DNA of 64,000 nucleotides from assembly GCA_041675145.1 (NCBI GenBank), contig JBAYUK010000002.1, positions 152,530 to 216,529 on the forward strand. Reading direction: 5' to 3'. Of this stretch, positions 1-64,000 are shown piece after piece; position 1 is the first letter of the stretch; the number at the start of each line of letters is the position of its first letter. A model generated the notes under the pieces. That model was not told the DNA's origin, searched no databases, and saw nothing but the letters and a program-made list of their open reading frames with translations. The position numbers and the translations under genes were made by a program. The stretch comes from Patescibacteria group bacterium. GTDB lineage: Bacteria; Patescibacteriota; JACPGU01.

Positions 1-34
1 GATTCAATTCAGATACGCTAAAACAATAAATTAG

Positions 35-598
35 ATGAAAAAAATATTTGCTACACAAGGAGAAGATGAAGAAGTACGGGTTGTTTTAAATAAGCATGTT
101 TTTGTATTGTTGAAAGAGATATGGCTTCCTATTGTGCTGTGCCTTACGGCATTTTGTGGGATGCTCTTCTATTTCTATGTTCCATACTTCTTTCTTGTAT
201 CGTTTGCGTGTTTTGTTTTATTTCTTACATGGATCTTCTACGGTTATTTTGTGTGGAGTAGGGATCGCTTTATTATTACCAATAGAAGGATAATAGACTT
301 TGAACAGAGTGGTCTTTTTAGAACCTCACAGAAGGAAGCTGGGTATGACAAAATTCAGGATGTAACCGTTGATATAAAGAATATATTTGGTAGTTTGTTT
401 AACTTCGGGTCTGTCAGTATTAGTACTGCCAGTAATACGACACTAGTACTAGCTGATATAAAGAAACCGGTAGAAGTTCAGAAGATTATTTTCTCTCTTA
501 TGCAGGAATACGCGAGTCAGAATAATGGCGGTATAGATGAGAAGATGGTTCGTGAACTCTTGGCATTACTTAAAAAAACAAATAACACACCGGAATAG
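35..598 (+). CDS. membrane protein with bacterial PH (bPH_2, YdbS/YdbT-like) domain
   Basis: N-terminal hydrophobic helices followed by FRTSQKEAGYDKIQDVTVDIKNIFGSLFNFGSVSISTAS, matching the bPH_2 pattern. Confidence 0.6.
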   Translation: MKKIFATQGEDEEVRVVLNKHVFVLLKEIWLPIVLCLTAFCGMLFYFYVPYFFLVSFACFVLFLTWIFYGYFVWSRDRFIITNRRIIDFEQSGLFRTSQKEAGYDKIQDVTVDIKNIFGSLFNFGSVSISTASNTTLVLADIKKPVEVQKIIFSLMQEYASQNNGGIDEKMVRELLALLKKTNNTPE

Positions 599-630
599 TG
601 TGTTATTTGAAGAGAGTCCGTATGTTCTAA

Positions 631-906
631 TTAGACCGTAACGTTGACTACCTTTATCTCTTTAGTAGCTCCTGTAAAGTTTTTTATGGTCTTGTCGGTG
701 AACTGTACAGTACCCTTCACGGTAGAGTAGATAGTGTAGTCCTTACCAATGCGTACATTTACTCCAGGACGATACGCTACACCTCTTTGGCGTACAATAA
801 TACTACCTGGCTGAACGGCTTGGTTACCGTACACTTTTATACCTAGGCGTTTGGCGATACTATCTCTATTCTTTTTGGCGCTTCCCAGCGCCTTTTTGGT
901 TGCCAT
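631..906 (-). CDS. rpmA: 50S ribosomal protein L27
   Basis: 91 aa, MATKKALGSAKKNRDS...YRPGVNV, typical L27 sequence. Confidence 0.95.
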   Translation of the reverse strand: MATKKALGSAKKNRDSIAKRLGIKVYGNQAVQPGSIIVRQRGVAYRPGVNVRIGKDYTIYSTVKGTVQFTDKTIKNFTGATKEIKVVNVTV

Positions 907-933
907 ACACTAACCTCCAGTCTATAAAACGCG

Positions 934-2184
934 TTATGCGTTATCTTTTGTTATGATTATGATCTCACGGCCAACTACTTGATCCTCGCGTCGGTACAAA
1001 ATACTTTCGCGATTCTTTATGTATTCTCGTAGTTTCTGGTCGGGAGAGGTTATTAAAAGCCCTTTGAAAGGACTCCTGATAGTATAGCCGAGTTTACGAA
1101 TTTCGTCAAGAATAGGCAAAAAATATGATTTTCCAGCGACAGTGTAAAACGGTACAGCCATCACAAAACCTGCGATGTGGCTGGTGTTGCTCGCTATGTT
1201 TTTGAGGAAACGAATAAAGAGATCTGTTTGATTTTTCACTTCCTGTTCGACAATACCAAGTGGTGGCTCTTTATAAAAAGCCTGGCCTAAGTACATCTCA
1301 CTTACTATCCAGGTAGGCTTCTTGTTCTGAAATTCCAAGCTGATGTTTGTAGCGTCTCCTTGCAGTGCCTCGTGAATGTTCTTTTGGTCTATATCAAAAT
1401 GTTTCGAGAGGAAGGTAATATTCTTATTCGCCATATCACAGGCTTCTTGAGAAAGGTCTGAGCCATAAATTACTTTGTTTTGTATTAGTGCTTCTCCCAG
1501 TACTGTTCCGGTACCACAAAACGGGTCGTAGATCTGGGTATATTTTTCAGGAATCAGGCCGAGCATAATCTGAGCAAGCTTAGGAGGGAGCATTCCCGAC
1601 TTGGCGTCTCGTTCTGGCTTGTCGTAGTCACGCAAGCTATAGCGCTCAAAATCTTGAATGGCCTCAGTTTCTCCAAGTGCTATATTCCCAGAGTCGTTGA
1701 TGATACATATCTCAGCTCCTTTGGTAATGAGTTTATTGTGGTGAATTTCGGCCGAGCTTAGTTTATTGTCTTTTTGGGCAATAACGAGGCGTACTGAGTA
1801 CTTTTCTTTAATTACCTTTTTAATTTCAAAAGCGAGCTTTTGTTTGCGCTGTGATGAGATATGAGGGCAGTTATACCACGACATACCAAACACATACTTT
1901 CCGTCAGACTTTACGCCTTCACCATAGTGCAATAAACCATCCATCAGGTTCTTTTCTGTAAAGCTATCTACAATGCGAATGATTTTTATGGTTCCCCCTA
2001 GTTGCTCCATAATTTTTGAAGCATTAGGGATAGGTACGCTAACCTTGATTATTGCGTACTCTCTTGTTATGCTGGGAGCAACAAAAGAAATGCCGTTCCT
2101 GTAAAGGGTGGCAGAAATCTCAGCAAGAGCAAGTGCGCTGTTCTTGCCTAAAATAAAACAGTACTGTGTTTCAGGGTTTACCAT
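934..2184 (-). CDS. THUMP/UPF0020-type SAM-dependent RNA (guanine-N2) methyltransferase (Trm11/RlmL-like)
   Basis: Class I methyltransferase motif DPFCGTGTVLGEA; N-terminal ferredoxin/THUMP-like region. Confidence 0.6.
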   Translation of the reverse strand: MVNPETQYCFILGKNSALALAEISATLYRNGISFVAPSITREYAIIKVSVPIPNASKIMEQLGGTIKIIRIVDSFTEKNLMDGLLHYGEGVKSDGKYVFGMSWYNCPHISSQRKQKLAFEIKKVIKEKYSVRLVIAQKDNKLSSAEIHHNKLITKGAEICIINDSGNIALGETEAIQDFERYSLRDYDKPERDAKSGMLPPKLAQIMLGLIPEKYTQIYDPFCGTGTVLGEALIQNKVIYGSDLSQEACDMANKNITFLSKHFDIDQKNIHEALQGDATNISLEFQNKKPTWIVSEMYLGQAFYKEPPLGIVEQEVKNQTDLFIRFLKNIASNTSHIAGFVMAVPFYTVAGKSYFLPILDEIRKLGYTIRSPFKGLLITSPDQKLREYIKNRESILYRREDQVVGREIIIITKDNA

Positions 2185-2205
2185 ATAGATTGATAGGATT
2201 TAACT

Positions 2206-5200
2206 ATGACAGAAGAGGAAGCTTCAAACAACCAGGAAACGGTCGTGGATTTTGTTCACCTCCATAATCACACCCATTATAGCCTGCTTGATGGGTTACA
2301 GAAAATACCCACTCTTATTGACCATGTGGTTGCCCTTGGTCAGAAGGCAGTAGCTATTACTGATCACGGTACTCTTTCTGGTGCTATTGAGTTTTATAAG
2401 GTATGTAAGAAAAAGGGCGTGAAGCCAATTATTGGTATTGAGACCTATGTTGCTCCCAGACTCCATACAGATAAATCGTCTCAGGAAGATCGTACTCCGT
2501 TTCACCTCATACTTCTTGCAAAGAACTTTAAAGGGTACCAGAATCTGATGCGCCTTTCAACGACCGCTTGCTTGGATGGCTTTTATTACAAACCGAGAAT
2601 TGACCATGCACTACTTGAGCAGTATCACGAGGGACTCATTTGTCTTTCAGGGTGCGTAGGAGGAGAGCTTGGTACGCATATCCAAAATGGCAATATGGAG
2701 CGCGCACTTGAGATTGCTCAGTGGTACAAAAATTTATTTGGAAAAGAAAACTACTACTTAGAGATGCAACCCCACATAGAGTGGGAGCCACAACGGATAG
2801 TAAATGCAGGGTTACGTGAGATTGCAAAGACGCTCGATCTCGATCTTGTGATTACCGGAGATGCTCACTACACCAAAGCAGAGGATCATTACCCTCATGA
2901 TATCTTACTGTGTGTGCAAACCGGTAATATTATTACCGATGAGAATAGAATGAAGTTGGATCAAGATCTATCAGTTAGATCTGGAGCTTATCTTCTTGAA
3001 AGATTTCCTGATGACGCGCAGGCAATTGCTAATACGGTAAAGGTTGCAAGTCTGTGTGACCTAGAAATTGAGCTTGGAAAAATACTTATTCCAACATTTG
3101 AAGTCCCAGAAGGAGAAACAGAGAAGAGTTATCTCAGAAAAATGGTGTTTCACGGTGCAGGGTGGCGCTACGGAGGACTCAAAAGACATGAGTCAGAAGA
3201 GAAAACAGTTGAAGAGATAATGCCGTTACTACCAGAGCATGTGTTGACCCGTATAGAGTACGAACTAGAAGTAGTGGGTAAGATGGGGTACGAAGGATAT
3301 TTCTTAATCGTAGCTGATCTTATTTCATGGAGTAAGAAAAACGGAATTATCTGTGGTCCTGGTCGCGGGAGTGCAGCAGGGTCAATTGTTGCGTACTGTA
3401 CGACCATAACCGAACTCGATCCATTGCCGTACGGACTGCTCTTTGAGCGTTTTCTAAATCCGGATCGTATCTCGATGCCGGATATTGATATGGACTATGC
3501 TGATGATAGACGAGGAGAGGTTATTGAATATGCCACTCAGAAATACGGACAAGATCGTGTAGCTCAGATTATTACATTTGGTGTGATGGCAGCACGAAAC
3601 GCAGTTCGTGATACGGGTAGAGTACTGGGTATGCCATATGCTGAAGTGGATGCAATTGCAAAACTAATTCCTGCCCCTGTTCAGGGAAGGCATGTACCAC
3701 TCTCTAAGTCTATTGTTGAAGACCCAGAACTAAAGAAAGAATACGATAATAATTCTCGTGCAAAAGAGCTCATAGATATTGCAATGAAGCTCGAAGGCAC
3801 TATCAGGAACGCGGGAGTACATGCGGCTGGAGTAGTGATCTCCAAAGATCCGATTGTTGAACATACCCCGCTGGTGCGCGCACAAAAGGGAGTAATCTCC
3901 ACGCAGTATTCAATGGGACCAATAGAAGACCTTGGACTTTTGAAGTTTGACTTTTTAGGTCTGGCCAACCTTACTATCATAAAAAATACTTTAAGAATTA
4001 TGCGGCGTGCCTACAGCATTGATTTAGATATGAACGATATTCCTATCGATGATGTGGCTACCTACGAGTTACTCACTCGTGGCGATACGACTGGAGTATT
4101 CCAGCTGGAATCAGCTGGTATGAAACGCTACATTAAGGAGCTGAGGCCAAACCGGTTTGAAGATATCGTTGCGATGGTAGCTCTGTACCGTCCAGGTCCT
4201 ATGCAGTGGATTGATGACTTTATTAAAAGAAAGCATAACCCAGAGCTTATTACCTACGAGCATCCAAAAATGGAAGAGGCTCTCAAAAATACCTATGGGA
4301 TTATTGTGTACCAAGAACAGGTGATGCAAATCTCCAAAGATCTATGTGGTTTTACCGGTGGCCAAGCAGATACACTGCGTAAGGCAATTGGAAAGAAGCA
4401 GTTAGAGACACTTGCTAAGATGAAAAAAGAATTCGTAGATGGTGCTATCGAGCATAGTGGTGCGAAACCAGAGTTTTTGGAGTCACTATGGAAAAGTCTC
4501 GAAGACTTTGCAGCCTATTGTTTTAACAAGTCGCACGCCGCATGTTACGCCCTTATTTCTGTACAGACTGCATATCTAAAAGCCCACTATCCTGATGCGT
4601 TTATGGCGGCTCTTCTAACATCAGATAAAGATGATCTCGACCGTATCGCAATTGAAATAGATGAGTGTCGCAGTATGGGGCTCTTAGTAGTAGCGCCAGA
4701 CGTGAACGAAAGTTTCATGGATTTTGCGGTTGTGCCGAACGAGAAGAAAATTCGTTATGCACTCTCTGCTATTAAAAATGTTGGAGAAGGACCTATTACG
4801 GTTATTGAAGAAGCTCGTAAGAACGGTGGCGTCTTTACTTCTTTAGAGGACTTTTTATCCCGTACTGCTAGTGGTGAGATAAATAAAAAGTCTCTAGAAA
4901 GTCTAGTCAAAGCGGGAGCCTTGGATGAGTTTGGTGAACGAGCTACACTTATTGCTTCGATGGATAACATGCTCGCTTTTGCCAACCAAATTCGTAAAAA
5001 CGAACATAGCGGCCAGATAGATATTTTTGGAAGTTTAGCGGGTACGGATAAAGTCCAGACACTTCATATGGTGGTAGTTGAACCAGCTTCTTCGAAACAA
5101 AAACTAGATTGGGAACGAGAATTAGTAGGAGTCTATGTTAGTGGTCATCCACTCGACTCATACAAGGACATTCTACTCGGTTCTGGGCTCAAGCCTATTA

Positions 5201-5742
5201 TTGAGGTTGGAGTAGGCGGTGAGGAAGGCAAGGAAGTGAGAGTGGCTGGTGTGATATCGAGTATCCAGAAGATTTACACCAAGAAAAATGAAGCGATGCT
5301 TTTTGTTAAAATAGAAGACCTCACTGGAATAATTGAAGTGTTAGTATTCCCTAAAAAACTCGCTGCAGATGTGAACTTCTGGGTAGACGGAAAAGTGGTA
5401 GCTGTACGAGGGAAGTTGTCTCTCAAAGATGGTGCAGCGAAGATATTGCTTGAGGAAGCGAAGGAGCTAAAGATAGGGAAGAAGATGGAGGATGAACGGG
5501 TAGTAGTAACAGGCCAGATAGTAATTCACTGCCATCCAGGTACGGACAAGACGATGTTGGAGCGTTTAAAGCACGCTCTCATCAGGCATGACGGAGGTGC
5601 GTACGATGTCTTCTTGGTTCTTGCAACTTCGTCCGGTGAGCAGAAAATAAAGACCAACCTTGCTGTCATGGATGATGATGCTATGCGGTTAGATGTACGG
5701 TCTGCATTAGGCTACGAGCCTGAGTTTGAGGTGCTAAACTAG
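2206..5742 (+). CDS. dnaE: DNA polymerase III alpha subunit
   Basis: 1178 aa; PHP domain HLHNHTHYSLLDG; polymerase core; OB-fold C-terminus. Confidence 0.95.
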   Translation: MTEEEASNNQETVVDFVHLHNHTHYSLLDGLQKIPTLIDHVVALGQKAVAITDHGTLSGAIEFYKVCKKKGVKPIIGIETYVAPRLHTDKSSQEDRTPFHLILLAKNFKGYQNLMRLSTTACLDGFYYKPRIDHALLEQYHEGLICLSGCVGGELGTHIQNGNMERALEIAQWYKNLFGKENYYLEMQPHIEWEPQRIVNAGLREIAKTLDLDLVITGDAHYTKAEDHYPHDILLCVQTGNIITDENRMKLDQDLSVRSGAYLLERFPDDAQAIANTVKVASLCDLEIELGKILIPTFEVPEGETEKSYLRKMVFHGAGWRYGGLKRHESEEKTVEEIMPLLPEHVLTRIEYELEVVGKMGYEGYFLIVADLISWSKKNGIICGPGRGSAAGSIVAYCTTITELDPLPYGLLFERFLNPDRISMPDIDMDYADDRRGEVIEYATQKYGQDRVAQIITFGVMAARNAVRDTGRVLGMPYAEVDAIAKLIPAPVQGRHVPLSKSIVEDPELKKEYDNNSRAKELIDIAMKLEGTIRNAGVHAAGVVISKDPIVEHTPLVRAQKGVISTQYSMGPIEDLGLLKFDFLGLANLTIIKNTLRIMRRAYSIDLDMNDIPIDDVATYELLTRGDTTGVFQLESAGMKRYIKELRPNRFEDIVAMVALYRPGPMQWIDDFIKRKHNPELITYEHPKMEEALKNTYGIIVYQEQVMQISKDLCGFTGGQADTLRKAIGKKQLETLAKMKKEFVDGAIEHSGAKPEFLESLWKSLEDFAAYCFNKSHAACYALISVQTAYLKAHYPDAFMAALLTSDKDDLDRIAIEIDECRSMGLLVVAPDVNESFMDFAVVPNEKKIRYALSAIKNVGEGPITVIEEARKNGGVFTSLEDFLSRTASGEINKKSLESLVKAGALDEFGERATLIASMDNMLAFANQIRKNEHSGQIDIFGSLAGTDKVQTLHMVVVEPASSKQKLDWERELVGVYVSGHPLDSYKDILLGSGLKPIIEVGVGGEEGKEVRVAGVISSIQKIYTKKNEAMLFVKIEDLTGIIEVLVFPKKLAADVNFWVDGKVVAVRGKLSLKDGAAKILLEEAKELKIGKKMEDERVVVTGQIVIHCHPGTDKTMLERLKHALIRHDGGAYDVFLVLATSSGEQKIKTNLAVMDDDAMRLDVRSALGYEPEFEVLN

Positions 5743-5827
5743 CAAGAGAGGGGTGAAGCTTGTCACAGGGGTAAAAATGTGATATACTTCCTGTTAAACG
5801 CTTATTAGATCAACGGAGTATCTCGTT

Positions 5828-6322
5828 ATGAACGCAATAATTGACCGAATTTCAAAGCAGTATCTCAAGAAGGTTCTTCCAGATGTTACCACTGGAGATA
5901 TTGTTCGTGTAGCACAGAAAATCCAAGAAGGTGGTAAGACTCGAAGCCAGGTGTTTGAAGGTATTGTTATTGAACGATCTGGTGGAGTAGGTATTGCCTC
6001 TTCTATTACAGTACGAAAGGTATCTAACGGAGTAGGGGTTGAAAAGAAGTATCTTCTCAATTCACCAACAATTGAAAAAATTACCGTTCTTCGCAGTTCT
6101 AAGGTTCGTCGTAAGAAGATCTTCTTCTTGCGTAACCTTTCTGGTAAGGCAACAAAGCTTAAGGAGCGTAAGCGTATGGTAGCGCTTGGCCTTGAACCAG
6201 ATGCTATGGTAGCTCCTAACGAAGATGATATGGAGCTTGCTCAACCAGAAGTGGCTGAAGAGGTATCTGAAGTAGTGGAAACACCAACAAGTGAAGAAAC
6301 TAATGAAACACCAGAAGCGTAA
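5828..6322 (+). CDS. rplS: 50S ribosomal protein L19 with acidic C-terminal extension
   Basis: L19 core NAIIDRISKQ...VRVAQKIQEGGKTRSQVFEGIVI; E/T-rich tail. Confidence 0.9.
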   Translation: MNAIIDRISKQYLKKVLPDVTTGDIVRVAQKIQEGGKTRSQVFEGIVIERSGGVGIASSITVRKVSNGVGVEKKYLLNSPTIEKITVLRSSKVRRKKIFFLRNLSGKATKLKERKRMVALGLEPDAMVAPNEDDMELAQPEVAEEVSEVVETPTSEETNETPEA

Positions 6323-6941
6323 AAAAGTACTCTACCCGAATGGGAAGATAGAAAAAGCCCTCTTTAATCAGGGCTTTTCTTATGTCTCAGGTGTCGATGA
6401 AGTAGGGCGTGGGGCACTAGCAGGTCCAATGGTGGCGTGTGCTGTCACAGCTAATAGCAAACAAGTTCAGCTACTTAAGAAGCTGAAGGTACGAGACTCA
6501 AAGATGGTAGCTGAGGATAAGCGTGAGGAGTTATATGATAAGTTACTTGCTGTATTGAACGGTGGTTATAGTATTTCATCTATATCTTCTAGTGATATAG
6601 ATACTAAGGGTTTGTCATATGCTAATAACTTCGTGCTAGAGCAGGCGATTTTAACGCTAAAAGATACTCCAGAATATGTACTAGTAGATGGCTTTTATAT
6701 TAATAGTATTAATATAAAACAGGAAAAGATTATACATGGAGACGAGATGAGCGTTGTGATCGCTACCGCAAGTGTTATTGCGAAAGTTACTCGTGACCGA
6801 TTGATGCGGGAACTAGCAAAAGAGTACCCGCAGTACGGCTTTGAACTTCATAAAGGATATGGTACTGCAAAGCACTTGGATGCAATCTCTCGTCATGGAT
6901 ATTCTCCTCATCACAGGAAGAGCTTCAAAGTAAGTATATAG
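6291..6941 (+). CDS. rnhB: ribonuclease HII
   Basis: GVDEVGRGALAGPMVACAV catalytic motif; overlaps the rplS 3' end, so the start could be a few codons downstream. Confidence 0.9.
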   Translation: MKKLMKHQKRKKVLYPNGKIEKALFNQGFSYVSGVDEVGRGALAGPMVACAVTANSKQVQLLKKLKVRDSKMVAEDKREELYDKLLAVLNGGYSISSISSSDIDTKGLSYANNFVLEQAILTLKDTPEYVLVDGFYINSINIKQEKIIHGDEMSVVIATASVIAKVTRDRLMRELAKEYPQYGFELHKGYGTAKHLDAISRHGYSPHHRKSFKVSI

Positions 6942-6959
6942 GTATGTTATAATCTTTCT

Positions 6960-8429
6960 ATGACAAGAACACGTTTCGCTCCAAGTCCAACTGGATATAT
7001 GCATATAGGTAGTCTCAGGACTGCTCTTTTTGCGTACCTATATGCAAAGAAGAATAACGGCCACTTTATTGTGCGTATTGAAGATACGGACCGTGAGCGA
7101 TTCGTTCCTGATGCTGAAGAGAGAATTCTTGAATCTCTTAAGTGGGCAGGTATTACTCCAGATAATGCGACCTACTTTATCTCACCTGAAGAATACTCAC
7201 TAGATAGTCATGGACCATATGTGCAGTCGAGGAGACTGGATATATACAAAACATATACCAAGCAGCTGATTGATTCAGGACACGCCTACTACGCGTTTGA
7301 TACCTCAGAGGAGCTTGATGCTATGCGTAAAAAGCAGGAAGCAGAAAAGAAAGCTCCTCGTTACGACAGAAACGCTATGCGTAACCAAATGACACTAGAG
7401 GAAGAAGAGACTACAGCGCTCATTGCTTCAGGAACTCCCCATACTATTCGCCTTAAAGTCCCTGAGAACGAGGTAGTTGCTTTCCAGGATGTAATTCGTG
7501 GAGAAGTGTCATTTAAAACATCTGAGATAGATGACCAGATCTTGATGAAGTCAGATGGATACCCAACCTACCACTTAGCGGTGGTGGTAGATGACCACCT
7601 CATGGAAATTACCCATGTAATTCGTGGGGAAGAGTGGTTGCCCTCTACACCAAAGCATATCTTGCTCTACCAAGCATTCGGTTGGGAGGCACCGTTCTAT
7701 GCTCACCTGCCACTTCTTGTTAATGAACAAAAACAAAAACTCTCAAAGCGAGAAGGGGATGTTTCAGTAGAAGACTTCAAAGATAAGGGCTATCTGCCAG
7801 AGGCTCTTGTCAATTTCATAGCTCTACTTGGATGGAATCCGGGCGACGAGCGTGAGTTCTTTAATCTTGGACAACTAGTTCAGGAATTCTCGCTGGAGCG
7901 TGTCCATAAAGCGCCAGCAGTTTTTGACATCAAAAAGCTTAACTCTATAAACTCACACTATATTCGCCAGATCGAGGTACTCGATCTCGTTGAAATGGTG
8001 AAGCCGTTCTCAAAACTTACTGTCTCTCCTGATGTGATGCTTAAAATTACCCTCGTACTGCGAGACAGATTAACTCATCTTGCCGAGTTTGACGCCCTCG
8101 CACAAGGCTTCTTAACTGTTCAAGAATACAGCTCAGAACTCTTGCAGTTTCCAAAGAGTACAAATGAGCATACCGTGCTTGGTTTGACAAAAGCGCTTGA
8201 AATACTGCAAAATAGTGAGACTGGTATATGGGATGACCAGGAGATGCTCACAGAAACACTTGGAAGTGTTGTGCATGAATTAGGGCTCAAGAACGGTGAT
8301 GTATTCTGGCCAGTGCGTGTTGCGCTCTCAGGACAAGAGAAGTCTGCCTCTCCGGTAGAGTTCCTCTGGGTGCTAGGAAAAGAGGAAAGTATAAAGCGTA
8401 TTGAGAAAGCTGTATCTTACCTGAAATAA
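6960..8429 (+). CDS. gltX: glutamyl-tRNA synthetase
   Basis: TRFAPSPTGYMHIGSLRTALF (HIGH region) and KLSKR (KMSKS-type) motif. Confidence 0.95.
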   Translation: MTRTRFAPSPTGYMHIGSLRTALFAYLYAKKNNGHFIVRIEDTDRERFVPDAEERILESLKWAGITPDNATYFISPEEYSLDSHGPYVQSRRLDIYKTYTKQLIDSGHAYYAFDTSEELDAMRKKQEAEKKAPRYDRNAMRNQMTLEEEETTALIASGTPHTIRLKVPENEVVAFQDVIRGEVSFKTSEIDDQILMKSDGYPTYHLAVVVDDHLMEITHVIRGEEWLPSTPKHILLYQAFGWEAPFYAHLPLLVNEQKQKLSKREGDVSVEDFKDKGYLPEALVNFIALLGWNPGDEREFFNLGQLVQEFSLERVHKAPAVFDIKKLNSINSHYIRQIEVLDLVEMVKPFSKLTVSPDVMLKITLVLRDRLTHLAEFDALAQGFLTVQEYSSELLQFPKSTNEHTVLGLTKALEILQNSETGIWDDQEMLTETLGSVVHELGLKNGDVFWPVRVALSGQEKSASPVEFLWVLGKEESIKRIEKAVSYLK

Positions 8430-8435
8430 CTATAT

Positions 8436-8506
8436 TGCGGGATCGTCTAGTGGTAGGACATCGCCCTCTGGAGGCGAGTACCTTGGTTCGAATCCAAGTC
8501 CCGCAG
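8436..8506 (+). tRNA. tRNA-Gln (anticodon CUG)
   Basis: Manual fold: acceptor TGCGGGA/TCCCGCA, U8, D-arm GTCT..GGAC with GG in the loop, anticodon stem TCGCC/GGCGA, loop CTCTGGA, T-arm CTTGG-TTCGAAT-CCAAG, discriminator G. Confidence 0.75.
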
Positions 8507-8612
8507 TTCTCTAGGGCACCCGACCGAGAGGGGTCAGGAGCCCTACTAGGCTACAGAAGCATTCTGAACTCTAGATAAGAAAAGTCACACATTTTAGGTG
8601 TGACTTTTCTGT
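8507..8612 (+). repeat. copy E of the island repeat family: 3' module only (tRNA-Gln trailer) plus intrinsic terminator
   Basis: ctagggcacccgaccgagaggggtcaggagccctactaggctacaga is near-identical to copies at 10317, 12378 and 28397; ends with hairpin gtcacacattttaggtgtgac + T-tract. Confidence 0.8.
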
Positions 8613-8884
8613 ATATTTAAAAAGAGACTTCATAAGAGTCTATATGGTAAGTAATGTTTTCAATTGCCATCAAGGCAGGTGAATGTTGTGGTAGTATTTG
8701 TAATAGTCTAATAAGTATGTTATAGTAACTGTATGAATAGAGCTATTCAAAACACTATGATGATGAAAATGACTAACCCATTAATGAGGGCTTGTTTTCT
8801 TGTCTAATTGTTTACATAGATAACCAAAGAAAACAGCCCTCTCACGGGGCTGTTTTTTAATTATAATAGTAAATAACTAAAAGT

Positions 8885-9664
8885 ATGAATATAACAATCA
8901 TAAACGATTGCCGGGATGCAAACGCTGTGGGCAGGCAGACAGCGAGAGTGGCTACACTTACAGGTTTCCCAGTCTCCTTTATTGGTGTTAAAAGTGATCT
9001 TGAGGCTGCAGGAAACCTTATTGATATTATAGATGCTCTCGAGGAAAGTACCGGAGCTATTCTCGTCAATGTTGCCCCCAGGAATGGCAAAGCCAAGAAG
9101 TGGAAAAATGGAACACCTTTTGGCTACTTTCGATACAAGAATATTCTTGTACTAACGAGTATAGACGGTTTTACGCTTTCTCTAGTAAAAAAGCTTAAGC
9201 TCATTGAGTCTATAACTATTCTTGATATACCAAAGGCACTGGATCAAATGATCTCAGGAGGGGTATTATCGAAGGAAATCAAGGATTTAGTTACGAGGAC
9301 GCAATTTAGAAGTTACGACTTCCTACCTCGTGTAGCTACCTACTTACTTAGTGGTAAAAACTTAGAAGGTGCTAAAATGAGCATAAAAGATGTACCGGAT
9401 GCACCAGCAGTAGTGTGGTGGGTTGATAACTTTGGAAATTGCAAAACGACTTTTCTAAATGAGGATAGAAAAGATGGTATTAGTTTTTACTCCAAATTTA
9501 GTAATCTGCCCTATTTTGAGAGATTAAAGGATGTTCCTGATGATACTGCTTCAATAGTTTCAGGAAGTTCTGGGATTGGAAAAAAACGTTTTCTAGAAAT
9601 TATTATTCAGGGCAAAAGTGCAGCAAATGAGTTTAATGTCTTCACTGGAGATGCCGTTGCCTAG
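8885..9664 (+). CDS. DUF62-family SAM hydroxide adenosyltransferase-like protein (chlorinase/fluorinase superfamily)
   Basis: N-terminus ITIINDCRD..VG..ARV, VNVAPRNGK (compare VDPGVG), and C-terminal WWVDNFGNCKTTF (compare IDRFGNLITN). Confidence 0.55.
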   Translation: MNITIINDCRDANAVGRQTARVATLTGFPVSFIGVKSDLEAAGNLIDIIDALEESTGAILVNVAPRNGKAKKWKNGTPFGYFRYKNILVLTSIDGFTLSLVKKLKLIESITILDIPKALDQMISGGVLSKEIKDLVTRTQFRSYDFLPRVATYLLSGKNLEGAKMSIKDVPDAPAVVWWVDNFGNCKTTFLNEDRKDGISFYSKFSNLPYFERLKDVPDDTASIVSGSSGIGKKRFLEIIIQGKSAANEFNVFTGDAVA

Positions 9665-9687
9665 ATACATATCCTCAAAATCTTATA

Positions 9688-10074
9688 GTGTTACAGACAG
9701 GAAGATTCAATTATAATAATACTAAATATTCTACTATGACAAATGTAAAATTAATTAAGTTTAGATTCAAGCCAGGTGCAAAGCGCATTTGGATTAATTG
9801 GTCTGAAGAGCTCAAGCATAGAAATAGCGAGGTAGTAGAGACTCTCAAGAATGAAGGTGTTATTTCTGAATCTTGTTTTATTTCGGAAGATGGTGAGTCA
9901 ATATACTATTTTATGGAAGCAGAAGACTTCGAAAAAACTCGTAAGGCTGTTGCGAATAGCATCTACTTGATAGATGCTGATCATAAGAAAGCTCGGGAGA
10001 GTAGCTTAGAATTTGTCGCAAAACTAGAATGTCTTTTTCATTTTGAGAACCGAACATCACACTTCAATTCTTAA
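9688..10074 (+). CDS. hypothetical protein
   Basis: ORF only; no recognisable motif. Confidence 0.4.
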   Translation: MLQTGRFNYNNTKYSTMTNVKLIKFRFKPGAKRIWINWSEELKHRNSEVVETLKNEGVISESCFISEDGESIYYFMEAEDFEKTRKAVANSIYLIDADHKKARESSLEFVAKLECLFHFENRTSHFNS

Positions 10075-10212
10075 ATTCTGATTTTCTAGCACTAGCTTGC
10101 CCCTCAAGTGCATCAATAGTTCTCGCTTCTCAATAACTGGTCCATCTCGTAGGGCGTACTTCGCGTAGTCTCGAATATTTATATCGGGACCTATTTTCTT
10201 CTTTTCACTGTC
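10060..10212 (-). pseudogene. C-terminal remnant (about 50 codons) of a second large serine recombinase
   Basis: Minus-strand translation ...EKKKIGPDINIRDYAKYALRDGPVIEKRELLMHLRGKLVLENQNLRIEV* aligns with the intact recombinase C-terminus ...EKQKKVDVSEIDIKNYAKYILKEGMLAEKRELLKNFKNKIILEDEILRIS*; DNA similarity is also visible against 19290-19390. Confidence 0.65.
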
Positions 10213-10214
10213 TC

Positions 10215-10440
10215 ATCTACCCTAGACCGAGACCCCTCAGATTACATAACTTACAACCTACTGGAAAAGACCTCAACTGACCCAATACTGGAGGTTCTTG
10301 ACCGAAGTAGCCAGTTGTCTAGGGCACCCGAGAGCCTGTCCTGAGCCTGTCGAAGGAAGACCGGTCAGGAGCCCTACTAGGCTACAGAATCTCTGTAAAG
10401 TCTAGATAAGAAAAACCACCTCATATGGGTGGTTTTTCTT
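10215..10440 (+). repeat. copy A of the island repeat family (5' module + 3' module with expanded variable loop + terminator)
   Basis: ctagaccgagacccctcagattacataacttacaacctactggaaaag..ctcaactgaccc..tggaggttct.gaccga ... agggcaccc..ggtcaggagccctactaggctacagaa ... aaagtctagataagaaa + hairpin ccacctcatatgggtgg + TTTTT. Confidence 0.85.
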
Positions 10441-10466
10441 TATAATTGTGGGTGGTTTTGGTATAG

Positions 10467-11088
10467 TATGCTTATTACACAGAAGATACTTAGTAGTAAT
10501 ACTGAAAACAAAATGATAACTAATTACGTTTCAGATATTGATAGTTGGGAGAAGTGGGAAAAAGAGTATCGTTATGGTCTTATCCTAGTCATGCCGCCAG
10601 AACCCACCTTCTCGATGGTTAATTCTCTTCGCGCAAAATATGATCCGAAATCCCAAGCTAGTTGTGATGCACATATTAGTTTATCAGTTCCAATCCCAAG
10701 ACCTGTAACTGAAGAAGATTGGGAAGAGTTACAAAACATCGCTTCAAAAATTGAACCATTTGAGATTAATTATGGTAAGCCCAAGGACTATCCGCCCTAT
10801 CCAGGAGTCGCTTATCCATTAGAAGACCAAACAGAATTAAATTCGGTGCGAGAGAAGATTGAAGCCGCTTCGTTATTTTCAGATGCTAAACCGAGAAAGT
10901 TTCCATTTAACCCACATATGACAATTGCAGAGTTTATCTCGAAAGAAGAAACCGTAGAGTTGTTAAAAGAACTAGAAAATAAAACGACTGCTGGCAGTTT
11001 TATGTGTGATGGGCTGGTTTATATTGTTCCTGATAAGAATATGTATTTTAATGTAGTGCGTAAACTTAACTTTGGGCAGAAAAAATAA
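10467..11088 (+). CDS. 2H phosphoesterase superfamily protein (LigT-like 2'-5' RNA ligase / cyclic phosphodiesterase)
   Basis: Two H-x-S/T-x motifs, HISLSV and HMTIAEF. The ORF-track start at 10429 lies inside the copy-A terminator hairpin, so the true start is downstream (10467 or 10513). Confidence 0.65.
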
Positions 11089-11204
11089 AGTAATTTGACA
11101 GAGAGATTAGTATTACCATGTAGAGCTTGAAGCTAAAGATGTGATTAGTTTAGTCAAAATAGTTTAGTGTTCCCCACCTTTTATCAATATTAAATTTAAT
11201 AGTA

Positions 11205-12269
11205 GTGAGTAGCTATATAGGAAAAGAATATATTGAAGATACGGAAAAAATAGAAGTACTTATTAAGTATAGTATTAGAGTTCCCGATAAGTTTGGGGAC
11301 TTCAATATGGATCTAAACAGTAGGCTGAAAGTGAGGGAAGGAAATGGAGTTCTATATATTAATATACATAGGAGTATATCGAAAAAACTATTTTCTGTTT
11401 TAGTAGAAGACTTTGCTAGTTCAGCAAAAGGCGATATCAGAGCAGCAGAGCGTTTAGTGCACCTGAGTGGTTATATAATTGGCTATATTCGCCCAACACT
11501 TCCTATTGTAGTTGATGAAATATATAAGAGAAAATATCTAGGGGGTCATATATTAACGCATTCTGTTTCAATGGTAGACGTATTTGATGTTAGTGTGTTG
11601 GATAGCCAAGGAAATGGGGTTGTCCTTGCATGGTGGCCTTCCACTATATCTTCTTTTCCTCCCTCTAGTGTTCTAGCCGCTGTATCAGATGCTGTATATA
11701 TTAGAGATTATATTGAGGTAATGGCAAGCTATTTTAACTACAATATAGATGATGGCATTAGAAGATCTATTACGTCTCTAGAAAATTACTTCATTCACTA
11801 CGGAGTAAAACCTAGTATAAAAAAAGGAAGATATCTTTATATAAAAAGGTTATTTCGCATGAAGGAAAGAAAGTTTAAAAGACTAGTTAACTATTTAGTT
11901 AGCGATAAGTATTACTCTATTAAAGAAAGTCATTTGAGAATACTAAGAAATAATATTTTATATATTTATCATGTCAGAAATAAAATAGTTCATGACAAGA
12001 CTCGAATATCGGCCTCTGATTCGTATATTGCAAAAAAGGCTATAGGTACGTTGTCTTATATTTATCAAAATACTATTACTTCGCAGAATCACTTAGAATA
12101 CATAAAGTCACTCACTCAGCAATTTATCGGTATAGAAGAAATATATTTTGGGATCAATTTAGATGAAATCGAACATCACAGAAGTAATACCAAGAAAGAA
12201 TCAAATTCTGATATAGATGATTTTATGTTTAGCGGCCTGGAGATAACTAAAGCTCAAAAAAAGTTTTAG
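11205..12269 (+). CDS. hypothetical AT-rich protein with C-terminal HEPN-like Rx4H motif (possible abortive-infection-type RNase)
   Basis: GTG start; YHVRNKIVHDKT (R-x4-H); strongly AT-biased codon usage compared with flanking genes. Confidence 0.4.
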   Translation: MSSYIGKEYIEDTEKIEVLIKYSIRVPDKFGDFNMDLNSRLKVREGNGVLYINIHRSISKKLFSVLVEDFASSAKGDIRAAERLVHLSGYIIGYIRPTLPIVVDEIYKRKYLGGHILTHSVSMVDVFDVSVLDSQGNGVVLAWWPSTISSFPPSSVLAAVSDAVYIRDYIEVMASYFNYNIDDGIRRSITSLENYFIHYGVKPSIKKGRYLYIKRLFRMKERKFKRLVNYLVSDKYYSIKESHLRILRNNILYIYHVRNKIVHDKTRISASDSYIAKKAIGTLSYIYQNTITSQNHLEYIKSLTQQFIGIEEIYFGINLDEIEHHRSNTKKESNSDIDDFMFSGLEITKAQKKF

Positions 12270-12279
12270 TAGCTTTATT

Positions 12280-12479
12280 TCACTCTAGACCGAGACCCCT
12301 CAGATTACATAACTTACAACCTACCGGAAAAGCCCTCAACTGACCCGATTGTGGAGGTTCTAGACCGAACTAGCCAGTTGTATAGGGCACCCGATCGAGA
12401 CTGGTCAGGAGCCCTACAAGGTTAGAGGATTAATGTAAAGTCTTGGTAGAAATAATCACCCAAAAAGGTGATTATTTCT
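12280..12479 (+). repeat. copy B of the island repeat family
   Basis: Same 5' and 3' modules as copy A; variable loop cccgatcgagactggtcagg; own terminator aatcacccaaaaaggtgatt + T-tract. Confidence 0.85.
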
Positions 12480-12511
12480 ATGAAAAGTGTTCTGTGTTAG
12501 AATAATCTCAT

Positions 12512-12826
12512 ATGAAAAACGAAGACAAAGAATCTGTTATAGAATGGCTTCAGGTTTTTGGATGGGGAGTATTAGCTCTTTCCCTATTTCTATTCATTGG
12601 ATTTATATATGCGTTAAGAGTATATCCTGGCACAGCATCAGTGTTCTATCTTATCTTTCCTATTGCAGGTTTTGCCTGCTTGATAGACTACGCAGTATTG
12701 TTTCTTATTCGAACCCAATATAGCCAAGGAAGAAAATACTTATTAATTCCAGGCATTTTATTTGTGCTTATAACACTCGTCCTTATTTTGGCATTTGCTG
12801 CAGGGCCACTTATTGGGCTTTTATAG
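12512..12826 (+). CDS. small integral membrane protein
   Basis: 104 aa with three hydrophobic helices; overlapping alternative-frame ORF 12487-12723 rejected. Confidence 0.4.
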   Translation: MKNEDKESVIEWLQVFGWGVLALSLFLFIGFIYALRVYPGTASVFYLIFPIAGFACLIDYAVLFLIRTQYSQGRKYLLIPGILFVLITLVLILAFAAGPLIGLL

Positions 12827-12873
12827 AATTTAGATTGGGCTTATTTTCATTTGACCATGTAGGGTCAGTGACA

Positions 12874-12910
12874 CATAAAACACGCCAAAAGGCGTGTTTT
12901 ATGATATAAT
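12874..12910 (+). promoter_or_regulatory. conserved hairpin (cataaaacacgc-N5-gcgtgttttatg) fused to extended -10 TGaTATAAT
   Basis: Perfect 12-bp stem; the same stem sequence recurs at 17920, 29145 and 29974. Confidence 0.6.
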
Positions 12911-12930
12911 AAATACAATATGCTCGTAAT

Positions 12931-13677
12931 ATGGATAAAAAAATGATTAGCAAAAAATCTATTCTATATATTAGCGCTCTGACTTTATTGCTAGCAATCA
13001 TAGGTGTTGGGTACTTCCTATCGACAAAAAACTCGCAACCGAGCACAACAATTAATACGCTTACTAACTCTAATGGCAATGATGCCTCCAGTGAGGAAAC
13101 TGAAAAAGAGACGGAGCCAGCTACTAATACTCAGACTATGGCCTCAGAAGACGTCAGCGCACAGACTATCAAAAAACTCCCTCTTGGAGGTAGTGTCTTA
13201 CAGGCAAAAAATAAACCAGGATACGAATACTATATTTGGCGAAACAACGAGATCGCCTATAGCGTATTTCATAATAAAGAAAAAAGTGTTAATGGAAATG
13301 CAGAAGGATTTTTCAGTCTTTCAAAAATAGGTCTTCGCCCTATAGCATTTAAGATTTATAAAGTATCAGAGCCAAGTTTAGAGTCATTTATTCAAAATCG
13401 CTACCATGAAGACGCTTCTGGTAATGGAGGGTATGATGGTCTTTTTAAGCTAAATAATCCAGGCAGTTCATTTGAAGAAGTTAAGCCTTTTGCAAAACCA
13501 CAAGGAGTACAAGATGCTCAATATATAAAAATAGGTCAATATGGCAGCGACTTGATGCAAATACACGAAGTCTGCTATATCTATTTCCACTCATATATAC
13601 TTGAAGGTTCATCTTGTCACTATGACGACTATAGTGATTTTATTAATTCTGGAGCTTTCCGGATCTACAAACTATAA
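12931..13677 (+). CDS. exported hypothetical protein (N-terminal signal anchor, S/T-rich linker)
   Basis: ORF with N-terminal TM/signal; internal overlapping ORF 13004-13330 rejected. Confidence 0.5.
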   Translation: MDKKMISKKSILYISALTLLLAIIGVGYFLSTKNSQPSTTINTLTNSNGNDASSEETEKETEPATNTQTMASEDVSAQTIKKLPLGGSVLQAKNKPGYEYYIWRNNEIAYSVFHNKEKSVNGNAEGFFSLSKIGLRPIAFKIYKVSEPSLESFIQNRYHEDASGNGGYDGLFKLNNPGSSFEEVKPFAKPQGVQDAQYIKIGQYGSDLMQIHEVCYIYFHSYILEGSSCHYDDYSDFINSGAFRIYKL

Positions 13678-13694
13678 GCTCACATAAAATCAAA

Positions 13695-13913
13695 ATGAAC
13701 AATATGATAATATTTGGAATTATTGGCCTACTTGGGATCTCCGCTGCCGTCTGGGTCAAAGATGAAAGACGACAGGATATCCTCTTTATTATCGGCGGTG
13801 CTTTTCTGCTCGCCTACAGCATCTACATTAACGATGCGATCTTCATTGCTCTGCAGATTATTTTTATTGTTTCGACCCTCTTTGAGTTAATTAAGATAAA
13901 TAAAACTAAGTAA
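13695..13913 (+). CDS. small membrane protein
   Basis: 72 aa, two hydrophobic helices. Confidence 0.35.
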   Translation: MNNMIIFGIIGLLGISAAVWVKDERRQDILFIIGGAFLLAYSIYINDAIFIALQIIFIVSTLFELIKINKTK

Positions 13914-13957
13914 CTATAGTTATTACATCGGCTGAGAAATAACGCTCAAGCTCTAAC

Positions 13958-15730
13958 CTAAGTTATTCTAACCTTACTTGCTTCATATAGTTCTCTAAAT
14001 AGGCCGCCATTCCTCTTTAGTTTTTCAAATGGACCGTTCTCAATAATGCATCCATCGCTGAGTACTATAATGGTATCGAATGAGTCGAGCATGGAATATT
14101 TGTGTGTTACATAGAGTAGGGTAAGGTCTGGGTATGCCTTCATGATATTTCCAACGACTTCTCGTTCAGTCTTTGGATCAAGGCTGGCAGTTGCCTCGTC
14201 GAGGATCAAGACGGGGTGATTTTGGAAAAGGGCACGTGCTATACCAATACGCTGTCGCTCTCCGCCAGAGATATTTAACGAACCTTCAAATAGCTGTTCG
14301 TCTACTCCCCTTGGTAATTGATTGATAAATTCCCCAAGACAGCAGATTCTTAGTAGCTCGCTTAGTTCTCCATCACTAGGGGACTCTGAGCTTGACGAGA
14401 TGTTTTCTCGTATGGTACCTCGGAATAGTTGCACTTCCTGCGGAACTATGCTAAAAACATCAACAATATCTTTTCCGTTTAGTTTGCGATACTCAATGTT
14501 ATTGATCGTAACCGATCCTTGGTAATCGGTAATTGCTTTTAATATTACATCGAGTAGGGTTGATTTTCCGCCTCCAGTATGTCCGACAATAGCAATCTTC
14601 TCCTTTTCTTTTATTGTGAAACTAGCGTTGGTTAGATTTTCTCGCTCGTCACGAGAGACTCCTACATTAGACAGAGCAAGCTTTTTAAAACGATCCTTGA
14701 GTAGACCTGTTTTTACTAGAGATTGTCCTTCAAGGGGTATAGCAATCTCTTCGTTGAAGCGCTGGAGTGCCGTCGCTCTTTCAGAGAAACTTTCCAAGTA
14801 GCCCACCAGGGTGCCTATCTGCCCCGATAGTTTACCAACGAAGGCAAGAACAACGGTCATAGTTCCGATGGTGAAGTTTCCGTTCATAACATTCGTCACA
14901 CAGAAAATAAATACCAGGATCATAGTCACTTGTTCTAGTTGTCCATTGTTGTACCATTTGCGTAAGCTGCGTCGAATTACTTCGGTACGTTTTTTATATG
15001 ATTCCTCTATTTTTTCTGCGATATCGGCTTGTTGTTTGGCAAATAAGTTAAGATAGAAGACCGTCTTGAAGTTGTTCAAAAATTCGACAATTCCACCCGT
15101 TAGAGCTTCTTCTTTCTTTGACCATTCTATTCTGGCCTTTTCTTCTCTTCTTCCAAATACGATAACATTTACTATCGAGAGTCCTGAGGTTATAAGGAAA
15201 ATAACCAAAATAAGTGGCTTAATAAATGCAGTAGACATCAGAATACCTATCACTGATCCAACAGAGCTTAAGTAGCGATGGAGGATATCGTCAGTCAGAC
15301 GATATATGCTGTCATATGCAGAATCAATAATCTTTAAAAACACCCCGCGATTTTTTAGTTTAAAGAAATCGATCGGAGCATTTTCGAATAATCGGATCGC
15401 GTCGTTTCTGAAGTCTCGGCCAACTTTGGCTGCGATATTGAGACATTTGGATACTGTAATAATGCTTATTGCGGGAGAGATAAACAAGAACACTACATAT
15501 ATTACCAATAGTGTGTAGAGTTCTCTGGAACTGAAATCTCCGGTAGCTAACGCATCAATAATAGCACCGAAAATAATTGGAGTAGCTATTCCAATACCAA
15601 CGAGAATAGTTTGAATAAAAAACCAAAACCAATAGCTCGGATAGCGATTTATATATCGAATGGTGAGCCTGAGGGCGTATAGGTCGTTTTTTGTCATGAT
15701 TATTTGGATTGTATCATAAGATACCCCCAT
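13958..15730 (-). CDS. ABC exporter, fused permease/ATPase (MsbA-like)
   Basis: Walker A GHTGGGKST, signature LSGGERQRIGIARAL, Walker B ILDEATASLD; six N-terminal TM helices. Confidence 0.9.
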   Translation of the reverse strand: MGVSYDTIQIIMTKNDLYALRLTIRYINRYPSYWFWFFIQTILVGIGIATPIIFGAIIDALATGDFSSRELYTLLVIYVVFLFISPAISIITVSKCLNIAAKVGRDFRNDAIRLFENAPIDFFKLKNRGVFLKIIDSAYDSIYRLTDDILHRYLSSVGSVIGILMSTAFIKPLILVIFLITSGLSIVNVIVFGRREEKARIEWSKKEEALTGGIVEFLNNFKTVFYLNLFAKQQADIAEKIEESYKKRTEVIRRSLRKWYNNGQLEQVTMILVFIFCVTNVMNGNFTIGTMTVVLAFVGKLSGQIGTLVGYLESFSERATALQRFNEEIAIPLEGQSLVKTGLLKDRFKKLALSNVGVSRDERENLTNASFTIKEKEKIAIVGHTGGGKSTLLDVILKAITDYQGSVTINNIEYRKLNGKDIVDVFSIVPQEVQLFRGTIRENISSSSESPSDGELSELLRICCLGEFINQLPRGVDEQLFEGSLNISGGERQRIGIARALFQNHPVLILDEATASLDPKTEREVVGNIMKAYPDLTLLYVTHKYSMLDSFDTIIVLSDGCIIENGPFEKLKRNGGLFRELYEASKVRIT

Positions 15731-15763
15731 TTTTAGTATCCTTTATGATATAATGCACACATT

Positions 15764-16840
15764 ATGGCAATCATTATTTCAAAAAACGGCAAGGATGCGA
15801 AAAAAGTAGATAAGTCTACTTTTGATAGAGAAGACTATCTCCAGCAGTATATTTATGACAATCCGGAAAGCATACCGCTTTATGAGATCAGAGAAGATAT
15901 ACGGATGGTGATTCTAGCTCGCGAGTTTAATACAAATAGTGGTCCTATTGATGCTATTGGATTTGATAAAGACGGAGAAATATACATTGTTGAAACAAAA
16001 CTCTACAAGAATCCAGACAAGAGGACAGTTGTCGCTCAAGCACTAGATTATGGTGCTGCCCTCTGGAGACACGCCAACGATTTTAATGTATTTATCGATA
16101 CACTGAATGCATATACGAGCAAGCATTTCCAGCAAAGCGTACAAGAAAAGTTGCAGAATTTCTATGAGATCTCAGAAGATGAATCGTTAAAGATAGTCGA
16201 AAAAGTTCGAACAAATCTCAACGACGGCATATTTCATTTTGTAGTACTCATGGATCAGCTGAGCGATAGACTCAAAGACCTGGTTGTATATGTGAACCAA
16301 AACAGTCAATTTGATATCTATGCAGTCGAACTCGAATATTATCGTCATGAAGAACATGAAATTATTATTCCAAAGATCTTTGGTGCAGAGGTGAAAAAAG
16401 ACATCAAGGTATCTACCTCAAATAGCGCTCGCAAAAGATGGAGTGAAGACGAACTTCTGAATGCCGCAAAAAGCACATTATCTTCTGAGGGATATGCCGC
16501 CTTTGAAAAGTTGTATGTGTTTTCAAAGGAGCATGCGGATAATGTTAGTTTTGGCACTGGTACATCTTCGGGATCATTTAGTCCTATTTTTAGCAGTGTT
16601 TGCCCACGCTCTCTTTTTACACTTCGCACTAACGGCACACTGAGTCTTAACTTCCAATGGATTAATGGCTACGATGGAGCAGAGGAATTCCGCAGTCTGT
16701 ATTTTGATAAGATGAGGCAAATAGGGTTGGACTTGTTGCCTGCTGATATTGAGAAGTACCCAAATTTTTCATTAGACCAATGGCTGCAATACTCTGACAA
16801 TATCCTCGCCGTGTTGAGTGATATTACGAGGTTAAAATAG
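15764..16840 (+). CDS. PD-(D/E)xK nuclease, RecB-family-like
   Basis: PIDAIGFDKDGEIYIVETK (D..D/E-x-K) followed by QALDY (QxxxY motif). Confidence 0.5.
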   Translation: MAIIISKNGKDAKKVDKSTFDREDYLQQYIYDNPESIPLYEIREDIRMVILAREFNTNSGPIDAIGFDKDGEIYIVETKLYKNPDKRTVVAQALDYGAALWRHANDFNVFIDTLNAYTSKHFQQSVQEKLQNFYEISEDESLKIVEKVRTNLNDGIFHFVVLMDQLSDRLKDLVVYVNQNSQFDIYAVELEYYRHEEHEIIIPKIFGAEVKKDIKVSTSNSARKRWSEDELLNAAKSTLSSEGYAAFEKLYVFSKEHADNVSFGTGTSSGSFSPIFSSVCPRSLFTLRTNGTLSLNFQWINGYDGAEEFRSLYFDKMRQIGLDLLPADIEKYPNFSLDQWLQYSDNILAVLSDITRLK

Positions 16841-16907
16841 TTAACTATCAGGACAGTACCCGACCAATAATGGTCGGGATTGTTACATACACCAAGAGCT
16901 TCACACC

Positions 16908-17819
16908 ATGCTAATTATATTTGTAGTTTTTCTCCAGTCTCTATTGTTCGCTATCTTTAATCTAAATATCCGTAAACTTGAGGAGCAAGGGGTTTCTGCC
17001 CATACCATTGCCGGGCTACAACGGTACGCAGTTATCCCGTCAGCCATGCTTTTGCTAGTAACATATAAGCATGAATATCTCTTGATTCTATTACGAAATC
17101 CCGAGTCTTTTTGGTGGATAGCAGGTATCGCATTTTTTTGGGGTATCGCTCAATATATTGGATATACTGTTATTAATTCAGCAAGCTCTCTTTCTATAGT
17201 AAGTACATTTAGTTCGTTAATAGGAATTCCTGTTATGGTGGCAATGGGCGTGTTAATTAATAATGACTATCCAAACCCTTTAATTATTGTTGCTTTGATG
17301 TTGTTGGTTGTGGCAATTATCATCAAGCCTACTCAACATAATGAAAATAAGCTCCATCTTCTCAAATATAGTTTAATTATGGTTATTAGTCTTGTGTTCA
17401 CGAGCAATGTTGGTCATGCGTTAGACGGGGCTCTCTACAAGAATCTTCTTTATGTACTTGATTCGAGAGCGGTGCTCTTTGGTATCTCGGTTTATACGTT
17501 TGTAACTTCGGCAACATTGGGCGTGATATATCTTTTACCGATATTTAGGAAACCATCAAAAGAAGAACAAGCACTAGTTAAAAAACACTTTTTGGTAGCA
17601 TATTCTATACCTGTTTTTTGGTTTATTGCATCAATTCCAGAAGGATACTCATTTGCAAATCTACCATTATTTACCTTGAGCGCGCTCGGTGCGTTTGGTT
17701 TCCTGATCAAGATGTGTTCTGACCTTACAAATAAACGTCTTGCCTGGAGTTGGCGCACCGCTTTATTCATTGCAATTATTATTGCGAGTATTGTTTTCTC
17801 AGCTCTTTCTTTGCAATAA
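16908..17819 (+). CDS. polytopic membrane protein (about 10 TM), function unknown
   Basis: Hydrophobicity pattern only. Confidence 0.45.
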   Translation: MLIIFVVFLQSLLFAIFNLNIRKLEEQGVSAHTIAGLQRYAVIPSAMLLLVTYKHEYLLILLRNPESFWWIAGIAFFWGIAQYIGYTVINSASSLSIVSTFSSLIGIPVMVAMGVLINNDYPNPLIIVALMLLVVAIIIKPTQHNENKLHLLKYSLIMVISLVFTSNVGHALDGALYKNLLYVLDSRAVLFGISVYTFVTSATLGVIYLLPIFRKPSKEEQALVKKHFLVAYSIPVFWFIASIPEGYSFANLPLFTLSALGAFGFLIKMCSDLTNKRLAWSWRTALFIAIIIASIVFSALSLQ

Positions 17820-17919
17820 CTAATTTTTAATAGACCGAGAACTGCCAGTTACTCCTGGCAGCAGACCGAAAGGTCTATTCCGCCAGGTTAGAAATCGTTC
17901 GAGCCCGAGACGGATCGAA

Positions 17920-17960
17920 CACATAAAACACGCTACAATTAGCGTGTTTTATGTTAAAAT
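17920..17960 (+). promoter_or_regulatory. conserved hairpin (acataaaacacgc-N8-gcgtgttttatgt) + extended -10 TGtTAAAAT; ATG of downstream gene 7 nt after the -10 (leaderless)
   Basis: Same stem as 12874, 29145 and 29974; the -10 ends at 17960 and the ATG is at 17967. Confidence 0.6.
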
Positions 17961-17966
17961 AGAATC

Positions 17967-18440
17967 ATGGAGCCATCAAAATCTCAAAGAAAATACGAAG
18001 AACTTCAACGATCCTGTGCCAGGATAGAGGATCTCTATAAGGGTTTGATTATAAATAATGAAGGGCAGGACACTCTTCAATCACCAAAAGATATCTTACT
18101 GAATTTCTTTAGGGTTTGTTATGAGCTGAAAGAAGCTTTAAAAAGAGATCCTACTCTACCTATAGAATTTAAGGATGGGGTCGAGAAGTTTTGGAAAACT
18201 AATAGATATGCTGCGCTTAGCCTTGATGTTGCCAATCAGGAAAAACATATTACTCTTGGCAGTAATAATAAGTCAGGCCATAGGATTGGTAAGATTAATA
18301 CCCAGATACATTCATTATCACCCGACGGAAAGCCTGATCATACTAGAGTAACTATTGAGATAGATGGTGTGGCACAGGATGGTCTAGATCTGGCTAAGAA
18401 AGTTTTACTGGCTTGGAAGGAACTATATGAAAAGATATAG
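17967..18440 (+). CDS. hypothetical protein (first gene of a two-gene cassette)
   Basis: ORF; the stop overlaps the next start. Confidence 0.5.
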   Translation: MEPSKSQRKYEELQRSCARIEDLYKGLIINNEGQDTLQSPKDILLNFFRVCYELKEALKRDPTLPIEFKDGVEKFWKTNRYAALSLDVANQEKHITLGSNNKSGHRIGKINTQIHSLSPDGKPDHTRVTIEIDGVAQDGLDLAKKVLLAWKELYEKI

Positions 18441-19242
18441 AGTATCAAACTTTTATATAAACACAGAAGGAAATCTGCTAAGAAATTTACCCCAAGGCTT
18501 GGGGCCAGATGATGTGAATTACCAATCTTTTGTTGAAAGATATGGAAAAAGGGATTTTGATCAAAAATTGCAACGATATCTAAGCATTGAGAATCCAGTA
18601 CTTTCTGTAGTACAGGATCACATCCCTTTATTAGAAGAGATTAATAACTCATATGTAGCTGGAAATTTTTATTCATGTTTAACGGCCGCATGTTGTCTTG
18701 GAGAGAGAATATTTAATGATGTATTCTTTGCCATAAACGGCGATCATAAATCTTCTGATTGGTATAGAAAATACTGGAATAAGGGGGTAATACAGAACTG
18801 GCCAGATGGAATTAGTATGTTACATGAATGGAAGGTTATAGATGAAGAAACAAGAAAGAAGTATCTACTGCTCTATAAATTGCGAACCTATTCGGTTCAC
18901 TTTCAGAAAAGTGAACAGGACTTCGAGAAGATGTCGTTTGAGGCTATCGAGATAATTAATTGTATCGTCAGAAGAATATTTGGTATGAATGAGTATAGAA
19001 AGGATATACTTATTCATTTCGAAGTTCCAGGAGAGATATTCATAAGAAAAGGAGCTGAGTTGCTGCCTATAGTAAAAGCGTTTTATATACCCGCATCCCA
19101 CAAGTTGGGATATATGTATAAGGTTGAGTCTACTGCAAATCCGGGCCAATATCAGATCACAGATGACAACGAATACGAAAGCAAAGAAATTACGGACGAA
19201 GAATTTGTAGTTTTAAGGAATAACTTCGTTAGTAATCCTTAG
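18427..19242 (+). CDS. hypothetical protein (second gene of the cassette)
   Basis: ORF; 3' end convergent with and overlapping the recombinase stop. Confidence 0.5.
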   Translation: MKRYRVSNFYINTEGNLLRNLPQGLGPDDVNYQSFVERYGKRDFDQKLQRYLSIENPVLSVVQDHIPLLEEINNSYVAGNFYSCLTAACCLGERIFNDVFFAINGDHKSSDWYRKYWNKGVIQNWPDGISMLHEWKVIDEETRKKYLLLYKLRTYSVHFQKSEQDFEKMSFEAIEIINCIVRRIFGMNEYRKDILIHFEVPGEIFIRKGAELLPIVKAFYIPASHKLGYMYKVESTANPGQYQITDDNEYESKEITDEEFVVLRNNFVSNP

Positions 19243-20567
19243 GATATTCTGAGTATTTCATCCTCTAGTATTATTTTGTTCTTAAAGTTCTTCAATAGCT
19301 CTCGTTTTTCAGCTAGCATACCTTCTTTCAGAATGTACTTCGCATAGTTCTTGATATCTATTTCTGACACATCTACTTTCTTTTGTTTTTCATTATTTCC
19401 CAACACATGTGCTTGAAAGTTTCCGTATCGTTTGAGCTCATGTTTTACGCGTTCGTAAATACCCAGCTCGTTCATATCAATCTGGTCAATAATCTTTATT
19501 AACTCGCTGATAAGGTTAGTCTCATTGATGCTATTGCTGCAGCTCTTGTCTCTGCTTTTCGTGCAGGCATAGTAAATATGCTTATTGAACGACCCATTGA
19601 TCAGTTTCTTATACTTCTCATTAGCGGATATACCTGAGCCACATTTACCGCAGGTAAGTAATCGCGTGAAGGCGAATTCTTTTCCTGTTACTGCTGAGTT
19701 ATATCTTTCCTTGAGACACTTTTGTGCCTCGTCAAAGAGTTCTTTAGATATTAGTGGAGTATGTGCTCCCTGATACCAATTGCCACTTTTCTTCGGGTAT
19801 TCAAAGCTACCGTAGTAGAAGTGATTATTGAGGATGGTGTAGATGTTGCTGAGTGACAAATGTTTTCCGCTACTGGCTCTGAAGTCTTTTTCAAACTTTA
19901 ACCAGGCGTACATCTGTCTCCCGCTTATTCCCTGATACACGACTCGCTCAAATATCTCTCGAATAACTGGTGCTCGTTCCGGATCGAGGACAGGATCGCA
20001 CTTTTTCATTCGGTTAGGGTTGTTGAGGTACCCAGTAGGAGCTCGTGAAGGCCACATACCCATCTCACAGCGGGTTCTTAAACCTCGCTTCACATTCACT
20101 CCCTTGTTATCATTCTCGAGCTTGGCCTGAGAACCGAGGATCATGAGGAGAAACTTCTCATTCGGATTGTTAGAGAACTTTTGTCCGTAGGTTCTAATCT
20201 CAATGATCTTCTTCTGATCCATCATGTCGACGATGGAGCCGAGGTCTCCTGCGTTACGGCTCAAGCGGTCAGGCGCCCAGGTGAGAATAGAATTGTATGT
20301 ACCATTCCGAATACCGGCTATCATTTCGTTAAAGACCGGGCGTTGCCCGGTCTCTTTCGCTGAGTGACTTTCTCGCAAGATGTCGATAATCTCAATACCT
20401 TCTCGTTGGGCCAGGACCATCATCTCCTTGATTTGTGAATCAATGGACAGCGCCTGGCGCTCGTCTGACTCGGTTGACTTCCTCGCATAGAGGCAGTACT
20501 TGGTTTCTTCTGCTATTACGGTACTTGCTTGTGTTTGCATCATATCTAATGAATGACGCGAACCCAC
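19239..20567 (-). CDS. large serine recombinase (integrase)
   Basis: Resolvase catalytic domain YARKSTESDERQ...PDRLSRN, recombinase domain, C-terminal zinc-ribbon CGKCGSG...YYAC. Confidence 0.9.
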   Translation of the reverse strand: MGSRHSLDMMQTQASTVIAEETKYCLYARKSTESDERQALSIDSQIKEMMVLAQREGIEIIDILRESHSAKETGQRPVFNEMIAGIRNGTYNSILTWAPDRLSRNAGDLGSIVDMMDQKKIIEIRTYGQKFSNNPNEKFLLMILGSQAKLENDNKGVNVKRGLRTRCEMGMWPSRAPTGYLNNPNRMKKCDPVLDPERAPVIREIFERVVYQGISGRQMYAWLKFEKDFRASSGKHLSLSNIYTILNNHFYYGSFEYPKKSGNWYQGAHTPLISKELFDEAQKCLKERYNSAVTGKEFAFTRLLTCGKCGSGISANEKYKKLINGSFNKHIYYACTKSRDKSCSNSINETNLISELIKIIDQIDMNELGIYERVKHELKRYGNFQAHVLGNNEKQKKVDVSEIDIKNYAKYILKEGMLAEKRELLKNFKNKIILEDEILRIS

Positions 20568-20908
20568 CCAGTAGTCTAGGCTTATTATTCGTTGCTAATA
20601 AAAGCTCTTCGCAAGGCTCCAGATGTAAGCTAAGATACGTGGACTTTTGCCGTATTCGTGGTAAAATGACTTAACAATTGAGTAGTGCCTAACCCCGAAG
20701 TTTTCGCTTCGGATATGGCGCAAAACCCCCAACCAAGATACTGAACCCCGTGTTCAGCAACTCTTGGTTGGGTCATATCGGGAAACTGATATGGAGTCGC
20801 AAGACTCGGCTGGCGCGGGGCTTAGTGTATCTAAGCGTTGTTGCCAGCTACTTATTATAGAGAGCTGGATTTTTTTATTATTAACGCACAATACTAATAA
20901 CTACATAT

Positions 20909-21370
20909 ATGAGCAATACAACAAACGATAAAGAGTTTAAGGGGTATAACGGCACGCTAATACTCACCAATACAGGAATTATCATAAAGCGTGGCACGAA
21001 GGGATTCCTGCTCGGTGGCTTCCAGATGAGAGGAGACAAAACGATACCGTATAGCAGTATTGTGGCAGTACAGTTTAAGAAGGCTGGGTTATCTGCCGGT
21101 TATATCCAGTTTACTCTCAAGGGAGGATCAGAGGCAAAAGGCGGTTTGCTCCAGTCAACCAGAGATGAGAACAGTATTAATTTCCACTCCAATAGAAACA
21201 AAGAGTTTATTGAAGCAAAGGAGCTTATCGAACAGCGCATTGGTTCAGAAGGATCATCTGCTAGACCAAGCGAACTCGATGAGCTTACAAAACTCGCTAC
21301 TCTGAAAGACAAAGGCATTATTAATCAGAAAGAGTTTGACGCTAAGAAAAAACAGCTCCTTGGCTTATAA
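20909..21370 (+). CDS. PH-like (DUF4429-type) domain protein with C-terminal SHOCT domain
   Basis: C-terminal LKDKGIINQKEFDAKKKQLL matches the SHOCT pattern. Confidence 0.55.
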   Translation: MSNTTNDKEFKGYNGTLILTNTGIIIKRGTKGFLLGGFQMRGDKTIPYSSIVAVQFKKAGLSAGYIQFTLKGGSEAKGGLLQSTRDENSINFHSNRNKEFIEAKELIEQRIGSEGSSARPSELDELTKLATLKDKGIINQKEFDAKKKQLLGL

Positions 21371-21392
21371 TAATCATTAGTAACTCACCACA

Positions 21393-22055
21393 ATGGCATT
21401 TATCAATGGCTTCTTTTCGTTCCTATTCTTTATTTCGTTTATTTTATTGATTGTGGGGCTAATTGCTCCTAAGAAAGTAAGTAGGCTTTTGAAGAAAGAT
21501 TGGGACCGCAAGATGATCGCAAAAACTATCGGTCTGGTCTCGTTGGCATCCTTCGTTATTGCAGTGGCTACTACGCCCGCTGTTCCGGTATCTCCAAAAG
21601 CTACTAAAACGTCTACAGTTACTGAAACCACTGAGCAGGTTCAGGCAATAAATGTAGAGGAGCCACAAGAAATTGTGTCAGAGGAAGTTAAAGAAGCGGC
21701 CAAGGATTCAGCAGTAAGTGAAACTAAGCCAGCAACATCATCGCCGACTCCTCAAAAGACCACCAACTCGAGTCCTGCTCAAACGACCACTTCTCCTACG
21801 CCAGCGACATCGAGCCCTACACCAACTCCACAACCAGCACCAACAACCCCCGCGCCTACTCAACCAGCACCACAACCAGCACCAGTTCCATCTGGTCACA
21901 CGTTTTATACCAGTTCGCACTATAGCGCAAAATTATATTACTGTGATACAGATGAAGGGTGGAGAGGCCTTTCACCAAGTTATCTCAAATCTTTTCCTAG
22001 CGCCGAAGCATTATTGAAAGTATACCCAAGAACACTTCACGAGCCGTGTAAATAA
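21393..22055 (+). CDS. secreted/anchored Pro-Thr-rich protein with conserved Cys-containing C-terminal domain (paralog of the next gene)
   Basis: N-terminal TM, PT-rich linker, C-terminal HTFYTSSHYSAKLYYCDTDEGWRGLSPSYLKSFPSAEALLKVYPRTLHEPCK. Confidence 0.6.
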   Translation: MAFINGFFSFLFFISFILLIVGLIAPKKVSRLLKKDWDRKMIAKTIGLVSLASFVIAVATTPAVPVSPKATKTSTVTETTEQVQAINVEEPQEIVSEEVKEAAKDSAVSETKPATSSPTPQKTTNSSPAQTTTSPTPATSSPTPTPQPAPTTPAPTQPAPQPAPVPSGHTFYTSSHYSAKLYYCDTDEGWRGLSPSYLKSFPSAEALLKVYPRTLHEPCK

Positions 22056-22058
22056 AGT

Positions 22059-23189
22059 ATGGAAAGTAGCGCTTTAACCCTTTTATTCTTCTTACTGTTT
22101 ATAGCTTCAGTTGTATTACTGATTGCTGGATTAATATGGCCGCCGATTCTCAAGCGACTTATTAAGTCTGTTCCCACTAGAAAAGCAATAGCCTTATTCT
22201 TCTCGGGGCTAATAGTGACTTCTTTCATTGGAGTAGCGGTCTTCGTTCCGCATAGTAATAGTAGAATAACTGCTGATACTGTTTCAGAGGAAAAAACAAA
22301 CATAGAGCAAGAAGCTCAAGGCGTACCTGTTAGCACCCAAGACGGTGTCGGTGCTGGCACTATTGAAGAAGTTACTGCCGAGAAAACGGTGCGGTCACTT
22401 CCTGATCAAGCTTCTAGTAGCACAAAAACAGCGACACCGACGCCCGCGCCGAGCCAACCAACTTCAGCACCCGCCAAGCCCGCGCCGAGCCAAGTTCCAG
22501 TAGTTGCACCACCTGCACCCACACCAGCCACGACCACGTACTTCTCAGTCGTTTCCGTAACTGACGGAGATACTTTTAAAGTATCTATAGATGGGAAGAC
22601 TGATACTATACGTATTATCGGTGTAGATACTCCAGAAACTGTTGATCCAAGAAAACCCGTGCAATGTTTTGGGGTAGAAGCTTCAAGCAGAGCCAAGGCT
22701 TTACTTACTGGAAAGAAAGTAAGATTGGAGTCGGATAGTGTCTCGGGTGATCGAGACAAGTATAACCGCTTGCTTCGTTATGTGTGGCTCGAGGATGGTA
22801 CTTTTTTTAACGAGACCATGATATCCGAAGGATACGCCTTCGAATACACTTATCAAAGTCAGGCATATGTGTACCAGTCTGAATTCAAGAAAGCTGAACA
22901 GAACGCAAAGAATTCAAAGCTAGGACTTTGGGCGGATAATGCCTGTAATCAGACAACGCAATCTGCCGTAGTGCCACCTGTAGTTTCGCCTCCCGCAACA
23001 GCTCAGCCCGTACCTACTACAACATCTTCGCATGTATTTTATACGAGCTCATATCATACTGCTCAATATTACTATTGCGATACTGACAACGGATGGAAGG
23101 GTCTTTCGCCGAGTTATCTTAAATCATTCCCAAGTGCTGAGGCGTTACTGAAGGTATACTCGAGAACACTTCACGAACCCTGTAAGTAG
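22059..23189 (+). CDS. secreted thermonuclease (staphylococcal nuclease fold) with the same C-terminal domain
   Basis: SNase core DGDTFKV...IRIIGVDTPE...RLLRYVW...GYA; C-terminal HVFYTSSYHTAQYYYCDTDNGWKGLSPSYLKSFPSAEALLKVYSRTLHEPCK. Confidence 0.8.
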   Translation: MESSALTLLFFLLFIASVVLLIAGLIWPPILKRLIKSVPTRKAIALFFSGLIVTSFIGVAVFVPHSNSRITADTVSEEKTNIEQEAQGVPVSTQDGVGAGTIEEVTAEKTVRSLPDQASSSTKTATPTPAPSQPTSAPAKPAPSQVPVVAPPAPTPATTTYFSVVSVTDGDTFKVSIDGKTDTIRIIGVDTPETVDPRKPVQCFGVEASSRAKALLTGKKVRLESDSVSGDRDKYNRLLRYVWLEDGTFFNETMISEGYAFEYTYQSQAYVYQSEFKKAEQNAKNSKLGLWADNACNQTTQSAVVPPVVSPPATAQPVPTTTSSHVFYTSSYHTAQYYYCDTDNGWKGLSPSYLKSFPSAEALLKVYSRTLHEPCK

Positions 23190-23636
23190 CTATTCTGATA
23201 TGCCCTTTTCCTCTTCAGCCATCTCCTTATGAAGCTTTAGTGCCCATTCTGCGATCGTCTCCGGTGGCGTTTCATTGATGATTATGGAGTGTACTGGAAC
23301 GAATGACTCAACATCTTTTGTAGGTACTTTGGGTGTATACTCCGGGTCTCTGCTCTTAAGCTGAAATACGATAGCCTGCATATTGCCTTCTTTTATCTTT
23401 TGCGTTAAGGCAGACTTAGCAAGATCGTTTAATGCAGCTCTTCCGAGTTTACGCGCCTTGGTTACTTCATCTGCAAGATCCATATCTTCTTCGATCCAGC
23501 GATAGAATGTTGCACGGGAGACGCCTGCCTTTTTGCATACTATGGATATATTGTCGAGTTCACTTAACAAGGCAAGAATCTCTTTCTTGTTTTTAGCAAT
23601 TCTTTTTTGGTCAGTTTTAGCTTTCTTGTCTTCCAT
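23190..23636 (-). CDS. HTH protein resembling phage terminase small subunit
   Basis: CKKAGVSRATFYRWIEED helix-turn-helix near the N-terminus; located next to two DNA methyltransferases as in phage packaging modules. Confidence 0.45.
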   Translation of the reverse strand: MEDKKAKTDQKRIAKNKKEILALLSELDNISIVCKKAGVSRATFYRWIEEDMDLADEVTKARKLGRAALNDLAKSALTQKIKEGNMQAIVFQLKSRDPEYTPKVPTKDVESFVPVHSIIINETPPETIAEWALKLHKEMAEEEKGISE

Positions 23637-24381
23637 GAGCTTTTTTACCCGTTAACTTTTCCCACCGTTGAACGATCGTAGCGCAGTACTCCAAATCCTG
23701 CTCGACCATAACACACTTCCGCTTCGTATGCTCGCACGCAACTATTGTGGTTCCTGATCCACCGAATGGGTCGTACACCACATCTCCCACCTCAGTGCAG
23801 TTTAGAATGAGCTTACGAATGAGGCCGACTGGCTTCATGGTGGGGTGGAGCTTGCTCTGTTGTGGCTTGGGCGCAAACAACACCGACTTATCTTTACTAT
23901 GCTTGAAGTCATGCGTACCATACCAGCCATAGAGGATTAGTTCGTGTTGCGGGAGATAGTCAAGTCGACCAATGACAGGTTTGTCTTTGACCCAAATAAG
24001 CAACTGCGCTACTTTGATCTTCATATCTACGCAGGCTTGGCGCAGGGCAAAGACCATCTTGTCTGAATTGAAGATGTAGATACTATTCTTCTTCGTGAGA
24101 TACGGCAGCGCGGGACCAAGCCACCCTTGCGTAAAGGTCGCGTACTGCGCATCTGACATATGCCCGTCATTTTGGATATCTTTATCTTTGGATACTTTTT
24201 GTAAATCTCGCTTGCTGGCGACATAGTCGATACCGTACGGCGGATCCGTGATAATAGCGTTGATCTTGCCATCTTTCAGGATAGCCTTCAGATCTAAGGT
24301 ACTGGCATCCCCACAGACTAAGGTGTGGTCACCGAGCTGGATAATATCCCCGGACTTAATTGAGTTTGATGGCTGTGTCAT
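23617..24381 (-). CDS. DNA (N6-adenine/N4-cytosine) methyltransferase, beta class
   Basis: Motif IV IITDPPYGIDY before motif I VYDPFGGSGTT; start placed at MTQPS (24381) with GGGAGAA upstream rather than the longer ORF from 24438. Confidence 0.85.
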   Translation of the reverse strand: MTQPSNSIKSGDIIQLGDHTLVCGDASTLDLKAILKDGKINAIITDPPYGIDYVASKRDLQKVSKDKDIQNDGHMSDAQYATFTQGWLGPALPYLTKKNSIYIFNSDKMVFALRQACVDMKIKVAQLLIWVKDKPVIGRLDYLPQHELILYGWYGTHDFKHSKDKSVLFAPKPQQSKLHPTMKPVGLIRKLILNCTEVGDVVYDPFGGSGTTIVACEHTKRKCVMVEQDLEYCATIVQRWEKLTGKKAHGRQES

Positions 24382-25630
24382 TGGTAAGGTTCTCCCAGCG
24401 GTTAATAATAAGTTGGCAAAAAACAGGACTTTGCTCAATCAGATACGCGACACGCTTTAGTTGTTCGCAGGCGAGCAAAGTTGAGCCACTCCCACCGAAT
24501 AGATCGAGTACCGTATCGCCGATCTTGGTACAGCGCATCAGCGGTCGCTCGTGTAAAGTGAGTGGCTTCTGGGTGGGGTGATTGTAGTCGTCACTCGCAT
24601 CTCGCTTAACCAACCAAATGTCGATCAGGTCGGCGACATCATCAAGAGTGGCATTGCCAATGCCGACTTCAGTATTTAAGATCTCCGCAAACTTGGTATG
24701 TTTATCCGACAAGTACGGTTTTCCCACCGTGCCATAGACACACGGTTCATACAACTTCGAGAAGGCTATCTGCGGAGTCGGATTAATACCGTTCTTAATC
24801 CACAAACACGTCCGTTGGTATTTGATTCCCAGCTCCTCGTATACCGATTGCACCATCCCGACGTAGCGCTCATCACACCACCAGAATAGATGCGTATCTT
24901 TTTGCGCAACACCCAGGGCGTTACCTAAAGTCTGCTTCGTAAAGAGTCGGAACGCATCGTCGGACAAGGAATCGTTAACTGCGCCACCATAGTTAGCTTT
25001 GCCGCCAATCCCTTTGTTATAGTCGAGGCTAATATTGTATGGGCTGTCGCAATACACCATATGTACTCGTGTTTCGCCAACTAACTTTTGTACAGCTTCC
25101 ATGTCGGTGCTATCTCCGCACAGTAACCGGTGATTGCCCAGCTGAAACAGGTCACCGGACTGGATGTCTGTAGTTAGCGCTTTCTCGATCTCTTCCTCCT
25201 CATTGAAGCTGTCGTCTTCCAATTCCAGAACATCGTCCCAGATACTGGAAAGATCGGTATCGTCAAAGCCGATATCGAGTAAGAATTCGGTATCGAATTC
25301 CTTGAGGAGATCAAAATTCCACGAACCCGTATTGCGGTTGGAGCGCAGTAAATATTCGTCGAATTCTTTTTGATCAAGTAATCGACTCGGTACTCGCACA
25401 TCGATTAGTTCTTCGCCACGACCCAGTTCACGCAGGATAAAGAGTCGTTGGTGACCAGCAATCACTGTGTTATCTAAGTTGATCGCTGGAATTTCAACGA
25501 GGTCAAACTTCGTAATACTTTTTGTCAGATCCTTTTTCTGCTGCGCGCTCAAGGTACGCGGGTTCTTGGAATAGGGCACCAAATCTGAGACTTTACGTTT
25601 TTCTGTGTGCCACTGAATAGATTTTTTCAT
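24356..25630 (-). CDS. ParB-N-like domain fused to DNA methyltransferase
   Basis: N-terminal ParB-like nuclease domain (...IAGHQRL...), CDSPYNISLDY (DPPY-type) and LDLFGGSGSTL; start at MKKSIQW (25630) preceded by AGGAGA SD; the longer ORF start at 25675 lies inside an upstream terminator hairpin. Confidence 0.85.
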   Translation of the reverse strand: MKKSIQWHTEKRKVSDLVPYSKNPRTLSAQQKKDLTKSITKFDLVEIPAINLDNTVIAGHQRLFILRELGRGEELIDVRVPSRLLDQKEFDEYLLRSNRNTGSWNFDLLKEFDTEFLLDIGFDDTDLSSIWDDVLELEDDSFNEEEEIEKALTTDIQSGDLFQLGNHRLLCGDSTDMEAVQKLVGETRVHMVYCDSPYNISLDYNKGIGGKANYGGAVNDSLSDDAFRLFTKQTLGNALGVAQKDTHLFWWCDERYVGMVQSVYEELGIKYQRTCLWIKNGINPTPQIAFSKLYEPCVYGTVGKPYLSDKHTKFAEILNTEVGIGNATLDDVADLIDIWLVKRDASDDYNHPTQKPLTLHERPLMRCTKIGDTVLDLFGGSGSTLLACEQLKRVAYLIEQSPVFCQLIINRWENLTNDTAIKLN

Positions 25631-25654
25631 AATATATTCTCCTAAATTTACCAA

Positions 25655-25730
25655 TAAAAAATGCCCACTCTGCAAAATAACAAACCAGGAAGATTTACTC
25701 CCTAAATTTATTTTTCTGCAAAGTGGGCAC
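25655..25730 (-). terminator. large-loop intrinsic terminator for the 117-aa gene
   Basis: Inverted arms atgcccactctgcaaaata / ttttctgcaaagtgggcac followed on the minus strand by TTTTTTATT. Confidence 0.5.
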
Positions 25731-25805
25731 GACCGAGGCGAAGCCTCTCTGGTGTCTTACGACACCTTCTATCACCCGAAGGTGAAATACGTGATACTCA
25801 CTGTG

Positions 25806-26159
25806 TTATCTACTGCTCGATTGTAAAAATGCTGTCAACTCGTTAGGGCGATGTGCCTTCAGAAATTCTATCGCATCTTTTCCAAGAAATACCGGCGCGC
25901 CACCCTCCGGCATACGAATACGAAGTTTTTTACCTTGTTTCTTTGCCAAAGCATGGGCACGTTCAATCTCAGGATTATGGAAAATAACTCGAACCGTATC
26001 TTTACTACCCTCGATCTGCTTGATGTCCGTACTATACGCACGCTGTTCTGTCTTGGTATTGATCGATCGCTCAATAACGCGACCAACAGATTTTGGTTTG
26101 CGCGGCAGCTGAACATTCAGCTCGAGGTCATAAATGTATACATCGATAAACTCTTCCAT
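25806..26159 (-). CDS. hypothetical protein, divergent from the repressor gene
   Basis: ORF only. Confidence 0.45.
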   Translation of the reverse strand: MEEFIDVYIYDLELNVQLPRKPKSVGRVIERSINTKTEQRAYSTDIKQIEGSKDTVRVIFHNPEIERAHALAKKQGKKLRIRMPEGGAPVFLGKDAIEFLKAHRPNELTAFLQSSSR

Positions 26160-26267
26160 ATCCGTATACTAGCACGAAGGGAAAGTGGGTGTCAAGCGTG
26201 AAACATATGTTACGGCTCTTTACGAAAAAGTTATTGAAAGTTCAAAAAAGTATGTTATTATTCAAGT

Positions 26268-26918
26268 ATGAATCCTATCCAAAATGAATTGATGACCCTA
26301 GCCAAAGACCACGATCTCGGTAAAATGAGTTATCGTCAGATAGCAAAACTGATCGGAAAAGAAGGCAGGCCTCAGCTAGTGAAGCATCATCTTGAACAAC
26401 TTGATAGGCAGGGATTAATGCAGGTCAATCTGAAAGAAAAGGTAATTCGCCTGGTCAAGAAAGGGTTCAATAAAACTAAAACAGAAAATTCGTTTTACTC
26501 GTTACCAATTGTTGGTTCGGCGAATTGTGGTCCAGCTACCATATTCGCTGACGAGAGCGTCCAGGGATATTTGAGAGTTTCAGCAAATGTGTTACCTCGA
26601 AAAAAACAGGACCTGTATGTGCTCGTAGCAGATGGCGGATCAATGGATCGGGCTTCTCTTAAAAAAGGAGGTCCTACTATTGAGGATGGCGATTTCGTGG
26701 TTGTAGATAGCTCAAAAGTCAGTCCAAAAGATGGTGAAGTTGTGGTGGCGGTTATTGATCGCATGGCGACTATTAAGCGCTACAAAAAAGATCCAAAGAA
26801 TCACCGCATTATCCTTCAGCCCGAATCAACAGAGAACTATTTCCCAATCATTGTGCAGCAAGGTGATAACTTTCAAGTCAGCGGAACAGTCATCGACATC
26901 ATCAAGAAAGCAAAGTAA
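26268..26918 (+). CDS. LexA/CI-like repressor (winged HTH + S24 peptidase domain)
   Basis: N-terminal HTH YRQIAKLIGK...; C-terminal VADGGSMD (Ser nucleophile) and ...ATIKRY (Lys). Confidence 0.75.
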   Translation: MNPIQNELMTLAKDHDLGKMSYRQIAKLIGKEGRPQLVKHHLEQLDRQGLMQVNLKEKVIRLVKKGFNKTKTENSFYSLPIVGSANCGPATIFADESVQGYLRVSANVLPRKKQDLYVLVADGGSMDRASLKKGGPTIEDGDFVVVDSSKVSPKDGEVVVAVIDRMATIKRYKKDPKNHRIILQPESTENYFPIIVQQGDNFQVSGTVIDIIKKAK

Positions 26919-26966
26919 TTTTGCCTATGGTCGATATTATTAGTAGTGATTAGAAAGGTGGTATTC

Positions 26967-27107
26967 ATGACTAACACTAAAAAGGTGAAGTTGCCAAAAA
27001 GTGCTGTGACCGGACGTATCGTAACATCGGCATATGCAAAGGCACATCCAAACACAACCGTTTTCCAAACAGTTGTGAAGAAGCAAGCATCAGGTAAGAA
27101 AAAATAA
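26967..27107 (+). CDS. small basic protein (46 aa), hypothetical
   Basis: AAAGGTGG SD-like sequence 7 nt upstream of ATG; not in the ORF track because it is under 60 aa. Confidence 0.3.
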   Translation: MTNTKKVKLPKSAVTGRIVTSAYAKAHPNTTVFQTVVKKQASGKKK

Positions 27108-27198
27108 ACAGGCTGAATGGGAAAAGTTATCGAGTAGTACGCGTTTGAGAAGATTGTTTCTTTATCTTCAATTACGGCCGAAAGGTATGCCTGCCCAT

Positions 27199-27228
27199 CA
27201 GAAATCGATCTGCAAGGATCGATTTCTG
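27199..27228 (+). promoter_or_regulatory. perfect 12-bp inverted repeat CAGAAATCGATC-N6-GATCGATTTCTG, candidate operator
   Basis: 35 nt upstream of the 27263 gene start, no T-tract, contains two GATC sites. Confidence 0.4.
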
Positions 27229-27262
27229 ATTCAAATCATATCTACCCTATAAATATTAACTT

Positions 27263-28210
27263 ATGGCAAACAAGAAGTTTTTAGAAGAATATCCACTATA
27301 CAAGAAGTATGAAACCGCATGGAATCAGGAAGAGCACGACTATTCATGGATGACCCTCGGTAAGCTTCCCGAACCAGCGATCCATATGTATTGCACTGTT
27401 TGTGATTCTGATCAAACATTCAATATGCGTAACGAGTATTATGACGATAGCTATATGGGGCTTGAGAGGAATAATACAGAATTTCAAAAGTATGCCGAGG
27501 AGGTGAAGTTAGTATATTGTGAGAAAATTCCTGCAGCAGGAAAGGTGCTCCGGAGTGACTATTTGTGTTCGGCTTGCGGTAAAGGGAGGATGATATTCCT
27601 TATTTATTTCTTTAGGGAAAAGATTGGTTCAAGATCTGTTCTATGCATGATGAAGGTTGGCCAAACTCCTCCTTGGAGCATAGTAGTAAATAAAGAGATG
27701 GAGAAGCTTTTGGGTAGTAACGCAGAGCACTATAAGAAAGGGTTGATTTGTGAATCACAGTCTTACGGTATTGGTGCATACGCCTATTTCAGAAGAATCA
27801 CCGAGACTATTATTGATGAACTATTGGACTCTATTTCGGATTTGTTAGAAGGTAAAGAAAAGGAGCTATATGCTGATGCGCTTGCAAAAACGAAAGCCAC
27901 TCGAGTGACTCAAGATAAGATAGATTTAGTTAAACACCTGTTGCCAGTTTCTTTACGACCTGACGGTCTTAATCCGCTTGATATTCTTCATTCTGCGCTG
28001 AGTCAAGGGCTACACGTAGAAGACGATGAGGTATGTCTAGAACAAGCAGAGGCCATAAAGAAGGTATTGGTCTTTCTAGTCAGCCAGATTATTAAGAAGA
28101 AAGATGAAGCCAAGGAATTTACTAAAGGCATGAGAGAGATACTAAACAAGAAGTCGAAACCTACCGTTGTTGAGGATGGGAAAGAAAAAAAGGCAGATGA
28201 ATCAGAATAG
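27263..28210 (+). CDS. hypothetical protein with N-terminal Cys4 zinc-ribbon-like motif
   Basis: CTVCDSD...CSACGKG; lysine-rich C-terminus. Confidence 0.5.
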   Translation: MANKKFLEEYPLYKKYETAWNQEEHDYSWMTLGKLPEPAIHMYCTVCDSDQTFNMRNEYYDDSYMGLERNNTEFQKYAEEVKLVYCEKIPAAGKVLRSDYLCSACGKGRMIFLIYFFREKIGSRSVLCMMKVGQTPPWSIVVNKEMEKLLGSNAEHYKKGLICESQSYGIGAYAYFRRITETIIDELLDSISDLLEGKEKELYADALAKTKATRVTQDKIDLVKHLLPVSLRPDGLNPLDILHSALSQGLHVEDDEVCLEQAEAIKKVLVFLVSQIIKKKDEAKEFTKGMREILNKKSKPTVVEDGKEKKADESE

Positions 28211-28291
28211 TTATTATGTGGCTATAATAAGCTATTTAAGTCAATAATTACTTACTCTCAAAAATGAGTCAGAGGTGTCTCATTTGTCTCA

Positions 28292-28492
28292 TTTACCCTA
28301 GACCGAGACCCCTCAGATTACATAACTTAAAACCTACTGGAAAAGCCCTCAACTGACCCGATTATGGAGGTTATAGACCGAGACTGCCAGCTTTCCAGGG
28401 CACCCGACCGAGAGGGGTCAGGAGCCCTACTAGGCTACAGAGTTTCTCTAAAGTCTAGATAAGAAAAACCATCCGAAAGGATGGTTTTTCTT
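28292..28492 (+). repeat. copy C of the island repeat family
   Basis: Full 5' and 3' modules; 3' module identical to copy E over 45 nt; terminator ccatccgaaaggatgg + T-tract. Confidence 0.85.
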
Positions 28493-28517
28493 ATGGCATT
28501 CAGGGCTATATGGGCAA

Positions 28518-28982
28518 TTAAGCTATCAACATTCTGTAGTGATCTTCCCAAAGCACATAGTCTTTGTCTCTACCTTCTCGTGGTAGGTCATTGATTTCAC
28601 CTTTAGTTAGGAATATAAGCTCGTCGTGATCTGGACTGAGCTGTATCTCCGGCTCTTTATCTAGTTCTATAGTAAAAGCAAACTTTGTTTTATGCTTATT
28701 GGTCTCGATATTATGGAATTCAAATATGCCGAGCGGTTGAAGCTTTTCAGGTAAAACTACGATACCTGCTTCTTCAAATAGCTCTCGTACAGCTGCATGC
28801 GTCAGCTCCTCAGATTCATCGACTGAACCACCAGGTATCTCGAGTATTCCAGAACATGAGTCTGTAGCCGATCGTTTTAATAAAAGGAACCTGTCTTGCC
28901 ATTGCACTCGTATGCACGCACCGATGTTGTGACCAGCACTAATTGCTGATTCTAATTTTTCTTTAAAATTGTTACCCGACAT
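28518..28982 (-). CDS. NUDIX hydrolase
   Basis: Nudix box GGSVDESEELTHAAVRELFEEAGI. Confidence 0.85.
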   Translation of the reverse strand: MSGNNFKEKLESAISAGHNIGACIRVQWQDRFLLLKRSATDSCSGILEIPGGSVDESEELTHAAVRELFEEAGIVVLPEKLQPLGIFEFHNIETNKHKTKFAFTIELDKEPEIQLSPDHDELIFLTKGEINDLPREGRDKDYVLWEDHYRMLIA

Positions 28983-29024
28983 ATAGATTTATTGTAAGTA
29001 TAGCTTGCACTATTATAGCACTAT

Positions 29025-29145
29025 TTTTGTATCACTCTATACCGAGATCCTTCAGATTGCGTAACTTACAACCTACCGGAAAAGCCTTCGACTGACCCGG
29101 TTGTGAAATTTCTGGAGCGAGGTAGCCCACCCGACCGTGAGGGGT
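29025..29145 (+). repeat. copy D of the island repeat family (divergent, 3' module truncated and fused to the hairpin/-10 element)
   Basis: taccgagatccttcagattgcgtaacttacaacctaccggaaaagccttcgactgacccggttgtg ... cccacccgaccgtgaggggttagtgcc. Confidence 0.7.
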
Positions 29146-29181
29146 TAGTGCCTCATAAAACACGCATAAAGGCGTGTTTTA
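29145..29181 (+). promoter_or_regulatory. conserved hairpin (cataaaacacgc-N5-gcgtgttttatg) + extended -10 TGgTATAGT
   Basis: Same 12-bp stem as 12874, 17920 and 29974. Confidence 0.6.
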
Positions 29182-29220
29182 TGGTATAGTAGTACTATAA
29201 GTTATACAACTCAACCTTAT

Positions 29221-29904
29221 ATGAAGAAGCTGTCGAATGTTACACTACTCGGGATAGATTGTATTAATATTGAAAGACTTCAAAAAGCCTTAGATATCTC
29301 TTCTCTGAATATTGAATTTGGTGAAGTCAAACTACTTACTTCACTACCAACAGAAGATTCAAGAAAAGTAGAAATTCCTCATATTGGATCAATAGAAGAT
29401 TTTTCAAAGTTCTCAATTTGTGATTTATATAAATACGTAAGCACGGACTATGTTTTGTTGGTTCAGTATGATGGTTTTGTTTTGAATCCAGACTCTTGGA
29501 ACGACGAATTCTTAAAATACGACTATATTGGAGCCCCATGGCTTGTAGCGGACTGGGCAACTAAAAATTTTGATTTCCCAGAGGAGCTACTAGGAACTTG
29601 GATTGTGGGAAATGGAGGATTTTCTTTAAGAAGCAAGAAGTTTCTAGAAACTAGTAGTCGCCTCGCTAAAGAAGGAGCTTTTAAAAAGTATCACCCAGAA
29701 GATGTAGTTATGTGTGTATGGGATAGAGACAAGCTTGAGAAAGAAGGAATAAAGTTTGCGCCAGTAGATATTGCTAAACAGTTTAGTATTGAGGGAGATG
29801 ATGATGTCTATGATAAACAGTTCGGTTTCCATAGCTTAAAATGGACAAATATTCAAAAATGGATTGATGACAACTCGAAGTGGACTATAAAGCTAGTTCA
29901 ATAA
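29221..29904 (+). CDS. hypothetical protein (GNGGFSLR motif, possibly DUF5672-like)
   Basis: ORF; motif WIVGNGGFSLRSKKF. Confidence 0.45.
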   Translation: MKKLSNVTLLGIDCINIERLQKALDISSLNIEFGEVKLLTSLPTEDSRKVEIPHIGSIEDFSKFSICDLYKYVSTDYVLLVQYDGFVLNPDSWNDEFLKYDYIGAPWLVADWATKNFDFPEELLGTWIVGNGGFSLRSKKFLETSSRLAKEGAFKKYHPEDVVMCVWDRDKLEKEGIKFAPVDIAKQFSIEGDDDVYDKQFGFHSLKWTNIQKWIDDNSKWTIKLVQ

Positions 29905-29973
29905 CCTATTAACCTAGAAATACGAGACGTAATTCAAGGTGCCTAAGGTACTATATTGATAGGGTTAAGGATT

Positions 29974-30010
29974 CATAAAACACGCCAGAAAGCGTGTTTT
30001 ATGATATAAT
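29974..30010 (+). promoter_or_regulatory. conserved hairpin + extended -10 TGaTATAAT; ATG 7 nt downstream (leaderless)
   Basis: Stem cataaaacacgc/gcgtgttttatg; the -10 ends at 30010 and the ATG(MNISIRD) is at 30017. Confidence 0.6.
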
Positions 30011-30016
30011 GTGCCT

Positions 30017-30556
30017 ATGAATATATCTATTCGAGACGCTAAACCTGAAGATATAGCAGAAGTTACCCAGGTACTTTATAAGACCTGGCTCTCTACTTAT
30101 CCTAACGAGTTTGTTGGTATTACGAGAGAAGATATTGAACAGAGGTTTTCTGGTAGATTTACCGATGAGGCTTTGAGTGAAAGGGCAGAGAAAATAAAGA
30201 ACCTTCCTTCAAATCAGAGATACCTAGTTGCTGTACAGGGCGACAAAATAGTTGGTCAGTGTTTAGTAACAAATGAGAAGGAGCGTAATTTTTTGAATGT
30301 AATTTATGTACTGCCGGAGCATCAAGGTAGTGGTATTGGAAAAAAACTCTGGGAAGAAGCGAGTCACTTTTTAAATAGGAAAAATGATACCGAATTGCTT
30401 GTAGCTAGTTACAATGACGGGGCAATTAACTTCTATAAATCTCTGGGATTTATTGATACTGGTGAAGTTATTAGAGATGAAAAATATAAAATGGGTGCAA
30501 GTGGCACAATAATGCCAGAGCTTAAAATGATTCTTCCAGCCAAACAAGAAAAGTAG
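30017..30556 (+). CDS. GNAT family N-acetyltransferase
   Basis: QGSGIGKKLWEEA acetyl-CoA binding motif; start moved from GTG 30011 to ATG 30017. Confidence 0.8.
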   Translation: MNISIRDAKPEDIAEVTQVLYKTWLSTYPNEFVGITREDIEQRFSGRFTDEALSERAEKIKNLPSNQRYLVAVQGDKIVGQCLVTNEKERNFLNVIYVLPEHQGSGIGKKLWEEASHFLNRKNDTELLVASYNDGAINFYKSLGFIDTGEVIRDEKYKMGASGTIMPELKMILPAKQEK

Positions 30557-30637
30557 TTCTTTTAAGGAATCTTATTAGGGCTATTTAAGATAGTACTCCA
30601 GAAAAGTTATATTAATTATATAAATCCAGTAACCGAT

Positions 30638-31255
30638 ATGACGAATAAAGTACTCCTAGCAACATTTAACGAGGGCAAGATAGAGAGATTCAAAAGTCTC
30701 ATAGCTCAAACGGGCTTAAGTGTAGAAGTATTTACTCCTGCGGACTTAAGTATTCCACCTATTCATATTGAAGAGAACGGGAGTAGCCTAACAGAGAACG
30801 CAGAAATTAAAGCACGTGCATTTTTGGGTAAAGTGGATATGCCTATTCTTGCTAATGACGCAGGATTTTGGGTTGAAGGGGAAGGACTCATTGAGGCACC
30901 TAAACGCTTAGCTTTAGGGAGTCACGCTGAGGAATCATTAAGTAAAGAACAAGCAGCTATACTAATCTTAGATTTTTGGAAGAATATTGCTTGTAAAAAA
31001 GGTGGCAAGGTTGACGCTGCTTGGGTTGAGACATTTGTTCTTCTAGATCCAGACGGAAAACTTCATACTGCCGAATCAAGAAGAGAAGTTACTCTCACAG
31101 ACCAGGAATTTGGAAAGCCACACATTCAGTTTCCTATGAGAGCGTTATATATATCCAAAGATACAAATAAGCCAGCCTTGCACCACTCTCCTCAAGAAGA
31201 ACTGCTCGAGATGAAGCCTATAACAGATGCCTTGCGTACAATTTTAAGCGAATAA
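30638..31255 (+). CDS. hypothetical protein
   Basis: ORF only. Confidence 0.45.
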   Translation: MTNKVLLATFNEGKIERFKSLIAQTGLSVEVFTPADLSIPPIHIEENGSSLTENAEIKARAFLGKVDMPILANDAGFWVEGEGLIEAPKRLALGSHAEESLSKEQAAILILDFWKNIACKKGGKVDAAWVETFVLLDPDGKLHTAESRREVTLTDQEFGKPHIQFPMRALYISKDTNKPALHHSPQEELLEMKPITDALRTILSE

Positions 31256-31305
31256 ATATATGATTAGTTTGACTAAGCTAAATTAGGATTTAAAATAACT
31301 AAGCC

Positions 31306-32007
31306 ATGCAAAAGAATATCCTCATCACAGGTAAGCCGAAGAGTGGAAAGTCTACGCTACTGCGTACACTCATTACTCCTATTCAAAATAAAGTTGGCTT
31401 AGTTGCTGATGAGGTTTTAGGTGAAGAGGGAAGAATAGGGTTTGACGTAGAGACACATACTGGAGCGAAAGTACCTCTTGCTCGTGTTGATATTGAGACA
31501 CCATACAGGGTTGGTAGATACTTCGTTGATATTAAAAGTCTAGACTCTATTATTCCTGAAGTATCTCGCTTCACAAGCGACGATCTCTTGTACCTCGATG
31601 AAATAGGTCAAATGCAACTTTTGTCTGAGAAGTTTAAGAAGCTAGTTACTACATATCTTGATGCTTCAAATACATGTATTGCCACTATCTCGAATGTGTT
31701 TGAGGATGACTGTATAAAAAGTGTAAAAGAACGAGATGACATCATCTTAGTTGAAATTTCTCCAGAAGACCGAGAAGAGAGAGCGCAGTTCATATCTCAA
31801 CTATTAAGGAAGATAGAAAAAGCTAAAAAGTATGTCTTAGAGCCCGAACGCTTTAGTATCCAGGGTTCAGTTTGTGAAATGAGATCTGAGCACGATACGA
31901 GAAGGTTAGTTTTTGCGGAAAGTAAGTGGCAGTGCGACTGTGATTTCTATAAGAAGTATAGTACCTGTAGTCATGTAATAGCAGTTACAGAAATTGCCAG
32001 GAAATAG
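31306..32007 (+). CDS. THEP1-like P-loop NTPase with C-terminal SWIM-type zinc finger
   Basis: Walker A GKPKSGKST, Walker B LLYLDEIG, C-terminal CDCDF..CSH. Confidence 0.65.
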   Translation: MQKNILITGKPKSGKSTLLRTLITPIQNKVGLVADEVLGEEGRIGFDVETHTGAKVPLARVDIETPYRVGRYFVDIKSLDSIIPEVSRFTSDDLLYLDEIGQMQLLSEKFKKLVTTYLDASNTCIATISNVFEDDCIKSVKERDDIILVEISPEDREERAQFISQLLRKIEKAKKYVLEPERFSIQGSVCEMRSEHDTRRLVFAESKWQCDCDFYKKYSTCSHVIAVTEIARK

Positions 32008-32050
32008 CTTTTTGAAGACGGGTAGAATAGTGTGTTGAAAGTGTGAGGAA

Positions 32051-32869
32051 GTGCTAGGCCCAAGGCATGAGACTACCATGTATAGTATAATTATCTATAT
32101 GATTACCGATGGACCATTACTAGATAAGGTGAAGATTGCTTTTCAGGAAGGACTAGACTTCTCTTTGTACCCCTTCTCTTTAGGGATTATTAAAAACCTT
32201 ACAGATATTGTTTTTCCTACCCAAGTAACTTTTTTTGTAGGTGAAAACGGTACCGGGAAGTCTACAATACTTGAAACTATTGCACATAAAGCAGGTTTTG
32301 GCCCTGAAGGAGGAAGTAAGAATATTAACTTCAATACTACAGAAGAAACTCATAGCTCACCTATCGACCTTTTGTCATCACAGATAGTGCTTTCGTGGAG
32401 AAAGAAGCCAAAAGACGGATATTTCTTTAGAGCAGAGAGCTTTTTTAATCTCGCGAGCCACATTGATACGATTGCAGTCGAAGGTGGTCAGGGTAGGCAT
32501 GTTGCTTACGCAAGTTACGGGGGCAAGTCACTTCATGAACAGTCTCATGGTGAGAGTTTTCTTAACTTTTTTAGAAACAGGTTGGGTGGTGGAGGGTTCT
32601 ATATCTTTGACGAGCCTGAAGCTGCGCTCTCTCCGCAACGGCAACTAGCTTTGCTTAAGATTATTCACGATCTATCTCGCAATCCAGAGACTCAGTTTAT
32701 TATTGCTACTCACTCACCAATACTGCTTGCGTATCCTAATGCTCGAATCTATTCTTGTGATAGTGATACTCTGGAGACTATCCAGTACAAGGATACGAAG
32801 CATTATCAAATAACCAAAGGTTTCCTTGATAATCCAGACCAGTACTTTACGCATCTTTTTAATGACTAA
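32051..32869 (+). CDS. AAA_21-type ABC-like ATPase (stand-alone)
   Basis: Walker A GENGTGKST, Q-loop, FIFDEPE Walker B, H-loop ATHSP; start may be at an internal Met (MYSII). Confidence 0.7.
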   Translation: MLGPRHETTMYSIIIYMITDGPLLDKVKIAFQEGLDFSLYPFSLGIIKNLTDIVFPTQVTFFVGENGTGKSTILETIAHKAGFGPEGGSKNINFNTTEETHSSPIDLLSSQIVLSWRKKPKDGYFFRAESFFNLASHIDTIAVEGGQGRHVAYASYGGKSLHEQSHGESFLNFFRNRLGGGGFYIFDEPEAALSPQRQLALLKIIHDLSRNPETQFIIATHSPILLAYPNARIYSCDSDTLETIQYKDTKHYQITKGFLDNPDQYFTHLFND

Positions 32870-32880
32870 ATAATAAAAGT

Positions 32881-33429
32881 ATGTCGATTATCCGTTTTAA
32901 ATCTAAACTCGTTAGTGTCGGCTCACATACTCTTCTTGTGTTACCAAAAAGTGCAAGTGAAAAGCTTCCATCGCGCGGTATGGTGATGGTGGAAGGTACT
33001 ATCAATGAATCTAAGTTTCAAGCGCCACTTGAGCCAGACGGTCGAGGTAGTCACTGGCTCAAAGTTGATAAGGCTACTCTCAAGAATACTGGAGCAAGTG
33101 TAGGTGATACACTAACGCTTGTAATTACACCCTCTCAGCTGTGGCCAGAACCTACAGTACCGACAGACTTACCGGTGGCACTTATAACTAGCTCAAAAGT
33201 ATATACTCTCTGGAAGGATATTACGCCCATGGCGCGCTGGGACTGGATCCGCTGGATACGATCAACAAAAGACCCAGAAACACGCAAGAGACGGATTGAA
33301 GTAATGTTCTCAAAACTTAAAGCTGGAAGTAGAAGACCGTGTTGTTTTAATCGTACTATATGCACCGTGCCAGATGTATCACATAACGGGGTGCTTCTCA
33401 ATCCGGCACAAGCTAAAACAATTAAATAA
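32881..33429 (+). CDS. DUF1905-domain protein
   Basis: N-terminal beta-barrel pattern ...LVLPKSASEKL...GMVMVEGTIN. Confidence 0.45.
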   Translation: MSIIRFKSKLVSVGSHTLLVLPKSASEKLPSRGMVMVEGTINESKFQAPLEPDGRGSHWLKVDKATLKNTGASVGDTLTLVITPSQLWPEPTVPTDLPVALITSSKVYTLWKDITPMARWDWIRWIRSTKDPETRKRRIEVMFSKLKAGSRRPCCFNRTICTVPDVSHNGVLLNPAQAKTIK

Positions 33430-33443
33430 ATAATACTAAAAAA

Positions 33444-33938
33444 ATGATTAACTTGCCGTATACACTCGAAGAATACTTTGCCGATGACTCATATCGTCAT
33501 ATATCTGAGATTAACAGATTCTACGAAGATCTTGGTCATGATGGTACCGATGAAGCTGAGTGGAGAGAATTTCTCTATGAAGGCTTTCTTGTTATTTTGA
33601 GAAGTAAAGAAGTGATGGTTGGATATATGATCATTAGTTACAGCTTGCCAAAGCTAGGAAATGATTTTTTTGACGCAAAAACTGATGGGTATCTATTTCA
33701 GCTGTATTTAGCAGACGAAATTAGAGGACATGGAATAGGTACTAAACTTATTCATTACGCTGAACAAAAAACTTTAGATTATGGACGCAATCGACTTTTT
33801 GTAGAAACTCATTATATGAACTCAGGAATGGAGAAACTACTAAACAACTTAGGTTATAAATTTGTAGAAAAAAGAGATTATACGAAACAATATAAAGACA
33901 TAGACTCTTTTTACTTATTGTATGTTAAGTCGCTATAA
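33444..33938 (+). CDS. GNAT family N-acetyltransferase
   Basis: IRGHGIGTKLIHYAEQ motif. Confidence 0.7.
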   Translation: MINLPYTLEEYFADDSYRHISEINRFYEDLGHDGTDEAEWREFLYEGFLVILRSKEVMVGYMIISYSLPKLGNDFFDAKTDGYLFQLYLADEIRGHGIGTKLIHYAEQKTLDYGRNRLFVETHYMNSGMEKLLNNLGYKFVEKRDYTKQYKDIDSFYLLYVKSL

Positions 33939-34028
33939 CGAATGTCGCCTCAAAGTATACTGATTAATATATAATAGAATTCTTTTAACATAAAACTACA
34001 TTTTACCGAATCGTTACAGAAGATAATT

Positions 34029-34502
34029 ATGAAGTCGTATAAAAAAGAAATTAAAACAGTAGATCAATACATTGGATTATTTCCAAAAGATGTTGCGAAT
34101 AAGCTTAGCGTTATTCGAGGCATTATTCATAAGCTAGCACCACATGCAGTAGAAGCTATTAGCTACAATATGCCGGCCTTTAAGCTTAATGGCATTTTAA
34201 TTTACTTTGCAGGATACGAGCACCATATTGGGCTGTACCCTATGGCTTCAACTATTAAAGCTTTTAAGGAAGAATTAGCTGAATATAAAACATCTAAAGG
34301 CACAATACAAATTCCTTTAGATAAACCTCTGCCATTGCCTTTGATTCGTAGAATCGTAAAATATCGTATAGAGGAAAGTCTAAAAGATAAAGATACATAT
34401 GGAGTAAAAAAAGTATGCAGTAGAGGACACCAGTTTTTAAAAGGCAAAGAGACTCCAGTGTGTCCTAAGTGTTGGCCAGGATATTATAAGAGTAAGAAAT
34501 AG
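34029..34502 (+). CDS. DUF1801 (YdhG-like) domain protein
   Basis: Conserved N-terminal pattern; C-terminal CxxC..CPKC. Confidence 0.5.
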   Translation: MKSYKKEIKTVDQYIGLFPKDVANKLSVIRGIIHKLAPHAVEAISYNMPAFKLNGILIYFAGYEHHIGLYPMASTIKAFKEELAEYKTSKGTIQIPLDKPLPLPLIRRIVKYRIEESLKDKDTYGVKKVCSRGHQFLKGKETPVCPKCWPGYYKSKK

Positions 34503-34508
34503 AACATT

Positions 34509-34907
34509 ATGAAGGAATATACAGGAATTATTATAGAGGAGTCTTTATCTAATAAAGATATCCTTACAAGAACGATAACTACCTCAACTAAAGTTGAGCC
34601 CGTCACTCCTGAGCATAAAACCCCATGGCTTACGCAGTGGACACTTCATACGGTTGAGATACCAGAAGAAAGTATAGAGAAAGTTTCAGAAGAGATTAGT
34701 AAGTCATTTGACCCAATGCACCTAGGTTCATGGTATGTAGATTTTAAGAACGATACACATCACTACATAATTTATCCAGAAAAGGTATTTTATGTAGACA
34801 GATCTAGTGTAGAGCAATATAACGAAGCAAGTCGGTATGGAATTTCTATAGGAATACCAGACTATCAGGTAGATTTTAGTTCACACGTAAAACAGTGGGA
34901 TAGGTAA
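34509..34907 (+). CDS. hypothetical protein
   Basis: ORF only. Confidence 0.45.
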   Translation: MKEYTGIIIEESLSNKDILTRTITTSTKVEPVTPEHKTPWLTQWTLHTVEIPEESIEKVSEEISKSFDPMHLGSWYVDFKNDTHHYIIYPEKVFYVDRSSVEQYNEASRYGISIGIPDYQVDFSSHVKQWDR

Positions 34908-34929
34908 TACATTGTAATTAAAAAATATT

Positions 34930-35772
34930 ATGCAAAACGTCACCCCGTTCTTGTGGTTAAATAATCAGGCAGAAGAAGCAGCTACTCTATACACCTCACT
35001 TTTTCCAGATTCAAAAATTGAATTTGCAAGTAGGCAATATGTTACATATGAACTAGCTGGTCAAAAATTTATGGCTTTAAATGGTGGGCCGATGTTTACT
35101 ATGACCCCATCAGTATCATTTTTTGTGTACTGCGAGACGGTTGAAGAAATAGATAGAATCTGGGAGAAGTTATCCCAGGGTGGCAAGGTTATGATGGAGC
35201 TTCAACAGTATCCATTTAGTGAAAAATATGGGTGGCTTAACGATAAGTATGGTGTCTCGTGGCAGCTGATGGTTGGAGAAGCAGAGCATAAGGTAACTCC
35301 TTTCTTGTTCTTTACCGGCAAGCAAAACGGCAAAGCAGAAGAAGCTGTAAACTACTATGTATCGGTATTTAATAACTCGAGTATCGGTACTATCACATAT
35401 TACCAGCCTGGCATGGGTGAACCAGAGAAGGCAGTGGTGCACGCAGATTTCGTACTTGCCGGACAGCCATTTATGGCAATGGAAAATAGTGGTCCTCATG
35501 CATTTACATTCTCTGAAGCCAACTCGTTCTTCATTGGTGTAGAAACTCAAGCAGAAGTTGACGAACTGTGGGAGAAGTTGTCTCAGGGAGGTAGTAAAGG
35601 TCAGTGCGGGTGGTTAAAAGACAAGTACGGTCTCTCATGGCAGGTTATCCCAAAAAAGTTAAGTGAGCTTTTGGCGGGAGAGAGTGAAAAAGCAGGAAAA
35701 GTATATAAGGCTATGCTCACTATGACGAAGTTGGATATAGCGCAATTACAGGAAGCATACGATCAGGATTAG
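34930..35772 (+). CDS. tandem PhnB-like / VOC (glyoxalase-fold) domain protein
   Basis: Two repeats of TPFLWF..EEA..Y..F...KYGVSWQ. Confidence 0.7.
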   Translation: MQNVTPFLWLNNQAEEAATLYTSLFPDSKIEFASRQYVTYELAGQKFMALNGGPMFTMTPSVSFFVYCETVEEIDRIWEKLSQGGKVMMELQQYPFSEKYGWLNDKYGVSWQLMVGEAEHKVTPFLFFTGKQNGKAEEAVNYYVSVFNNSSIGTITYYQPGMGEPEKAVVHADFVLAGQPFMAMENSGPHAFTFSEANSFFIGVETQAEVDELWEKLSQGGSKGQCGWLKDKYGLSWQVIPKKLSELLAGESEKAGKVYKAMLTMTKLDIAQLQEAYDQD

Positions 35773-35791
35773 TATATTTCGCTTCGTATCT

Positions 35792-36640
35792 ATGGAAATT
35801 CTAAACATAAAAATAAAGTCAGAGTATAGTAGTATATTGGACCAGGGAGTAAAGAGAAACTTTACTCCTGTATTTGCCATGCTTGGTATTGGGGTGTTCA
35901 ATATTCTTATAGAACTCTTCTCCCGGCATTTCATGTCTGTTCACGCAGCAAACATACTGGTAGAGTCGTTCCATGTTCTCATCTACTTTGGTATCCCACT
36001 GCTACTTGTGGGGACGAGTCGGCCGTATCAGGGATATGCCTTTGTGGCGCTTTATACTATAGCAACATCACTACTCTATGCTCTTGTTGAGTTGCAGTAT
36101 ATAAGCACCTACTGTAGTGTGCTTTTTATCGTACTTCTCTTCATATACATACTCTGTACTAAGAAGAGATCTCGTTTACTTATTCAGGTAAAGCCACTCA
36201 AAGAGGTGGTGGTCTATAGTCTCACCGCAGCGTTTTTGATTATAGGGCATGTATTCTTTGTGGTTTCAACGTCTACTAACTACCAATTCAATGCAGTAGT
36301 GCTGCACGAGATACTGCCAAAGATTTTCTATATGGTATTTGGTATCTTCGGGATGGAAGTGTTCTTTAGGGGCTATATATTCAATCAGTTAAATAGAGAG
36401 CTTAAGATTCCATTTTGGATATCTGCAGGTGTTTCAACAATACTCTTCATGGGTCCATTCTTGGTAAACCCTTTTTTCACAACCAATATCTACCTAGGAG
36501 TAGTAATAGGGTTTTACTTACTACTCATTGGATTTGTCTGTTGCGCTTTAGCTAAGAAAACAAAAAGTATTATCCCTCCATTTGTTGTGAGCTTGGTTAT
36601 TGCAATCATTCGCTACTCAGTAATTTTTGGTCCTATATAA
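35792..36640 (+). CDS. CPBP-family intramembrane metalloprotease (CAAX protease / Abi domain)
   Basis: Polytopic; MEVFFRGYIFNQL matches the EExxxR / FxxxH motif region. Confidence 0.55.
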   Translation: MEILNIKIKSEYSSILDQGVKRNFTPVFAMLGIGVFNILIELFSRHFMSVHAANILVESFHVLIYFGIPLLLVGTSRPYQGYAFVALYTIATSLLYALVELQYISTYCSVLFIVLLFIYILCTKKRSRLLIQVKPLKEVVVYSLTAAFLIIGHVFFVVSTSTNYQFNAVVLHEILPKIFYMVFGIFGMEVFFRGYIFNQLNRELKIPFWISAGVSTILFMGPFLVNPFFTTNIYLGVVIGFYLLLIGFVCCALAKKTKSIIPPFVVSLVIAIIRYSVIFGPI

Positions 36641-36643
36641 AGC

Positions 36644-37911
36644 ATGAAAGTACTCTATAGAAATATGTTCGTTACGGTGGTTCTCGTTTTTCTCGCAACA
36701 ATTGTTGTGTACTGGGCAGAGCAAGCAAAACTACCGCACTTTGAATTATTTCGATACCTGTACTTTATACCAATACTTTTTTCAGCGCTTACTTTTGACT
36801 TTGCTGGTGCAGTATATGCATCGGTTACCGTTGTTTCTCTCTACATTCCGATATTGTTCTTAAGGCTTGAAAGCCGGGGCGTAGATGATGCTTCTGTTGA
36901 GCTGTTTATTACCTTAATGCTCTTCGTAGTTATTGGAGTTATAGTGGGAATTGCTTCAGGCAACGAAAGAAGGAAGCGCGAAACATACCAGGCTTTATCT
37001 GAACTAGGTAATATTATTTCGTACTCGTTTACGATCGATAAACTACTACCTGAAGTGCTCAATACAATTGTGAGAGTGACAGAAAGTGCACGGGGTGCCA
37101 TTGTATTTATAGATACAGAAAAAGAGTTCTTCACTCTACTGGATAGTAACAATCAGGTACAAAAGATTCGTAATAATTCAGATACGCCATTGCACGACTT
37201 ACTGACAATAAAAAAACCGTTCTTCATTAATAACATTGCACAAGATGAAAGGTTGCTCGTGTCTGATGATATGGGTGAGTTCGTATCTATGATGGTATCT
37301 CCAATTATAGTAAAAGATAGAACAATAGGTTTGGTGATTGTAGAAGACAAGGTTGAGGAGAAGCGATACGCAACAGACAATGCCCAACTACTCTTCACGA
37401 TTGCCACACAACTGGGTGCAAATGTTACGAACCTCAAGCTGTACGAGCTTGCCGTCATTGATGGACTAACTCAGACATATACGCATCGTTTCTTCCAGAA
37501 CAAACTCAAAGAAGAACTAAAACAGAAACCCGTCTCGTTACTGTTGGCAGATATTGATCATTTTAAAAGTGTAAACGATACCTATGGTCATCCTGAAGGA
37601 GATGTAGTGTTAAAGCAGGTTGCCAAGATTATGCAGGAAGTAGTTGGTGACATGGGGGAGAAGAATTCAGTATTATTCTCCCCGGTACGAGTAAGGAAGA
37701 AGCACTAAGAATTGCACAGGCAATCTGTGACGCGGTCTCGCTGTATCCTTTTGTATTGAAGGATCAGAAGAAGGTTATAACCATTAGTATTGGGGTATCA
37801 TTCACAGATAGTGATTGCCATCCTCGAGAGTTAATTGAAAAAGCAGACAAGAACCTATACGTCGCAAAAGACACGGGAAGAAATAGGGTCTGTTCGACCC
37901 ATGCCGTATAA
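36644..37911 (+). pseudogene. membrane sensor with GAF-like domain and GGDEF diguanylate cyclase, interrupted by a 1-nt frameshift in a G5 tract at the GGEEF motif
   Basis: Frame A ends ...VVGDMGEKNSVLFSPVRVRKKH* at 37708. Shifting one base within GGGGG at 37654-37658 gives GGEEFSIILPGTSKEEALRIAQAI...LYVAKDTGRNRV*, a complete GGDEF C-terminus ending at 37911. Confidence 0.7.
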
Positions 37912-37952
37912 ACTGGTATACTGTCGACATTACATAGAACCATATCAGTGTT

Positions 37953-38567
37953 ATGAGGGATGCATATACAGAAGCTGTACTCGCCTTAGGCCAACTCGCC
38001 TTACAATTCGGACGAGTTAACCGTATTACTCGCCACGAGGATGGAGTAACGCCTGAGTCGGATACGGACCATACGGTGATGATGGGGCTTGTTGCATGTT
38101 CATATGCATCTAGTTTTGCTCCACATCTAGACTTGGGAAAGGTGTCTCAGTTTGCACTCGTACATGACTTAGTAGAGGCCTATGCCGGGGATACAGCCAG
38201 TATTGGTGGTAAGTTATCTCAAGAGAAGAGGAGTCTTAAAGAGCACAAGGAACGCGAAGCGCTTGAAAGACTTGAAAAAGAGTTTTCCGGTTCCTTCCCG
38301 TGGCTTATAGATATGATTAAGCAGTACGAAGCCTTGTCGTGCCCTGAAGCGCGCTTTATAAAGGCGATAGACAAGGTCATGCCTAAAATCACCAACATCT
38401 TAAGTGGTTGTGTGGTAGTAAAACAAGAAGTCTCGGTTGAGGAGTTTGAAGAGAGACTAACAAAGCAGCGAATAGATATGTATAGCACCTATGCTAAGGA
38501 TCAGCCTGAGGCTATGGATTTGTTTGATAGCCTCACCGCTAAGATGCTACATCTTATGAAACAGTAA
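37953..38567 (+). CDS. HD-domain phosphohydrolase (YfbR-like)
   Basis: H...HD...D pattern: SDTDHTVMM, VHDLVEAYAGD. Confidence 0.75.
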   Translation: MRDAYTEAVLALGQLALQFGRVNRITRHEDGVTPESDTDHTVMMGLVACSYASSFAPHLDLGKVSQFALVHDLVEAYAGDTASIGGKLSQEKRSLKEHKEREALERLEKEFSGSFPWLIDMIKQYEALSCPEARFIKAIDKVMPKITNILSGCVVVKQEVSVEEFEERLTKQRIDMYSTYAKDQPEAMDLFDSLTAKMLHLMKQ

Positions 38568-38583
38568 TAGAGGAGAGTCTTTT

Positions 38584-40404
38584 ATGCCATCAGCACAAGA
38601 AACAATAGATATATTCAATACAACACACACTAGTCTTCATCAAAAGTTTGAAGAACTCTTTTGGAAAGTAAAGATGGGAGAGCACGACCTATCTGATGAG
38701 CAAGACCGTGCAGAAAAAGAAAGAGATGCCTTTGCAGCCGATAGTACTAATCTTGAACAGGTTACTTCACTTCTCGGTACAGATGATCTCACAGATGAGG
38801 AAAGAAAAAGTCTTACAATCTGGAAAAACTTTTTTGAGTTATATCAAACCCCCCTTTCTTTAGTGCCATTGCGCGACAAGATTGCCCAGCTAGAATCAAA
38901 GATTGAAACAATGTTTGGAACCCGTGCAGAAGGATATATAGATCCTGGGACAAGTGGGTTTGTAGAAGCATCAGAGAATAAGATGCGCATGATAGTTCGT
39001 ACGCACGATGACGAGCTGATGCGCAAGGCGTGTTGGGTAGCAACACAGGAACTTGCAAAGCAGGCTCTACCAGATTTTATAGAACTGGTTACGTTGCGTA
39101 ACGAATATGCACAAGGCTTAGGGTTTGAAGACTTCTACTCATACAAGGTACATATCAATGAGGGAATGACAAAGCAACAGGTACGGGACCTGTTTGGAAA
39201 GATATATACCGATACTCTCACCACCTTTGAAGATATTCGTGGCTTAGAGAAAGAGAAGCCAGGTCTTAGAAGGCCATGGAACTTTGGGTATATGATGGCA
39301 GGAGACTTTACAAAAGAAGAAGATCAGTATTTTGACTTCAAAGATGCACTTATGAACTGGGGCAAGTCTTTTGCTGCCCTAGGCATAAACTACCAAGGAG
39401 GCACCCTCCAGCTCGATCTCCTAGATCGTAGAGGAAAATACAGTAATGGGTTCTGTCACTATCCAAAGCTAGTAAACTTTAATGAAGGTCCTCGTATGAG
39501 CGGTGCCGCTAACTTTACGTGTAATGTGGTGTACGGTCAGGTTGGAGCAGGTTCGACTGGAATGGAAACCCTTTTTCACGAAGGTGGACACGCAGCAGAT
39601 CGGTTGTGTAGTGAGCAAAAAGAAACATGTCTTAATTCAGAATACCCTCCAGCCTCTGTTGCATGGGCAGAGACACATAGTCAGTTTTTAGATACCATGT
39701 TCTCAAGTATTGAATGGAGGACCCGTTACGCAAAAGATAGCAGTGGTAATGCATATCCCTTTGACCTTTTTGAGAGAAAGGTTCGTCGTTTAAGAATTAT
39801 GTCTCCACATGCTCTCCATAGCATCATGATGGTAACTGAGTTTGAACAAGAAGTGTACGCAATGTCTGATATTACACAAGAGAAAGTACTGCAGCTAGCA
39901 TGCGCCATGACTAAAAAGTACTATGACTTCAGTGAAGAGTCAGTAGCGGTACTGGGAATTCCTCATATCTACTCGTGGAATAGTTCAGGGTACTATCAGG
40001 GATACGGTTTAGCGGAGCTTGCTCTGATGCAGTGGCGTAAGTATTTTTATGATAAGTACGGATACATAGTAGATAACCCAGAAGTGGGTCGTGAAATGAT
40101 TGAGGTGTGGAAGCTAGGATCTCTACATCCCTTCGCACAGTTCGTACGTATTGCAACTGGTAAAGATTTATCTCCTGATGCATTTATAGAGGATGTGACG
40201 CTTGATACTGAAGCGTATCTTATGCGCGCAAAAGAAAGAATAAAGAAAGTTCAGTCGATTCCTGAATACAACGATCCAATAAATCTCAACGCTCAGATAC
40301 AAATGGTGCATGGAAAAGAGTTAGTAGCGGATAACAAAAAGAGCTTTGAGGATATGGCAAAAGCGTATGCGAGTTGGCTTGAAACGCAGCGTCAGGATTC
40401 GTAG
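38584..40404 (+). CDS. neurolysin-fold (M3/M32-type) zinc metallopeptidase
   Basis: HEGGH zinc-binding motif within a roughly 600-aa helical protein. Confidence 0.7.
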   Translation: MPSAQETIDIFNTTHTSLHQKFEELFWKVKMGEHDLSDEQDRAEKERDAFAADSTNLEQVTSLLGTDDLTDEERKSLTIWKNFFELYQTPLSLVPLRDKIAQLESKIETMFGTRAEGYIDPGTSGFVEASENKMRMIVRTHDDELMRKACWVATQELAKQALPDFIELVTLRNEYAQGLGFEDFYSYKVHINEGMTKQQVRDLFGKIYTDTLTTFEDIRGLEKEKPGLRRPWNFGYMMAGDFTKEEDQYFDFKDALMNWGKSFAALGINYQGGTLQLDLLDRRGKYSNGFCHYPKLVNFNEGPRMSGAANFTCNVVYGQVGAGSTGMETLFHEGGHAADRLCSEQKETCLNSEYPPASVAWAETHSQFLDTMFSSIEWRTRYAKDSSGNAYPFDLFERKVRRLRIMSPHALHSIMMVTEFEQEVYAMSDITQEKVLQLACAMTKKYYDFSEESVAVLGIPHIYSWNSSGYYQGYGLAELALMQWRKYFYDKYGYIVDNPEVGREMIEVWKLGSLHPFAQFVRIATGKDLSPDAFIEDVTLDTEAYLMRAKERIKKVQSIPEYNDPINLNAQIQMVHGKELVADNKKSFEDMAKAYASWLETQRQDS

Positions 40405-40430
40405 TGGGGAATGTTCTCCAGAAGGGTTTT

Positions 40431-40460
40431 TTGACTTACCGTTTAGCTACCAGGTATAAT
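40431..40460 (+). promoter_or_regulatory. sigma70-like promoter TTGACT-N18-TATAAT
   Basis: Consensus -35/-10 hexamers upstream of the 40541 gene, with a hairpin-containing 5' UTR. Confidence 0.5.
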
Positions 40461-40540
40461 ACAGGTAATACAACTAATTCTGTGGATAACTTCACAGATG
40501 CATTCTCTGGCTTCGGCTCGAGAAAGCGGGAGGTTACAAG

Positions 40541-40756
40541 ATGAGCTTTACAGTTGTGAGCAAGAAAAGTGGTAAGACATATTACCTACATGGTAAGGAT
40601 GTAGAACTAAAGGGTGCGAAAGGCCGCAAGCAGCGCATTCACTGGTTCTCAGGTAAGGACAAGTTGAATCCTGAAAATGCACTTGATGCAATGCCAGAAG
40701 GATACAAGGTTATTGAAAACCCTAAGACCGGTTTGCCAATGTTGAAAAAGGCATAA
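40541..40756 (+). CDS. small hypothetical protein (71 aa)
   Basis: GGAGG SD 6 nt upstream of the ATG. Confidence 0.5.
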   Translation: MSFTVVSKKSGKTYYLHGKDVELKGAKGRKQRIHWFSGKDKLNPENALDAMPEGYKVIENPKTGLPMLKKA

Positions 40757-40824
40757 TCGTTTCAAAATATCATAGAAAAGACCCCAGTGATGGGGTTTTT
40801 TCTATGATATGGTAAAATGAGTAT

Positions 40825-41547
40825 ATGAAACTCAAAAGATCCCACTACCGCTTTTTTATCGATCCTACTGGCATAAGCCCTCAAGGAGAGGTAGTAATTA
40901 CCGATGAAGGTATTATTCGCCAGATAACTAAAGTTTTTCGCTTGCATGTTGGTGATCTGGCAGTAGTGTTGGATAACACAGGGTATGAATATGAGGTTGA
41001 GCTTACAAAGATCTCTCGTGACCAGGTAGTAGGTAAGGTTATTAGTACAGTACAAGAGGAGTTGGGGAGTACAAGACAAGTGATCCTGTTCTTTCCGGTA
41101 TTGAAGCCAGGTAGAGTAGAGTTTCTTCTAGAAAAGGCAACAGAGCTGGGAGTAACCCAACTGATTCCGGTTATATATGAGAAGAGTATTAAGAAAGAAC
41201 ACTTCAAGATGGATCGTTGGAAGAAGATTATTCTCGAAGCAGCCGAGCAGTCTCACCGCAGATTCCTGCCCATACTAGAGAGCCCCGTGGATCTTACTTC
41301 TGCACTCCAGCGAGTTCAGGGGGATGTATTGGTAGCTGACGAAAAAGCTAGAGAGGATAGTACAAAGATACCACAACGAACTGGTGTATCCTCGGTATCA
41401 TTACTTATAGGCCCTGAGGGAGGCTTTAGTGATGCCGAGAGGGATATTTTTAGAGACAAGGGGTACCAGTTCATCTCCCTGAGTGAAAACGTTCTCAGGG
41501 CAGAAACAGCTGCTATCCTGGCAGTTGGAAAAGTATTGTTGGTATGA
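40825..41547 (+). CDS. rsmE: 16S rRNA (uracil1498-N3)-methyltransferase
   Basis: RFFIDP N-terminus and LLIGPEGGFSDAE motif. Confidence 0.85.
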   Translation: MKLKRSHYRFFIDPTGISPQGEVVITDEGIIRQITKVFRLHVGDLAVVLDNTGYEYEVELTKISRDQVVGKVISTVQEELGSTRQVILFFPVLKPGRVEFLLEKATELGVTQLIPVIYEKSIKKEHFKMDRWKKIILEAAEQSHRRFLPILESPVDLTSALQRVQGDVLVADEKAREDSTKIPQRTGVSSVSLLIGPEGGFSDAERDIFRDKGYQFISLSENVLRAETAAILAVGKVLLV

Positions 41548-41731
41548 TAGGATACTTTCACGCTGGTACAAACACGGGATGGATAGGCTTTATACGTAGG
41601 GAACAGAATACAAGAAACAGTGTATTTTGGTTAGGAAATATATATAGATTCTTAAGTATTCTTGTTTTTTACTCGTAAAAAGTATAGAATATATCAGTAC
41701 CGATTGTATTAGAGCACGAAGTACCTAGTAC

Positions 41732-41803
41732 GGTCTCATCGTCTAGTGGTTAGGACAACAGGTTCTCATCCTGTAAACAGGGGTTCGATTCCCCTTGAGA
41801 CTA
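41732..41803 (+). tRNA. tRNA-Glu (anticodon CUC)
   Basis: Acceptor GGTCTCA/TGAGACT, anticodon stem ACAGG/CCTGT with loop TTCTCAT, T-arm AGGGG-TTCGATT-CCCCT. Confidence 0.85.
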
Positions 41804-41818
41804 TAGTTTTTTTAGATC

Positions 41819-41846
41819 TATAAAACCCGCATCAGGCGGGTTTTAT
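41819..41846 (+). terminator. intrinsic terminator after tRNA-Glu (variant of the conserved AAAAC hairpin family)
   Basis: ataaaacccgc-atcag-gcgggttttat flanked by A and T tracts (bidirectional). Confidence 0.6.
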
Positions 41847-41915
41847 GATGATTTTGCAAGAGTGACTGAGGATGCTTTTTTATGAGACAATAGGGACAAT
41901 AAAAGGAGTTGCAAT

Positions 41916-43580
41916 ATGCGTTTTATTCTCCACCGTGCATTAATGGTCGTGTGTGTATTCCTTGCGGTTTTTTCCGTACTTACTATTCCTATGCGTGCTG
42001 AGACTAAGACTACCGACGGAAGGTTTGGGATAAATAGTTTTGTATTTAATAGGTATGAATGGCAGAAATGGGATCAGCCAACAAGTGAAATACAAGAACT
42101 TGGCGTTTCCTGGGTGCGCGAGGAGTTTGTCTGGGGGCAGATCGAACCAGAAAAAGATAACCTTAACTGGGACTTTTATGACAACGCTTTCAACTCGTTA
42201 TCTAAAAGTAATGTAAAAGTTTTGGGAATTATAGACTATAGTGCTCCGTGGGCGACTAGTAATCCAGGTTTAGATCAGGCAGATAAATACATGCCAGACT
42301 TAGCCCAGTGGGAGAAGTATGTTTCTCGGGTTGTGGAACGGTACGGAGAGAGGGTGGATGCATGGCAGATTTGGAATGAACCAAATATACCGACCTTTTT
42401 TAAGCCACAGCCAAATATAGATCAGTATATAAGTATATTAAGAACAGCAAGCAGTGTTGTACGAGAGAAGGACCCTAACGCGCAGATACTCGTAGCTGGT
42501 ATGTCCGGAGTCGATGTTGGATACCTAGAAATTATGAAAAGCAAAGGAACTGAAGAGCTTTTTGATGTCGTAGCAGTTCACCCCTACCAGGTTTTTCGTT
42601 CTATTCCTGAGGATGGAGCGTATTTGCGTGACCTATCTCATGCCCAGCAACTTGGAGATCTATACAATAAGCCAGTATGGATCACCGAGATTGGCTGGCC
42701 AACCGACAGGCAGGTTGGGGTAGATGAGAAAACTCAGGCTCAGTATCTTGTTCGTTCTCAGTTACTTGCCTATAAGTTTCCTCGAATAGAGAAGGTTTTT
42801 TGGTATGACCTAAGAAACGATGGGACTGATCCAATGGATCGGGAGAATAACTTTGGTCTCATCCGCGCTGATTTTACCCCAAAGCTTGCGTTTACTGCAT
42901 ATAAGAGTCTTATCTCTGTTCTTTCAGGAGCTACATTTGTGAGAGACCAGTCAGACCCTTCAAATAGGTCATATGACTTGGTCTATAAAAAAGGGAGTGA
43001 ATTTATTCGGGTTATATGGAAATCGACAAACGATGGAGTCGCTGAAATTAGTGGCGATAACGATATTAGTATAGTGAGTATGACCGGTGAAAAAAGTCTT
43101 TTAAGACAGAGTAAGGATAACCGGTACATTGCTCTGAGTAACTCTCCATTATATTTATTTTCTAAAAATGAAATTCTTGATGCAGATACAAGAGGAGATA
43201 GATATGATTATGAATTCATAGATCAGTCTGCACATATCTCGGCAATCCAAGGGGGAAGTTATCCTGTGTGGGTTACCCTACGCAATACCGGTAATACGAT
43301 TTGGTCCAAAGACGGGAGTGGTCCGCATGTGATGCTTGGTACGTGCCGTAATATCGATCGTCATTCTTCGTTTCATACTGCAGGTAAATGGATTGGTGCA
43401 AATAGACCCGCAGAGCCTGAGCAGGACATGGTACTTCCGGGCGGTATGGCAACCTTCCGTTTTGATTTAGATACAAAGATGGTAAGCTCAGGTGAGTACC
43501 GGGAGTACTTCTGTCCATTAGTTGAAAGCGTTACATGGATGAAGGATGTAGGAATATATTGGGATATTAATATTCGGTAG
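41916..43580 (+). CDS. secreted glycoside hydrolase (GH5-like catalytic domain) with C-terminal beta-sandwich domain
   Basis: Signal peptide; QIWNEPN (NEP catalytic acid/base region); C-terminal domain homologous to the N-terminal domain of the 60620 protein. Confidence 0.6.
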   Translation: MRFILHRALMVVCVFLAVFSVLTIPMRAETKTTDGRFGINSFVFNRYEWQKWDQPTSEIQELGVSWVREEFVWGQIEPEKDNLNWDFYDNAFNSLSKSNVKVLGIIDYSAPWATSNPGLDQADKYMPDLAQWEKYVSRVVERYGERVDAWQIWNEPNIPTFFKPQPNIDQYISILRTASSVVREKDPNAQILVAGMSGVDVGYLEIMKSKGTEELFDVVAVHPYQVFRSIPEDGAYLRDLSHAQQLGDLYNKPVWITEIGWPTDRQVGVDEKTQAQYLVRSQLLAYKFPRIEKVFWYDLRNDGTDPMDRENNFGLIRADFTPKLAFTAYKSLISVLSGATFVRDQSDPSNRSYDLVYKKGSEFIRVIWKSTNDGVAEISGDNDISIVSMTGEKSLLRQSKDNRYIALSNSPLYLFSKNEILDADTRGDRYDYEFIDQSAHISAIQGGSYPVWVTLRNTGNTIWSKDGSGPHVMLGTCRNIDRHSSFHTAGKWIGANRPAEPEQDMVLPGGMATFRFDLDTKMVSSGEYREYFCPLVESVTWMKDVGIYWDINIR

Positions 43581-43584
43581 TAGT

Positions 43585-45084
43585 ATGTCTTTATACAGAG
43601 ATTATCGACCACAAAACTTTAACGACATCATAGGACAAGAGACTGTTGTTCAGGTTTTGCGTGGTGCGCTTTCGCTAAACAATATCGGACATGCATATAT
43701 TTTTGCTGGTCCTCGTGGTACTGGAAAGACCTCGCTCGCTCGTGTATTTGCTAAGGCAGTTAACTGTTTGGCAGAAGGAGAAAGGCCATGTGGAGTTTGT
43801 ACTGTTTGTCAGCAGGTGACATCAGGCAGCTTCTTGGACTTGATAGAGATTGATGCTGCGAGTAACCGTGGAATTGATCAGATTCGAGACCTAAAAGAAA
43901 AAGTGCAGTTTATGCCTACCAGTGGACGATACAAGGTGTATATCATCGATGAGGCACATATGTTAACCAAAGATGCTTTTAATGCTCTTCTCAAGACCCT
44001 TGAAGAGCCCCCAGCGCATGTCATCTTTATACTTGCAACAACTGAGACTCATAAGATACCGATAACTATTCTATCTCGTTGTCAGAGGTTGGATTTTTAC
44101 CGCATCGATAGAGAAGCCGTCCTCAACGCTTTAATGGTGATTTGCGAGAAGGAAAATATTCAGTATGAAGCCTCAGCTCTTCATCGTATTATCACAATAG
44201 GCGAGGGATCGATGCGAGATACCTTATCATACCTTGATCAGATACGATCGTTCTTGGGCAGTGGGGTGATAACTGATGAATCAGTTTCTCGAGCTTTAGG
44301 ACTCTCGTCTTCTGAATATATTGAGCAGCTACTGATCAGTATCTTCAAGTCAGACTATAAAGCGGCAGTCACAATAACAGAATCTTTGTACTCGAAAGGA
44401 ACCGACTTCGAGTTCTTTTTGAAGGAAGTAATCTTGTTCTTACATGACACGCTTGTGCTTAGTTTTTCCAAGAAGAACGAAAACAAATCAAATCTTGAAG
44501 TGGTATTAGAGTCAGTTGACCAAAAGAGAGTCGGAGAAGTTTTACACATCCTCACTGATGGAATTAAGATGGTGCGCAATGTGTTACTACCTCATGTGGC
44601 GTTGATGGTTATCGTTTTTGACTGCATCAATACTATGCAACCAATCTTAGCAGGGAAAATAAATGACACCCCTCAAGCATCAAGTAGCCCACTACCCACT
44701 CCTTTACAGGATGGTACTGTGAAGGAAGTACCTATTCCTCCTGCAAAAAAAGAAGTGGTACCAGAGAAGAACGATTCAGGTCAGGGTGATTTCTGGAGGA
44801 GGTTTCAGGATGAAGTAAAAACTCAAAGGCTGTCTATGGGACTTGCTTTGCAAGATGCTCGATATGTCCAGGAAAACGACCAGCTTACGATTTATATAAC
44901 GAATCCGTTTTTACTTAAGCAGTTATCTGATACGAAGAACTCAGTGTTCTTAAGTGAAGTGGCTAGTGCAGTTATGGGTAAGAAACTGACTATTGTAGTA
45001 GAGAAAGATTCAGTTGCGCCACAAAAAAAAGAGCTTATAGATGAGGCACTTGAGGTCTTTGGTGACGGAGAGATTATTGACTAA
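43585..45084 (+). CDS. dnaX: DNA polymerase III subunit gamma/tau
   Basis: GPRGTGKTS Walker A, zinc module CGVCTVC, SRC motif ILSRCQ. Confidence 0.9.
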   Translation: MSLYRDYRPQNFNDIIGQETVVQVLRGALSLNNIGHAYIFAGPRGTGKTSLARVFAKAVNCLAEGERPCGVCTVCQQVTSGSFLDLIEIDAASNRGIDQIRDLKEKVQFMPTSGRYKVYIIDEAHMLTKDAFNALLKTLEEPPAHVIFILATTETHKIPITILSRCQRLDFYRIDREAVLNALMVICEKENIQYEASALHRIITIGEGSMRDTLSYLDQIRSFLGSGVITDESVSRALGLSSSEYIEQLLISIFKSDYKAAVTITESLYSKGTDFEFFLKEVILFLHDTLVLSFSKKNENKSNLEVVLESVDQKRVGEVLHILTDGIKMVRNVLLPHVALMVIVFDCINTMQPILAGKINDTPQASSSPLPTPLQDGTVKEVPIPPAKKEVVPEKNDSGQGDFWRRFQDEVKTQRLSMGLALQDARYVQENDQLTIYITNPFLLKQLSDTKNSVFLSEVASAVMGKKLTIVVEKDSVAPQKKELIDEALEVFGDGEIID

Positions 45085-45094
45085 AGGTAATGTT

Positions 45095-46462
45095 ATGAAA
45101 AAGACGCAAGACACTGTACAGAAGAGTTTGGATAAGATACTACCTCACAATAGTGAAGCTGAAGAGGCTATGATAGGATCACTATTCATAGATAACGAAG
45201 CGATCTTAAAGGTAGTAGACTATGTGAGCTCAGACGACTTCTATAGTCCTGCAAATGCTGCTGTATACCAGTCAATTAGTAATCTCTTCCAACAAAAAAG
45301 CCCAATAGACCTTGTGACGGTTAGTGAGGAACTGGAAAGACAAGGCCTGCTCGAAACTATAGGTGGCGCTTTGTATTTGTCGCGTCTCGTAAACTCTGTA
45401 CCCACAGCCTCTCATGTTCTTCAGTACGCAACAATTGTGAAAGAAAAGAAAACCTTAAGAGACTTAATTGTAGTGGCACAAGACATCTCGGCTCTTGGGT
45501 ACGCAGAATCTGAGAAAATAGATGTTATCCTGGACCATGCGGAGCAGTCACTGCTTGGTATTGGACATAAGAGCCTAAAACAGAATTTCGTTGCGCTAAG
45601 AAGTATGTTAACCGATACATTTGACCGTATAGATCACCTTCATCGTAATCGAGGACAACTCAGAGGAGTACCAACCGGCTTTCATGAACTAGACTTCTTA
45701 CTTGGTGGACTACAAAAGAGTGACTTGGTTATTCTTGCAGCACGTCCATCAATGGGAAAAACAAGTTTTGCTCTTAACCTTGCTCTTAACGCCGCTACGA
45801 AGCATAAGATTGGTGTGGCTATCTTCTCTCTGGAAATGAGTCGAGATCAGCTTGCGGATCGTTTACTGTCCTCGACTTCTGGTGTAGACGCATGGAAGTT
45901 GCGTACGGGAAACCTCTATGAAGACGACTTTGCAAAGATCGGCGAGGCGATGGCGGTTCTCGATGAAGCTCCGGTATATATAGATGACTCGGCTAATATT
46001 ACGGTTATGGAGATGCGAGCGAAAGCAAGAAGACTGAAGTCTGAGCATGGACTTGGGTTGATTGTTATCGACTACCTTCAGTTGATGGGAGGTAATAGCG
46101 AAAACCGTGTTCAAGAAATATCTGAGATCTCTCGTTCTCTTAAAGGACTTGCTCGTGAGTTAGATGTCCCAGTAATTGCATTATCTCAGCTGAACCGTGC
46201 ACTAGAAATGCGTCCAGATAAAAGGCCACAGCTTTCAGACCTTAGAGAATCAGGTTCGATCGAGCAAGACGCCGATGTTGTCGTCTTTATCTACCGTGAA
46301 GAATATTATGATAAGGATACAGATCGTAAGAATATTGCAGAAATATTAGTGAGAAAACACCGTAATGGACCTATTGGCTCTGTTGATCTATTCTTCATTG
46401 GAGGTCAGATGAAGTTTGTGGATCTTGAGAAAAAGCGGGTTGAGTCTAACTCTGTTTTCTAG
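45095..46462 (+). CDS. dnaB: replicative DNA helicase
   Basis: LPHNSEAEEAMIGSLFID N-terminus, Walker A ARPSMGKTS, RecA-like core; start set at ATG 45095 just after the dnaX stop. Confidence 0.9.
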   Translation: MKKTQDTVQKSLDKILPHNSEAEEAMIGSLFIDNEAILKVVDYVSSDDFYSPANAAVYQSISNLFQQKSPIDLVTVSEELERQGLLETIGGALYLSRLVNSVPTASHVLQYATIVKEKKTLRDLIVVAQDISALGYAESEKIDVILDHAEQSLLGIGHKSLKQNFVALRSMLTDTFDRIDHLHRNRGQLRGVPTGFHELDFLLGGLQKSDLVILAARPSMGKTSFALNLALNAATKHKIGVAIFSLEMSRDQLADRLLSSTSGVDAWKLRTGNLYEDDFAKIGEAMAVLDEAPVYIDDSANITVMEMRAKARRLKSEHGLGLIVIDYLQLMGGNSENRVQEISEISRSLKGLARELDVPVIALSQLNRALEMRPDKRPQLSDLRESGSIEQDADVVVFIYREEYYDKDTDRKNIAEILVRKHRNGPIGSVDLFFIGGQMKFVDLEKKRVESNSVF

Positions 46463-46474
46463 GACAATACATAG

Positions 46475-46927
46475 ATGACTGATACAAAAAAAGTTTTTAC
46501 AAAAGATAGTTTATTTCGGCAGGTAATACTGTTCTTTGGAGTTGGTGTTATTAATACAGCAATTGATTTTTTTATTCTCAATGTTTTAACATACAGTACA
46601 CAAATTCACCAAGGTATTTGGTTTTCAGTATTTAAGGCTATTTCTTTCTCTGCGGCTACTGCAAATAGTTACATCATGAATAGTAGGTTTACATTCTCGG
46701 TAGAAAAGGAGAGAGCAGTAAAAGATGTGCCCGCTTTCTTGTTGGCGAGCATGGTAGGCCTTCTTCTTAATGTCTCAGTAGCAAGTGTTATTGTGCATTA
46801 CTGTAACGCACTACTTCCTGAAATGAGTGGACAGCTCGTAATAAACATCGGGGGTCTTGCTGGTACTGCAACGAGTTTGGTTTGGAATTTCGTGAGCTAT
46901 AAGTATCTCGTATTCAAAAAGAAATGA
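46475..46927 (+). CDS. GtrA-family membrane protein
   Basis: Four TM helices; FFGVGVINTAIDF pattern. Confidence 0.7.
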   Translation: MTDTKKVFTKDSLFRQVILFFGVGVINTAIDFFILNVLTYSTQIHQGIWFSVFKAISFSAATANSYIMNSRFTFSVEKERAVKDVPAFLLASMVGLLLNVSVASVIVHYCNALLPEMSGQLVINIGGLAGTATSLVWNFVSYKYLVFKKK

Positions 46928-48705
46928 AAAAAATAATAATAGCATTTATCGTTTCGTTGTGTGTCCTAATCCACTTCTCGTTGGGTTTATATGCGATGCA
47001 AGGAGACAGTGCTATTGTAGATGAGCTTGCACATATACCTGCTGGGTATAGCTACGTCACTTTACATGATTACCGGTTAAACCCAGAGCACCCTCCGTTA
47101 CTAAAGATACTAAGTGGTTTATCTTTGAGTACTCAAGATTTACATTTTGATACAAACGAGAAATCCTGGAGCCAAGATATAAACGGTCAGTGGGAATCAG
47201 GGTGGAGTTTTCTGTACCACCAAGGTAATGACCCGGATGTGATTCTCTTTTATGCACGACTACCTTTCTTAGTAATTAGCTCCTTATTTGTTCTCCTATT
47301 CTTTTTTATTACAAGGTATCTAGTGGGGGTAAGGGCGGCGGTTCTCGGAACTGTACTTTTAGCTTTTTCTCCAACGCTACTTGGGCATAATCATTTTGTT
47401 ACTACTGATGTTGGGGTAGCGATACTAACATTCCTTTCGTTATTCTCAGTTTGTTATTCATTAGAAAAAAAGACTCGGGTGAGCTTTGCGGTTTCTGCTC
47501 TTATTACAGGTCTGGCACTTTCTGCTAAGTTCTCTGCCTTCCTTATACTGCCGGTAATCTTTTTGGCGTACACAGTATTTACAGTTCGCGATGTTGTTGC
47601 TCAGAAAGAGAAAGTACATATTAAGAAGGTGCTCTATGTGCTGCTGAAGAGGGCAGGTGAGCTCATTGTTTTTATGGCTTTGGCATACACGGTAGTGTGG
47701 TTGGTGTATGTCTTTGCGATGTATAACATGCCCGCAGATAAGATACAGGAGCTTGTTACTGTTGCGATTCCAAGTAAGGGATTGTTGCAAGAACTACTTC
47801 TCAGATTTAGTAGCAACCCGGTGCTTAAGTATTTTGTGCAGTATGTTGTTGGTTTTATTATGGTTCTTCATCGTGTTGATGGCGGTAACACTACTTTCTT
47901 GCTCGGAAATGTTACGAACCAGTCGTTTAAGTGGTACTTTCCATTCGCATTTATTGTGAAGGAGACGGTAGGATTCCTAGTCCTTTTTGCTCTTACAATT
48001 CTAGTTTTTACAAGAAGTGTATCGTGGAATAAACTTGTTTCTCGTTTCAGTAGCGGTAGAAAAGCGGCAGACTGGATTATATATACGATAAAAAGTCTGG
48101 ATGTATCTCAGTTATTTACTATTTCTTCTATAGTCTTTGTTTTTATTTATCTGTATTTTTCAATAACTGGTAACTTAAATATAGGGATTAGGCATCTCAT
48201 GCCAGTACTGCCTTTCCTTTACTTTATTACTGCAAAGCAAATTTCTATTTGGTTAGGCAGTAGGTTTAGTTGGAGAACTATTTTTGTAGGGTTATGTATT
48301 ATAGGTACTGTATCTTCAGTTATTATCTCTGCACCGTATTATCTAGCATACTTCAATGAGCTATCTGGAGGACGCAACTCCGGGTATAAGTTGTTAACGG
48401 ACTCTAACTTAGATTGGGGTCAAGATTTGGTGAGACTAAAAAAGTTTATGAATGATAATAATATACCCAAGATAAAACTGGATTATTTTGGTGGTGGGTT
48501 GCCTGAGCATTACTTAGGAACTAGCTACGAAAAATGGTCTAGTCAAAAAGGGGAAACAAGTGGCTGGGTTGGTGTTTCTGCGACTTATCTACAAAATAGT
48601 CGTTGGTATCACATACATAACAACGAGCCTGATTATGACTGGCTAAGAAGTAAAAAACCGTTTACTATCATTGGCGGATCTATTTTAATTTACTACATAC
48701 CCTAG
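46924..48705 (+). CDS. GT-C glycosyltransferase (PMT/ArnT-like, GT39/83)
   Basis: Polytopic; first-loop DE motif DELAHIP. Confidence 0.65.
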   Translation: MKKIIIAFIVSLCVLIHFSLGLYAMQGDSAIVDELAHIPAGYSYVTLHDYRLNPEHPPLLKILSGLSLSTQDLHFDTNEKSWSQDINGQWESGWSFLYHQGNDPDVILFYARLPFLVISSLFVLLFFFITRYLVGVRAAVLGTVLLAFSPTLLGHNHFVTTDVGVAILTFLSLFSVCYSLEKKTRVSFAVSALITGLALSAKFSAFLILPVIFLAYTVFTVRDVVAQKEKVHIKKVLYVLLKRAGELIVFMALAYTVVWLVYVFAMYNMPADKIQELVTVAIPSKGLLQELLLRFSSNPVLKYFVQYVVGFIMVLHRVDGGNTTFLLGNVTNQSFKWYFPFAFIVKETVGFLVLFALTILVFTRSVSWNKLVSRFSSGRKAADWIIYTIKSLDVSQLFTISSIVFVFIYLYFSITGNLNIGIRHLMPVLPFLYFITAKQISIWLGSRFSWRTIFVGLCIIGTVSSVIISAPYYLAYFNELSGGRNSGYKLLTDSNLDWGQDLVRLKKFMNDNNIPKIKLDYFGGGLPEHYLGTSYEKWSSQKGETSGWVGVSATYLQNSRWYHIHNNEPDYDWLRSKKPFTIIGGSILIYYIP

Positions 48706-48710
48706 CTACC

Positions 48711-49523
48711 ATGGAAAAAAAACCAACAGACATATTTATCAAAGAAAAAGTAGTTACTGGAGCACGACACCGAGAGGGTGGTGGTGTTTATTTGTCTGTA
48801 GTTATTCCGGCATATAATGAATCACAAAGAATAATACCTACACTTGAAGCAGTTGATCAGTATCTTAAAAAGCAAGACTACTCGTATGAGATTATTGTGG
48901 TGGCAAATAACTGCACAGATAATACAGTTGAGGTCTTGCTTGATCAGCAGAATAAGATTCAGCACTTAGAAATATATGATCTTGAGATTTTAAAGCCTGG
49001 AGGAGGTAAAGGGTACGCCGTAAAAAAAGGTGTCGAGAAGTCGCGCGGTGAGTATATCGTTTTTATGGATGCTGATAACGCCACTAAGATAGATGAGATA
49101 GGTAATTTTTGGAAATTCTTTAAAGAAGGGTATTCTGTTGTAATTGGAAGTCGCCATATTAAAGGATCTAAAATAGTAGTCCAACAACCCCTCCATAGAA
49201 GAATCTTGGGTAGGGTAGCTAACTTAGTTATTCGCTTACTCCTCCTTCCAGGAATCCACGATACGCAATGTGGCTTTAAAGCGTTTACGAGAGATGCTGG
49301 CAAAAAGATTTTTGCTTTAAGTGAAATTGGGGGGTGGGGGTTTGACATGGAGCTTCTTGCTCTTGCTCGGCACTTTAGATATACAGTAGCCGAAGTACCA
49401 GTAAGTTGGTACGAGGCAGGTGACTCTCGTCTTCGGGCAGTAAAGGCTGCTAGTAGTACGCTTAGTGAACTCTTCCATATTCGAAACAATATAAAAACAG
49501 GCTACTATGACAAAAAGAAATAA
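48711..49523 (+). CDS. GT2 polyprenol-phosphate glycosyltransferase (dolichol-P-mannose synthase-like)
   Basis: LSVVIPAYNES, FMDADN (DxD), QCGFKAF. Confidence 0.85.
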   Translation: MEKKPTDIFIKEKVVTGARHREGGGVYLSVVIPAYNESQRIIPTLEAVDQYLKKQDYSYEIIVVANNCTDNTVEVLLDQQNKIQHLEIYDLEILKPGGGKGYAVKKGVEKSRGEYIVFMDADNATKIDEIGNFWKFFKEGYSVVIGSRHIKGSKIVVQQPLHRRILGRVANLVIRLLLLPGIHDTQCGFKAFTRDAGKKIFALSEIGGWGFDMELLALARHFRYTVAEVPVSWYEAGDSRLRAVKAASSTLSELFHIRNNIKTGYYDKKK

Positions 49524-50139
49524 GACGCACATACCTTTTTGGGATAACGTAGACCGATACCTAAAAACAGAGACCACAGACAGTATTACCCTTGCTCTTC
49601 TTGAAGCAGATAAGACATGTACAGTAATTGCAAAACAAAAGTACTCTAATTTTAAAACCGAGAAAGAGCAGCTCGATGCATTTACAAAGGATCTTAAGAG
49701 ACCAGAGACTTTTTTACAACTTAAAGAGTATGTAGATAAGATTCGTTACGAACCTGGGTTTATATTACCCGACCCATACCAAGGGATGGAATATATACAA
49801 CGATACAGAGAGTTGTTACAGGAATCTTTATATGGTGAAATTTCCGAGGAAGAGTATTCAGTAAGTAAACTCCTTCTGCGTCGTATCCATTCTTTTTATT
49901 TACTGAGAAAACAAAACATAAAAAAAGCCGTGCTATGGCTTCTGGTAATTGTGGCAGTTATGTTGTTTATATCTGACACTCAGGTAGGGGCTAATGTATT
50001 TACGTTTATAATAGAGCAGCTCCATTTTATATTAAAGATGATAGTTATAGGTGTAGCGGTAATTGCACTGGTTGGATTTATTTTGATATTTTTTATAACG
50101 GGTCTTGAAAAGAGAACACTCTCAAGAAAGAGGCGTTAA
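49507..50139 (+). CDS. hypothetical membrane protein
   Basis: ORF with C-terminal TM helices. Confidence 0.4.
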   Translation: MTKRNKTHIPFWDNVDRYLKTETTDSITLALLEADKTCTVIAKQKYSNFKTEKEQLDAFTKDLKRPETFLQLKEYVDKIRYEPGFILPDPYQGMEYIQRYRELLQESLYGEISEEEYSVSKLLLRRIHSFYLLRKQNIKKAVLWLLVIVAVMLFISDTQVGANVFTFIIEQLHFILKMIVIGVAVIALVGFILIFFITGLEKRTLSRKRR

Positions 50140-50559
50140 TTAGGCCGTAAGTTGCTTCATCCATTGTGACTTTCTAATTCCTACCGACTGGATAGTCATA
50201 GATTTAATATACGAGTTCAGCCGATTTCGTTTGTATGTATCGAGTTTTTCGTAGAGGAGGGAACTGATCTCAATAATGGTACTTTCATCGAGATCTGGCT
50301 TTAGGACATGGAGCATTTCATGTACGAGAGTCTCATCCATAGGGAACATGTATGGGTTTAGGACGATAGCATTATTCTCGTAGTCGATGTACCCACCTTC
50401 GTTGCGAGTCCTTGAAGAGACTACAATATCAAACTCTCCTTTATTGAGCTCTCTAAAGATGCGTTCGAACAGGATAGAAGACATGCTACGCGTATACTCG
50501 CGTGTCCTGTTTTTTATAAATTTCGAGCCCCTCTTCCTAGTGATAGTTGTACTATTCAT
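50140..50559 (-). CDS. SprT-like zinc metalloprotease-domain protein
   Basis: HEMLH (HExxH) preceded by an IVLNPYMF-type segment as in the SprT N-terminal domain. Confidence 0.45.
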   Translation of the reverse strand: MNSTTITRKRGSKFIKNRTREYTRSMSSILFERIFRELNKGEFDIVVSSRTRNEGGYIDYENNAIVLNPYMFPMDETLVHEMLHVLKPDLDESTIIEISSLLYEKLDTYKRNRLNSYIKSMTIQSVGIRKSQWMKQLTA

Positions 50560-50630
50560 AGGAAGTTTTTATTACACAGCCATTATAGCATAGAAATGCT
50601 ATTTTGTCAAATAATAGACCAGGGATTTGC

Positions 50631-52682
50631 CTATGGCAGCTGTACTGAAATATCTTGGCTTAGTTGAGCTGTATTTGAGTAGAGAGTGCTCGTTTCAGAG
50701 TTAGACTTCATGGTTACCTGAAGGGTATAGGTGGTGTTGTTTAGTCCTGCTTGTTTCTGGATATACAACTGGTAGGGCTGTAGTGTAACTGGAGTATCAT
50801 AGGTGATCGAAAAAGAGTTAGTCTCTCCTGGTTTTACTGTCGTCCAGCCTCCGAAGACGGTTTTTTCATGCTCAGTTGTGGTATCTAGTGGCTGTTTCTT
50901 TACTTCTTCCTGCCCTGGGCTGTAGGTAAGCATCCCATCTTCCCCACGTTGTATCTTAGAAGGGTCTATAAGGCCTCCAGAATCAATAATGGTAGTGTCT
51001 TTAGGGGTATACCACCTAAAGTAGGAATAGTTGGTTCCGCTCGGCCAACTAAAGCTTCCATGGTGCTTTCTCGTAACCGTTACGGTGTGGCGGGCCGTAC
51101 CCTCGTTCTTTGTAAGTTGAATAGTATGAACTACAGAGGTTTCGATCTCGTTGTTTGTTTTCATGCCTCCTATGTTTGCATCAACCATCATAAGGTAGTC
51201 ACCAGGGGGGTTCTTAATAGATCCCGTAACGCCAAACGTATCTAGTGCGCTCTCCAGCCTTTCTTCTGGGTGGTAGAATTGAATGTCTCTACTTATGATG
51301 CTCTTTGAGAATACGTTATATATCTCAGTTTGCTTGTCTTGGCCTAGGTGGCTGATAGCAGATAAGAGGAATGGTGCAAAGTCACCAATAAATTTTTTAG
51401 GGTTATTCTCGTTGGGATCATACTCTATGCTAGTTTTGTATTGAGTAAGGGAAATAAAGTTCTCATCTGTCACAACAGCATTATCTTGGGGTACAGATAT
51501 TGGACCGGTAATCTTCAAGAGGTTAACGAATAAATTAGTATCAACTGCAATTACTCCATCAGGGGTAAAGCCACCCTCCGCTTCATAGAAGTGAATGAGT
51601 TGTTTTGCGGTAGCTGGGAAATCTGGATCCCAGTTTGCATCTCTCATTGCGAGATACGGAGTAATCTTTTGTAGTGGGGTAGGGGGAGTAATCTTTTGGG
51701 TGAGCTGTCCATCTGGATTGTAGATGCTGTCGACAAATATTTTACTTATTACTCCTTTATGAACTGTAACTATCCCGTATGAGCCAATAAAGCCACCGGT
51801 TGGTCTAAGCTCTGTATTGTTCTGAAAAACCATCAGATACTTCTTGTCGTATGAGCTGGCAAGTAGTTCGGAGGAAGAGCCTGTAAGTGCGTCTAGTGCC
51901 TCTTTGTTTTCTTTATAGTAGTTAAAGGCCTTACTAACTTTAATGAGAGTATTCTTTTGGCTATCTGAAAGTGAGCTGTTGTGTGCTAGCGCATCCAAAT
52001 CTCGGGTAGTTTGTGTGATTATAGGTTGGTTGCTTTGTATCTTAAAGGATAGAGAGTTGAGGTGCTCAATAAGTTGCGTGTTATCTTTGGATTTATCAAA
52101 TACTGTGCCTATTTCAAAGGTTTTGAAGTACTTAACTTCATCTAAAAATTCTAGCCCTAATGATGTGAGGTTATAGGCGACTCTTACAAATGCCTCTTTT
52201 TCGTTAATAGGATCACTAAAGGAGAGATGATTATCAAGGAAGTAGTTATTCTGGCCTACCGCTTCTATCTGACCCTTAATATATGAAAGCTTACCTTGAG
52301 CTTGTGTAAGCTTATTTCGTGCTTCTTCAAAGTTATTTTCTTCTATGTCCTTTTGTGCGCTTGTGAGTAGTGGCTGGATACTGCTTCCTTCATCTACTAT
52401 ATTTGAAGCAAATGTTTTTAGTTTGATAGGTAGAACTATAATTGTGGCTATTAGTAAAGTAAAGAAAGAGTATCTAAGAATGAGAAGGCCGTAGTTACTT
52501 TTTTTAGTATTTAGTTTTACTTCGGGTATATTTTTTTCTAAGTCTACCCATGGGTGCGATTCCTCCAGAACATCTCTTTTGTCTATATAGTCTTTCTTGG
52601 ATATAAAAATACCATCAATTTTTTTTGATAGATTACTTGAGCCCATGTTGTTTTCTTCTTCAGATCTATCACTAGTATGCAT
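50631..52682 (-). CDS. large exported hypothetical protein (N-terminal TM anchor; possibly DUF4012-like)
   Basis: 683 aa ORF, N-terminal TM, no catalytic motif recognised. Confidence 0.5.
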   Translation of the reverse strand: MHTSDRSEEENNMGSSNLSKKIDGIFISKKDYIDKRDVLEESHPWVDLEKNIPEVKLNTKKSNYGLLILRYSFFTLLIATIIVLPIKLKTFASNIVDEGSSIQPLLTSAQKDIEENNFEEARNKLTQAQGKLSYIKGQIEAVGQNNYFLDNHLSFSDPINEKEAFVRVAYNLTSLGLEFLDEVKYFKTFEIGTVFDKSKDNTQLIEHLNSLSFKIQSNQPIITQTTRDLDALAHNSSLSDSQKNTLIKVSKAFNYYKENKEALDALTGSSSELLASSYDKKYLMVFQNNTELRPTGGFIGSYGIVTVHKGVISKIFVDSIYNPDGQLTQKITPPTPLQKITPYLAMRDANWDPDFPATAKQLIHFYEAEGGFTPDGVIAVDTNLFVNLLKITGPISVPQDNAVVTDENFISLTQYKTSIEYDPNENNPKKFIGDFAPFLLSAISHLGQDKQTEIYNVFSKSIISRDIQFYHPEERLESALDTFGVTGSIKNPPGDYLMMVDANIGGMKTNNEIETSVVHTIQLTKNEGTARHTVTVTRKHHGSFSWPSGTNYSYFRWYTPKDTTIIDSGGLIDPSKIQRGEDGMLTYSPGQEEVKKQPLDTTTEHEKTVFGGWTTVKPGETNSFSITYDTPVTLQPYQLYIQKQAGLNNTTYTLQVTMKSNSETSTLYSNTAQLSQDISVQLP

Positions 52683-52686
52683 AGAT

Positions 52687-53814
52687 CTATAATACTATAC
52701 TTTCTAGAGTTTTTTGAGCCACTTCTTTCCACTGAATAAAATCTTGTTTTGTTGTGTCTGGAGTAAGACTCTTGATATTATCTGTGTCTATTAGTAGATC
52801 TAGGGCTTTGGTGTAGTAGGAGGTTACATGTGGATTAATAAATAACGCCCCTTGATTGATTATTTCTGGTATCGATGATACTGATGAGGTAACTACTGAC
52901 TTACCAAAAGAACTCGCCTCTATTACTGGTACACCAAATCCTTCATACAGAGCAGGGAATAGGAACAGGTAGCAGTTTCTAAAAAGTGCCTCCTTCTCTC
53001 TGTTAGTGATATAGTCGGTAAAAACAATATCTGGGTGTTTCTCTTTTAATACTGAAAGTGCTTTCTTGTATAACCATCCTTTTTTTCCTGCAATAACAAG
53101 TTTTTTATTTATTAGTTTAGATTTGAGATATGAGTCTATTACCATAGATACGTTCTTTCTTGGTTCAATTGTTCCTAAGAAAAGAATATATTCATTTGTC
53201 TCAAGGGACCATTTGCGCAGTGTATCCAAGTCATTGTTGTGTGTATCTTTCGACTTGGTATCAAAATCGTAGGCATTTGGTATAACAACAATTTTGTTTT
53301 CGTCTATGTTATAGATATCTATGAGATCATTTTTTGTAGCCCGTGAGACGGCTATTATTTTATCGGCTTTTTTTGCCATTACTTTTGGATTCATCTGGAG
53401 ATGCCACAGATTTTTCCTAAAAGAGAAGTACCGCTTATCTTTTTCAAAAGATAAGTCGTGAATAGTTAGTACTTTCTTAACTTTTTTAGAGAGAGGAATA
53501 AAGTAAAAGTGGGGAGAGAAAAAGTAATCCACTTTAAGAATCGTATCTATCTTCGGATAAGGAAAGAACCTCCATGTCCATTCTAGGATTTTGTTCGGTA
53601 TTCTAAATATTTTATATTCAGATATTTCTAAAATGTCCTTAGGTATAATATTTGAAACATTTCTAAATGAGTTGAAGAAAAGTACAAAAGTATAATCAGG
53701 ATTATTTAAGATAATATTTTTTATTACATAATAAGCATACTCTGGTATTCCAGAAGAGTATGCTTCTTGCAGCATTCGGGCATCAATACCAATTCTCTTT
53801 TTTGTTGTATTCAT
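52687..53814 (-). CDS. GT4 (GT1 superfamily) glycosyltransferase
   Basis: EGFGVPVIEASSFGKSVVTS motif. Confidence 0.8.
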   Translation of the reverse strand: MNTTKKRIGIDARMLQEAYSSGIPEYAYYVIKNIILNNPDYTFVLFFNSFRNVSNIIPKDILEISEYKIFRIPNKILEWTWRFFPYPKIDTILKVDYFFSPHFYFIPLSKKVKKVLTIHDLSFEKDKRYFSFRKNLWHLQMNPKVMAKKADKIIAVSRATKNDLIDIYNIDENKIVVIPNAYDFDTKSKDTHNNDLDTLRKWSLETNEYILFLGTIEPRKNVSMVIDSYLKSKLINKKLVIAGKKGWLYKKALSVLKEKHPDIVFTDYITNREKEALFRNCYLFLFPALYEGFGVPVIEASSFGKSVVTSSVSSIPEIINQGALFINPHVTSYYTKALDLLIDTDNIKSLTPDTTKQDFIQWKEVAQKTLESIVL

Positions 53815-53819
53815 TTGTA

Positions 53820-55097
53820 TTACGAAACAATCAAGTTTGTTGTTGTCTCATGTCGTGAGAGGAGTGAGGCAATATATTTGAGATTATTGACTGGAGTATT
53901 CCCAAGGGAAATAGATATAAGAGTGTTCTTTGTTAGTAGCAGAAGAGGTAGACATTCAGATGAGATAGCAAGTGAAGGTACATGGAAAATTATACACTCA
54001 AACTTTTCTCCAAATTCAGTCATGAGCTCTTTTAGCTTCGCTCTCTCTATAGTATCTGCTGCATACGTGAGCTTATTTCCAGTTGAAAGTAACCATAAGT
54101 TTTGTTCGTCAGTTTTTTTAATGTGCTGAGTAAAGTTGTTTTCCTGAGTTAGGGTTTCTGCAAAGCCAGTATCGTTTTTAACATGCCAGAAATCGTGGAT
54201 TTGTGGTTGGTCAAAATACGCATCAACGACGAGAGTTTTCTTACCAGACCTTGCGTATGAGAGGGCTAGGTTTGCGGCAATCGTGCTGCTTACAATTGGT
54301 CTCTTCCCGGCATCAGACACAACTATACTGAAGTTGCCATTATTGCCTTTAAATAAGTTTAAGTTTGATCTAATGTAGCGGAATTTTTCGGCAACTCGTG
54401 TCTCAGGATGAAAAAGACCCTGAAGCTTTATCTTACGAAGAGAAAGGGGTAGTGTGTTGAAGATAGAGAGCACTGCAAAAGTAGTATTTATAGTTGGACT
54501 AAACGATTCTCTAATAAATGTAGCAATGAGGGCAAGTATAAGAGAGATAATAAAAGCGACAAAAATAGTTAGTAGTGTGTTTTGCTGAACGGGAGTGGTT
54601 ATGAGTTGAGAAGAGACAATCTCAAAGTCTGTTGAAGCTTGGTCTAGCTTTCCAAGTTGGGCTATTCTTTCCTCGACTGTCTTAATAATATTACTCGCAA
54701 CTTCTTCTGCCTGTTTTTTATTGCTATTAGAAACAATCAAAGAGATGTTCTGAGGAGGAATCTTTTGAGTGTAAATACTTTTACTGAGGGCATTTAGTTT
54801 TCCTGACTCAACAGATATTCCTGATTTTGCATATACATCTGAGACGAAACTAGTACTTCTAATCCAGCCAATAATGGTGTTAATAAAGAGTTCACTTGCT
54901 TGAATTGCGTAAAAACTACTGTACTGATACTGTGTACTGTTTTCTCTTTTTGCTTGAACGGTAATAATTGCAGAAGTCTGAAAAGATTCCTTTTGATTGA
55001 GCGAGTAGTACGACGCAGCTCCCGTTATAACAACAACTATAAGAATAATTAATAGTAGTCTTCTTTTCACAATGGCGAAAAATTCTGTAATTTCCAT
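53820..55097 (-). CDS. polysaccharide co-polymerase (Wzz-like) fused to degenerate BY-kinase-like domain
   Basis: Two TM helices flanking a periplasmic coiled region; C-terminal P-loop-like VVSDAGKRPIVSSTIAANLA lacking the canonical Walker lysine. Confidence 0.5.
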   Translation of the reverse strand: MEITEFFAIVKRRLLLIILIVVVITGAASYYSLNQKESFQTSAIITVQAKRENSTQYQYSSFYAIQASELFINTIIGWIRSTSFVSDVYAKSGISVESGKLNALSKSIYTQKIPPQNISLIVSNSNKKQAEEVASNIIKTVEERIAQLGKLDQASTDFEIVSSQLITTPVQQNTLLTIFVAFIISLILALIATFIRESFSPTINTTFAVLSIFNTLPLSLRKIKLQGLFHPETRVAEKFRYIRSNLNLFKGNNGNFSIVVSDAGKRPIVSSTIAANLALSYARSGKKTLVVDAYFDQPQIHDFWHVKNDTGFAETLTQENNFTQHIKKTDEQNLWLLSTGNKLTYAADTIERAKLKELMTEFGEKFECIIFHVPSLAISSECLPLLLLTKNTLISISLGNTPVNNLKYIASLLSRHETTTNLIVS

Positions 55098-55106
55098 GGT
55101 ATGTAC

Positions 55107-56240
55107 CTATGATATAAAGGATGTATATTGTTTTTCTACAAACGACTGAAAAGATTCTTTAAATGAACTAAGATTAAATTTTTCTGCATTCTTTCTGCAT
55201 TCTTCTGGGCTAAACTGTATTTTTTCAAATCGTTCGATTGCATCAATAAGTGACTCTGGAGTTTGCGTATCAAAGAACACTCCAGTTTTATTCTCTACAA
55301 CCGTTTCCATTGCGCCACCTGCCCTATAGGCGATCACTGGTCTTCCTGCAGCTTGAGCCTCAAGTGGAGTAATGCCAAAGTCTTCTTCTTGAGGGAAGAT
55401 AAATCCCTTACATCGTGAGTAGTAGGTTGCAACTTCTTCATCTGAGAGACGGCCAAGAACCTGTACTGTGGGTCCTGCGGCTTGTTTGATCTTTTTAAGA
55501 TTTGGTCCGTTACCAATAATGATGAGAGGCTTCTTGAGGGTATTAAAAGCATCAATGACTATATCAGTTCTTTTGTAATCTACTTGCCTGCCAACTACCA
55601 AGTAGAAATCTTCAACATGTGCTGAAATCTGAAACTTCTGGGTATCTACCGGGGGATAGATAACGGTGCTTTCACGTCTGTAATATTTCTTTGTTCTCTT
55701 TTGGATGTAGTTAGAAATAGTAACAATGTGGTCTGGTCTTTGAGCTGCTATATAGTCCCATTGGCGTAGTACGTGAAGTTTTGCACGAACTATATTTTTT
55801 AAAACAGAATCAATGATCTTAAATGGAGTGAAGCGAACATACGCAACATATAAGTAATAGTAGTCGAGCATGTATCGGGTAGGGCTGTAAAGGTAGCATA
55901 TATGTAAAGCAGAGGGCTTGGTCATGACTCCTTTTGCAACCACATGGCTCATTGAGATAACGATATCGTACTGGGTTAAATCAAACTGCTCGATAGCACA
56001 CGGCATATAGTGGAGATAGAACTGCCATTTCTTTTTGGCTAAAGGCATTTTTTGTAGATATGAAGTCCTGATGTCAGCATCTTTAAACTCAGGCATCTTT
56101 TTTTCATCGTACATTAAGGTATATATGGGTGCATCTGGCCATATCTCATGAACTGCCATAAGGCACCGTTCTGCGCCGCCCCAGTTGGTCATCCAGTCGC
56201 ACACAATTGCTATGTTCGGTTGTAAGGTATGTTCTTGCAT
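55107..56240 (-). CDS. GT4 glycosyltransferase
   Basis: EDFGITPLEAQAAGRPVIAY motif. Confidence 0.8.
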   Translation of the reverse strand: MQEHTLQPNIAIVCDWMTNWGGAERCLMAVHEIWPDAPIYTLMYDEKKMPEFKDADIRTSYLQKMPLAKKKWQFYLHYMPCAIEQFDLTQYDIVISMSHVVAKGVMTKPSALHICYLYSPTRYMLDYYYLYVAYVRFTPFKIIDSVLKNIVRAKLHVLRQWDYIAAQRPDHIVTISNYIQKRTKKYYRRESTVIYPPVDTQKFQISAHVEDFYLVVGRQVDYKRTDIVIDAFNTLKKPLIIIGNGPNLKKIKQAAGPTVQVLGRLSDEEVATYYSRCKGFIFPQEEDFGITPLEAQAAGRPVIAYRAGGAMETVVENKTGVFFDTQTPESLIDAIERFEKIQFSPEECRKNAEKFNLSSFKESFQSFVEKQYTSFIS

Positions 56241-56255
56241 ATCGTTAGTATATCC

Positions 56256-57665
56256 CTAGTAAGCTCCTTTGCGAGTAGCTAAAACAAATACTGTTTTTAC
56301 AATGATATATAGATCCATAGTAAATGACCAGTTTTCTATATAGTAGACATCAAGTTTTACCCAGTCATCAAATGATATATCAGAACGACCAGATACTTGC
56401 CACAGTCCTGTTATGCCAGGCTTAACAGCACCAAGACGCTTCTTCTGTTCTCGTGTATAACGGGCAACTTCCATTGGCATGGGAGGTCGTGGTCCAACCA
56501 AACTCATATTGCCTATAAAGACATTATAGAACTGAGCTATTTCATCAATGCTGGTCTTGCGAATAAAGCGACCAATTGGAGTTACGCGCGGGTCTTGGTC
56601 TGAGCGCAACTTAAACATAATGCCATGTTTCTTTTGTAGAGCAGCATGTCTAGCGTCTATATCGTCTGCATGATACATACTGCGAAATTTAAATAGTTTG
56701 AAATTACCATCGCGGCCGACTCGTTCTTGAATGATGAGAAGAGGACCTTTAGATGTTGTTTTGATAATAATCGCAACTAGGATTTGTATAGGGAGTGTAA
56801 GAATAATCCCAAAAGTAGCTCCGACAATATCTAGCATTCTCTTTGCGATTCTGCCCCATCCTTGGAGGGGACTGCGGTGTACGGCAAAAACTGGAATTTT
56901 ACCAAAGGTTTCAGCTGTATTATTTTTTGCATAAAGACTAAAAAGACTTGGTACAAATCTGAATTGAAGATTCTTATCTTCACATAAGTGAATGATGTTG
57001 ATGTTGTCTTCATTTGTCATATTAGGATCAGTCTGGATTATTTCATCAGGGGAGTGTTCAACAACTAATGGGCCTAGTTTATCTATTGAGCCGATAACCA
57101 AATCTGTATCAATTCTTTCATTGTGGTTCTCATCGGTAGTAATGATTCCAATGAGCTCATAACCTCTGCGAGTATGGCGCATTAAATCGTGAGCAATAAT
57201 AGCAGTGGTTTCGTTATTCCCAATAAGAAAGACCCGCTTTACGCCCACCCCATACTTATGGAGTAGTCTTTTAAGCCAAAGTAAAATAAATCTTGAGATA
57301 ATAACTGTTGTACAGATGCAAAGCAATGAATAGATAATAATTAAACGAGAAAAGTATGCATCACGAATAAAGAACATAATAGTTACAAAAAGCATCAAGC
57401 TTGTCGTAACGGCAACGAGCACCTTAATGGTTGAAACTCGTGAAATGCGGATGTACTTCGGGGAGTACAGTCCAGCCAGCGCAAAGGTTATGACCCAAAG
57501 GGGAATAAAGTATGAGACGTATTGTATGAATTCAGCTAGAGGAGGAACATAGATAAACTCGAAACTGTTGATTCTTAAAAAGTATGCAACAATAAAACCT
57601 CCCATAATAGCCAGTATGTCTATTGGGATTAGGAGGAGAGTGAATAAGAGTTCAGAGCGTTTCAT
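56256..57665 (-). CDS. polyprenyl-phosphate sugar phosphotransferase (WbaP/bacterial sugar transferase family)
   Basis: TM N-terminal half and C-terminal catalytic domain RMLDIVGA...KGPLLIIQERVGRDGNFKLFKFRSM. Confidence 0.85.
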   Translation of the reverse strand: MKRSELLFTLLLIPIDILAIMGGFIVAYFLRINSFEFIYVPPLAEFIQYVSYFIPLWVITFALAGLYSPKYIRISRVSTIKVLVAVTTSLMLFVTIMFFIRDAYFSRLIIIYSLLCICTTVIISRFILLWLKRLLHKYGVGVKRVFLIGNNETTAIIAHDLMRHTRRGYELIGIITTDENHNERIDTDLVIGSIDKLGPLVVEHSPDEIIQTDPNMTNEDNINIIHLCEDKNLQFRFVPSLFSLYAKNNTAETFGKIPVFAVHRSPLQGWGRIAKRMLDIVGATFGIILTLPIQILVAIIIKTTSKGPLLIIQERVGRDGNFKLFKFRSMYHADDIDARHAALQKKHGIMFKLRSDQDPRVTPIGRFIRKTSIDEIAQFYNVFIGNMSLVGPRPPMPMEVARYTREQKKRLGAVKPGITGLWQVSGRSDISFDDWVKLDVYYIENWSFTMDLYIIVKTVFVLATRKGAY

Positions 57666-57675
57666 AGATTTGGAA

Positions 57676-58031
57676 CTTTTAGCGTATCTATAAGCCGGGT
57701 TCTGTACCTTGATATAATCAAGGCGACAATCATCTCTCTAGCCTTAATATTGCTACTAAGGTCATGCGATAGGACTGTATATACATGCCAGGAACAGCTC
57801 AGTATATATAAGCCTTTCTATCTTGCACCAAGTGGGGTTTACCCTCGACTATGTCACCATAGCCGTAGATTCGCCGAAGCGAAGCGTTTCACATTAATCG
57901 TCTCTGTGGCACTATTCCCTAGATTTAGCTCTTGCGAGCGTATGTCTGGTGGCCGTTAGCCATCACTATGTTCCTGAGGTGCCCGGACTTTCCTCCCACA
58001 AGAAGCGGGCGATTGTCCAATACGCTAAAAG
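57676..58031 (-). ncRNA. rnpB: RNase P RNA (bacterial type A)
   Basis: Minus strand carries GGAGGAAAGTCCGGGCACC (P4 5' strand), GGGTAAACCCCAC, GTGCCACAGAGACG and ACAGAACCCGGCTTAT (P4 3' strand). The 12-bp P1 helix is CTTTTAGCGTAT/ATACGCTAAAAG. A TATAAT lies just upstream. Confidence 0.85.
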
Positions 58032-58072
58032 TCTATAAAAATTATACCTTTTACAGTGTAGAAAGTCAATTT

Positions 58073-58723
58073 TTACCTTTGTTTAGCCATTTTCTCAATT
58101 TCTTTGGAAATCACTGACTCTATAAGTTCTTTCGATTGAGCTCCTACGACTTTTTTGTCGTTAATAAATAGGGTGGGAGTAGAGGATAAGTTGAGTATTT
58201 TTGCCTCACTGATGCCTCCTTTTACCCTGTTCATCAGTGATTGGTTCTTGCTGTCTGAGTTGAAGCGAGACATATCGAGCTGTAAGAGCTTGGCAAAGGA
58301 TGTGAAGCTACCTATATCAAGGGTATCTTGGTTGGCAAAGAGTAGATCGTGCATTTCCCAAAATTTACCCTGTTTTCCTGCAGCTTCAGAGGCAATTGCC
58401 GAAGGTGTTGCTAAGGGGTGTATGCCTTCTAGAGGGAAATGGCGGTATACAAGCTTTATCTGGTTTGGGTAGTCTTGCATGATCTCATTTAGTACTGGCT
58501 CAAGTTGAGCACAATATGGGCACTGAAAGTCGCTGTATTCAATGATTGTAACGGGGGCATCTTGCGGTCCGAGAGCATGATCTTCTTCGGTGACTCTTGG
58601 TGGGAGTGAACTAGCAGCAATTGCGTTATCTTCTGGCTCGCTGATACTAAAAAGAGCAAATCCAAGAATCGCAAGAGATACTGTAAAGAGAAATACAGGA
58701 AGAATTTTTTGTATAAATGACAT
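58073..58723 (-). CDS. DsbA-family thiol-disulfide oxidoreductase
   Basis: N-terminal TM anchor, CPYC active site in thioredoxin fold. Confidence 0.75.
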   Translation of the reverse strand: MSFIQKILPVFLFTVSLAILGFALFSISEPEDNAIAASSLPPRVTEEDHALGPQDAPVTIIEYSDFQCPYCAQLEPVLNEIMQDYPNQIKLVYRHFPLEGIHPLATPSAIASEAAGKQGKFWEMHDLLFANQDTLDIGSFTSFAKLLQLDMSRFNSDSKNQSLMNRVKGGISEAKILNLSSTPTLFINDKKVVGAQSKELIESVISKEIEKMAKQR

Positions 58724-58748
58724 AAAAGGCGCTTTTTGTATAAAAAAA

Positions 58749-58819
58749 CTCAGGGACCTGGGCTCGAACCAGGATTGACGGCTTCAAAGGCCGCTGTCCT
58801 ACCATTAGACGATCCCTGA
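58749..58819 (-). tRNA. tRNA-Gln (anticodon UUG)
   Basis: Reverse complement folds as acceptor TCAGGGA/TCCCTGA, anticodon stem GCGGC/GCCGT with loop CTTTGAA, T-arm CCTGG-TTCGAGC-CCAGG; followed by a T-run. Confidence 0.85.
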
Positions 58820-58908
58820 ATGCCCAAAAATCGTATCATATTTAGTGAAAAATTAAAATAGTCTCGACTGGAAGTGTAATGTATGGATAATAAAAGAAAA
58901 AAACAATT

Positions 58909-60600
58909 GTGATTCAACAAGATATTTTTCTTCAAATTGGCTTTGCGATTATGTGTGCAACAATACTGGGCGTATTAGGTAAGCTAATGCGACAGCCTCT
59001 GGTAGTTGCCTATATATTAACTGGTTTCTTGCTCGGACCTTTTTTGTTTGGAGTAATAAATAACCAGGAAGTAGTATCTCTTTTCTCTACAATCGGAATC
59101 GCCTTCTTACTTTTTATAGTAGGAATGGAGCTAAATTTCGAACGGCTCAAGCAAATAGGGCACAGAGCGATTATTATTGGCGCTGTCCAGATAGTTGCTA
59201 GTTTTATACTCGGATACGCACTGTTGTTATTTCTGGGCTTTACCTCAATAGTTAGTTTCTATGTATCACTCGCACTCACCTTTAGTAGTACCGTTATAGT
59301 TGTAAAATTACTCTCAGATAAGAAATCTCTTTTCTCTCTACATGGAAAGATTGCTCTCGGTATATTAATTGTTCAAGATGTAGTAGCACTCCTTGCGTTA
59401 ATCTTGTTTTCAAGTTTTAGCGCTTCAGGATCAATATCGCTTATCTCTGGAGTGGAGATATTTACCAAAGGAATAGTTTTAACACTATTAGTATTCTTCT
59501 TAGGTAAATTTATTTTCTATAGAATATTTAGATACTTGGCGCATTCGGCTGAGCTGCTGTTTTTAGCGAGTATTGCGTGGTGTTTTTTTGTTTCGAGTAT
59601 CTTTGCTTACCTTGGATTTTCAATTGAAATGGGAGCTTTTGTTGCTGGAGTAACCTTAGCAGGACTTCCTTTTCATGAAGAAATAACCGCTAAGCTAGTT
59701 CCTCTTAGAGACTTCTTCCTTATATTGTTCTTCGTTACTCTTGGTATGCAGATAAACCCAGGAGTACTTTCTGGTGTCTTGCTCCCTACAGCTTTACTTG
59801 TTCTTTTCGTGGTTATAGTGAAGCCCTTCTTGATCATGCTTACTATGAACGGCTTGACCTTTAATAAGAGAACTAGTTTCTTTACTGCTTTTTCTTTATC
59901 TCAAATCAGTGAGTTCTCATTGATTATTGTTGCCCTTGGTTTGAGAGTGGGGCACCTCGACCAGACAATTGTCTCTATGATTGTAGTGGTGATGGGAGTA
60001 ACGGTTTTGATATCTTCATACATCATCACCTATATGGGACATATCTATGTTTGGGCGAGAAAGTTGCTGTATGTTCTTGAGATAGATTCAGAGGAAGACG
60101 ACCTTGAGCTTCCAAGAATTAAAAATCACACGATACTTTTTGGATACCGTAACCTCGGTCGTTTTATATTTCCAACACTTGAAAAGATAAATAAAAAGAT
60201 TGTAGTTGTTGACCTTGATCCAGATATTTATGACGAATTGACCAAAAAAGGTATCTACAATATCTACGGTGATGCATACGATCCAACAGTGTTAGACAAG
60301 CTCCACTTGCAGTACGCCAAGATGGTTGTTGCTACTTTCTCGGGAGTTAAGAGTAATAGCTATCTCGTACGCAAAATTCGTGAGCAAAACAAAAAGGCGA
60401 CCATTATATCTTTCTCGAATAAGTTGAAGGATGCGTTAGCTCTTTACGAGGCAGGGGCGGATTATGTTATTTTCCCACACATGTTAAGTGCTCAGTATTT
60501 AAACCAGATGCTACTTAAGACCAGCAGAAAAGACAAGAAGTTGGTTTCAATTCGTAAAGAACATCTAAAAACCTTGCGTTTACTAGATAAGAGTGTTTAA
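58909..60600 (+). CDS. CPA2-family cation:proton antiporter with C-terminal RCK/TrkA-N domain
   Basis: About 12 TM helices, then an NAD-binding-like fold LFGYRNLGR...VVVDLD. Confidence 0.8.
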   Translation: MIQQDIFLQIGFAIMCATILGVLGKLMRQPLVVAYILTGFLLGPFLFGVINNQEVVSLFSTIGIAFLLFIVGMELNFERLKQIGHRAIIIGAVQIVASFILGYALLLFLGFTSIVSFYVSLALTFSSTVIVVKLLSDKKSLFSLHGKIALGILIVQDVVALLALILFSSFSASGSISLISGVEIFTKGIVLTLLVFFLGKFIFYRIFRYLAHSAELLFLASIAWCFFVSSIFAYLGFSIEMGAFVAGVTLAGLPFHEEITAKLVPLRDFFLILFFVTLGMQINPGVLSGVLLPTALLVLFVVIVKPFLIMLTMNGLTFNKRTSFFTAFSLSQISEFSLIIVALGLRVGHLDQTIVSMIVVVMGVTVLISSYIITYMGHIYVWARKLLYVLEIDSEEDDLELPRIKNHTILFGYRNLGRFIFPTLEKINKKIVVVDLDPDIYDELTKKGIYNIYGDAYDPTVLDKLHLQYAKMVVATFSGVKSNSYLVRKIREQNKKATIISFSNKLKDALALYEAGADYVIFPHMLSAQYLNQMLLKTSRKDKKLVSIRKEHLKTLRLLDKSV

Positions 60601-60619
60601 ATAAAGTAATATCTCAACT

Positions 60620-61588
60620 ATGAAAAGATTTTTTATTGGCTTTATTACAGTGATCTTAATTTTGGCGGCAGTAGCGGCCATACTTTTTTTTGGAGGAAGT
60701 AATCTATTCGCGCGCGCATCTTTAAAGCCTAAAGCAGTAGATCTTACTAATATAGCCAAAACATCTGCGATCTCGGCTCCTCTCTATGCGTATGAAGTAG
60801 TTGAGCAATCGAGCTATATAACGCTAAAGCCAGGAGAAAAGAGCACACTTACACTTAAGATCAAGAATATCGGTAACACTACCTGGCAGCAAACAGGTGA
60901 ATTTCCTGTGTATTTAGCTACAAGTCGCCCAGACGAACGAGTTACCCAGTTCTATACTAAGGGCTTAGAAGGCTGGATCAGTGGGGATAGAATCCGTTTT
61001 ACGCAATCGTCTGTTGCGCCAGGAGAAACCGCAGAGTTTGTCTTTACAGTTGTAGCGTCAAAGAACCCGGGTATATATAGGGAATACTTTAGGCCCGTTG
61101 TGGAGCATGTTCAGTGGCTGTCTGACCTCGGAGTGTACTGGGATATAACGGTTCCGTCAAAAGATCCAAAAGCTAACTTAACAACGTATGTTAGTGGAAA
61201 GCCAGAAAAGTATATTTTAGTGGATATTTCAGAACAAAGACTCAAGGTATATGAAAATGGACTCGAGAAGTACTCGTTTGTTACTTCTACAGGTAGGTCA
61301 GGAATGGATACTCCAATCGGGGAGTTCACTATTCATAATAAATACCCAACTGCCTACAGTAAGCCCTTTGACCTATATATGGATAACTGGATGGCTATCA
61401 CCGCGGATGGTGAGTACGGGCTCCACTCGTTGCCATATTGGAAGCTGAAGACTGGTGGTCGTCTCTATGAAGGTGAAGAGCATCTAGGAACTCGTGTGTC
61501 GCACGGATGTATAAGGACTGGGCTAGAACAGTCTAAAATTCTCTATGAATGGGCTCGGGTAGGAACAAAGGTATATATACAGAACTAG
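60620..61588 (+). CDS. L,D-transpeptidase (YkuD domain) with N-terminal beta-sandwich domain
   Basis: Catalytic HxxxxxxSHGCIR; the N-terminal domain ...REYFRPVVEHVQWLSDLGVYWDI is shared with the C-terminus of the 41916 protein. Confidence 0.8.
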   Translation: MKRFFIGFITVILILAAVAAILFFGGSNLFARASLKPKAVDLTNIAKTSAISAPLYAYEVVEQSSYITLKPGEKSTLTLKIKNIGNTTWQQTGEFPVYLATSRPDERVTQFYTKGLEGWISGDRIRFTQSSVAPGETAEFVFTVVASKNPGIYREYFRPVVEHVQWLSDLGVYWDITVPSKDPKANLTTYVSGKPEKYILVDISEQRLKVYENGLEKYSFVTSTGRSGMDTPIGEFTIHNKYPTAYSKPFDLYMDNWMAITADGEYGLHSLPYWKLKTGGRLYEGEEHLGTRVSHGCIRTGLEQSKILYEWARVGTKVYIQN

Positions 61589-61705
61589 ACTAGTGTATTT
61601 AGGCGGGCAACCAATCCGACTCCTGGTTGCTCGAACTCTATATCTTTGTTATACTAGTTAAACCATGCTGTGCGAGCTGGTCTTCATTTTGATTAAAAAA
61701 GCATT

Positions 61706-63757
61706 ATGGCAAAAGAGCAAAAAAATCAACAATATACTGGTGAATCTATCCAGGTACTGGAGGGGTTAGACCCTGTCCGTAAGCGGCCTGGAATGTACAT
61801 CGGTTCAACTGGTGTAGCAGGACTCCATCACCTTGTTTGGGAGTTACTCGATAACTCTGTGGATGAAGCGATGGCGGGTTATTGTACTAAGATTATTGTT
61901 GAGCTTTTGCCCGATAACCGCGTGTCTGTTTTTGATAATGGTCGTGGTATTCCAGTAGATATCCATAAACAAACTGGAAAATCTACTCTAGAAACAGTCC
62001 TAACCGTTCTTCACGCAGGAGGTAAGTTTGGTGGTGGTGGATATAAAGTCTCTGGCGGTCTTCACGGAGTAGGAGCTTCAGTAGTGAATGCACTTTCTAC
62101 ATTTGTGCGCGCCGAAGTTATGCGTGATGGAAAGCTGTACGTCCAAGAGTTTAAAGCAGGTGTTCCAATTGGGCCGGTAAAGGCAGAAGGAAAAGTAGAG
62201 GGGACAGGAACAAAAATTACCTTTACGCCAGACCCAACAATTTTTGAAACAGTAGTATTCAACTTTAAAACTATTATTGATAAGGTTCGTCAAACAGCTT
62301 ACCTTACAAAAGGGCTCGAGCTTATTGTTGTTGATAGTCGTGAAGTAATTGAGGTTGGTACTGGGAAATCTAAGCAGGTATTCCCAGTTCAGAAACAGAG
62401 CTATTACTTTGAGGGAGGAGTTAGTTCGTATGTACTCCATTTAAATAAGAAGAAAGAGCAACTTCATTTCCCTCCTGTCTACATGAATAAAACAGTGGAT
62501 GATATTAATGTAGAAGTTGCCATCCAGTATACGAATAGCTTTACAGAAAACGTGTATAGCTTTGCAAACAATATCTATACCCCTGAAGGTGGAATGCATT
62601 TAACTGGATTCCGCAGTGCCTTAACACGTGCCTTAAATGACTACGCACGTAAGAATGGAATTCTAAAAGATAAAGACGAGAACTTGAGTGGTGATGATGT
62701 TCGTGAAGGTCTTACAGCTATTATTTCTGTGAAGATTACTAACCCGCAGTTTGAAGGTCAAACTAAGCAGAAGCTTGGAAACCCAGAAGCTCGTCCAGTA
62801 GTTGAATCTATTACAGCAGAAGGTCTTATCACATACCTCGAAGAAAACCCAGGTGAAGCGCGCAGAATGATTGAGAAAAATATTTTAGCTGCTCGAGCTC
62901 GTTTAGCAGCTAAAGCGGCGCGTGACACCGTTATTCGTAAAGGCGCACTCGAGGGAATGACACTCCCTGGTAAACTTGCAGACTGTTCTAGTAAGAAAAG
63001 AGAAGAGTGTGAAATCTACATAGTTGAGGGTGACTCTGCGGGTGGTAGTGCAAAGACAGGCCGTGACCGTAAGTTCCAGGCAATTCTGCCGCTAAGAGGA
63101 AAAATCTTGAATGTGGAGAGAGCGCGACTTGACCGTATGCTTGCTTCAACTGAAGTGAGAGCGCTTATCATTGCTTTAGGTGTTGGTATTGGTGAGACAT
63201 TTGATATTGAGAGGTTACGCTACGATAGAGTTATTATTATGACCGATGCAGACGTAGATGGGGCTCATATTAGAACTCTTCTTTTAACGTTCTTCTTCCG
63301 TCATATGCCAACTCTTGTAGAGGGTGGTCATATCTATATCGCACAGCCTCCTTTATATAAAATCACAAAGGGAAGAGATAGTTTGTATGCATACAGTGAT
63401 CAAGAGAAGGAAAGTATTATTTTGGAGATAGAGAAAAAGGCAAATGATTCAAAAAAGAAGAAAGAGGAGATTATTGAAGAAGAAGTTGAGATTGAGACAG
63501 GAGAGGAAGGTGAGGAACTAGTTGTTAAAAAGGGAACTCGTATAAACATCCAGCGCTACAAAGGTCTTGGAGAAATGAATGCAGAACAGCTATGGGAGAC
63601 TACTATGGACCCAAAGAATCGGATTCTACTACAAGTAGGAATAGAAGATGCGGCAAAAGCTGATGAGGTGTTCTCAACGCTTATGGGTGACGAAGTTCCT
63701 CCTCGCAAGAAGTTTATTCAGACTCACGCAAAAACAGTAAAGAATCTTGATATTTAA
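61706..63757 (+). CDS. gyrB: DNA gyrase subunit B
   Basis: GHKL ATPase motifs (ELLDNSVDE, GLHGVGASV), Toprim EGDSAGG, C-terminal QRYKGLGEMN; K/E-rich insertion in the C-terminal domain. Confidence 0.95.
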   Translation: MAKEQKNQQYTGESIQVLEGLDPVRKRPGMYIGSTGVAGLHHLVWELLDNSVDEAMAGYCTKIIVELLPDNRVSVFDNGRGIPVDIHKQTGKSTLETVLTVLHAGGKFGGGGYKVSGGLHGVGASVVNALSTFVRAEVMRDGKLYVQEFKAGVPIGPVKAEGKVEGTGTKITFTPDPTIFETVVFNFKTIIDKVRQTAYLTKGLELIVVDSREVIEVGTGKSKQVFPVQKQSYYFEGGVSSYVLHLNKKKEQLHFPPVYMNKTVDDINVEVAIQYTNSFTENVYSFANNIYTPEGGMHLTGFRSALTRALNDYARKNGILKDKDENLSGDDVREGLTAIISVKITNPQFEGQTKQKLGNPEARPVVESITAEGLITYLEENPGEARRMIEKNILAARARLAAKAARDTVIRKGALEGMTLPGKLADCSSKKREECEIYIVEGDSAGGSAKTGRDRKFQAILPLRGKILNVERARLDRMLASTEVRALIIALGVGIGETFDIERLRYDRVIIMTDADVDGAHIRTLLLTFFFRHMPTLVEGGHIYIAQPPLYKITKGRDSLYAYSDQEKESIILEIEKKANDSKKKKEEIIEEEVEIETGEEGEELVVKKGTRINIQRYKGLGEMNAEQLWETTMDPKNRILLQVGIEDAAKADEVFSTLMGDEVPPRKKFIQTHAKTVKNLDI

Positions 63758-63790
63758 TACGCCTACACGTTCTTAAACTAAATTATCCAT

Positions 63791-64000
63791 ATGGCAAAGA
63801 AGAAAGACATAACCGAAAACCAGGAAGTGGTAGCGCAGGTTGCCCCAAAAAGTGATATGCGTTTTGGGCAAGTAAATGCCCGCGGTATTACTGAAGAGAT
63901 GGAGCAAAGCTATCTAGATTACGCTATGAGCGTAATTGTTTCTCGTGCACTTCCTGATGTTCGTGACGGAATGAAGCCAGTTCACCGTAGAATTCTTTTT
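63791..64000 (+). CDS. gyrA: DNA gyrase subunit A (N-terminal fragment, runs off the window)
   Basis: ...[30 protein letters not shown]. Confidence 0.9.

Follow-up and report, generated by a model that had tools for sequence, protein, structure and literature searches.

What does a small C-terminal module do that is shared by two adjacent surface proteins, only one of which carries a nuclease? This question is raised by a 64-kb stretch of DNA, the window to which all coordinates refer. An earlier note on it had assumed a small-genome organism, and the source is indeed a Patescibacteria MAG. Patescibacteria are unable to make nucleotides of their own, and for the majority of their surface proteins a function has yet to be assigned. 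As CPR bacteria are also naturally competent (PMC10633639), this lack of nucleotide synthesis makes the capture and processing of external DNA central to Patescibacteria biology.

Two stalked paralogs

Gene A (21393..22055, + strand) codes for 220 amino acids and is annotated with this length in the ENA assembly; its sequence was not found in a collection of 15 billion proteins. Gene B (22059..23189, + strand) codes for 376 amino acids, and its product is identical to NCBI MFA7309059.1, a record named 'thermonuclease family protein [Patescibacteria group bacterium]'. From the N-terminus, A, the nuclease-free paralog, consists of a two-helix membrane hairpin (21399..21578, +; residues 3-25 and 42-62) with a K/R-rich loop predicted to be cytoplasmic, a low-complexity stalk rich in Pro, Thr, Ser, and Ala (21579..21893, +; residues 63-167; P 0.20, T 0.20, S 0.12, A 0.12), and the C-terminal module (21894..22052, +; residues 168-220; GHTFYTSS...YYCDTDEGW...LHEPCK; module HMM E 7.9e-30). 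B starts with the same kind of hairpin (22065..22247, +; residues 3-28 and 43-63) and a first Pro/Thr/Ala-rich stalk (22248..22538, +; residues 64-160), followed by a staphylococcal-nuclease (SNase) domain (22539..22946, +; residues 161-296), a second, short Pro/Thr/Val-rich linker (22947..23027, +; residues 297-323), and the module (23028..23186, +; residues 324-376; SHVFYTSS...YYCDTDNGW...LHEPCK; module HMM E 1.7e-29).

The composition confirms the Pro/Thr/Ala-rich linkers which had been noted before. Of the N-terminal transmembrane anchor described in the same place, the anchoring itself and the extracellular C-terminal part are retained as predictions, but the single helix is not: a Kyte-Doolittle window scan of A and B yielded two hydrophobic segments per protein with the K/R-rich loop between them. 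Applying the positive-inside rule, we infer that the anchor is a helical hairpin which leaves the C-terminal part outside.

That A and B are adjacent paralogs with a common C-terminal module, as the earlier note had it, is borne out by BLASTP. The last 61 residues are 77% identical (E 5e-32), the shared 53-residue module likewise shows 77% identity, and the N-terminal stretches of about 146 residues are 34% identical (E 4e-11). Synonymous sites are saturated between the two modules (pN 0.12, pS 0.93), yet the same residue is found at 44 of 55 module codons, so that A and B are to be regarded as old, selected paralogs. Their similarity is far beyond chance and they are under purifying selection. 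An excess of synonymous divergence between the two copies, reflecting selection against recombination, was considered and rejected: identical codons stand at 17 of the 44 same-residue positions, and independent codon choice in a codon-draw simulation predicts 16.2 +/- 3.0. A and B carry the only module copies in the window and are probably co-transcribed. An A-type gene adjoining a B-type gene was found at none of 15 other loci; among the loci compared, this genome is the only one with the adjacency.

The nuclease domain of B

The complete SNase domain which had been claimed for B is present with all its functional residues. PF00565 matches residues 183-293 (94.3 bits, cutoff 21, E 7.6e-27); a Pfam search of A found no SNase domain. 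In phmmer alignments with SNase chains of the PDB the Ca2+ ligands D21, D40, and T41 of the S. aureus nuclease correspond to D171, D190, and T191 of B, the catalytic R35, E43, and R87 to R185, E193, and R237, and Y85, Y113, and Y115 to Y235, Y263, and Y265. As far as can be judged from this alignment the active site of B is intact, with all catalytic and Ca-binding residues kept. B scores below the cutoffs of the NCBIfam equivalogs for NucI (NF047694, 119.7 vs 250 bits) and EcnA (NF047969, 71.9 vs 180 bits). A pair of cysteines in the domain (C202 and C296) is kept in 116 of the 120 top SNase homologs, 114 of which have exactly two Cys there. Exactly two are also present in 298 of 304 modules, and both pairs together fit extracytoplasmic disulfides.

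The C-terminal module

Neither for the modules of A and B nor for any of 58 aligned members was a Pfam or NCBIfam match obtained at E<=10 other than noise. A sequence profile search of the PDB returned nothing beyond noise, for example YYC motifs of antibodies, and tblastn against 50,697 GenBank phages nothing below E = 3. By these searches the module is undescribed in Pfam and NCBIfam, in line with the novelty that the earlier note had ascribed to it; a literature search on Patescibacteria thermonuclease, LOOT, or 'sunset domain' found nothing usable. An exhaustive profile search expanded the family to at least 384 clusters at 50% identity, and the named members are nearly all from Patescibacteria. 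The module apparently represents a widespread, CPR-specific family, with a taxonomic survey that is shallow because the narrower module alignment used in the contig profile search returned only 10 loci. One module-only protein is encoded inside a ruvB-yebC-ruvC cluster, adjoining a pilB-like ATPase gene, and the module-only and HHH-module genes are chromosomal.

An AlphaFold2 model of the B module shows the order beta-beta-alpha-beta-alpha with a pLDDT of 92.8, and the two module models (pLDDT 92.8 and 89.4) predict with confidence an independent globular fold. In 297 of 304 proteins at most three residues follow the module; P0207 carries it internally, ahead of an HHH_3 domain. Its place at the extreme C-terminus and its recurrence in many secreted proteins recall the LPXTG, PEP-CTERM, and GlyGly-CTERM signals for sorting or anchoring, and such a role was also the first one proposed for it. 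This proposal had to be given up as extremely improbable. The segment is a confidently predicted 53-residue globular domain, a C-terminal hydrophobic helix or basic tail is missing (in A and B no such helix follows residue ~63), no sorting model of Pfam or NCBIfam matches, P0207 has the module internally, and it also occurs on SLH-anchored proteins.

At four positions equated with those of the zinc ligands in Ada, the module has co-varying residue sets, which are CDHC in 157, PCSC in 82, and HCHC in 8 of 298 distinct sequences; C or H at position 17 and H at position 49 are associated with an odds ratio of 175, a statistic which ignores phylogeny. The SNase family is Ca-dependent, and secreted nucleases with small Cys-containing Ca-binding domains are known (Excalibur, PF05901). 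Together with the acidic CDTD(E/N)GW motif and the co-varying His/Asp/Glu/Cys cluster this might suggest that the module is chiefly an Excalibur-like element for Ca2+ or Zn2+ binding or for stability, which buffers or senses the cation of the SNase domain and makes no contact with DNA. The PCSC type, which makes up about a third of the family, is without the acidic/His cluster but has the same fold and occurs with the same partners. As moreover A-type proteins carry the module without any enzyme and the Excalibur HMM gives no match, we consider it very unlikely that this is the module's chief role.

Partner domains

The domains to which the module is fused bear on its function. A local phmmer search found SNase domains in 53 of 142 newly retrieved module representatives. 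Pfam identified SNase in seven, HHH_3 (the ComEA type) in six, metallo-beta-lactamase in two, and PLDc_2, HNH_5, and LTD (lamin-tail) in one protein each of an 85-protein subset; the only partners without a link to DNA there were SLH (two proteins) and SH3_3 (one). In all, HHH_3 and the module are fused in at least seven proteins, among them P0129, P0207, and P0265. Most of the partners that Pfam could identify are thus predicted to handle DNA. For most members of the family no partner domain could be identified, many of them being just anchor, stalk, and module, so that the argument from partners draws on some 70 fused proteins.

The same architectures can be read in another way. The module could be an anchor for the cell envelope or for glycans, comparable to carbohydrate-binding or wall-binding modules, which fastens the far tip of the stalk to peptidoglycan, S-layer, or a host surface, positions whichever enzyme it is joined to, and does not have DNA as its ligand. 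Almost always the module is the last element of the protein, behind long P/T-rich linkers of a wall-spanning type, many members have nothing but anchor, stalk, and module, and in three proteins it occurs together with SLH or SH3_3. With a net charge of about +1 the module is not markedly basic, and it is rich in exposed-type aromatic residues (Tyr, Trp) and in Ser/Thr; its conserved surface has this composition, and glycan binding would suit it equally well. From an envelope anchor one would, however, expect many classes of enzymes, and among the 85 module proteins scanned there was no protease, glycosidase, or lipase; most identified partners handle DNA. It would furthermore be redundant in proteins which already have SLH or a membrane hairpin, and the sole hints from the fold lead to a DNA-binding domain. 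We regard an envelope anchor as unlikely.

A docking or oligomerisation domain is still less probable in our opinion. It would recruit DNA-handling proteins to the competence pilus or ComEC, or to each other, for instance A and B into a hetero-oligomer. The module is common to different DNA-handling enzymes and ComEA-like proteins, its sequence is conserved very strongly, as is the case for an interface, A and B lie side by side and are probably transcribed together, and the module-only gene mentioned above adjoins pilB-like ATPase and ruv genes. This is opposed by the adjacency of A and B, which is not conserved, and by the comparison across loci, in which no conserved partner gene was found to accompany the module.

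A possible resemblance of the module to the N-Ada zinc domain

An N-Ada-like fold was predicted from the pattern of conserved residues before any fold search. With the model of P0014, a four-Cys relative, the top Foldseek match among 350,542 PDB chains was the N-Ada/DNA complex 1u8b_A (TMq 0.64, rmsd 2.2 A over 51 columns), a match which with E 4.4 and a probability of 0.30 is not significant. In BFVD, where all E-values exceed 1, a 'Metal binding domain of Ada' (TMq 0.52, E 4.2, not significant) and a 'Double zinc ribbon protein' (TMq 0.72, rmsd 1.7) were matched. The model of the window-type module found no match in the PDB with Foldseek, N-Ada not being retrieved. At the sequence level, comparison of the module profile with N-Ada (Ada residues 24-77) by hhalign gave a probability of 0.2%, a global alignment scored no higher than alignments of shuffled sequence (P = 0.35), Ada_Zn_binding (PF02805) had no Pfam match at E<=10 for the 58 modules, and no Ada chain was found in the PDB profile search. 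The similarity results which link the module to DNA are thus non-significant throughout, for Foldseek in PDB and BFVD as well as for hhalign.

The proposed resemblance lies in the arrangement. After the first helix of Ada, N-Ada (PF02805; 1ADN, 1U8B) has the order beta-beta-short helix-beta-helix followed by CxxC, which the predicted fold of the module shares with CxxC or HxxC at its end, and the partners of the module are related to DNA. The four zinc ligands of Ada (C38, C42, C69, C72) are not all present in A and B, which have C, D, H, and C according to an informal, non-significant sequence alignment. P0014 has Cys at three of the Ada-equivalent positions (P, C, C, C) and a fourth Cys at position 14, and its ligand spacing C-x5-C...x29...C-x2-C is similar to C-x3-C...x26...C-x2-C in Ada; together with a CGAYC subtype, which also has four Cys, it is nearest to the four-Cys state. 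Because 298 of 304 modules have only two Cys, a disulfide or a Cys/Asp/His/Cys site probably takes the place of Zn(Cys)4. In contrast to the cytoplasmic Ada the module is predicted to be extracellular and is without Ada's first helix, sequence and profile similarity are missing, the Foldseek E-values are non-significant, and a methyl-acceptor function is not expected. The module may be a divergent extracellular fold relative of the N-Ada zinc domain.

LOOT RNA and the mobile element

Upstream of the two genes cmscan located a full-length LOOT RNA (Rfam RF03000; 20686..20807, + strand; model positions 1-121; 88.7 bits vs a gathering score of 46.4), the sole copy in the window. It lies 101 nt upstream of the first gene of the operon on the same strand. 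This gene (20909..21370, +) codes for a 153-residue protein with a bacterial-PH-like DUF4429 and a SHOCT domain (SHOCT E 6.8e-8, DUF4429 E 7.9e-7, phrog_2700 E 2.9e-19) and is not kept beside the nuclease gene at other loci. LOOT precedes the SNase-module gene on the same strand at 13 of 16 loci, including the non-mobile L018, with a recurrent distance of 43-75 nt to the gene of the predicted secreted nuclease. Rfam files RF03000 as an sRNA of unknown function. The defined host lineage and the recurrent position favour a leader that acts in cis over an sRNA standing on its own, and LOOT is probably such a leader of the operon. A promoter and terminator scan of 20400-23800 gave nothing above the shuffled expectation.

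The operon is flanked by genes of a mobile element. A large serine recombinase (19239..20567, - strand; Pfam Resolvase, Recombinase, Zn_ribbon_recom) is the integrase, with homologs of 51-60% identity adjoining the SNase-module gene in L002, L007, L008, L011, L021, and L022. Convergent with B follows a gene for an HTH or small-terminase-like protein (23190..23636, -; Pfam Sf6_terminase, HTH_29; five terminase-small-subunit PHROGs; syntenic homologs in L002, L006, L011, L019-L022), then two N6/N4 DNA methyltransferase genes (23617..25675, -; Pfam N6_N4_Mtase) with syntenic homologs, the second one of the ParB_N-fused kind seen in homologs. An S24 (LexA/CI-type) peptidase protein (26268..26918, +; Peptidase_S24 E 6.4e-20; syntenic homologs in L019, L021, L022) is the element's probable repressor. 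The set of integrase, TerS-like, methylase, and S24 genes around the operon is syntenic in L002, L004/L011, L006, L007, and L019-L022, and its GC content is 0.45-0.46 vs 0.36-0.40 in the flanks. By gene content and composition the SHOCT gene, A, and B are cargo of a phage-like integrative element of ~7.7 kb. A TerL homolog as in L002, L006, and L011 was not found in the window, nor was a structural PHROG match among the flanking ORFs tested; by these searches the copy in the window is a remnant or satellite-like and not a complete tailed prophage.

This context bears on what the nuclease is for. The earlier note had offered both defence against incoming DNA and nucleotide scavenging, which are plausible; defence gains from the mobile-element context, and scavenging via the competence route is weakened because comEC is dispensable for growth in Saccharibacteria (PMC10633639). 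The operon could be a weapon of the mobile element. It would combine a surface DNase with a decoy or receptor and would be selected not for the nutrition of the host but for the destruction of transforming DNA, by which the integrated element is shielded against curing; IdeA and SxnA of Vibrio ICEs and Dns of Campylobacter prophages have been shown to play this part. In a tally of gene tables, 14 of 16 sampled SNase-module loci have integrase, terminase, transposase, or phage genes within 5 kb, one SNase-module gene is an opposite-strand moron among the tail genes on the contig of a tailed phage, and the nuclease gene has with LOOT a probable leader of its own, as morons do. CPR bacteria are naturally transformable (PMC10633639), and mobile-element nucleases which degrade incoming DNA and block transformation are established elsewhere, namely IdeA of ICE VchInd5, SxnA of SXT, and Dns of prophage CJIE1 (reviewed in PMC12378983). 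The sampling of loci was biased, however, L018 has an ordinary chromosomal context and LOOT all the same, the module-only and HHH-module genes are chromosomal, and the SNase fold differs from that of IdeA and Dns. Nutrient and anti-transformation roles do not exclude one another. A weapon of the element is a real possibility, if a somewhat doubtful one.

A possible function

We tentatively favour, at nearly even chances, that A and B are surface proteins for the capture of DNA, with the module as their nucleic-acid head, and that they are carried as LOOT-led cargo by the integrative element. The operon would be transcribed behind the LOOT leader. Both proteins would be held in the membrane by the N-terminal hairpin, from which the long Pro/Thr-rich stalk projects the C-terminal part outward. 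The module would be an alpha/beta domain of 53 residues, stabilised by a disulfide or a metal, which captures nucleic acid; the N-Ada zinc domain grips the DNA backbone, and the module may be its extracellular relative in fold. A would act as a nuclease-free DNA receptor, functionally like ComEA, and B would be a nuclease of the Ca2+ type which hydrolyses extracellular DNA or RNA and is kept on its substrate by the same head. Degradation of DNA at the surface could provide nucleotides and phosphate to a cell, and to its phage, which are unable to make them, and it could also destroy transforming DNA apt to cure or out-compete the element.

A more far-reaching version, which we regard as rather unlikely, sees here a self-contained, mobile cassette with which CPR bacteria and their phages harvest DNA. 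LOOT would be a cis-regulatory RNA which, in the manner of a riboswitch, responds to a ligand or signal and turns the surface nuclease on; a zinc-less extracellular head descended from the DNA-backbone-binding domain of Ada would hold the substrate, and A-type proteins would be a new class of surface DNA receptors. If this is true, an orphan RNA motif and an uncatalogued domain found throughout CPR would each gain a function, and one would see by what means the phages of ultrasmall bacteria that are auxotrophic for nucleotides manipulate DNA outside the cell.

The analysis defines a compact extracellular domain which is strongly conserved, apparently specific to CPR, and tied to no fewer than six kinds of partner domains that handle DNA. 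It gains a candidate function in DNA capture and a candidate ancestry in an N-Ada-like fold with a remodelled zinc site, both of which are testable. Since a conserved, phage-like integrative element recurrently carries the nuclease as cargo, and a tailed phage does so too, the enzyme is connected with the conflict in which mobile elements and transformation stand.

Comparison with known systems

With the staphylococcal nucleases or thermonucleases (PF00565; S. aureus Nuc, NucI) B shares the fold according to the HMM and all Ca-ligand and catalytic residues, and with anchored or lipoprotein SNases such as YncB and YokF of B. subtilis it shares the predicted extracytoplasmic, anchored location. 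It differs from known SNases by the two-helix hairpin anchor, the two long P/T stalks, the Cys pair in the SNase domain, and the additional C-terminal module. Excalibur (PF05901) is an extracellular Ca-binding domain of secreted Bacillus proteins, nucleases included. Like it the module is small, Cys-containing, extracellular, and C-terminal, has an acidic DxD-type motif, and occurs on secreted nucleases; unlike it the module has CDTDxGW in place of DxDxDGxxCE, another predicted fold and length, and no match to the HMM.

A resembles ComEA in its membrane anchor, linker, and small extracellular C-terminal domain. It is distinct from ComEA in that neither A nor B has an HHH match, in its location in a mobile element instead of a com operon, and in a DNA binding that is putative. 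To IdeA, SxnA, and Dns the resemblance of B is that of a predicted extracytoplasmic non-specific DNase carried as integrative-element cargo in a naturally competent lineage; in contrast to these enzymes of the endonuclease-I type B is an SNase with a stalked surface anchor and an extra domain, and SNase-module genes also occur outside mobile elements. LOOT, finally, differs here from the sRNA filed in Rfam by its occurrence in a defined lineage, the Patescibacteria MAGs, and by its recurrent position before a gene for a secreted nuclease. Being placed directly upstream of a defined gene in such a lineage, the function of this RNA becomes experimentally approachable.

The paralogous genes A and B

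The two adjacent reading frames which the earlier note had described were both recovered, gene A at 21393..22055 (+, 220 amino acids) and gene B at 22059..23189 (+, 376 amino acids), with a spacing of three bases. The claim that their products are paralogs with a nearly identical C-terminal module was borne out by BLASTP, which yielded 77% identity over the last 61 residues (E 5e-32) and 34% identity over about 146 residues of the N-termini (E 4e-11). An N-terminal transmembrane anchor had been assigned to each protein. A membrane anchor is indeed present, in the form of two hydrophobic segments rather than one helix (residues 3–25 and 42–62 in A, 3–28 and 43–63 in B), with a loop rich in lysine and arginine between them. 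Because of this loop the positive-inside rule predicts a helical hairpin at the N-terminus of A and B and an external location of the long C-terminal part. The linkers, described as rich in proline, threonine, and alanine, consist to 55–70% of proline, threonine, serine, alanine, and glutamine.

No further copies of the module occur in the window. In A and B 44 of the 55 module codons encode the same residue, and at 17 of these 44 sites the codon is identical, 16.2 +/- 3.0 being expected if codons were drawn independently. This level of codon identity, together with a pN of 0.12 and a pS of 0.93, shows that the copies are old rather than a recent duplicate and that both are under strong purifying selection. 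In the ENA assembly A is annotated as a gene. Its sequence, with either plausible start, was not found in a collection of 15 billion proteins in which the neighbour B is present; collections of this kind may contain too few low-complexity proteins of the A type.

The nuclease domain of B

Pfam finds an SNase domain in residues 183–293 of B (94 bits versus a cutoff of 21, E 7.6e-27) and none in A. B is 100% identical to NCBI MFA7309059.1, entitled 'thermonuclease family protein [Patescibacteria group bacterium]'. The domain proved to be complete, as had been claimed: in a phmmer alignment to Staphylococcus aureus nuclease, D21, R35, D40, T41, and E43 of that enzyme correspond to D171, R185, D190, T191, and E193 of B, Y85/R87 to Y235/R237, and Y113/Y115 to Y263/Y265. 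All mapped residues are kept, with no inactivating substitution at the catalytic ones, and nothing in this alignment speaks against the predicted nuclease activity. For the NucI and EcnA equivalogs its scores fall short of the cutoffs, which places B, as judged by its sequence, in the SNase family as neither of these named enzymes.

Another feature is a pair of cysteines absent from S. aureus nuclease, C202 (VQCFG) and C296 (LWADNAC), encoded at 22662–22664 and 22944–22946. The pair is kept in 116 of the 120 top homologs of B, 114 of which have exactly two cysteines in the SNase region. Such a pattern is expected when an extracytoplasmic domain has a disulfide, and C202 and C296 probably form a disulfide fitting the SNase fold to the cell surface.

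The C-terminal module

The novelty of the module had been made dependent on database searches, and it stands: neither the copies of A and B nor 56 aligned relatives have a match in Pfam-A or NCBIfam at E ≤ 10, and a profile of 58 modules has none among PDB sequences. When all of 1.84 billion representatives were searched with a profile, 384 clusters passed a threshold of E ≤ 1e-3, of which 268 also passed E ≤ 1e-10. The module is present in all 120 top homologs of B, and in 297 of 304 proteins it ends at most three residues from the C-terminus. Nearly all named sources belong to the Patescibacteria (CPR), namely Patescibacteria group, Komeili-, Buchanan-, Nomura-, Yanofsky-, and Magasanikiibacteria, and in addition Microgenomates, Paceibacterota, and Parcubacteria. 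Sources with other labels are one 'Bipolaricaulis' MAG and three 'uncultured Gammaproteobacteria' MAGs (L006, L007, L008). The latter carry a CPR-type set of nuclease, integrase, and terminase, two of them (L006, L007) also a LOOT RNA (see below), and their label may be a default or wrong. The module is thus an uncatalogued and apparently lineage-specific domain family.

AlphaFold2 yielded a compact and confident model (mean pLDDT 92.8) with strands at module residues 4–7, 14–17, and 31–34 and helices at 21–25 and 37–43. The model of the relative P0014, for which the input alignment was mostly of the second sequence type, has the same fold (pLDDT 89.4). The reading of the module as a sorting signal, put forward in the earlier note, was rejected because of this globular fold, because A and B have no C-terminal hydrophobic helix, and because the module is internal in one protein (P0207), where another domain follows it; its probability is close to nil.

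An SNase partner was found in 53 of 142 newly retrieved module representatives, the remainder being mostly A-like, with an N-terminal hydrophobic segment, a linker, and the module. When 85 of the non-standard module proteins were scanned with Pfam, the partners were SNase in seven, HHH_3, through which the competence receptor ComEA binds DNA, in six, metallo-beta-lactamase in two (P0135, P0171), and a PLD-like (P0232), an HNH_5, and a lamin-tail domain (P0219) in one each. HHH_3-module fusions occur beyond these six. Partners not linked to DNA were SLH in two proteins (P0178, P0241) and SH3_3 in one; proteases, glycosidases, and lipases were absent among the 85. This bias toward DNA handling is the main argument that the job of the module would concern DNA and not generic anchoring. 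A wall or glycan anchor, against which the same bias and the lack of those enzymes speak, is unlikely, and a docking or oligomerisation domain is distinctly unlikely. The module is not confined to mobile DNA, as a module-only gene (P0264) lies between ruvB and yebC/ruvC with a pilB-like ATPase alongside, and one HHH_3-module gene has an ordinary htrA/clpB neighbourhood.

Relation to the zinc domain of Ada

Prior to any fold search the pattern of the module (an aromatic strand, Y-Y-C, L..L..F.S..A-L-L, and a terminal HxxC) hinted at a likeness to the N-terminal zinc domain of Ada. With an Ada query confirmed to be exact, hhalign of the module profile with N-Ada gave a probability of 0.2%, and a global alignment of the module was no better than shuffles. 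For the window-type model Foldseek found no match in the PDB and non-significant matches in BFVD, to a 64-amino-acid phage protein and a 'Double zinc ribbon protein' (each TMq 0.72, 1.7–1.8 Å) and to a 'Metal binding domain of Ada' protein (TMq 0.52). P0014 is a rare relative with four cysteines (C-x5-C ... C-x2-C). The top match of its model among 350,542 PDB chains was the N-Ada/DNA complex 1u8b_A, at E 4.4 and a probability of 0.30 (TMq 0.64, rmsd 2.2 Å, 51 of 55 columns). These models make a relationship of the module to N-Ada suggestive, not established.

At the four positions aligned with the zinc ligands of Ada the family falls into discrete states: of 298 distinct modules, 157, those of A and B among them, have the residues CDHC, 82 have PCSC, eight have HCHC, and P0014 alone has PCCC. 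Cysteine or histidine at position 17 is coupled to histidine at position 49 (odds ratio 175, uncorrected for phylogeny), and 298 of 304 modules contain exactly two cysteines. The simplest reading of these patterns would be an ancestral metal site remodelled across module types. A disulfide, C17–C52 or C20–C52, is probably present in all types; a remnant Cys/Asp/His/Cys metal site may take its place in modules of the CDHC and HCHC kinds. The module probably represents a known fold in a zinc-poor, extracellular form, and that it serves as a metal-binding accessory is improbable.

A LOOT RNA ahead of the nuclease genes

The gap of 340 nt between the integrase gene and the operon, in which a SHOCT gene (20909..21370, +) precedes A and B, contains a full-length LOOT RNA motif (RF03000) at 20686..20807 (+). 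It scores 88.7 bits versus a gathering score of 46.4 and is the sole copy in the window. LOOT lies 43–75 nt before the nuclease start, on the same strand, in L001 (2903–3025), L003 (109–238), L006 (2973–3102), L007 (3001–3121), L018 (4837–4957), L020 (4806–4938), L021 (4833–4954), L022 (4813–4941), and L023 (4827–4955). One or two reading frames stand between LOOT, again on the nuclease strand, and the nuclease in the window, L002 (2337–2459), L004 (1928–2049) with its duplicate L011, and L019 (4426–4546). At E ≤ 1 it is absent from L008, L012, L024, and the module-only and HHH-module loci. As 13 of the 16 nuclease loci, mobile ones and the non-mobile L018 alike, have LOOT ahead of the SNase-module gene or its operon, the link of LOOT is to the nuclease gene and not to the element. 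LOOT is not exclusive to nuclease genes, since a second copy in L020 (1849–1963, +) lies about 310 nt upstream of the gene for a secreted 591-amino-acid protein with a PG_binding_1 domain and neither nuclease nor module.

Directly 3' of the Rfam model and outside it, a conserved CUGGCGGGGAGCUUUUGUGUUU-like segment occurs in the window (20808–20850) and in the 3' flanks in L003, L004, L006, L007, L019, L020, and L021. It often forms a hairpin with a covarying stem (TGGCGG/CCGCCA, TGGTGG/CCACCA, CTGGC/GCCAG), and could be an expression platform or pair through its U-rich loop with the conserved AAAA of LOOT. Rfam classes LOOT as sRNA, and a literature search on its function found none. Its position suggests that LOOT may act in cis, as a 5' leader for the genes of secreted nucleases of Patescibacteria.

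The surrounding mobile element

The operon region at 20–26 kb has a GC content of 0.45–0.46 versus 0.36–0.40 in the flanks. A gene for a large serine recombinase (19239..20567, -) marks its border, and past the operon come a small-terminase-like HTH protein (23190..23636, -), two N6/N4 DNA methylases (23617..25675, -), a 117-amino-acid reading frame, and an S24 LexA/CI-type protein (26268..26918, +). In other CPR genomes (L002, L004, L006, L007, L008, L019, L020, L021, and L022) homologs of exactly this gene set surround the SNase-module gene, often with a Terminase_6C large terminase (TerL) between nuclease and small terminase (TerS). L011 is a viral contig from IMG/VR and is identical to locus L004 of Yanofskybacteria; its gene order is integrase-TerL-TerS-methylase-methylase, then ORF-X and the nuclease. 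In the 34.8-kb IMG/VR contig L012 the nuclease gene lies within a tail module (tape measure, minor tail protein, Neck1) and is encoded on the strand opposite to it. Neither TerL nor structural genes were detected in the window element, by which the window copy reads as a remnant or satellite-like element.

Hallmarks of mobile elements lie within 5 kb in 14 of 16 sampled SNase-module loci, a small and biased sample; L018 is a plain chromosomal site. The recurrent CPR element (window 19239–26918; L002, L004/L011, L006, L007, L019–L022) comprises the recombinase, LOOT with the nuclease, optionally TerL, the small-terminase-like HTH protein, one or two N6/N4 methylases (one with a ParB_N fusion), and the S24 protein. 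No capsid or tail genes were seen near it; a phage satellite and a decayed prophage are its possible identities. This conserved element and the linkage of LOOT to the nuclease are the most unexpected by-products of the analysis.

Several neighbouring genes were recorded. CBASS-like defence genes directly follow the S24 gene in L019 (9119–10643, CD_NTase_C and Cap15) and L022 (8912–10987, SMODS and SLATT_4); the matching place in the window (27263–28210) encodes a 315-amino-acid protein whose sole match is phrog_25239 (function unknown, E 4e-40). An RVT_1 gene adjoins the nuclease gene in L004 (4169–5239, -; L011 8093–9145), and another in L021 (1–556) lies about 4.4 kb upstream of the nuclease beside a gene for bAvd, a hallmark of diversity-generating retroelements. 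A 358-amino-acid window protein (15764–16840, +) without Pfam, PHROG, or PDB match recalls NucS/DUF91 nucleases in its PD-(D/E)xK-like motif (IDAIGFD...IYIVETK); its homolog with 57% identity (L004 1935–3155; L011 5862–7082) is directly upstream of, and overlaps, the SNase-module gene. The window also contains RNase P class A (57675–58028, -, 183.8 bits), tRNA-Gln(CTG) (8435–8507), tRNA-Glu(CTC) (41732–41803), and tRNA-Gln(TTG) (58748–58820).

Possible role

The nuclease itself is ordinary, and the role of the module is probably of a known kind, that of an accessory domain on secreted nucleases. A joint reading, to which we give slightly less than an even chance, is that B would be a stalked nuclease on the cell surface with the module as its substrate-capturing head, A a receptor with the same head and without nuclease, both expressed from the LOOT leader, and the cassette the cargo of a phage-like element. 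One pay-off would be a supply of nucleotides and phosphate to a host and phage unable to make nucleotides, another the destruction of transforming DNA; both are possible and they do not exclude each other. CPR bacteria are competent, and in Saccharibacteria comEC is dispensable for growth (PMC10633639). The mobile-element-encoded IdeA, SxnA, and Dns have been shown to destroy transforming DNA (PMC12378983), the same role as is proposed here for the cassette nuclease.

Follow-up and report, generated by a model that had tools for sequence, protein, structure and literature searches.

A GAF-GGDEF diguanylate cyclase gene probably inactivated in recent times by a small deletion beside its GGEEF codons in a Patescibacteria group bacterium

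The split GGDEF gene and its neighbors

The gene described here lies on the plus strand of a 64,000-nt stretch of DNA (the window) from a metagenome-assembled genome (MAG) of a Patescibacteria group bacterium. An ATG at position 36644 opens a reading frame that ends with a stop codon at 37708 and encodes 354 amino acids. AlphaFold (AF2) models show a long helical, membrane-like N-terminus; this is followed by a GAF domain (ca. 37031-37423) and by the N-terminal half of a GGDEF domain (ca. 37451-37648), after which 17 out-of-frame codons lead to a TAA, giving a C-terminus that reads ...QEVVGDMGEKNSVLFSPVRVRKKH before the stop. The remainder of the GGDEF domain is encoded in the neighboring frame, where TGA CAT GGG GGA GAA GAA TTC... 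translates as a stop followed by HGGEEFSIILPGTSKEEALRIAQ...NLYVAKDTGRNRVCSTHAV and a second stop ending at 37911. The GGEEF motif itself occupies 37654-37668, in a different frame from the N-terminal half, with the TGA at 37648-37650 preceding it, and this tail is open for 86 codons. An earlier sequence-only reading had described these two frames, with ends at 37708 and 37911 and a GGGGG run at 37654-37658, and rereading the sequence confirmed all of this. The features of the locus are as follows.

35792-36640, plus strand: Rce1-like (CPBP-type) membrane protease gene, intact (Pfam PF02517)
36644-37708, plus strand: truncated ORF, with N-terminal membrane helices, GAF, GGDEF N-terminal half, then out-of-frame tail
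37650-37654, plus strand: putative deletion junction (GAC A/T GGG, the slash marking the junction), from which ca. 19 nt of the ancestral gene appear to be gone
37651-37911, plus strand: out-of-frame C-terminal GGDEF half, HGGEEFSIILPG...GRNRVCSTHAV and a stop codon; open frame, all invariant residues kept
37654-37658, plus strand: G5 run flanked by T and A; downstream frame CAT GGG GGA GAA GAA TTC
37655-37683, no strand assigned: inverted repeat/hairpin, GGGGAGAAGAAT / ATTATTCTCCCC, with 12-nt arms (92% complementary) and a 5-nt loop

The locus thus encodes all of the conserved DIDHFK..ND..GH..GD residues as well as a canonical GGEEF. In the N-terminal half, D303, D305, N311, and D320 are invariant in the alignment; we take these residues, from our own alignment made without a tool, to correspond to the metal- and guanine-binding D327, N335, and D344 of PleD. 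The order TM-GAF-GGDEF and the encoded canonical GGEEF are those of PleD-type GGDEF cyclases (PF00990) with N-terminal sensors, whereas here the frame is broken before GGEEF and the six preceding residues are deleted. An RxxD I-site is absent from the aligned sequences of the window gene's clade. The actual ORF does not hold a full-length GGDEF domain in one polypeptide: it matches only positions 1-71 of the 161 in the GGDEF profile (PF00990), and no GG[DE]EF motif is in frame with the N-terminal half. An internal restart yielding the C-terminal half was considered and rejected, as that frame offers no start codon before a TTG at 37756, from which the product would be a mere 51 amino acids long. 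A scan for promoters and terminators in the region of the gene gave no more sites than shuffled sequence did, and a promoter-like match at 37647-37676 was disregarded. In the public record, the 354-amino acid product is MFA7309078.1, 'MAG: diguanylate cyclase [Patescibacteria group bacterium]', from a 366-kb contig; it is entered at NCBI (36644-37708) as an ordinary CDS with no pseudogene flag, though the product lacks GGEEF.

The nearest relatives are all full-length, namely P0002 (426 amino acids, 51% identity), P0003 (422 amino acids, 41%), and P0004 (448 amino acids, 35%). The Rce1-like gene lies directly upstream of the GGDEF gene in the window and in the P0002 and P0003 contigs, and the window protease shares 37% identity along its whole length with the partner of P0003 on contig L003 (E 2e-59). 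Because they share this upstream gene, P0002 and P0003 count as orthologs by position; the ancestral state is the intact single ORF. The pair formed by the Rce1-like gene and the TM-GAF-GGDEF gene is found at 35792-37911 in the window, at 4144-6269 of L002, at 3171-5296 of L003, and on the P0002 contig. The protease stop and the GGDEF start overlap or lie 3 nt apart, and the pair is kept in three lineages that are 41-51% identical, which suggests that the two genes are functionally coupled. To our knowledge, such a coupling has not been described. Five other homologs (P0011, P0012, P0014, P0019, and P0022), which are Elusimicrobiota and Endomicrobiia proteins of 589-605 amino acids, carry an unusual fusion of Cas4-like/PD-(D/E)XK nuclease domains (PF01930, PF12705) with GAF-GGDEF.

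Diguanylate cyclases are already on record from ultra-small lineages of groundwater, Patescibacteria among them (PMC9938205), so that a member of the GGDEF family is no surprise here. No other GGDEF gene was found in the window, and Pfam gave no EAL, HD-GYP, or PilZ domains. A surface-glycan/exopolysaccharide cluster lies ca. 9 kb downstream of the gene (46475-57665; GtrA, PMT_2, GT2, DUF4012, two GT1, Wzz, and Bac_transf). In other bacteria, such glycan pathways are often controlled by c-di-GMP. Further upstream, the region 19239-26918 resembles a mobile element or prophage remnant. It includes a large serine recombinase gene (19239-20567, minus strand), an SHOCT/DUF4429 protein, an SNase-domain protein, an HTH protein like a small terminase subunit, two adjacent N6/N4 DNA methylases, and an S24 (LexA-like) peptidase. 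A full-length match to the LOOT RNA motif (RF03000; 20686-20807, plus strand; 88.7 bits against a gathering score of 46.4) sits in a 341-nt gap adjoining the recombinase gene. The remaining RNA genes of the window are housekeeping.

57675-58028, minus strand: RNase P RNA class A (183.8 bits)
8435-8507, plus strand: tRNA Gln-CTG
41732-41803, plus strand: tRNA Glu-CTC
58748-58820, minus strand: tRNA Gln-TTG

Nucleotides missing before the GGEEF codons

The sequence-only reading took the break for a slip of one base in the G run and proposed that six Gs would restore the gene. One added G does reopen the frame, giving a 422-amino acid protein with a GAF domain at residues 130-260 and a match to the whole GGDEF profile (positions 1-161 of 161, 122.7 bits); by HMMER, the domain aligns to PleD (PDB 1w25), its best PDB match, with an E-value of 1.3e-24. 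However, this protein is not a normal one. In the alignment it runs from VAKIMQEVVGD across a six-residue gap to MGGEEF and is six residues shorter here than every aligned homolog, P0002 reading ...VAKIVSDTVGEKGICCRYGGEEF over the same stretch. The homologs carry ca. 6 extra residues (..KGICCRY..) between VG[DEN] and GGEEF, such that xxxxCRY precedes the motif, and the gap relative to PleD 1w25 likewise falls in ..AIDLPCRY, the segment leading into GGEEF.

A census of motif spacing gave the same picture. Both motifs could be scored in 116 homologs, and GH..GD and GG[DE]EF are 23 residues apart in 109 of these, 24 in five, 20 in one, and 17 in one; in the window gene the spacing is 17. The residue at position -2 of the motif is Arg in all 117 homolog motif occurrences and the pair before the motif is RY in 114 of them, whereas the window has DM. 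The homolog P0078 also has a spacing of 17 residues, but it keeps its ..IPARY strand. We rejected a P0078-style placement of the six-residue gap in helix alpha2, because VAKIMQEVVGD pairs residue for residue with VAKIVSDTVGE of P0002; this placement is also contradicted by the AF2 model of the repaired protein.

In the AlphaFold model of P0002, the beta2 strand is present at 338-341 (ICCR), between helix alpha2 (315-336) and the GGEEF turn, and a further strand spans 346-352; the block pLDDT is 96-97. The AF2 model of the protein with one added G shows no beta2: alpha2 (316-334) leads into coil with a single bridge residue, the next strand is at 343-347, and the block pLDDT falls to 78 at the junction, between neighbors of 93 and 91. 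With six residues missing, the beta2 strand and the Arg-Tyr pair before the motif (the beta2-beta3 hairpin) are absent. Therefore, a sixth G would reopen the frame without restoring the normal catalytic hairpin. Judged from sequence and model, neither the 354-amino acid form nor the form with an added G is expected to be an active cyclase.

The shortfall can also be read directly in nucleotides. A frame-aware tblastn comparison of 119 homologs with the window, in which the shortfall was computed by adding the overlap between the frames to three nucleotides per missing residue, gave exactly 19 nt (six codons plus one nucleotide) in 106 of the 119. It gave 1 nt in four of the 119, where the six-residue gap was probably absorbed within a gapped HSP. 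The ortholog L002, the sole one with DNA at hand, reads GGT AAT AGA GGG TTC GTT TGT CGA TAC GGA GGA GAA GAG TTT, and the window at the same place reads GGT GAC A-T GGG GGA GAA GAA TTC. The interval from the conserved Gly-Asx codons to the Gly-Gly pair thus measures 21 nt in L002 and 2 nt in the window. At the junction, GGTGAC runs straight into GGGGGAGAAGAATTC, the deleted allele being GGTGACATGGGGGAGAAG, and the leftover A and T fit the first base of a Lys/Arg codon and the last base of the Tyr codon TAT. A single-base slip is thus not borne out as the lesion; going by these comparisons, a single 19-nt deletion directly 5' of the GGEEF codons is the most parsimonious explanation. No intact allele in a close relative (more than 51% identity) was found in the protein search or in genome or metagenome contigs: in the protein search, the next match after the truncated protein itself (98%) was at 51% identity, and the contig scans returned only distant GGDEF proteins of 29-31% identity.

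Directly 3' of the junction, starting one base into the G run, lies the hairpin at 37655-37683. Its predicted free energy as single-stranded DNA is -9.5 kcal/mol (z -4.0), a stability not reached by any of 200 shuffled sequences. L002 has no such hairpin at the corresponding place. Since the two arms are made of codons for the conserved GGEEF and IILP, the hairpin is in part a by-product of codon choice. It may, speculatively, have promoted the deletion through replication slippage.

The same sequence could have arisen in two steps, with an 18-nt in-frame deletion that removed beta2 and then a real slip from G6 to G5. This would fit the continuous frame obtained with one added G and the arithmetic of 19 as 18 plus 1, and G runs in general slip more readily than mixed sequence. 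Nevertheless, it requires two events where one suffices, the leftover A and T are as expected from a single internal deletion, and no trace of further decay is seen elsewhere in the gene. We consider such a succession unlikely; under it the gene would still be a pseudogene, but the one-base slip of the sequence-only reading would have taken place.

Artifact, reversible switching, and recoding as alternatives

The single 19-nt deletion could in principle exist in the sequencing or assembly data only, with the gene intact in the organism; a homopolymer error of sequencing or assembly was among the options of the sequence-only reading. MAG consensus sequences may contain errors, a stable hairpin by the junction might disturb amplification or sequencing, and the 354-amino acid ORF has been annotated by NCBI as an ordinary CDS. 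However, a 13.4-kb contig in the Logan assembly of SRR6484325, made with a different assembler, encodes the same 354-amino acid protein and matches the window with 0 mismatches over 7,065 bp, lesion included; the MAG and this contig probably derive from one sequencing run and are independent as assemblies, not as data. (A literature search found no paper on sample SRR6484325.) A 19-nt deletion is also atypical of short-read error, and the region holds no repeat that could make an assembler skip 19 nt.

No other split or frameshifted gene was seen in the 64-kb window. The overlapping same-strand ORF pairs at 5828/6291, 23617/24356, and 43585/45041 each comprise two distinct, whole genes (L19 and RNase HII, two DNA methylases, and DnaX and DnaB), the other ORFs of at least 100 amino acids have near-complete Pfam matches or no match, and the ORF set covers 90% of the window. 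An artifact therefore seems quite improbable, and we infer that the deletion is a real mutation, carried by the reads and by the dominant genotype.

Slipped-strand phase variation, which the sequence-only reading had raised, would have a reversible change between G5 and G6 turn a c-di-GMP synthase off and on. The likeness to the homopolymer contingency loci of Neisseria, Haemophilus, and Campylobacter is that a G run stands where two frames meet, and that one added G reopens the frame. Known G/C contingency tracts are usually 7-8 nt or longer, whereas this tract has only 5 nt, and G6 would not give an intact protein: in the 'on' state it would have neither beta2 nor the Arg present in all 117 homolog motifs, so that repair of the frame leaves the protein unrepaired. 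L002 encodes Gly-Gly as GGA GGA, and the tract is therefore not conserved; the G5 run is best read, from these codons, as the native GGG-GGA Gly-Gly pair of GGEEF rather than as a shortened tract. A G5 run is nothing out of the ordinary in this DNA, although runs of at least five G or C are depleted, not enriched, in the window (22 observed versus 36.6 ± 6.2 in mononucleotide shuffles), and the longest within the 64 kb is a G6. The tract also sits two-thirds of the way into the gene rather than in the 5' region or promoter.

Enzymes of c-di-GMP metabolism do phase-vary elsewhere, but through invertible promoter elements. PdcB of Clostridioides difficile (PMC9286219), a phase-variable c-di-GMP phosphodiesterase with an upstream invertible DNA element that is switched by site-specific recombination, is a precedent for stochastic switching of this metabolism, whereas the present case concerns a cyclase gene and a coding homopolymer. 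Phase variation of an active synthase is thus unsupported, and we regard it as very improbable.

A variant of this idea fares no better. Slippage between G5 and G6 in the population might alternate the truncated TM-GAF protein with a full-length one whose beta2-less, non-canonical GGDEF domain keeps some signaling role, which we hold to be highly unlikely; that such a domain might serve, for example, as a nucleotide- or partner-binding module with the co-conserved Rce1-like protease is as slight a prospect. If true, the toggle would be a coding-homopolymer phase switch in the c-di-GMP signaling of a CPR bacterium.

Finally, programmed -1 ribosomal frameshifting or other recoding might join both frames in translation, and the required shift is indeed -1, with an RNA hairpin possible at 37655-37683. 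A -1 frameshift site consists of an X XXY YYZ heptamer, a 5-9 nt spacer, and a downstream structure, conserved in orthologs; here the slippery heptamer is absent from ATGGGGGAG (the sequence is ATG GGG GAG), the hairpin begins within the supposed slip site and leaves no room for a spacer, each ortholog is one unbroken ORF, and the product would be the same beta2-less protein, which leaves recoding with next to no likelihood.

Probable inactivation of the gene and its meaning

We conclude that this is most probably an ordinary pseudogene: a membrane-anchored GAF-GGDEF diguanylate cyclase gene recently inactivated by a small (ca. 19-nt) deletion. Recent pseudogenization was among the options of the sequence-only reading and is the one we favor, with the difference that the lesion is a net 19-nt deletion beside the G run and not a slip from G6 to G5. 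In the course of events that we propose, ca. 19 nt immediately upstream of the GGEEF codons would have been lost as one event. The loss would have taken the codons of the beta2 strand and of the conserved Arg-Tyr leading into the active-site hairpin and would also have shifted the frame, such that translation stops 17 codons on. The product would be a 354-amino acid protein consisting of TM, GAF, and half a GGDEF domain without the catalytic motif, and it presumably makes no c-di-GMP.

The lesion looks recent, because the invariant alignment columns outside the deleted stretch are all kept on both sides of the junction, and because the out-of-frame tail has diverged no further from P0002 than the in-frame part (tblastn identity 54.9% versus 51.5%). 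A pseudogene created by a small frameshifting deletion is of a kind already known. Ordinary cases likewise have one disrupted ORF, intact orthologs elsewhere, recognizable and conserved halves, and intact neighbors. Nothing material sets the present gene apart from them, the only oddity being that the junction abuts the GGEEF/IILP quasi-palindrome.

A frame break beside a homopolymer can pass for a one-base slip if the repaired product is not set against its homologs. MFA7309078.1 should be excluded as a functional cyclase in surveys of CPR c-di-GMP capacity, since the catalytic motif is absent. The finding is biologically minor: it would be one more recently inactivated accessory signaling gene in the MAG of a Patescibacteria group bacterium with a reduced genome, and it fits ongoing gene loss.
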